The notes under the pieces were generated by a model. It saw nothing but the letters and a program-made list of their open reading frames with translations, was not told the DNA's origin and made no database searches. Positions 1-64,000 of a stretch of 64,000 nt of DNA are shown in pieces (positions within the stretch are counted from its first letter, which is position 1; the number at the start of each line of letters is the position of its first letter). This stretch comes from Chara braunii (taxonomy: Eukaryota; Plantae; Charophyceae): the NCBI GenBank assembly GCA_003427395.1, contig BFEA01000021.1:5248108-5312107 (forward strand), given 5' to 3'. Made by a program: the position numbers and the translations under genes.

Positions 1-12861: not shown

Positions 12862-13090
12862 GGGCCTCGCACCACTACTCTAGAAATGCACATAAGACAA
12901 ACATCATGGTGGTGTATCTTTCCATGTCCTAGGGGAATATTCACTCTCGTTTTCCACATTTCGAGAGTGGTGTGGTGGACCGAGGCCCCGTGTGTTCCCT
13001 TTTTTTTTTTTTTTTTTTTTTTTTGTGGTGTATCTTTCCATGTCCTCTCGTTTTCCACATTTCGAGAGTGGTGTGGTGGACCGAGGCCCC
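12862..13090. mobile_element. GGGCCTCG-ended hairpin MITE (~125 bp) plus a partial tandem copy
   Basis: GGGCCTCG..CACCACTACTCTAGAAATG ... CATTTCGAGAGTGGTG..CGAGGCCC. Relatives lie at 62594-62715 and ~5401-5590. Confidence 0.65.
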
Positions 13091-13549
13091 GTGTGTTCCT
13101 TCTTTTTTTTTTTTTTTTTTTTGTGTTGAGGGGGGGGAAGTTGGGGATCAGTTCGCAGCCCGTCAGGGGTGCGTTTTATGCCCCTGAGAACATTTTTCGT
13201 CGTCTTTGGAAGGCTGGAAAAACAAGGCATGGCAGTTTAGGGGGTTGTGGCATCTTATTTGAAACTGCAGGACCCGTAGCTGCCCGTGGGACCGCACGGG
13301 TTTTGGGGTCTCGTTAGACACTCCTAAAAGAATCCTAAAATTTTTTGGACAGTCCTAAAGGTTTTTTAGGATTTCGTGCGTCGTGGTTACACGCATTCCT
13401 AAAAGACCATCGTTTAGGACCAGTCCTAAAAGGAAAAAAAAAAGAAAAGAAAAAAAGTCATGCTTCAGGGTTTCAGCCAATAGGGTGCACCAGGAGTCCA
13501 AGACAACGGTGCCATGCGCACGTCGCCATGACTCCGTCAAATGCGGGAA

Positions 13550-16500
13550 TGTGACGCGCAACCTCACGCCTTGTGCTGTCTTCCGTTCGGAGTGCTAAGA
13601 GTGCGGTAAGGGGGCCCAGAAAAACAGCAAGATGGGGTGTGCCAAGGATTTTTGGAAAATTGAGTGTGGGGACACAGACAGAACTGAAATCCCCCGTGTT
13701 GGCCCGATGAAGTAAGTCGGTTGCTTTCGCGCGTCGCGGAATGCGCGCGCGGGCACGGCGCGAAAAGAGAAAAATCCAAATTCAATCCAAAAAGTATTGT
13801 CGAGCTTCCCACCACGCTACGGATCTTCGTTTAGAGCGGAAGGGCTTCGGCACACTCCGCGTATCCCGTTTCCGTATTAAGTCCCGACGTCGCTCGTGGG
13901 TCAGTTTGTGTCCGACGTGGATGGTCTCAGCCGCGTGCCTCTTTCCTTGTGCTCGTCTTCACTCCGTATCCGGTAGTGGAAGCCCTTCGATTCGTAGCGA
14001 TCGAAACGCTGGCACTCAGTGCACAGGGTTCGAGGCCAATGGGGCACCACTGCCGTCCACGGAATGACGATCAGATCGTTAAATGGCAACAGTACTGAGT
14101 AGGGTGGAAAGTGCGTGTCGATAATGACAAAGCCCGCATCCACAAATCCAGAACAACGATTTTCGGGAGGGAAGTAATACTGTCCGCCGATTCGTGCGAC
14201 AGCTTCCCGTACGTCCCACTCGCATACACGTGTCCTTTCCTCGTTGTAAGGAAAGGGGCGCGTTGGCGAGGGAGATACGGAAGGCGTGCGCCCGATCGAG
14301 GAGCGGCCGTTAGTCCACATATCAATCAATCCAACAGAGTTTGCACAAACCCTCGAGACGTCATCAAAAAGCACGACCGAAAAAAATTAATTAGTATCTT
14401 TCTTCCCTTTGACACGAGAGAAGCATCCTACGGAACCCGCACAAGCATACATTGATCGGATTGAAGTTCCGAGGGATCAACCCGTGACTCAGTTTCGGCA
14501 GACCAGATCAACAAAACACGAGGCGCCTAGCTTTTTCGAGGCTGCCCCACAGACTGTCTGTTGATGTCGTGCAACATAAGGCAGATGGCATGCGCAGTGC
14601 GTTCAAAACGACAGATCTAAATACTCTTGCATTCTTGAACAAAATCCCGTTGAGCTCTGGGTCTAATCAACGCAAAAATACAAGCATCTCTATACATACA
14701 TCCACTGTGGAAGGTGCGAAAATGACAATAATGCACACGTTAAAGATGAATCGGGGGATTGTACACACGCATCCACCGCTCACAAGACAAGGTGATTGGG
14801 TTCCTTGTATCCGGGGATTACCCAGGAAACTAATGAAAGAGTTCCGGAAGAAGTTCTTTTTCGCGAGAAATCGGGTTAACTTCGATTCATGAGAGAAATA
14901 TAAACTCATAACACATCGTCATTCAAGTCAGAGAGAAAGAGAGGGAGGTGGGGGAGATAGGCAAGAACAGTTGAGACAGGAGACACCGGTATTCAACAAG
15001 GGAACATTCGACTTTGCAGTCGTGAACTCACACCAAAAATGATCCGCAACAATGAAGGCGCATTCGCCGTGAGATTCCAATATGGCCCCGGGTCAATCAT
15101 CCAATCAACTCCAACTACTGATCCTCATACTACCCGTACCGACGATCCCGGTCGTCGCGTGCTAATTTCCGCCACTACGATCGTCACCCCGCCGACGCAG
15201 ACCAGACTCGGCTCGGCTCGCCCGGATCCCACAGTCCGTCATGGCAATCAAGCGCGCAACCGGTTAGCCTACTGTCAGCCCGACAGGACTTTCCGACTCG
15301 CACCTAACACCTCACCTAGCCGCTGCTTCCCGGAAGTTGGCTTGGGAGTTGAGAACGTAAGAGAGATTTGCGGGCGCGTTTGCGAAATTTATAGTTGTGA
15401 GAAAGGAGATAGATGGGGGAGGAGACAGAGCGGAGATCGAGGTGTAAGGGGAGAAGGTTCAGCGAAAGGTGCTTAAGGGAAGCCATGTTGATCCTTCGGA
15501 ACGTGATACTCGGCCAATCAGATTCGTCGCGTAATAGAAAGATCCTCTTGCTCAACGCGTCTGATGGGGGAGTCGGGGTAATCGAAGGATCAACCGGGCT
15601 TTGTGAGCCAAGGTTGAAGAGCAAGAAGAGACGAGGCGCGAAAAGCAGCGCAAAAACGGGTCCAAGATTCAGATGATCAAGAAGGGGAAACAGACGCGCA
15701 AAAATCAGAGAGAGAAAGAGGAAAACAGTTGCGATAAGAGAAGAACAGGAGGAGGAAGGGAGAGAGAAGAGCGCGTGGAAAGAATGTCGCAGGAAATAAG
15801 GAGGAGGAAGCTCGCATGCGCGGTGCCGACAACAAGAGAAAAAGGCACCAAAACAGTTACAGCTTGCCTATATCCTACACCAATTCAAAAATTGAAATCA
15901 CCATATCCGCACACGAAAGTCGACACGGGAAATGAAACTTAAAGTCCTATGCCTATCCGTATTCTCACAAAATTCCTAGAGTTTTCTCCGTCGTGACCGA
16001 GAACATTCATGCAAGGAAAAAGATACGTCGGGCTCCGCTTATTCCGTAATTCCTAACTGCCGAGCCCGATTCTCAGTGCGCTCGCTAAGGCGCGCGTAAT
16101 TTCCCGTACATTTCCCGAATTACGAAAAGCAGAATTCCAAGAATCAATAGAACTTCCGAAAAAATGGGGGCCCAAACAAGGCGCCTGAAATCAAGAAAAG
16201 CGACGAGGGTTTTGTGGGGTTGGTATGATACAGAGAGGGGGTATTGAGTCAAGGGGTACGAAAGATAGCACGGGCTCGGGAAGTGGTTCGTTACATATGT
16301 GACGCGCAGGGGGTTCCAAAATTATGCGATCTCCTGATTGCATAAAAGTTCGAACAAAGGGAATAGGAGGAGACGAAGAAGCAGAAAGAAGTACAAGGAA
16401 CGAGGGGGGGGGGAAGAGAAGAGACGAAGAAGCAGGAAGAAGTAGGAGCTCGGATCGGCATGATGAGTTGGCGACAACATCCGTGGCAAGATCTCCGTGA

Positions 16501-19465
16501 AGCATGCCGGCTGATGTTGTTTCGAATCCCGTTCCCTGCAGCCATGTCATATGCAACCCCCTGTCCTTCGAACTTCAGAGATCGTCTAGGTGGCACCATC
16601 ATGGTCCATCAGATCTCCGTGTGCTCTGGACCCCCAGTCCAGCGCAGTCCATCGAGTCAGAGCATAAGTTGACGTCATCGTCAAGGGCGTGATCTTCGCG
16701 ACACTGCTGACTCGTACTGCTCGGAGGACACGTGGCGGGTCTCAACGCCGTGTGGGAATGGGAAAGTAGACATTATACATGGGGGGGTGTCGACGGGGAG
16801 GGTTGGGAGGAAGTGGGGGTAAGTATCGGTTCATCCCTTCCTCCGTGATCGGGAGCTCCTCGTAGCGGATGATCCGGTGAAAGCGGGGAAACCGATCGCT
16901 GCTGTGGGGGAGGGAGGCGAGGTAGTCAGGGTAAAGGGTGGAGAAAGTGCGAAAAAGTGCCGCGCGAAACTGATCGTGATGGCGACACATGGGGATGGTC
17001 CCTGTAATTACGCAGTAGAGTTCTACTGTGTTACTCTGTTCCCACGTGGCACTGAACAAGAGGACGTGTAAACAGAACGTGGGGTTTGCGGATTGGAGGG
17101 AAGGGTGGGGATGGACGGTGACGGCAAGACGGGTGGAGTAAAAGTGACCCAAGGTATTGGGAGGAAAGGGGTTGCGAGGGAAGGTGACGGGGGTAGAGAT
17201 CTGGCAGAGGGTGAGGTAGTCAAGGGGACGATGGAATAATGACCGGGGACGAAGGCTGATTCCCCGCATCGGTACGTGGACGAACTGGGGGACGGGTTGG
17301 GGTGGAGGGGGAGGGTGATCGGCTCCGTCTCCGTCGCGATGCACTCGGAGCCACGATTGCTGATCCGCCATCTTCGGGCTCGGGGGGCTCTGGATCCCTG
17401 GTTGGGTCGTCGTTGATACACAAGCTCGCCCCGTTGGCGATCTCCAGTTGGTTTTTCCCAGCAGCGATCTCTTCCCTTCTACGTGCCGCTTCGGGATTTT
17501 CCGCCTCCGTGCCTGTGCGCGCCTCTTCTTCCGGCAAGTCCTCCCACTCCGATCCGGCTTCCTCCTCTTCTCCTTCTTCTTCTTCTTTTACCTCCTCCTC
17601 TTCTTCACTCTGCTTCCCTTCGCTGTACTCACTATAACTTCCCTCCTCCGACGTTTTCTCGTCGGCGTCGCTCTCTTCTTCAGTGGCTTCCTCTTCTCCT
17701 TCGAGCGCCTCTTCAGGCTCTTCCTTCGGATAGAAGGCGTGATCGATGATTCCGTACGGCTTCAAGTACTCCTGCCGCGATGGCAAAGTGTTGTCACTCC
17801 CAGGTTCTTCCAAGCACGCAGTCCACTGAAGATACGGCGCCAATGTCCGCGTGATGACGTGCGGAGCGGGACTATCGTCGCTTTGGAAAATGATGTCGAG
17901 GGAGAGATCATCAGCTAGTTGCACAAGCGGGACGACGAGTTCTTGAGTAATTAGTTGGCGATGGTCCGGCCGCACCGATCTGAAGAGAAAACCGAGAAGA
18001 TCACCTTCCACGTCCATTCTCCAAGCCTGCAGGATCAACAGCTCCAGGTACTCGATACACGCAGGATGCTCACTGGTTTGCATCCACGTCACCTGCACTC
18101 GGGCCAAGCACACAGACAAATCGACAAAGGTCTCTCGCCACACCTGCCAATGCTCGGGATCAAGAAGCGGGACGACAAGAGGCTCGAACAGGAAAGAAAG
18201 GCGAGGATGGAGATCGGATTGCCAAAAGGTGGGAAAAAGAGAGGGGAGACCAAAGGTGGAGAGAGGAGCGAGAGGAGCGGCGCGGTTTATTGGGGGCGTT
18301 GGAAGGGGATGAGGGTGGGGAGCACGACTTTCGGCTGGCGTGGAGACGTGCGAATTCCGTCGAAATCAGTCTCGGATGTCGGGACCAGATTGTTCTCTGG
18401 ACGCGCAAGACCGTGATGCCAATCAGCTGACAACTGATGCGTCCACTCTCGTAGAGAGGTCAAGATCGCGGTATGTCGTAGTGGGCTGACCGCGCTGATG
18501 TCGTCGGTGAAGGCAGTGACCGTGGTGACGTGGCTCGTCCCTAGAGTCGCTCGTCGATGAAGAGCCACCACCTCTGCCAACACTACTGCCTGCTGACTCC
18601 CGGTGAATCGGAACGCAGCAGCGGCACACTCCCTGGGTGCAGAAGAACTGCGCTACTCTTCGAAGATCAGGACTGAGCCGCGGATGACGAACTTGTCGGA
18701 TCTCAGAGATGTGGCCACGTGGTTGCAGCAGATGATCGCCAAGAGCTTGCTCCGTGATGAAACTCATGGCAAGGACGGGGAAGAAGATGAAAGAGGGGAG
18801 CAGGAGGGAGAGAGCGAGGCGGGAACTAGATCGTCGTAGCCCTCTTCTTCGGCAGATGAGGGAGATGGAGGGAGATCAGAGGGAGGGAGAGGACGGATAT
18901 AAGAGGTATGGCGGACGATGGGGACAGAGCTATGGCTGGCGCTGGCCTTGGGCGCGATGCTCACCGTGTTAGCACCGTTGGGTCCGAGCTCGACAACGCG
19001 GAAACAACCAGAGAACTTGGGAGCGAGTTTCCGGTCGCGTGCACATTTACGTACCTGTACCAAGTCCCCTAATTTATATTGATGTTGGGGACCGACGTTC
19101 CCATTTCGGGCCTCGTAGCTACGGACTTGTCTTTCGTGGGCTAGATCATTCATTTTCTGTCTTTTTCGGGCTAGCTTAGGAATGGCCCTTTCCATTAAAT
19201 CGGCATACCTTTTGGCCTTGGCCTTAAGGGCGGCACGTGTGTCTCTACCCCCGGCTTCGGCAATTTCCGAGTTGCCCCAGTAATCGATACATGAGAGGCT
19301 ATTGGTTCGAAGCTGGAAGGGGGTGAACCCCGTGGATTCATGAGGGGTGGCCCGGTGAATTCCGACGATTTGGTATACGATCTCGGGCCAAGGACACGTG
19401 TCACGCGCCGCTAAATTTCTACGAAGGGCAGTCTTAATCATGCGATTGGCATTTTCGACCAACCC
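13550..19465 (-). mobile_element. Truncated Ty3/Gypsy element D: integrase C-terminus, extra downstream ORFs and 3' LTR (13550-16295)
   Basis: ORF 18764-19462 (GLVENANRMIKTAL..RATPHESTGFTPFQL..LAPKFSGCFRV) is an integrase tail homologous to 55600-56130. ORFs at 16742-18767 match 56298-58345. The LTR starts TGTAACG at 16295 and ends ..GCGTCACA at 13550. Confidence 0.9.
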
Positions 19466-20737
19466 GGAAGAAGGTGCGAGGTGGTTGGCTATGGTGGATA
19501 GGTGAAGAGGGTGGAGGAGGGAGAAGGTGTGCGGTGGTTGGCTATGGTGGATGGGTGAAGAAGAAGGAGGGGGAAGAAGGCGTGAGGTGATTGGCTATGG
19601 TGGATGGGTGAAGAAGATGGTGGAGGAGGAAGGTGTGGGGTGGTTGGCTATGGTATATGGGTGAAGGAGATGGAGGAGGAAGAAGGTGTGAGGTGGTTGG
19701 CTATGGCGGATGGGTGAAGACGACGGAGGAGGAAAAAGGTGTGAGGTGATTGGTTGTGGTCAGGGTTGTCACGCGGGGATCCCCGGGGCCCAAGCTGGGG
19801 TAGGGGTTTCACCCCCGGAACCCCGCCGCGGAGCTACCCGACCCCTGCCCCCGCCAAAACACCCCTGCCCCTGCCCCAACCCCGCCACCCCTGCTCCAAG
19901 TGCACACCCCCGCTCCTGCAACCCACACCCCCACACCCGTCACCTCCGCNNNNNNNNNNNNNNNNNNNNNNNNNNNNNNNNNNNNNNNNNNNNNNNNNNN
20001 NNNNNNNNNNNNNNNNNNNNNNNNNNNNNNNNNNNNNNNNNNNNNNNNNNNNNNNNNNNNNNNNNNNNNNNNNNNNNNNNNNNNNNNNNNNNNNNNNNNN
20101 NNNNNNNNNNNNNNNNNNNNNNNNNNNNNNNNNNNNNNNNNNNNNNNNNNNNNNNNNNNNNNNNNNNNNNNNNNNNNNNNNNNNNNNNNNNNNNNNNNNN
20201 NNNNNNNNNNNNNNNNNNNNNNNNNNNNNNNNNNNNNNNNNNNNNNNNNNNNNNNNNNNNNNNNNNNNNNNNNNNNNNNNNNNNNNNNNNNNNNNNNNNN
20301 NNNNNNNNNNNNNNNNNNNNNNNNNNNNNNNNNNNNNNNNNNNNNNNNNNNNNNNNNNNNNNNNNNNNNNNNNNNNNNNNNNNNNNNNNNNNNNNNNNNN
20401 NNNNNNNNNNNNNNNNNNNNNNNNNNNNNNNNNNNNNNNNNNNNNNNNNNNNNNNNNNNNNNNNNNNNNNNNNNNNNNNNNNNNNNNNNNNNNNNNNNNN
20501 NNNNNNNNNNNNNNNNNNNNNNNNNNNNNNNNNNNNNNNNNNNNNNNNNNNNNCCCCGCGCCCCGCACCCCACACCACCGGCCCCGCCGGCTGTTGGTCT
20601 TACCCCCGGCCCCGCACCAGCAGTTACCTCGATCCCACCAGTGGTGGGTGTGGCCCCGGGGGGGGTTCGGGGTGGGGCATAAAACCCCATTTTTGGGGTT
20701 TAGCCCGGGTGGTGCGCGCTCTCGCTGCGTACCCCCC

Positions 20738-20780
<43 letters not shown>

Positions 20781-21530
20781 ATTTTTTTTTTTGGGGGGGT
20801 CCAGAGCCGGGGTTGGGGGTGCCCACCCCCGGACCCCCACCAGGGCCCCGGGGCCGAGGCTCGAAAACCCTAACTGTGGTGGATGGGTAAAGAAGATGGT
20901 GGAGGAGGCAGGTGTGAGGTGGTTGGCTATGGTATATGGGTGAAGAAGATGGAGGAGGAAGAAGGTGTGAGGTGGTTGGCTATGGTGGATGGGTGAAGAT
21001 GGTGGTGGAGGGCAAAGTTGTGAGGACGTATGTTCTCTCCTCTTCGGTGGTGCCATAGCAGTAGCAGCCAAGCATTGGTCACCCATCCCAGAGCAGTAGC
21101 AGCCAAGTGTCGGTCACTCATCCCACAACAGTAGCAGCCAAGCGCCGGTTAGGGGGGGTCCGGAGTCGGGTTGAGGGTGCCCACCCCCGGATCCCCACCA
21201 GGGCCCCGGGGCCGAGGCTCGAAAACCCTGGCTATGGTGGATGGGTGAAGAAGATGGTGGAGGAGGAAGGAGCAGCAGCCAAGCGCCGGTCACTCATCCC
21301 TCAGCAGTAGCAGACAAGTGTCGGTCACTCATCCCACATTAGTAGTAGCCAAGCGTCGGTCACCCATCCCACAGTAGTAGCAGCCAAGCGCCGGTCACCC
21401 ATCCCACAGCCGCAACAACCAAGCGTCGGTCACCCATCCCTCAATAGTAGCAGCCAAGCGCCGATCACCCATCCCACAGTAGTAGCAGCCAAACGTCGGT
21501 CACCCATTCCACAGTAGTATCAGCAAGATA
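19466..21530. repeat. Two minisatellite arrays (~50-bp GGTGGTTGGCTATGGTGGATGGGTGAAG unit; ~38-bp AGTAGCAGCCAAGCGCCGGTCACCCATCCCAC unit)
   Basis: Directly visible tandem copies at 19470-19760, 20875-21020 and 21055-21525. Confidence 0.85.
19761..20872. mobile_element. hAT-like non-autonomous element
   Basis: Ends CAGGGTTGTC... and ...GAAAACCCTA, flanked by degenerate 8-bp duplications GTTGTGGT/ACTGTGGT (host repeat GCTATGGT). A second right end at ~21150-21230 is followed by GCTATGGT. Confidence 0.6.
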
Positions 21531-21559
21531 TAAGCGTAAGTAGACTTTACCATGAACCG

Positions 21560-23480
21560 TTGACAATGCATGAGCTTATGACTACTTGATCACTAGGAAA
21601 AACAGTAACACAAGTGGCGATTTATACCCAAGTGAAGAATGAAGCAAAACACGGAGAGAAAGCGAGTGACGCTCACTTTTGAGTTCACACACACAAAGTG
21701 AGAAGTAGAGATTTATATTAGAGTGAAAAAATAGACAATGCATGAGTTCAAGACCACTAGAACACTAGGAAAAGCACAGATACATGTAGCGATTTATACC
21801 CAAGTGAAGAATGAAGCAAAACACAGAGAGCAGATGAGTGAAACTTACTTTTGAGCATACATACACAAAAGAGAAAGTAGCGATTTACTCTAGAGTGAAG
21901 AAATGGACAATGCATGAGCTCAACACCACTAGAACACTAGAATAAGCAAAGATACATGTAGCGATTCACACCCAAGTGAAGAATGAAGCAAAACATAGAC
22001 AGTAAGTGAGTGAAACTCACTTTTGAGCACACATAAACAAAAGGGAACGTAGCGATTGACACTAGAGTGAAAAAATGGACAACGCAGGAGCTCAACACTA
22101 CTAGAACACTATAATAAGCAAACATACATGAAGCAATTCACACCCAAGTGAAGAATGAAGCAAACCATGGAAAGTAAGTGAGTGAAACTCACTTTTGAAC
22201 ACACATACACAAAAGGGGAAGTAGCAATTTACACTAGAGTGGAAAAATGGACAATGCATGAACTCAACACTATTAGAACACTAGAATAAACAAAGATACA
22301 TGTAGCGATTTATACCCAAGTGAATGAAGCAAAATATGGAGAGAAAGTGAGTGAAACTCACTTTTGAGCACACACCCTAAAAGGAAAGTAGTGATTGACT
22401 CTAGAGTGCAGAAATTGACAATGCATGAGCACAACACCACTAAAACACTAGAATAAGCCAAGATAGAAGTAGCGATTTACACCCAAGTGAAGAATTAAGC
22501 AAAACATGGAGAGAAAGTGAGTGAAACTCACTTTTGAGCATACACACACAAAAGGGGAAGTAGCGATTTACTCTATAGTGAAGAAATGGACAATGCATGA
22601 GCACAACACTACTAAAACACTAGAATAAACCAAGATAGAAGTAGCGATTTACACCCAAGTGAAAAATGAAGCAAAACATGGAGAGAATGTGAGCGAAACT
22701 CACTTTCGAGCACACACACAAAAGGGAAAGTAGCGATTTACTCTATAATGAAGAAATTGACAATGCATGAGCACAACACTACTAAAACACTAGAAATAAG
22801 CCAAGATAGAAGTAACGATTTACACCCAAGTGAAGAATGAAGCAAAATATGGAGAGAAAGTGAGTGAAACTCACTTTTGAGCACACACACACAAAAGGGA
22901 AAGTAACGATTTACTTTATAGTAAAGAAATGCACAATGCATGCGCACAACACTACTAAAACACTAGAACAAGCCAAAATAGAAGTACCGATTTACACCAA
23001 AGTGAAGAATAAAGCAAAACATGAAGAGAAAGTGAGTGAAACAACATAGAGAGAAAGTGAGCGAAACTGACTTTTGAGCATACACACACAAAAGGGAACG
23101 TAGTGATTTACTCTAAAGTGAAGAAATGGACAATACATGAGCACAACACCACTAAAACACTAGAATAAGTCAACATAGAAGTAGCGATTTACACCCAAGT
23201 GAAGAATGAAGCAAAACATGGAGAGAAAGTGAATGAAACTTACTTTTGAGCACACACACACAAAATGGAAAGTAGTGATTTACTCTATAGTGAAGAAATG
23301 GACAATGCATGAGCAGAACACCACTAAAACACTAGAATAAGTCAAGCTAGAAGTAACAATTTACACCCAAGTGAAGAATGAAGCAAAACATGGAGAGTAA
23401 GTGAGTGAACTCACTTTTGAGCACACATACACAAAGGGAAAGTAGAGATTTACTCTATAGTGAAGAAATGGACAATGGAG
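21560..23480. repeat. ~172-bp satellite, about 11 copies
   Basis: CCCAAGTGAAGAATGAAGCAAAA recurs near 21627, 21800, 21971, 22143, 22315, 22482, 22653, 22825, 22997, 23193 and 23366. Confidence 0.95.
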
Positions 23481-23539
23481 AGTCCATTACTAGTAGAGAA
23501 ACCCCTTACTATCTATACTAACCTTTGGGAAACATCCAT

Positions 23540-23870
<331 letters not shown>

Positions 23871-24681
23871 TCTTCATTCACCTCCTCTTGGGTCTTGGAA
23901 TTGATGTACTAGTCTTGGTGCTGCTCCTCCCCACTTGGCTATGACTTCCTTCTTCCTCACGCCCTTCTCCCCTTCTCAGTCCCCCTTAAGTTACAACAAA
24001 CCCCTACCACTATGGCTATGAAGTCCTCCCCTCTAGGAGGGTTAATGAGACTCTCCCTAGCCTTGCCTTCTTCCTCACAGCCTGGGGGATATGGCGGACC
24101 ACCTTCCTAGGCTAGCCTTACTATCACTAGCCTCTAAAGCACCTCACACTAGCTAACAGTCTCCTCTAAGCTCTCAAGCTGGCAGGGGTTCCCCTCTCCT
24201 CACTCCAAGTGAGAGAAATGTTTCTATGAGCTCACTTGGGCAGCATGGGCACACCTCATGTAAATGTGAGTGTGGTGGACTAAATTATTAGCTTACGTAG
24301 GCTGAAACTAGCACTCCGGCCAGCCAATGGGCCTCCTCATGTGCCTTGAGGTAAACCGAGATACCCCCAAGGCAAAAATTCACCATTAGGGCCTTCCAAG
24401 TTACCCGGGCCTTATTTTGACCAAGTACATGCAGTCCGAGTGGTTGGTACCAACTCGGATTGCCTCTTGGTCTCCTCCAGCCTCTTTTTCACCCCAAAAA
24501 TGTTGCCCCCTTGCGTCCAAATGCCCAAGAGGCAGCCTCACTTGAGAGAAAAAGTCCTAGAGGGTTTTTTTTTCGATTTTTTCAGTTTCTATCCCATTTT
24601 TTGTAGGTCGAGGTATTTACCCATGCCTCGGTGCCTTTTCAGCCTTGGGTCTGGCTGAGATCCAAGGCCAACAATATTTTG

Positions 24682-39043: not shown

Positions 39044-39331
39044 NNNNNNNNNNNNNNNNNNNNNNNNNNNNNNNNNNNNNNNNNNNNNNNNNNNNNNNNN
39101 NNNNNNNNNNNNNNNNNNNNNNNNNNNNNNNNNNNNNNNNNNNNNNNNNNNNNNNNNNNNNNNNNNNNNNNNNNNNNNNNNNNNNNNNNNNNNNNNNNNN
39201 NNNNNNNNNNNNNNNNNNNNNNNNGAGCAAGGCAAAAAGTGGCAAGTGAATATTTCCCCATTTCTGCAAAAGATTCATTTGCTCGTCCTATCGATGGAAT
39301 GTGAGTGTGTGAGGCGTTCGTGATTCGACCA

Positions 39332-39407
<76 letters not shown>

Positions 39408-39562
39408 GAAGACACTTACCTGTTGGCCGCTAGTCCCGATCGCAGCGATCGGGCAATCGACCCGAACGCAATGCACCACCCCACTGGATGGCTGTATCAG
39501 ACGGGAGAAAATAGCTAGCATACATTCGCTATCACTTACATTATAATTCTTATTCTTATTCC

Positions 39563-39619
<57 letters not shown>

Positions 39620-40183
39620 TCCTATTAGTATCATGTTTGAACCCAGAGGAGGAGAAGATGATGCATGCACGATGGAGATGGTGACGATGGTAAGAGCGCG
39701 GCAAGCAGAGGAACAATGCGCAGGGGGATAGCAAGCATGGGGGTGCTAGCGAGAAGGAGGAGTATTGCGAGAGAAACAGAGAGAGGCACTAAGGGGTACG
39801 TGCGAGCATTGGAAATGTCACGCCGGAAAGAGAAGAATACCGCGTAAGAGTTAGGAAGCAACAATGCCGCGTGGGGAGATGGACAATAGAGCATGCAGGA
39901 ACAACACAAGTGAAAGAATGGGGAGTGGGAGATGACAGAGACGATGAAGGAGTGGATGGAGAGTAAGAAGGAGAGGTAGGGAGAAGACTAAAAGAAAGGA
40001 GGAAGACAAAAGAAAGAGAGGGAAAAGGGTGAGAGGAAAACTTACCTGGTCGAAGCATCGACTGTCGACCCCGAAGGCATAACTCCCTCGTTTTGACTGA
40101 ACCGGATCGGAGAGATAGCTTGTATATATTCATTACCTAAGTTATTATTATTTTTATTATTATTATTATTATCGTTATTACTC

Positions 40184-40251
<68 letters not shown>

Positions 40252-40724
40252 GTAATCTACAAATAAGGAAAATGTGTGTGAGTATGTGTGTGTGTGTGTG
40301 CGTGAGTGTGGGACAGAGGGCAATTTGGTGGTCTTCAGGGAAGGAGGCGAAGTGTGGGGTTATCAGGGACTGACTGAGGGCGGCAAGATACGTACCTAAT
40401 GCATGAAGAGAGGTCAGCTATGGTGTTGACATCATGTACATTGGTCTTCAAGAGTCGAAGCGAGCTTGTTGCGGAACAAAGCCGTAGGTAGGATAGTCGA
40501 AGTGGAGTAGGCTAGGCGTCGGGGGCCGGACAGAGGAGAGCGACTCGGGATACTGTGCTGGTGTGGCTTGAGCGATTGAACATTAGCTCATTGCTTCATT
40601 GTATTGCTCTACTCTGGATAGATTCTCGGGGCATCTGTACTCTCTGCTTGGACACGACTACTTGGGCATCTGTATGAATTCACAACTTGGTTTCTGTATA
40701 TTTTTCCCACTCATATTCCTTGTA

Positions 40725-40758
<34 letters not shown>

Positions 40759-41158
40759 GCATGATGATCTTTGGGTACTAGTGACATCTGCGCATGCGGG
40801 ATCGAGGTAGGGGGTGAAGCGAGAGACTTACCTGGTGCCTGAAGCATGCGGCGTTGGCCACTACCTGCTCATACTCAGAAAGCTGTTGTCGTCAATATTC
40901 GGCATCATAGTCTAGGCTAGAGAGGATCTGCTATTCGTAGTCTGGGCGCCGAGCGCCAGATAGGAAGCCAACATTGGTTATTCGTTGATGATGATGAGAC
41001 TGTTTCAGCATTGTCAAATTATGAGCTTTTGTTGTACTCTTATTTGGTGAAACTCGTGATGCAGTCCTGATGTTGGTTCGAGGTCACGACTATCTGGTCC
41101 CTAGTGTATGATGCTGTTCGATTTCTGAAATTCGTTGTTGCTCATCTTTCTTGCAAAC

Positions 41159-41219
<61 letters not shown>

Positions 41220-41266
41220 TCGTATTATTATTATTATCAATATTATTATCATCATTATTATCGGTA

Positions 41267-41328
<62 letters not shown>

Positions 41329-44300
41329 ATTAACTTCGCATGCATGCAAACAGATGGTGATGTACACTAGCGCTTGGTGCCCACTCAAAGCTCAGAGATA
41401 TGGAAGTCCGGAACGCAGTACGGATGCAAACTCGAAATAGCAGGCTATGGCACTTTAATGCCTGAACTCTCAAGACTCGTAACTATGTCTAACACCGTTG
41501 TTCGCACTCACTCTCACCCTGTATCACCCTGAATACCCCGCGCAGACGCTCTGAAACGCACACACGGGTTCACGGACATTATGACACAGTGAAAACAGAC
41601 ACTGTGACAGGGAACGGATGCAGAACATGGACAATGGTGCAGACAAACGCACAGACGGAGACCGAGACAGACAAACAGAAAGGGAGACAAAACAGGCAGA
41701 TAGACAAAGGGGGATACTTACCTGTATACGGGTGCGCCAAATGATGCTGCCATCATTCCCCATGCCAATGCTACACGACATGCACGGGATGAACCTGGAA
41801 GAGGGGGTCATCCGGATTCATCTATTTTATTGATTTACAAATTCGATGTTTTAGTTTTCAACTGTTACAGATCGTGACCTTTAGTAGTGTTCGATCGTAT
41901 GCAGGAGAAAAGAGAAGAGTGGAAGAACGAGAGGGGAAGAGAGAGAGAGAGAGGGAGAGAGGAATGATGTTGATGATGATGTGAGGGCACATACCTGGCA
42001 TTGGCAATGGCCTGCACGGGTCGACATCCCCGAGTGCTTCAGTTGGCTTCTGATGACAGCAGTAGCATCATCAATCAGTAAGATAGTAGTAGCTATGTAG
42101 GGAGTAGGCTGGGCACCGAGCGCCAAGTAAGAAGAAAGGCTTGGACACGTACGGTGGCAGTAGCGAGACTAAACTCTCGTTGGCATTTGGGTTTTCAGTG
42201 TTACGATTCTCCGTTGTTGTTATATTGGTGCAATGCTGCTTTCTGGGCACTGTAATACGACCTGATCTTCAACGTAATTGTGCAAACCGAAAATTTTCAT
42301 CTTGCTGTTGCTTGTTTCCCCTGCATAATTATTATTATTATTATTATTATTATTATTGTTTGCGATCAGATTCGCTTTTATTCATGCTTTCATGCTTGCA
42401 AATAGTAGCACAGCAAACCGGCGATGCACGCCCACTCAGTACTCAGAGATATGGCAGCCAGATAAGAGTTCACTTTCACTGGCTATGGCGACTCAGCACC
42501 CAACAACAACACTGTGCACATGCACTGGACCATCCTGGACGTCTCACGCATGATGCTGTGTGCTCACACAGCACACATGCCACTGAACACTCTGGGCATC
42601 CGCAGAGCACCGTGGCATAAGACGCTGAGACAGTACTTCCGCATGGATTCCGCATTACTGAAGGAATGCCTGGGCGCTGCCCTTGGTTTATACTTCTAAA
42701 AACTCGTTTGGTCTGCCCTGTCCCATCGGCCGTAGTGCTCGCAACCCCTCGCAGTACTCGCTGGACTTGGTTGGGACAGACCGGACAGGCAGGCAGGAAC
42801 AGGCAAAACTAGACAGACAGAACGGGCAAAACTAGACAGGCAGACAGACAGCGCAGACAGACAGGCAGACAGACGGTCGGAGAGCAAAGACACACAGACA
42901 CTATGACATGAACGCAGTCACAGTGATGCACACACAATCACCGGTGACAATGCACAATGACGCAGTGTGACGTGCGCACGAATGCCGTGACGAGCACAAT
43001 GTCACGCACTGTGACACACGCACTCGTGCAGATACAGTAAAACCCACACAATTGCGGTGACAGACACGGTGTCACATACGCGGTGACACAAGATCTTCGG
43101 ACACTTGCAGACCTTCGTGCACAAGATGCTCTGACAAGCGCTCAACACAGCTCGCAGAGTGAATGGATGACTTGACGCTGTTTCTTTATTTATGCTTCGG
43201 ATTGTCAAAGGACTGCCTTTGGACCCTGGGGTCGGGGTGCACGCAGTCCCACATGGTACTTGTTGACTTATCGAAGTGCGATCAAGACTGGGCACCGCAG
43301 ATTGGGCTGGGTCAGACTGCCGCTTGCCCAGTTGCCTACAGACTGCGTGATCGGACTCACGAACGGTCATTGCCAGAATCTTCATAAAAACTGCTGGTTG
43401 GATCTTTTGGCACTGTAGCAACTATGCTACAGCAGCAACTCCTAAGGCACGGACACCCAGTGCTCGTGACAGGCAATGCACTGTGACACAGATACACCAT
43501 GGTACGCGGCGACCCACAGTGAAATAGACATAGACATTGTGACACACACAGATGCAGTGGAACAGGCAGTCACACTGTGACAAATAGACTGTGACAGACA
43601 TATAGTCACGTGGTGTCGGTCACACTGTCACAAACTGACAGTTACACAACGACACATACGCTGTGGCACGTACACTTGCGCTGCACCTACAGCTATCCAA
43701 TGGTTGAGCTCTTCATCCGCGCCCACTGCGTCCTCCGGACTCGCTGTCGACCTCCTTGCCCAAACCACTGTGACAACACTTCTGTATGGCTCGCGCAGTA
43801 ACGAAGGAAAGGTTGGGCGCTGCCTCTTGATTTATACTTCTGTAAATCGTTGGTCTGCCTCTTTCCACCAGGCCTTAGTGCACGTAGTCCCGCACGGTAT
43901 TAGACTCGGTGAGACTGAGACTGGTACCGCTGGCTAAAAAGAGGTTGTACTGCCAACTAGCCTACGGACCTCTAGCCTAGCAAGTTACGACCTCTACACG
44001 ACTGTAACCTCTACTTGTCAGACCTACGGTCCAAGACTCAATGAGTGCATTGGCCTGCAACAGACAACAACTGACTCCGGGGACACAGAGTCGTGATGAT
44101 GGTGACAGCGGTTGTGGCATACACAGCAGAATATAGACCATGACATACACAGTGTGACAACAGCGGTGGCATACACAACAGAATACAGGTTGTGACATAC
44201 ACGGCGTGACCCAGACTGTGGCATACACGGTAAGGTACAAACTGTGAAGTCACACGGCGACACATAAGAGAGACGCATACGCAAAAGAGGGAGAGAGGGA

Positions 44301-44449
44301 CAGAAATGTGAGAGAATGAGAGAGAGGGGAAGAGAACATACAGGGTATACACTCGTAGTCACATTGGTAGTGGCGTCATTGGCCTTCACGGTCAAAGAGA
44401 GTCTGTTGCATTATCGCCAAGTAGAAGAAAGGCCTGATATACGTGTCGG
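38346..44449 (-). pseudogene. Array of short spliced-exon-like segments (decayed multi-exon gene or lncRNA) inside the nested insert
   Basis: Strong AG|GTAAG or GTATG donors near 38345, 39419, 40045, 40831, 41721 and 41995, each followed by CT-rich intron-like sequence. Exons bounded on both sides lie at 38346-38439, 39420-39491 and 41722-41794. Confidence 0.5.
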
Positions 44450-44678
44450 CTGCAACAAGGGAAAGGCCTCATTGACAGCTCTATGAAGTATTCGGATTCC
44501 GATTAATGTAACATCAGTGCATTGCTACTCTCTGATCAGAGTAGGACTTCCTGACTTTCAAGGGGATCTCACCGTCTGCACTCTGTCCTTCCGCTTTTCA
44601 CCATTGCCCTACGTCATTATTGTTATTACTATTATTATTCTAAAAATTATTATTATTGTTATTATTATTATTATTACG

Positions 44679-44725
<47 letters not shown>

Positions 44726-45039
44726 CTTGTGTCGTTATTCTGATTAGGCATCATACAAGGCCAGAGATGAAGAGAAAGCATGGGGCATTGGAAAAGGGAG
44801 TGACGCTACCCTTTTGCGATAAGTGCTCACCTCCTTCACCCTTCTCCATACTTAACTTTGTATGGTCCTCTCATACACCTGTCTCCTCAAGTTTATTCAG
44901 TTGAGGGTTTGATCACCGTTGAGTTAACCCTTACCTCATCTAACCCTAAGAGCCAGCAATCGATTGCATGAGTTGTATATGACCATTTTCAGGTGGAACT
45001 CTGGAGGCAGGGAACAGCGAGGTATGTGTACTTCAAACA

Positions 45040-45064
45040 TAAACCCTAAACCCTAAACCCTAAA
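45040..45064. repeat. Interstitial plant-type telomeric repeat / telo-box cluster
   Basis: TAAACCCTAAACCCTAAACCCTAAA. Confidence 0.75.
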
Positions 45065-47989
45065 TCTGTAACCTTTAGGCTGCTACCTATGACTATGTTA
45101 GTAACGAGGGTACAGCGATCTTGCTATGTGGGTGTTCTTTGGGGATGTGGATGCAAAGGGGATCGATTACTCATATTCTTCTCTCTATACGCCGTCTGAT
45201 GATAATGTGTTTTATTTGGTTCAGCCTGTTGTGATTGAATGCAACGATGATGATCCATGTTAATTATTTCTTGTCATACGTCTGATCCAAATATAAGTTC
45301 TCAAACTAACAACGATTCAGGGCTCGAATGCCATCAAAAGCGATGACTTGAGCCATAGGTAAGACTTGTGTGGAGGTGAGAATAGCAGGGAAAGCCTGCC
45401 TTAACTCCAAATGAGCCTTACGCTTGGTCAGTGGTAAGTGCAGGTACCCTTGGACACCCGCCTTATTGAGGGCTAGCCACTGATAAGAGTAGCAGGGGAA
45501 TCATGTCTTATCAGTGACTAGTCTGATATAAGAGTTGTGAGGTTTCAAGGACACCTGCCTTATCATTAACCAACTTAACATTNNNNNNNNNNNNNNNNNN
45601 NNNNNNNNNNNNNNNNNNNNNNNNNNNNNNNNNNNNNNNNNNNNNNNNNNNNNNNNNNNNNNNNNNNNNNNNNNNNNNNNNNNNNNNNNNNNNNNNNNNN
45701 NNNNNNNNNNNNNNNNNNNNNNNNNNNNNNNNNNNNNNNNNNNNNNNNNNNNNNNNNNNNNNNNNNNNNNNNNNNNNNNNNNNNNNNNNNNNNNNNNNNN
45801 NNNNNNNNNNNNNNNNNNNNNNNNNNNNNNNNNNNNNNNNNNNNNNNNNNNNNNNNNNNNNNNNNNNNNNNNNNNNNNNNNNNNNNNNNNNNNNNNNNNN
45901 NNNNNNNNNNNNNNNNNNNNNNNNNNNNNNNNNNNNNNNNNNNNNNNNNNNNNNNNNNNNNNNNNNNNNNNNNNNNNNNNNNNNNNNNNNNNNNNNNNNN
46001 NNNNNNNNNNNNNNNNNNNNNNNNNNNNNNNNNNNNNNNNNNNNNNNNNNNNNNNNNNNNNNNNNNNNNNNNNNNNNNNNNNNNNNNNNNNNNNNNNNNN
46101 NNNNNNNNNNNNNNNNNNNNNNNNNNNNNNNNNNNNNNNNNNNNNNNNNNNNNNNNNNNNNNNNNNNNNNNNNNNNNNNNNNNNNNNNNNNNCAGTGATA
46201 AAAATAGCAAGGATCCTTGGACACCCGCCTTATTGAGGGTTAGTCAGTGATAAGAGTAGCAGGGGAATCCTGTCTTATCAGTGACTAATCCAATATAATA
46301 AGTAGCGAGGTTTCAAGGACACCTGCCTTATCAGTGACTAGCCATAGGATAAGCCTACCGCTAAGTATGCTTTGGCTCACAAGGGTCAAGACCCACAAGA
46401 TTTGCCTTTGTCAAACAAGTTCCAGTAACAAGTGGATATGCCCTGAATGGTCTGCCATACCGACGCTAAATTTCTCCATGATCTGCATTGTTCAGTCCTA
46501 ACTGACTATCTCTGATTCTACTGAGAAAGGGATAAGTGAGATCTTGCCTCAGAGAGAGACTATCCATTTGTCTGATTCTTTCCATGATATTCTTTTCCAC
46601 AGGTTGGATTGATGATGTGTTCAAAGAAGGAAGGGAACTCAGACAAGATAATCCAAAAAAGGATAGGAATGAGATAGTGAGGAGAATATGGGGAGTTAGT
46701 ACGACAGTAAAAGAGGAAGTAAATTATTATTCACTACCTAAAGCGAAAGGGCAACAGCCCAAACAATTAGTTAAGGATAGAAGTCAGACAAAAGACACAG
46801 AGTCTAGAAGGAACTTTCTAGATCTCAGTTAGGAAGAGAGATGTTAAGATTCTCTTGGACTGTGTTGTGTCTACAGGTTTCGACACTTCGGAGAACTTAC
46901 GGGGAAATCCGTAAGAGCAACAATTCTATTATCTCTGGATAACAGGTCGGTAGAACTCCGACTCAACTTCCACCATGGCTTGACACCCACACCTAAGACA
47001 AGACCTAAGAAGGAACAAATAAATCTTCCCCCTGTATCTATGCCTAAATTGTCCAAATCACACTCAGGAGTCTTCGAAAATGTGTGGGGCTGGGGTAAAA
47101 TGGAGTCAGGGTTAGGAAGGAATGTTGATTTCAAGGGCTTGGGGCGTGAGTGACTTGCTATGAATGAATTAAAGGTTGACGCTTATAGTGCATTCTGTGT
47201 TTGCATCTGTATGCGTGTATGTGGTTTTCTTGCATTTGCACAGGTGTTGGACATTTGTGCTGTCTTCTGAGTTAGAGATCGTCTGAGAAATTCGGGCAAA
47301 GGGACACGACAATCGTGAAAGTGAGGTCCACCGCTCAGTCAGCTCCCCCTGATTTACATACATACAATATATATATATATATACTTGTGAATGGGATCGT
47401 AGTTGGTCAGGATTGGAAAGTCATTTGTCTAGGCTTCTGTTTGAGAGAATTAGAGACTACAAAGGGAATCGACCCTGGCATTCTCACATGATGAGTAAAG
47501 TAAACGTTGAGTCATGGTCATGGTTAGCTAAGCGTGGAAGACTGTCCGAGAAGTCGACCTGATTAGATAGTCGGTCCGGAGAGTTAGCACCTCGGGGCTC
47601 GACATACGGGTCAGTCTTAAGGCGTTCTACCGCGCGTATGCCTATGCTACGGCGATCGAGAAAACGCCCTCTGTTGGCCTACCTCTACGATTGCATATAA
47701 AAGCCTTCGTATGTGGGTCAGTAGCTCAGCAGGGATACGCCCACCTAAGGGATGGTGACAGCTCTCGCAGGTGGAGGTAATGTTGTACCTCGCTGGACCC
47801 TAACCTGTCGTAGGGAGTCGCGAGAGGTATAACACGCGCGCACGGTCCGAGTTGGTATTGCATAAATAACAAAGAAGACTCCTGCATGACACGACCGTGA
47901 GGTCCAACACCAAAAACTACTTTACGTCTGGGTGTGGAGAAACTCCTGCGTGACACGACCGTGAGGTCCGACACAAAACTACTTTGCGT

Positions 47990-49080
47990 CTAGGGTATGG
48001 GACCGCCGTGCGCGACAGCGCAACTTCGTACAGCTCCCGCGCACGGATCAGAGCCCCTCACACACGCGTGCAAGCCCGCGAATGGTCAGGACCGGGAAGC
48101 GCGCAAACGCGCGTACACGCGCGCAAGCCCGTGGACGGTCGGGATCAGGGAGCGTGCAACCACGTGCACACGCGCGCGTATCTGCGGACAGTCGGGATCG
48201 GGAAGCGCGCAGCCACGCGTACACGCGCGCGAGCCCACGGGCGGTCAGGATCGGGGAGCGCACAGTTGCGGGCGCACGCGCACAAGGCTGCGGACGGTCA
48301 GGATCGGGGATCGCGCAGTCGCTGGCGCACGCGCGCAAGCCCACAGACGGTCAGGATCGGGAAGCGCACAATCGCGCGTACATGCGCGCAAGCCCGTGGA
48401 CGGTCAGGATCGGGGAGCACGCAGTCGTGGGCGCACGCGCGCAAGGCTGCACACGGTCGGAATCAGGGAGCGCGCAGCCGCGGGCACACGAGCACAAGCC
48501 TGCAGACGGTCAGGATCGGGGAGCGTGCAGTCGCAGGCGCACGCTCGCAAGGCTGCGGACGGTTAGGATCGGGAAGCGCCCCGCGCGCAAACACGTGCAC
48601 GGTAGGGCACAAACCTCTCGCGCACAGTCGGGGCGGGGGCGCGGAACAGCTGCGCGCATATCGGGATCAGAGTGGGACAGCCGAAGAACCGGGCCATTGG
48701 GGCGCTGACGGGACATCCGCCAGATTGGGACCCCAGCGAGGACCGGAACTTCAGGCCAAGAGCAGATCGGGACTTGAGTGAGATCGGGACTTGAGTGAGA
48801 TCGGGACTTTTGACGGGACCGAGACTTTGAAATCAGGCCGGGACTTTCGGACCGGGCCGGGACATTTGAGACCAGGCAGGGATATTCGAGTTCAGGCCGA
48901 GGCCTTCGGACCAAGACGGGCGATTGAGAGGCTTGAACCTTCGGACTCAGGCCAGGACCATCGAATTTAGTCCGGGACCATCGGATTCAGGTCGAGACAT
49001 CAGACTAAGACCTGGACTATCGGATTCAGGACGGGACATCAGCGTAAGGTCGGGGCCATTACAGGGCGACACGTCAGACT
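47990..49080. repeat. GC-rich tandem arrays (~59-bp unit, then ~20-bp unit)
   Basis: Repeated GACGGTCAGGATCGGG(G/A)AGCGC (48060-48620) and GGACCATCGGA(T/C)TCAGG-like units (48760-49080). Confidence 0.85.
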
Positions 49081-49660
49081 AAGGCAAGGAGATTCAACAG
49101 TCGACAGGGAATTGTGAGATCAGATTGGTGTTTTCTTTGAGTTCTGGCCGGAGTGTCTAAGATCAGGACAAAGACCTTATTACCGTCACGTGAATGAACT
49201 GATGGTGAAACTCGATTTGGAGTTGTGGCCCGAGTGGGCCCGTGAGTCTAGCTCCGACACGGAGAGCTCCAGCACAATTCCATGGGATCAGCGGGTTCGT
49301 TATCGGCGACACCCTATCGAGCGGAGGATTCGCCCTAGGTTGATGGTGAGATCGGTTGGGACTCAGACCAATTTCCCTGACTTGGACACAGGGTCTCTCT
49401 CTGGGGTTGAGAGTAGCGTGATGAACCCTATTATTTTTGATTAAATGGAAATGTACATTTTGTTCCTGCCAAACGCTGGACTGTGAGTGTCTTGTTGTTG
49501 TGTCTTCAGTCAACTCCAATGCTCATCGAGTGGTTTTTTGACTAACCGTTTTTTTCTAGCAGGTTATAGGAGCCCCGATTGCCCCTCCCACGGGTGACAA
49601 ACGTGGGGTGACACACAGGGTGCGATCGACGTGCCGGCAAAACCCTCAAACCGGTCGACA

Positions 49661-50212
49661 ATGTCTCACCTTGTCGCGGAACCAGGAATAATTATTATGA
49701 AAACGGACTTCCCTCCCTACCACCACATACCGCCCTTCCATTCGCTGACCATCATCCCCTGGCGTGCAATTGCTTCGTATTGGCCGTGCTCGGAGTGCTT
49801 GCAAGACCACTAGTACCGAGCCTCCGGTTTCATCCAGCGAACCCGCTCAGAGGAAGAACGATGGGCGCACAGCCTTCGGCTATGGCCAGCCGCGTCGGAT
49901 TTCGAGACCAGTGACGCACGACACCAATAAGTGGTCGGACAGCACGATAGCCATAGCGCCCCGGCCATGCACCAAATACAAGCCCGACCCAGACGACGGA
50001 ACCAACAGAGGTGGTAGCCCCACGCTCAGAAACACAAAAACAGACTTTGACCCGCGCCTATCCTTTTGCATCGCTATCTTTGAACTTGCCCCAGGAGATC
50101 TCAGTTCCGACCTGGGACTCCACCCCACTTTCCCAAAAATCCTTGGCACACCCCTTTTCGCACTTCCAGGCTCATTCACACTCCGAACAGGAAGTCGTGT
50201 TGGGCTTGAGGT
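49661..50212 (+). repeat. 5' LTR of element C, right part
   Basis: Colinear with 60315-60875; ends ..CTTGAGGT with no CA. Confidence 0.9.
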
Positions 50213-50225
50213 TGGTATCAGAACC
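50213..50225 (+). promoter_or_regulatory. Primer-binding site, initiator tRNA-Met type
   Basis: TGGTATCAGAACC versus the canonical TGGTATCAGAGCC. Confidence 0.85.
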
Positions 50226-50369
50226 GACACGTGGCAAGCTCAGAGATTGCCAATTAGGTAGGATATAAGGGATGATCTGGCAAACAAAGGGCGTCCTAGA
50301 AAGAGGAACGCGCTGCGTCGCGACCCTATAATAACCAGAAGTAGATCCGCAGGTGGACAAGCTGCCAAT

Positions 50370-51593
50370 ATGAATGCCGATCCGACACCGAATGCTAGTG
50401 GGGCCCCGACCCCTCGAGTGCACGTGCCAATAACCCCGCCTAATTTATACCTTTTTGACCCTGCGCATCATCTGGCCGGAGCATGGCTAGCCACGCTGGG
50501 CGCACAACAATACGACAATGATGAGGCTAGGATTAACATCCTCGCCCGGTTGGGAGGGGATGCGCACCACTGGTTTACCACTTATGTATGGGTCGATCTC
50601 CCGACCTTCGAAAGAGACTTCCTAAACAGGTTTGATTACATCCACCCTGAGCAGGTTTTCTTTATGATCAAAGATTGAGTTCAAAAGCCCCTCGAATCTG
50701 TCGCCGAATACCGAAGTAGGTTTTATAGGCTATTTATTAAGTCAGAACGAGGTGAAAATATCGAGAGGGATTTGTTTATCGATTGACTCCGAAGTCGAAC
50801 AATGAGGGCCAAGCTGCGAAAGCAGTTCTCCCTCATCAACCATACCATGCAACAGATCATGGATATGGCAGAAGAAATGAGGAGAAAATTCGTTGCTAGC
50901 TTCCTAGAAGGGGAGGATCACGCCAAGGAAGGAGACTCTTCAGAATTACCCAGGGTGAAGACTGAGTTAGCTGCGCTTCAAAACAAATTTGAAAACATGG
51001 CCTTTATCTCCAGCCCCGTCACTTACCTAAGAACGATACCTGAAACAACCACGGGACTGCCTGTGATGGTCGTCCCTATGCCTCCCCCACCTGTGCCTCC
51101 TCCGGAACCTCCCGCGAAACCAAATGAGCCAAACGCAATACTGGAGCTGACCCGAACATTAATTAGTCTGATGCAAGAGAGCAAAAAAGAACGGTGTGAG
51201 CACAATGCTCGGATAAAATCTATGATGAGATTGATGCGCCCTATCGCTGTTCGAGCTGCGCCTATAACACAGGCAATAGCCCCTGCCCAGGCTGTGGGCG
51301 GTGCAACGACTAATCTAGGCATCTGCTACATATGTCACCAGCCCGGCCACCTGGCTCGGGACTGCCCCAACCGACCAGCACAAGTTCGGGTAGGTGTTGC
51401 CCCTGTGGCAGCAACACCAGTATCCAACAGGCCAGGAAGAGTAGGCACGATGATCGAGGAAACGGAGGGAGGAGGAAGCACAATCGTTACCACCGAGGAA
51501 ACGGCGGAACTCATCCCGCTCGATCAGTACATCTCGCTGGGTTACCCAGGAATGAGAATGATTGGAACCATCCAACCAGTGAACGAACGATGA
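50370..51593 (+). pseudogene. gag: Gypsy gag (interrupted) with CCHC zinc knuckle
   Basis: LGGDAHHWF..FERDFLNRF capsid-like segment and CYICHQPGHLARDC. Confidence 0.85.
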
Positions 51594-51929
51594 GAAGTTG
51601 TGAAATGGAGATCGTTCCCCGGAGAAATGGAATCTGGTGGCCCTACCTTCGTTACAGGAGAAATCGATGTCCTGAACATCGTCCGAGCTCTAGATCATCG
51701 GATCCCTCTGCCCATCGGACATCTACTGTCCATATTAGAATATGCAAATGAACGAATGTTGCAGCATTGCAAAGCCAACCGGAAACGGATTGACCTCACA
51801 AGGCAGGCAACCATCAAAGGGAAAGCCCCCGTCTGCGAAGACAAACTCGATGTCCCCAGCACCTCAGACCCGATACGGTTAGGACTCATTCGGAAAGATG
51901 ATCATTTCCTTCGCATTAACGTCATTCCG

Positions 51930-54900
51930 TGAAAATCCGCGGAATGTGACATACAAGTTTGGGGAAATCCGTACAAAGCTATCATCGATTTAGGAGCCGC
52001 GGGCCTGGCCATTTCCTTGAGGGTTGTAGAACGAGCAGGAAGAAGAAGGGATTTTATCCCGTTAGCGGAAGGAGACCACCTTGTCTCCGCCGACAAGGAA
52101 AAGATCAAGGTAATAGGAAGGATGACGAACGTTGCGTTTCGATTGAGAAAAGTTCACGCGTTGGGAGATATCGTGGTATTAGATGTGAATACGTACGATG
52201 TTCTTCTGGGATTACCGACCCTTACCGCACTGAGAGTCAACCTCGACTTTGAAAGACGAGCAATCATCCTTCGGAATACGGGCGAGAAACCGTATGTTAT
52301 CCCGATGCGTCTAACTCTCCGGACTGCACTCCGTACGGCCCGGAAGACTCCCCCCAGAAGTGGAGAACCACTCCACGTAATCACCTGGAGGGAACCCCTC
52401 CAGAAAATGGATGAAAGAGAAAAAGAACTGGAGCTATCAAGTAGCTCCTCTGAAGGCGAGAATGAAACGGACCCTGAGATTTGGGGTATGGTGCACCAAC
52501 GGATTCATTACCCCGTGCGACAGAAAACATCGAAAACATTCGTCCTTACTGAATGGAACCTCCTGCGAACGTGAGCCTTAGTCCTAGGGGAGCCTCCCGT
52601 TCAAGTGTCCCGAATGGCTGATTCTTCGGAACCCCCTAGGAACTTATACGAGATCACCACCCCGCTTCTCTCAAAATAAAATGATAAGAAAGCATTCTGC
52701 GACATTTCGGGAGTGCCTCGTTCTCTGCTCTCTACAAGGAAAGAGGTTCGATTGCTGCGATAGGGTGCCAAGGGCGAAACTTTGGAACCCCCTGGGCGTG
52801 GCAATCCATACGAACTCGGGATCAAGATCGTGGAAAAACTAGTTAGTTTGCAAGATATCGACGACGGGGTAACACCAAAAGAGCACGTGGCAATCAGGAA
52901 GCAGACGCCCAGATGGTCGCCACAGTGTTCTCCTAGCGATCATACAGTTCATTCATCTCCACGCCTGGGAATGGTAGTAAAATGGGTATGAAACAGATGA
53001 TGGTTAACATACACGGACAACTCTATGAGTTACATGTGCCCCAGTACATGCCCGACGAAACACATCGACTAATCGCAAATATCCTAACCGAATATCAAGG
53101 AGCGATTAGCATCAAAGACATGGATATCGGGTTGTCATTAGTTATTCAGCACGAAATCCAAACCGGAACGCACCCCCCAATCCACTGCAAGCCATACAGG
53201 TACTCCCTCGCCAAACGCAGGACAACATTGGAACGAATCAGGGAATTTAAAGCTAATAGTTGGATTGAGCCTGCTACTGGACCCTAGTTCTTCCCCGTAG
53301 TTCTAGTCTCAAAGAAGAACGGGTCGATTTGCATATGCATCGATTATAGGAAGTTGAATGATATCCCGATCAAGGATGTGTACCCCCTCCCCAGGATTGG
53401 TGATCTATTGGATGCGATTGGGTGTGCTAGATATTTTAGTAAGTTTGATATCCGCCATGGGTTCCATCATATCCTGGTTAAGGAGGAGGATCAACCGAAA
53501 ACGATGTTCGTACTGTTCGAAAGCACGTGGCAGTGGGTTCGTTGCCCTATGGGAATATGCAATGCGCCAGCTACCTTTCAGAGAGCGATGAACATCACCT
53601 TTCAGAACTTCGTCAACAAAACCCGACTGACCCAGGGAATGATCAACTTCTGCGTCATTGTGTATATGGACGATATTTTGGTGCATTCTGAATCGTTTCA
53701 CGGACATGCTCAACACATTGAGTGGACGCTCGGGGAATTGCGGGATGCTGGATTCAAGATTGCACTCGAGAAAAGTGAATTTTTCCTCTCGGAAATCTCA
53801 TTTTTGGGATACGTGGTGACACGAGGAGGTTTGAGGCCAGATTCGAGAAAAGTTGAGGCGGTTCGAGAAGCCCCTATGCCCACGTCGCTGACGCAGGTTC
53901 GAGCCTTCCTGGGGCTGGCCTAGTACTACCATAGGTTTATCAAGGGGTTTGCGGCAATCGCTCGGCCCCTGACAAACCTCCTACGGAAAGATCAGCCACT
54001 CAAGTGAGACGCGGAGTGCGAGCAGACCTTTGTCACTTTGAAGGAGGCCCTCGCCTCCGCACCTATTTTGATTCGGCCCGATCCTGAAAAACAGGTCATT
54101 CTCATTACGAACTGGCAACCTGAGGAGATTCCGCTATTTTGGCCCAGAAGGGGAAGGATGGCCGCGAACACGTCATCGAGTACACTTTGTGAACCGTGCC
54201 TGACGAAAGAAGGAACGATTCGGCCCCGATAGGTGAATGTTATGCGGTCGTCTAGGGAATTCAACACTTCCATCCGTATTTGTACGGACATACGTTCCTC
54301 CTCGTCACGGATCACGAGCCCCTGCTATCTCTCAAAAGGCTCACCAACTACACGGGCGTGATTGGTCGATGGGCTGTCCGGCTACAGAAGTACGACTTCG
54401 ATATCATTCATCGAAAGACGAAAAAGCACGGGAACGCAGACGGGTTGACACGACTACATCGGCCAAGCAAGGTGGCAAAAGGTGAGGAGATTACTCCGTG
54501 GAAGGAGTCGGAGCCAACTAAGGGACCCCCATACGGAGAAGTGGACATTCTCCCCCGACCGTCCAGGAAGTGACACGTAAACGCAATGGCGATGGATGGA
54601 GAAGGTAACTCTAGAGGCCCTCTTTCTCCCCTCTCATCCTCTTCTCTCCTTTCCTTGCCCGACAAATTTTGTTACTTTTGCGAAGCAATATCGCGGGTCT
54701 ATTCGGTTCTCATGTGTCCTAGTGGGGAGGGATATGTCGAGTGGGTAGACTATGAACGGTGTGTCTCCCGGGCCCACGGTTTCTGTATCCAATACAAAAA
54801 CGCAGATAAAGCTTGGTTATATCCTTTGTGTCGAACCAATAAAATCCCAACGGAGGCTCGATTCCTCGAAGCCATGTCCGAAGGGCTGAAAAAAACACGT

Positions 54901-56140
54901 AAGTTTCGACGGGTGAAAGTATGGACGGATGTCGTTTTGATAGTCACAGTGGTCGGGAACTCCGCCCGAGAATTTACCAAAGAAGATCGGAGGCGAGCTA
55001 ACGAAAGGGCACGAGATTATCGATGGAACGACGAACGATTAGAAAAATAAAAGACTGATGGTAGTGGGATTTGGATGTTGGTGCCTCATCCGTTCACGAG
55101 GTACAACTGGGTTAAGGCGGCCGACAAGGAAACCACTGCTCACTTTGCTGTCAGAATCACGGAAGCCGCAATTGACAAAAACGAATGGTATTGGTCCAAC
55201 ATCCGGGACGATGTTAAATTCATCATAAAAAATTGTCCAGTTTGTGCGGCAGATAAAACGTCGATTCAACCGCCTAGGTCGATAGTACCTACTGTAGTCG
55301 AGCGACCGTTCCAAAAGGTTAGCATGAACACAACAGATATTACTGTGCCCCCTGGACCGAATAACTGCGAATATTAAATTATTTTGGTGTTCGTAGATCT
55401 TTTCTCGAAATGGATCGAGGCTTACCCGTGTAAGACGCGGCAAACGACGGAGATTGTGTTGTATATCAACCGTTTCCTCGGAATGCATCAGGATACCGAG
55501 GGAATTTTAATGGATAACGGGGCGAAATTCTGAGGAAGGAGCCTAGTCATACATGGTGTCTCCATCCGTAATACGGCTCCCCATATGTCGCAATCGAACG
55601 GACTAGTAGAAAATGCGAACCGGGTAATTAAGACCGCCTTGCGGCGAAATATCGTGGCACGCGACACGAGGCCTTGGCCCGATGTCGTGGACCACATCCT
55701 AGCTATCTACCCCCTCTTGAGGTTACTTGCCTGACCTCTTTTCAGTTACGGACCAATAGTCTGGCTTGTGTAGCCCTGCCGAACCTGAATGACGAAACGA
55801 CCCTTGCGAGACGGACCACTAGAGCGACGGTCAAGGACAAGGTTCAACGCCACCTAGAATTGATGGAAAAAGCCCTCCCCCGGTTAGCCCAAAAAAGACA
55901 GCGGATGACCGAAATGGCCCATGGTCGGCAGGTCCGGAGCTATGAGGCCCGAAATGGGAACGCTGGACCCTGGCCCCAATATAAATTAGGGGATAAGTGC
56001 AGGTGAGGAAATGTGCTCGCCAAGGCAAGCTAGCGCCACAATTCTTCGGGCGATTTTGCGTAGTCGAGCTCGGTCCTAGCGGAGTGAACATGGTGCGGCT
56101 TGCACCAGAGGTCTTAGGAAGTCGATCGGCTTGACCGATT
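51930..56140 (+). pseudogene. pol: Gypsy pol: protease, reverse transcriptase, RNase H and integrase, with many stops and frameshifts
   Basis: AIIDLGA..YDVLLGL (protease); YPLPRI..FSKFDI..PMGICNAPATFQ..VYMDDILV (RT); TDHEPL..HGNADGL (RNase H); H..YW..CPVC zinc finger and SNGLVENANR (integrase). Confidence 0.93.
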
Positions 56141-56297
56141 ATCGACACGTGTCCTATCTTCGCCCCTTACCTCCTTCTCCTTCTCCGCCATCGTCCACGT
56201 CATCCTTCGATTCTGCGGGGGAAGACGACGATCTCGAGCTCGAATACTCTGACTCGCCTTCCTCTCAACCTCCATCTCCAACTCCTCCCCCATCACC

Positions 56298-58345
56298 ATG
56301 AGCTTTTCTACCGAGCAGGTCATCAGTGAATATCTAATGAGACCCGGGGGGCATATTTCATCGATTCGACAGGTGCGGCGACCACGATTGAGTCCGGATC
56401 TGCTTCGCTTTGCGGCTTTCTTCAGCACAACGGTCATCCATGTGGCAACGGCATTTCGGTTCGCACGCACCAGCGAGCGGACAAGAGTGTTGGCTGAGGC
56501 ATCGACTTTTCTGCGGCTGTCCCGCCTAGCAACAACCACGCGTCAGTGATCGTCGCCTTCACCAACGATCTCATGGCACTGTATCCGGCAGGTCATACGG
56601 GCGCCCTCAACAACTGCGACTCTAGGCCCGGGACCTCACGAAGGTGTGGATCCAGCTGTTAGCCCGACCAGGCGATCGGGTCGGCTCCACCAACGACATC
56701 GACCTCATCCAGCTTAGACTCTCTCTCTCTACGCTGGAGTTTATCATCCTAGAGCTTCTTCCTTTTGCACCGCCTCAATGAACCGGCACCGCCTCTCTAC
56801 CTTCGGGCTTCCCTCTGATCTTCCTACCTTCTGGCAGTCCGCGACGAACATCCCTCTCTTTTTTCGGATCCGGCAGCTGGACGTGTCGATCCTCGACGTG
56901 GGCAAGTGGGTAGAGTGGTGGAACGCGTACGTCGCACTTAGCTTCTATTTCCTCGAGGCGGTGTTCCATTGGGCGGGGCCGACCGACAAAGACGAGGAGG
57001 ACAAGGTTCCTGACGTTGAGGTGGAGTTGCTGATCGTCCAAGCCTAGAGAACGGATACAGAGGGGGAACTGTTGGGGATTCTATTCGGGAAGGTGAGGGG
57101 CAGCCACCTGGAGCCAATCACAAATGAAGCCCTGGTGTTCCTGGCACAACTCCTGGACGGTCTGCCCCTCGACATCATTTCGCAGTGCGACGAGCGGCCC
57201 GCGGTAGTGGCGTTTACCCGTACATTGGTACCACTTTTACTGTGGTCCACGTGTACGGAGCTTAACGGTGACAATTGCTACTACCCCTCCTCAGGCCACT
57301 ACCTGGCCATCAACATGACCGATCTCACTTTGTGGGATCCGATCATCTGAAGAGTGGAGGTGGAAGGGGTAGCTGACGACACGGAGGAAGAAAGAGAAGA
57401 GGAAAGTGAAGAGAAAGAAGAAGAAATTTTGGAGGTGGAAACCGACGATCCCGATTACCACGAGTCAGAGGATAGTGAGTTGGGAGGGAGTGGGTCAGGC
57501 GAATCAGATAGCCACAGCGAGCTGAGCAAGGAAGAGGACGAGGTGGCAGCCTAGCGGAGCCGAGAGGGGGCGGAAGGAAAGCGGCCAGTGGAGGAATCAG
57601 ACGGGCTAGCAACGCGGTTGTCACAAGGTTATCCGGCGCGAAATTTAGAGCCGTCGCAGGAGGAATCTGGAGGAAATGGCATTGCCACCGCAGAGGGATC
57701 TATAACCAGACACCGCAGAGGGATCTAGAACCAGACACCGCAGAGGGATCTAGAACCAGACACCGCAAAAGAAGTCCAATGTCGGCTCAATCCTCTTCAC
57801 CTCCGCGGCCCGCCGTTCGCCTACATGGAGATAAGGGCGCTCGGGCTTCGTCCCCGATCATTATCCCGCCGTCCCCTTCATTTTCTCGCCATCCACCAGC
57901 CTACGGGCCGACCGCCTTTTCCCTCGAATTGGCATCCCCTCGCCCCTTCCCTTTTCCACCAGCTCTACTCCACCCGCCTCATCATCAACGTCTTCCCGCA
58001 TGCGACCACTCGCTCTATTGCAACCTCCTTCCCTCTTTTAGCGCGGCATGGCAGGAATATAATAATATAAAAGTTTATTGCATAATTTTTGGCACCATCC
58101 CCACCTGCGAAGGTTACGAGGATTTCCGCGCCGCGATTCCCCGCACCCTCTGTACCCTTTACCCTGATTACCTCGCTTCGCTCCCACACCAGGATCATCG
58201 CTTACCCCGCATACATCGCATCGTCCATTACACCCGGCTCCCCACTGGGGATCGAGAGCAGAGTCGCTTTCTACCACCTCTCCCCCAAGCTCACCCTCCT
58301 CTTCCTCCTCCCGCCATCAGACTACCTTTCCCCGACAACCTCTAG
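56298..58345 (+). pseudogene. Extra post-integrase ORF(s) of unknown function in the Gypsy family
   Basis: Peptides (EQVISEYLMRPGGHISSIRQVRRPRLSPDL; ELLIVQA..GELLGILFG; acidic tract; YPDYLASLPH) are conserved with the minus-strand copy at 16742-18767. Confidence 0.7.
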
Positions 58346-58507
58346 GATCGGAGTTCGCGATGCCACCTTGGATGACTTCCACACTCTCATCTTACGGTGA
58401 GTGGCACATATCAGCTCCACAATGATCGTTGGCAAGTTTTAGGACCAGCCAATGGCGGAGAGCAAGCAGGAACTTGCTCAAGATTGGAACCCCCTGGGCG
58501 TCACATA

Positions 58508-60890
58508 TGTGATGAACTGTTCTCTGCAACCACGCGGATTTCTGCACAAGGCTATATCGGGGGGAGGGGGGGGGGGGGAAATTGGCTGAGTCGGAATGGC
58601 CTGGCGGTTTGCATGGATGCCCCTGCTTTTTCTTGTCTCTTTCGATTAAAGGCTGGTCTGGTCCCACAGCAGTTGATAGTTGGTCGCGCCTCAGCGAGCG
58701 CGATGAATAAACGGTTGTCATAGCTTCTTTTTTGTTTGGCTGTGGAGAATGAGAATTTTGGCGCGATTGTCGCGCGGGAAAATCTTTTTGAATTTTCAAC
58801 TAATGTCGAGCCCTTACGGGCTCTCGAAATTTGGTTCGTTCGGATTTTCTTTTTGTAATTATGACTTAGAATAGAAATTTGGGCGCATCTCAATTTTTGT
58901 TGCGCGGCGCTTCCTGCTTGCACACGCTCGCCCGCATCAGGAACTGTGTTCTGACTTTCCCGCATCTTAATCTCGTGTGTAACTGTAATCATTGTTTGGC
59001 AGGCGTAATTGCAACTATAATCCTCTCGTTCTTTATATCTTTTGGGGCGCCTTTGCACGCGCTTACCTCTCCCCTATCTTATTGGCCTGAACGCTTGCTT
59101 GACCGGATCGATGTGTGGAGTGTGGCTGCGTCCCCCACGCCGCGGCCTGGCCATGCAGGCGTAGGCACATCCTTCCTCCTTCTTCCTCCCACCCGAACAC
59201 GATCCCGAGTATCTCGCACAAAGCATGCATGCTATAAATCTCACAAGCGCGGTTAATTCACTTTCTAAGACCTTTTGGAGTTAGCGCGGTCGAGAGGATC
59301 GGCTAACGAAGCAGGAGTTGGCATGTGAGTAAGAGATTTGGGCGATCCGACGAGCTAGTGCTGGGCGTGCGGGGTTGACGTGGGGTCGCGATGGACTGTG
59401 GCACACGGGCGAACCTGACGGGCATGCTCGGGCTAAGCGGGGTGACAACTCGGCGTAGGTGCAAGGCGACGGACTGTCCGTATCAAGACGTTGTGAAGAG
59501 AGAAAGACAGAGAGAGAGAGGAAGAGAGAGAGGCGGTAAGTGTGCGATGAGTTTCTTCTTCTATCCCTCTAAAGCCATTTTTTATTCTTCTTCTTTCCTT
59601 CTAAGCAATTTTGGTTTTCGGCGCAAGTCGCCTTTGTTTCTTTCGATCGGCATCTCGGATCTTTTCTTCGCTTGTCTCTAGTGATTGATGCATGATTGTT
59701 TCTCCCATTTTGTTCTCCCCTCTATATGGATGGACCCCATTGATTGGTTATTGCCCATGATCGAATTTTGTACGATCCCGATGCATGAATGATTGTCACC
59801 TTCCTTTTTTTGTTTATGTATGAATAAAACTGGACGCGTGGACGATGGGTATTTGTCTGTCGAAATTAAATAAGCATGCTAGATGATTAAATGTCTGTCT
59901 CGCCATAGGGCTATCCACCCTCGGTTAACAGGCCAGCACGTACGAGACATGGGTCATTAGTCATTGTCTATCGGACCGAAGGGCAGATCTTGTACACACA
60001 CGTGTAAGCCCGATCAGAAGAACGTGGCCTACACGCGTGTCTGGAGTGCCTGTGCTCGGTCCAACTTTTCGAATAACCGAGTTTCTGCCTCACCCCACAA
60101 CATGAATATTGAACTCTCTTTTCGTATTACTGACCGCGAGTGTTTGAGAGATCCAAAATTTCGGCAGTACTAGGAGCACGTGTGTCTGTCTGCACGACCG
60201 AGGAGAGAGCTTCTTGAATTTCAATACCCGGTCGGAAACGAGCGCATCTGCGAGTGGGATATCGACCGAGCTCGAGAACGCATTCCCCACCACCCGGAAT
60301 TCCCCAGCTCGTACACGTTTCACCTTGTCGAGGAACCAAGAATAATTATTTTGGAAACCGAATTCCCTCCCTACCACCGCATACTGCCTTTCCATTCGCC
60401 AACCATCATCCCCTGGCGTGCAATCGCTTCGTATTGGCCCCAACCCCCGTGCTCGGAGTGCTTGCAAGACCACGAGTATCGAGCCTCTGGTTTCATCCGG
60501 CGAACCCGCTCGGAGGAAGAACGACGGGCGCACAGTCTTCAGCTACGGCCAGCCACATCGGATTCGCGACCAGCGCCGCACGAAGCCAACAAGTGGTCGA
60601 ATAGCGCGATAGGCATAGCGTCCCGACCATGCACCAGATACGAGTCCGACCCAGACGACGGAACCAACAGAGGTGGCAGCCCCACGCTCAGAAACACAAA
60701 AACAGACTTCGACCCGCATCTATCCTCTTGCATCCCTATCTCTGAACTTGCCCCAGGAGATCTCAGTTCCTACCTAAGACTCCACCCCCATTTTTCCAAA
60801 AATCATTGGCACACCCCTTTTCGCAATTCCAGGTCCATTCACACACCTAATAGGAAGTCGCGCCGGGCATGAGGTTGGTAGGGCGTCACA
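58508..60890 (+). repeat. 3' LTR of element C (~2.4 kb) with a 15-nt terminal extension
   Basis: TGTGATGAAC ... GAGGT-TGGTA-GGGCGTCACA. Confidence 0.92.
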
Positions 60891-61290
60891 CTGCCAACCC
60901 CCCCCCTCCGCTCCAACACCCAAACCCTCCTTCCGTTATCCATCACCCTCCATATTCCTCATCGCCAGCCACTTCACAGCCATGCTATGGCAAACACATC
61001 CTGCAAGAAGTACCAAGCACTGCTGCAAGTCGGCGTTGAATACAGGCATGGAAGCTGCAGCCTGCAGCACAACCATGACTAGTGCATTCCACCTGTTCAT
61101 CCAATGCATGATCGCCATGATGGTCATGAACAGCACATTATCATCGACTTCCTCTCCTCCATTACGTTGATGCTGATGTGCTCCTCCGCTGTCCATGTGA
61201 GGATACTGGATGCAGGAACAGGAGGAACAGCACCTCGCGCTTCGAAAAATGCTGTCTTTCGACACCAACGTGACCCCCACCGACGTCAAT
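60891..61290 (-). pseudogene. N-terminal part of the same Harbinger-type transposase, separated by Gypsy element C
   Basis: Joins 33721 across the CTGC TSD and reads RVWVLERRGG..QDL into the central fragment. Confidence 0.6.
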
Positions 61291-61376
61291 GAATAGGGTG
61301 CAACCAGTCACGTGCTTCGTCTCCCGAAGGCTCGCAGGGGCGCACAGGCTGTTGGCGTGTACGCACTACCGGTTAA

Positions 61377-61499
61377 TGGAAGGCCAAAAATTCGGGGTTT
61401 TTTGCCGTGTCGCTACAAGCAATGTTGTCGAAACTTTTGCGAACAAACTATGCAGGGTCATAAACAAACATAAAAAAAACCCGAATTTTTGGCCTTCCA
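61377..61499. mobile_element. 123-bp TTAA-flanked MITE
   Basis: TTAA|TGGAAGGCCAAAAATTCGGG...CCCGAATTTTTGGCCTTCCA|TTAA. Confidence 0.8.
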
Positions 61500-61503
61500 T
61501 TAA

Positions 61504-61702
61504 ACCACCAGTACCTGGCCCAGCTATCGGCCGCGGCGCTTCCCGTATACGCGCCGCGCCATTTGGGCTTCGGCCTGCCGGACCGCATTGGCTGGAGGCT
61601 GCAGGCAAAACGAAAAAGAAAATTGCGACGGCGATTCGGCAGGACTTGGCGCGCAGCGTGCTGGGAGGCTCGGATTCAATAGCTGAGCGAGGTACTGGTG
61701 GT
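61504..61702. mobile_element. 199-bp TTAA-flanked MITE, same family as 1191-2461
   Basis: TTAA|ACCACCAGTACC...GGTACTGGTGGT|TTAA. Confidence 0.8.
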
Positions 61703-61916
61703 TTAACAGGTAGTGCGGCGGTGGGGTCCCCTCTGTTTCATCATTTCCATTGGCGGTGGGCAGTCCGCTGGATGTTGCGACTTCCGAAACCGTTTGCCAC
61801 GGTCCTGTGGGGTCCTAGCCTAAGTGCAGCGAGGCCGGCTAGATGAAGGGTGGCGCCCTCTATGAAAAAAAAACTGTGTCGCATAAGCGCAGAAGCGCAG
61901 CCACTCGGGTGCGAGA

Positions 61917-62085
61917 CCGGGGGCCAAGTCCCACTAGCAGCGTTGAGCTACCTCAACGCCTGAATCTGGACGTGTTTGTGGAGACGTGCAGTTCAGGAAA
62001 CTCAAGCATTTCTGCACATCTCCACAAAAGCGTCCAGATACAGGCGTTGAGGTAGCTCAACGCTGCTAGTGGGACTTGGCCCCGG
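61917..62085. repeat. Near-perfect ~170-bp hairpin
   Basis: GGGGCCAAGTCCCACTAGCAGCGTTGAGCTACCTCAACGCCTG... and its reverse complement, giving a ~70-bp stem. Confidence 0.9.
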
Positions 62086-62593
62086 CCGGCTGGCAGGGCT
62101 TGAAGCCTTTGCACGGCAACAACCTGGTAGTTTTGCACGGCAACAACCTGGTAGTTTTTTGTGTTTTTTATCGTTTTTCGCGCATTTTGCAAGCCAGCAT
62201 TCTGCTGTGCACACCTCCAAACCCACTTCGCACCCGGCCGAAATGGAAAACCGGCCGCCGTCCATGAAAACGGCTCGCCGACCTCTTTTAGTGACCGCTG
62301 GTCTGCCCCCCTCCAACCGCACTCGCGACCACCCGGCCTACCGGTCTCTGCCCCGAGAGCGACTGCACCCTTCAATTACCCATGTTACCGCCCTATAAAC
62401 CCCTTTCGCCCTCGTCGACATTTCAGACATTTCCTAGGACGTCCTCGCTAGGCGACAAAATGCAACCAGTATAGCGCAGCCTCCTGGCTGCGAAATGGTC
62501 TTGGCGCCCACAGATATTCCCAGAGAGTGTCGGTGCAGAGATCGCGTCCGACTACCTGGACGTACCGAGCAGATCCGTAACTGTCCAGATAAG

Positions 62594-62715
62594 GGGCCTC
62601 GCTGCACCACTCTTGAAATGCACAAAAGACAAAATTCATGGCCGCGTATCTTTCCATATTCTAGCGGAAGATTCACTCTCGTTTTGCACATTTCGAGAGT
62701 AGTGCAGAGAGGCCC
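62594..62715. mobile_element. GGGCCTC-ended hairpin MITE, relative of 12862-12988
   Basis: Shared TIRs and the internal GTATCTTTCCAT..ATTCACTCTCGTTTT motif. Confidence 0.65.
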
Positions 62716-63489
62716 AAGCTCAGCATTCACCATGAGTAACTTTTTCAACTGAATTTGGCGTGATCGCGAAATGCATCCAAGAAACCGCTACCCTGAATGA
62801 ATGCAACGGCACGATATACCGCCTTTTTGAAAAAAGGGGGGGACGTAAGGGTCGCGTTCCTGGCTCTTCAAGAAGTCGGGGGCGAAGCCTCAGTTACGGA
62901 TATCACGGGAAAGGATGAAGAATAGTTTAGTGAGATCTCACCCCAGGTGTGGGAGGATCGCCTAAATGAAGAGAGCGATGAGCAAGAGAAGGAAGCTCCT
63001 ACCGTCTGCCGCCGAACCCAACGCTTCGATACAGTCGCGATGAGGGTGCGCTATGTTCGGGGGAGCTCCTAATAATAAATGCATACAAGCTTTCTTTCGG
63101 CTTCGACACAGTCGTGATGAGGGTGCGTTATGTTCGGGGGGAGCTCCTAGTGTAGTGTGTAGTATGGACATCAGCTACTTGACATGGCTCTGTCAAGCAC
63201 AGGAAGCTGTGGCGTATTGCATGGACTACGAGTAGCGCCTGGCGTGCTAATGTGGATAGGCAAGTTTTCGGATAAATGGATAAGTTACAGTCTCTTTTTG
63301 GGATCTATCGATTGTTAAATAGGTGGATCAACTGATTCATGGATTGATGAAGAAGTAGATGCAGGTACGTAAATGAGCTAGAGCAAAACAACGTTACGCG
63401 ACGTGACGTTTGGGAGGGAAGAGTGGAGAGATGGAAGGAGAAAACAGGTGAAGTAGATAGGTAGATAGAAAACACAAGGAGTACGTCGA

Positions 63490-63494
63490 CAGAC

Positions 63495-63532
<38 letters not shown>

Positions 63533-63734
63533 TGGATAGATAGATAGATAGATAGATAGATAGTGGGTAGATAGATAAATAGATAGATAGATAGATAGAT
63601 AGATGGATGGATAGATAGATAGATAGACAAATAGAAGAAAGGAGGAAGTAGACGGAGTGGATACATAGATAGATAGATAGGTAGATAGGTAGGCAGAAAA
63701 GATAAATGCTATATATTGGTAACGCCCCCCCCCC

Positions 63735-63810
<76 letters not shown>
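63490..63810. repeat. (GATA)n and (GA)n microsatellites
   Basis: Directly visible. Confidence 0.95.
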
Positions 63811-63814
<4 letters not shown>

Positions 63815-64000
63815 GGTTTAAGCCGGAACAACGGGGCCTTTCGGTCGATGGTAAGGAAGCTCTTTCTGAAAAGGAGATTGACGGCCACGTGGCAGGCTAG
63901 GGGGAGGGATCGTGTGGGTGGCTGGCGGTGGTGGGTGAGCAGGACAGGCAGGAGCAGGAAACGCTGTTGCTTCTGGGTGCTGTTTCTGGCTGCCAGCTTG

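Follow-up and report, generated by a model that had tools for sequence, protein, structure and literature searches.

A Ty3/gypsy Lineage of Chara braunii with Its Terminal Block on the 3' LTR Only

The long terminal repeats (LTRs) of a Chara braunii retrotransposon family are not co-terminal. The last 10 to 11 nt of the element, a block of the form (T)G[G/C]GCGTCACA, are found on the 3' LTR only, and in the RNA the block lies only just upstream of U3; together with the first bases of U3, it makes up the palindrome CACA-TA-TGTG there. We examined one copy (element C) in the 64,000-nucleotide stretch of C. braunii DNA analysed here (the window), 11 related C. braunii copies that were fetched, and a diverged second copy in the window (element B). 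Chance does not account for the split-end pattern, which is found in all of the related copies examined, on 12 different scaffolds.

In textbook reverse transcription, the two LTRs are identical and the integrated ends are predictable from the boundaries of the primer-binding site (PBS) and the polypurine tract. The Chara family breaks both rules, regularly and heritably. Both progeny copies of U5 come from the 5' end of the RNA. Since U5 is inherited through the 5' LTR only, which lacks the block, the tip must be rebuilt from the pre-U3 copy in each cycle, and a U5-to-pre-U3 junction is therefore needed. Normal LTR replication cannot give a block at the right tip only, and the data require that, ahead of integration, the U5 end either be linked to the pre-U3 segment or acquire a copy of it. 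The best explanation, to which we assign a probability of roughly 0.45, is that an extended left end is joined to U5 and that integrase cuts the resulting CA-TA-TG junction, e.g., in a closed circle.

Anatomy and identity of element C

Element C is a degenerate Ty3/gypsy copy on the forward strand (33722-60890), bounded by a CTGC target duplication. The left copy of the duplication (33718-33721; context ..GGTC CTGC / TGTGACG) equals the right copy at 60891-60894. A nested insertion of ~14 kb interrupts the 5' LTR, and the breakpoints of the two LTR parts complement each other. Part 1 (33722-35583), placed by LTR alignment, opens TGTGACG and is 88.5% identical to 58508-60319. Part 2 (49663-50212) ends ..GGGCTTGAGGT, with neither a terminal CA nor GGGCGTCACA; alignment of 49663-50217 with 60317-60880 gave 87% identity. 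At the 5' junction, GAGGT (50208-50212) directly adjoins the PBS, TGGTATCAGAACC (50213-50225), with no CA between them. From the sequence of plant tRNA-iMet, this PBS is taken to be of the initiator-Met type. There were no tRNA genes in the window or the fetched loci.

No polypurine tract precedes the 3' LTR of element C. Within the 60 nt before the LTR, no purine run exceeds 6 nt, and purines make up 6 of the 15 bases closest to the LTR. At the expected place of the tract is a conserved non-purine motif, TTGGAACCCCCT (58484-58495), which has at most one change in 10/10 copies. It is followed by B1, GGGCGTCACA (58496-58505), the template copy of the terminal 10-mer, and by a TA spacer (58506-58507) that is invariant in 10 copies and forms with its neighbours the palindrome CGTCACA-TA-TGTGA(C/T)G. 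The 3' LTR proper, the portion that aligns with the 5' LTR, runs from TGTGATG to GAGGT (58508-60875, with GAGGT at 60871-60875). The element then continues with the linker TGGTA (60876-60880), which is the first 5 nt of the PBS, and with B2 (60881-60890), a second GGGCGTCACA that lies inside the target duplication as the true right terminus and is the source of the terminal CA. A small conserved hairpin may form ~20 nt upstream of the pre-LTR motif (58462-58477); GCAAGC-AGGA-GCTTGC, with 6 pairs, is present in most copies, and the diverged lineage has one compensatory G-C to U-A change.

The initial annotation had already described the 5' LTR that ends in GAGGT straight on the PBS without CA (50208-50225), the lack of a polypurine tract before a palindromic junction TTGGAACCCCCT-GGGCGTCACA-TA-TGTGATG (58484 onward), and the right terminus made of GAGGT, TGGTA, and a copy of the pre-LTR 10 nt (60871-60890), and all of these are present. 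Two boundaries need correction. The end coordinate of the initial annotation, 60894, takes in the right CTGC duplication, the true end being 60890, and the left CTGC is at 33718-33721 instead of near 49.6 kb, the 5' LTR being split by the insertion.

A degenerate gag-pol (50802-56143, forward strand) was delimited by Pfam matches and tblastn. Pfam matches in element C were zf-CCHC, RVP_2, RVT_1 (3e-27), RT_RNaseH, and Integrase_H2C2, so that the region holds a CCHC knuckle, protease, reverse transcriptase (RT), RNase H, an integrase zinc finger, and core remnants. Retrotrans_gag and rve were also among the family matches, with the rve core in relatives L002 and L006. The integrase is of the DDE (rve) type and the domains follow the order gag-PR-RT-RNaseH-IN, as in Ty3/gypsy elements, and no scanned open reading frame held a tyrosine recombinase domain. 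The family is a Chara-specific lineage of Ty3/gypsy LTR retrotransposons encoding a DDE integrase. All sampled copies are old, with LTR identities of 87 to 96% and degenerate integrases. Alignment of the conserved coding region between the integrase and the 3' LTR revealed a domain of ~170 amino acids followed by acidic and Arg/Ser-rich low-complexity sequence, and its look-alikes in the Atlas are unnamed streptophyte proteins. We considered an extra enzyme (ligase or nuclease) in this region and rejected it, as there was no Pfam match and no mechanistic clue. Summed contig depth at the conserved termini suggests that, among the repeats of the C. braunii genome (~2 Gb), this lineage is very abundant. 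LTR-finding software assumes co-terminal TG..CA LTRs and a polypurine tract, so the boundaries of this family would be misplaced.

Ends and primer sites across the family

The terminal 10-mer is absent from 12/12 5' LTRs, which read GAGGT and then a TGGTATC-type PBS. It is carried by 11/11 right ends, in the arrangement GAGGT-linker-block, and the pre-LTR sites (10/10) read motif-block-TA-TGTGA; the segment before the 3' repeat thus recurs after it. The U5 end of the family is ..CGATCAGGAAGTCG..GAGGT. In place of a polypurine tract, the conserved sequence before the 3' LTR is TTGGAACCCCCTGGGCGTCACATA. In 9 copies, the longest purine run in the 60 nt leading up to the 3' LTR is 5 to 6 nt, and the upstream sequence of L012 is alike. 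No polypurine tract was found in any sampled copy, including those at 95% LTR identity. The element tips are TGTGA on the left and ..CACA on the right. Perfect 4-bp target duplications (CTGC, CCGT, GTGC, AGCC, and CTAC) lie outside the block in all five testable copies, on unrelated flanks.

The two copies of the block correspond within each element. B1 and B2 are identical over 10 nt in element C, element B, L006, L010, and L012 and differ by one or two changes in L002, L004, and L007. The B2 of L011 is 2 nt shorter, with a last base different from that of B1, and L009 was left out of the comparison because its B1 falls in an assembly gap. The diverged lineage has its own version of the block. 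Element B, of which only the 3' part is present (13550-16319, reverse strand), has the same anatomy as element C: the motif (16319-16308), B1 GCGCGTCACA (16307-16298), the TA spacer (16297-16296), the LTR (16295-13561), a linker T (13560), and B2, again GCGCGTCACA (13559-13550). Its internal region at 18962-19459 matches the integrase region of element C at 66%. GCGCG is present in both block copies of element B and of L011, and this covariation between lineages counts as one evolutionary event.

All three testable predictions of the initial annotation were borne out. The 5' LTRs lack CA (12/12 copies), and the right-end extension agrees with the pre-LTR motif of the copy that bears it, being GGGCGTCACA for the main lineage and GCGCGTCACA for the diverged one. 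Neither of the observations that it had named as contrary to its model, 5' LTRs ending ..GCGTCACA before the PBS or a normal polypurine tract, was made among the sampled copies, the latter also not in those at 95% LTR identity. The third prediction was a variable PBS remnant at the right end. The linkers between U5 and the block in the 11 right ends are indeed variable, being T in seven, TC in two, TA in one, and TGGTA in one; as PBS remnants, T and TGGTA fit, but the PBS begins with neither TC nor TA. Indels are confined to the U5/block joint (4/11 copies); the last 60 nt of U5 ahead of the joint have none, and neither do 11 aligned 5' junctions.

For the minus strand, TGGTATC(A/G)GA(A/G)CC stands next to U5 in 11 copies, the site of L001 being degenerate; TGGTATCGGAGCC occupies the place of the PBS in other copies. 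For the plus strand, TTGGAACCCCCT(GGGCG) recurs twice inside pol in main-lineage elements, and L011 keeps only copy 1. Copy 1, which every main-lineage element has 156 nt upstream of copy 2, lies in frame in the protease region and reads TCGGAACCCCCT in element C (52626-52637) and TTGGAACCCCCT in other copies. Copy 2, TTGGAACCCCCTGGGCGT (52782-52799), is identical over 18 nt to 58484-58501; it forms a conserved island amid a variable, indel-rich stretch and is a candidate central plus-strand priming site. Two motif copies per main-lineage element are consistent with the role of a plus-strand primer signal. Their likeness to central primer sites lends indirect support to plus-strand priming upstream of the LTR, as suggested by sequence. 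Both copies are in frame and encode Leu-Glu-Pro-Pro, so constraint at the protein level may explain part of the conservation.

TTGGAACCCCCT is pyrimidine rich, and the candidate primer RNA is r(UUGGAACCCCCUGGGCG). To our knowledge, it is unlike any known RNase H-resistant primer, a point against the mechanism proposed below. We also considered the block or the preceding motif as a tRNA-like 3' end or second PBS and rejected this idea; the similarity is loose, the T-loop does not fit at position 56/57, and the acceptor would have C as its first base.

Proposed joining of the ends

In the proposed mechanism, plus-strand synthesis would begin upstream of U3, so that the left cDNA end bears block-TA. 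The U5 end, with 0 to 5 extra nt, would then be joined to this extended left end to give a junction of the form U5-linker-block-TA-U3. Integrase would cut 3' of both CAs of the palindrome, so that the left end begins TG.. and the right end finishes ..block-CA, and would insert both ends with a 4-bp stagger. In plants, 2-LTR junctions made by end joining are known to be marked by small indels (PMC9324142), and we count the indels found only at the U5/block joint in favor of end joining for the same reason. Foamy-virus integrase cuts an LTR-LTR palindrome with only 2 nt between CA and TG (PMC1180852), and HIV-1 integrase likewise cuts the LTR-LTR palindrome (PMC1905944). In its stronger form, which we put forward tentatively, the linear cDNA could not integrate as made, an LTR-LTR junction (a 2-LTR circle or nicked equivalent) would be obligatory with CACA-TA-TGTG as the integrase substrate, and priming would take place at the non-purine TTGGAACCCCCT.

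The U5-block-TA-U3 junction was not found in ~360 kb of fetched loci and the window. A read layout over 58400-60950 at 80% likeness drew on two runs of DNA contigs and two of RNA reads. Among the joints listed, there was no U5-to-U3 back-joint. The termini were far commoner than the LTR middle, and a few hundred RNA reads matched the family.

The main competitor of the cut junction is an RT template switch without a ligated circle, which we regard as somewhat less probable. Both options had been named in the initial annotation, the second as an extra strand transfer. The minus strand would copy the plus-strand primer region, and primer removal would leave the left end with a 3' overhang complementary to (T)GGGCGTCACA. 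While completing the plus strand at U5, RT would change template to this single-stranded tail, helped by T/TGG microhomology, as the PBS and the block both start with TGG, and RT would copy the tail to the plus-strand 5' end, giving a right end of ..CACA-3'OH on a linear or gapped-circular molecule. The commonest joint, GAGGT-T-GGGCG, fits such a jump, with T (or TGG) common to the PBS start and the block start or its preceding base, and the block boundary is precise in 9/11 right ends, the main copy of L011 being 2 nt shorter and that of L004 being mutated. RTs add nontemplated bases before end-to-end switches, and the single extra bases C and A look like such additions. For the switch, the failure to find junction relics in the loci is a neutral to favorable result. 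However, the switch needs asymmetric processing that removes 13 nt from the left minus-strand tail, and in element C the linker, TGGTA, shares no microhomology with the block. On balance, a closed circle cut at CA-TA-TG fits only slightly better than a ligation-free template switch.

Two explanations would do without any joining step. If the element were canonical, with both LTRs ending ..GGGCGTCACA, the 5' LTR of element C could have lost 15 nt by slippage between TGGTA repeats. Element C is old (LTRs 87 to 88% identical), and it is the only copy in which TGGTA precedes the block as well as opening the PBS. However, the block is missing from 12/12 independent 5' LTRs, and 10/11 right ends lack a TGGTA repeat able to mediate the loss; the 11 other 5' LTRs rule out this deletion as the cause, and we give it almost no credence. 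It is also highly improbable that the block is foreign to the element, whether as a preferred target sequence or as an artefact of repeat-rich short-read assembly or annotation. The assembly does contain many N runs and collapsed repeats, but perfect 4-bp duplications exclude the block in five copies with unrelated flanks, the block tracks each lineage's own internal variant, and the pattern is found on 12 different scaffolds.

The stronger, obligatory-junction reading, if true, would make the family a living example of the circle-junction integration model, which has been abandoned for retroviruses. Integrated Chara copies record how the cDNA ends met, as a joint with variable extra bases. 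Whether a DDE integrase can use an LTR-LTR junction as a productive, or even obligatory, intermediate is an old question that has become accessible to study in a single organism. In the literature covered, from which most subscription journals and Repbase were absent, we found no such termini for LTR elements with a DDE integrase and no paper on the ends of Chara retrotransposons.

Comparison with known systems

The Chara family shares with canonical Ty3/gypsy elements (Metaviridae) the order of gag CCHC, PR, RT, RNase H, and H2C2 plus DDE integrase, as well as the TG left tip, the CA right tip, a tRNA-type PBS at U5, and a 4-bp duplication. Unlike them, it has LTRs that are not co-terminal, a U5 without CA, and TTGGAACCCCCT with a copy of the terminal block before U3 in place of a polypurine tract. 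The junctions cleaved by foamy-virus and HIV-1 integrases (PMC1180852, PMC1905944) have the same CA-NN-TG palindrome with two bases between CA and TG, and one concerted cut of this type would yield two 3'-processed ends. In retroviruses, however, each LTR is complete and the linear DNA suffices as substrate, the circle route being optional and disputed. The linear U5 end of the Chara family has no CA, so some junction step appears to be obligatory.

DIRS, Ngaro, and PAT elements have the same split direct repeats (A1 .. B1-A2-B2), implying that their ends are joined before integration. They have a tyrosine recombinase, no DDE integrase, and no target duplication, whereas the Chara family has an rve integrase, 4-bp duplications, and a B segment of only 10 to 11 nt. 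We therefore rejected membership in DIRS/Ngaro, given the rve integrase, the target duplications, and the lack of a tyrosine recombinase. In insertion sequences of the IS3/IS911 type, a DDE enzyme likewise acts on abutted ends 2 to 3 bp apart; these are bacterial DNA transposons without reverse transcription and unrelated by descent, so the likeness is one of analogy only. Hepadnaviruses offer an analogy for the rival template switch. Their DR1/DR2 direct repeats of ~11 nt and an extra template switch unite the genome ends in plus-strand synthesis, but they have no integrase step and a different genome organization.

Terminal anatomy of element C and its diverged relative

Using window self-comparison and direct reading of the sequence, we placed element C, a Ty3/gypsy copy, at 33722-60890 on the plus strand, an orientation that is certain. 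Its target duplication CTGC was read directly on both flanks (33718-33721 and 60891-60894). The region given in the initial annotation ends at 60894 and thereby includes the right-hand CTGC. The 3′ LTR, also from self-comparison and direct reading, spans 58508-60890 (+). The 5′ LTR lies in two plus-strand pieces, 33722-35583 (88.5% match to 58508-60319) and 49663-50217 (87% match to 60317-60880), split exactly at the position matching 60317-60319 by a nested insertion of ~14 kb (35584-49662). This insertion contains no long ORFs and is rich in repeats, among them a tandem array of 53-nt units (47999-48632); N runs occupy 39044-39224 and 45583-46192. The broken ORFs of element C encode, in plus-strand order, a CCHC zinc knuckle, retroviral protease, reverse transcriptase (3e-27), RNase H, and an integrase H2C2 finger (Pfam); the rve (DDE) core is present in better-preserved relatives (Pfam). 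All copies share a coding region of ~500 amino acids, located after the integrase core and before the 3′ LTR, with no Pfam match and 44-72% identity (window 56778-58345 [+] and 16745-18266 [-]; 16046-17519 in locus L006). It comprises a ~170-amino-acid domain (LPSLFPTFWQS .. IIQAWRT .. CLEEPG), an acidic run, and an RRRRS-SPSPS tail, and its Atlas look-alikes are unnamed streptophyte proteins.

The termini were read directly on the plus strand. The U5 end of the 5′ LTR, GAGGT (50208-50212), adjoins the primer binding site (PBS) TGGTATCAGAACC (50213-50225), which we take to be of the initiator-methionine type; no tRNA gene against which to check this was present in the window or the fetched loci. 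Before the 3′ LTR stand the motif TTGGAACCCCCT (58484-58495), a first copy of the terminal block (B1, GGGCGTCACA, 58496-58505), and a TA spacer (58506-58507), and purine runs within the 60 nt upstream of the LTR do not exceed 6 nt. At the right end, the last U5 bases GAGGT (60871-60875) are followed by a linker, TGGTA (60876-60880), and a second block copy (B2, GGGCGTCACA, 60881-60890), after which the duplication begins. These readings bear out the initial annotation on the direct U5/PBS junction, the lack of a polypurine tract, and the composition of the right terminus. U5 itself terminates in TGGGCGT-GAGGT in most copies (window 60864-60875), so that TGGGCGT, the opening 7 nt of the extended block, recurs just inside U5; the two LTRs of element C have CGGGCAT and TGGGCTT at this place.

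A diverged relative on the minus strand, element B, repeats this layout with a block spelled in its own way. Its integrase region has 66% DNA identity to element C, its pre-LTR site reads TTGGAACCCCCT-GCGCGTCACA-TA-TGTAACG (16319 down to 16289), and its right end reads GAGGT-T-GCGCGTCACA (13565 down to 13550), both by direct reading. Satellite arrays of 53-, 35-, 172-, 13/26-, and 92-nt units surround this truncated copy (19436-23880 and 8326-9331), the 172-nt array spanning 21476-23514, as do long CT/CA microsatellites.

Family-wide conservation of the ends

A gag ORF query matched only Chara braunii proteins (~65% identity). The pol query matched ~88 C. braunii proteins at 47-100% identity and nothing above 44% outside Chara; in current databases the lineage is therefore Chara-specific. 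We took 12 loci with 10-kb flanks from GCA_003427395.1 and read the junctions in the 11 that hold a family copy; L005 has none of the family junctions. The 5′ LTR ends in ..GGGCGTGAGGT directly before TGGTATC.. in 12/12 copies, apart from GAAGT in L004 and a degenerate PBS in L001, and the block precedes the PBS in none of the 12, in line with the initial annotation's prediction of 5′ LTRs without CA. Right ends consist of GAGGT, a short linker, and G[G/C]GCGTCACA in 11/11; changes in this block are mostly of the CpG type, and the block of L011 is 2 nt shorter. The pre-LTR site has the order motif, block, TA, and TGTGA in all 10 copies read. Every copy with both ends readable has a perfect 4-bp target duplication outside B2: CTGC (element C), CCGT (L002), GTGC (L006), AGCC (L010), and CTAC (L011). 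The terminal pattern is thus confirmed and holds across the family. Tips ending in ..GTCACG instead of ..GTCACA occur in L002 (~20776) and L011 (~19298), both with perfect duplications; either the two copies share an A-to-G change in their last base, or the position of the cut varies. The sampled copies are all old, since identity between their paired LTRs is 87-96%.

In a read layout over 58400-60950, summed contig depth was 10-100 times that of the LTR middle at the pre-LTR motif and, within the LTR, at its initial ~60 nt and final ~170 nt; a set of subfamilies of very high abundance therefore shares these termini. Oligo-dT RNA reads from the same species, a few hundred in number, match the family at 80-95% likeness (run X7: 578 reads over 58400-60950), concentrated at 59088-59517 and 60722-60893. 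These represent low-level transcription of family members, not of the element C copy.

Renewal of the right-end block and a candidate priming signal

In established reverse transcription, the genomic RNA of LTR elements extends from R of the 5′ LTR to R of the 3′ LTR. Both progeny copies of U5 derive from the RNA 5′ end, and the parental 3′ LTR tip is never transcribed. Since the 5′ LTR lacks the block, B2 is not inheritable; B1, the sole block copy in the RNA, must be the source from which B2 is remade every cycle. As the initial annotation predicted, each right-end extension matches its own pre-LTR sequence, with GGGCG in B1 and B2 of the main lineage and GCGCG in both blocks of the diverged lineage (element B and L011). 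This covariation amounts to one evolutionary event and agrees with remaking from B1, being supportive rather than decisive. We aligned 60 nt of U5 together with the end. Main-lineage copies other than element C had no U5 indels, element C and the diverged lineage had one lineage-specific gap each, and the 11 aligned 5′ junctions had none. The variability that the initial annotation had predicted is seen at the U5/B2 boundary: seven copies have T there, two have TC, one has TA, and element C has TGGTA. A joint formed afresh at every event would be expected to vary in length in just this way, at a single phosphodiester position. Where plant retrotransposons form 2-LTR junctions by end joining, small indels are the accepted hallmark (PMC9324142).

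Internal copies of the pre-LTR motif support, by analogy, a model in which TTGGAACCCCCT(GGGCG) would take the place of the polypurine tract and plus-strand DNA would begin upstream of U3. Within the protease-coding region of main-lineage copies, TTGGAACCCCCT recurs at two sites spaced 156 nt from each other. They lie at 52626-52637 (+) and 52782-52799 (+) in element C and at corresponding places in L001-L003, L007-L010, and L012; site 2 of element C shares 18 identical nt with the pre-LTR site. L011, of the diverged lineage, has site 1 only, with one mismatch. Constraint on the protein contributes to the conservation of the two sites, which are read in frame as Leu-Glu-Pro-Pro; site 2 is a near-invariant island in a variable, indel-rich stretch and extends into GGGCG(T). 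Lentiviruses and Ty1 have central primer copies, which the internal sites resemble, and these sites are possible candidates for central plus-strand priming. A 6-bp hairpin with an AGGA loop (58462-58477) lies ~20 nt upstream of the pre-LTR motif; its conservation in nine copies, and the single compensatory pair that the diverged lineage shows in it, are weak evidence.

Possible routes to the right end and known systems

Should plus-strand synthesis begin ahead of B1, B-TA would precede U3 at the left cDNA end; the right cDNA end would stop at GAGGT plus bases copied from the tRNA, offering integrase no CA. We favor, at a probability of roughly 0.45, ligation of these ends into an LTR-LTR junction, U5-linker-B-TA-U3, which integrase would then cut 3′ of both CAs in the CACA-TA-TGTG palindrome, giving exactly the integrated structure seen. 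Foamy-virus integrase cuts a junction with likewise only two bases between CA and TG (PMC1180852), and the HIV-1 enzyme cleaves the palindromic junction of its own virus (PMC1905944). No U5-B-TA-U3 relic was found in the ~360 kb examined. Alternatively, primer removal would leave the minus strand with a 3′ tail complementary to B, and reverse transcriptase finishing the plus strand at U5 would switch onto this tail, copy it, and end at ..CACA-3′OH without any ligation. TGG begins both the PBS and the block, and microhomology of 1-3 nt would fit the joint seen most often, GAGGT-T-GGGCG. We consider this template switch somewhat less likely than the ligated junction; the data do not separate the two.

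Deletion of the tip from the 5′ LTR of element C alone, which the initial annotation had named as the finding that would count against it, is rejected by 11 further tipless 5′ LTRs, and deletion via the TGGTA repeat by the 10 of 11 right ends without such a repeat. Artefact and target-site explanations are rejected by five duplications on unrelated flanks and by a block that follows each lineage's internal variant. Taken together, these refuted explanations keep a very slight share of the probability, and what is left falls to routes not yet conceived.

Our literature search, incomplete in coverage, found no description of such ends for any integrase-bearing LTR element. In its genes and target duplications, the Chara family is a Ty3/gypsy element. 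Two classical structural criteria of that group are missing from it: a polypurine tract, and LTRs that are co-terminal and run TG..CA. Formally, it reproduces in miniature the split direct repeats known from DIRS, Ngaro, and PAT elements. Because those elements rely on a tyrosine recombinase and leave no target duplication, the Chara family does not belong to them. The circles of IS3-type elements and the DR1/DR2 switching of hepadnaviruses serve as analogies of mechanism and nothing more.
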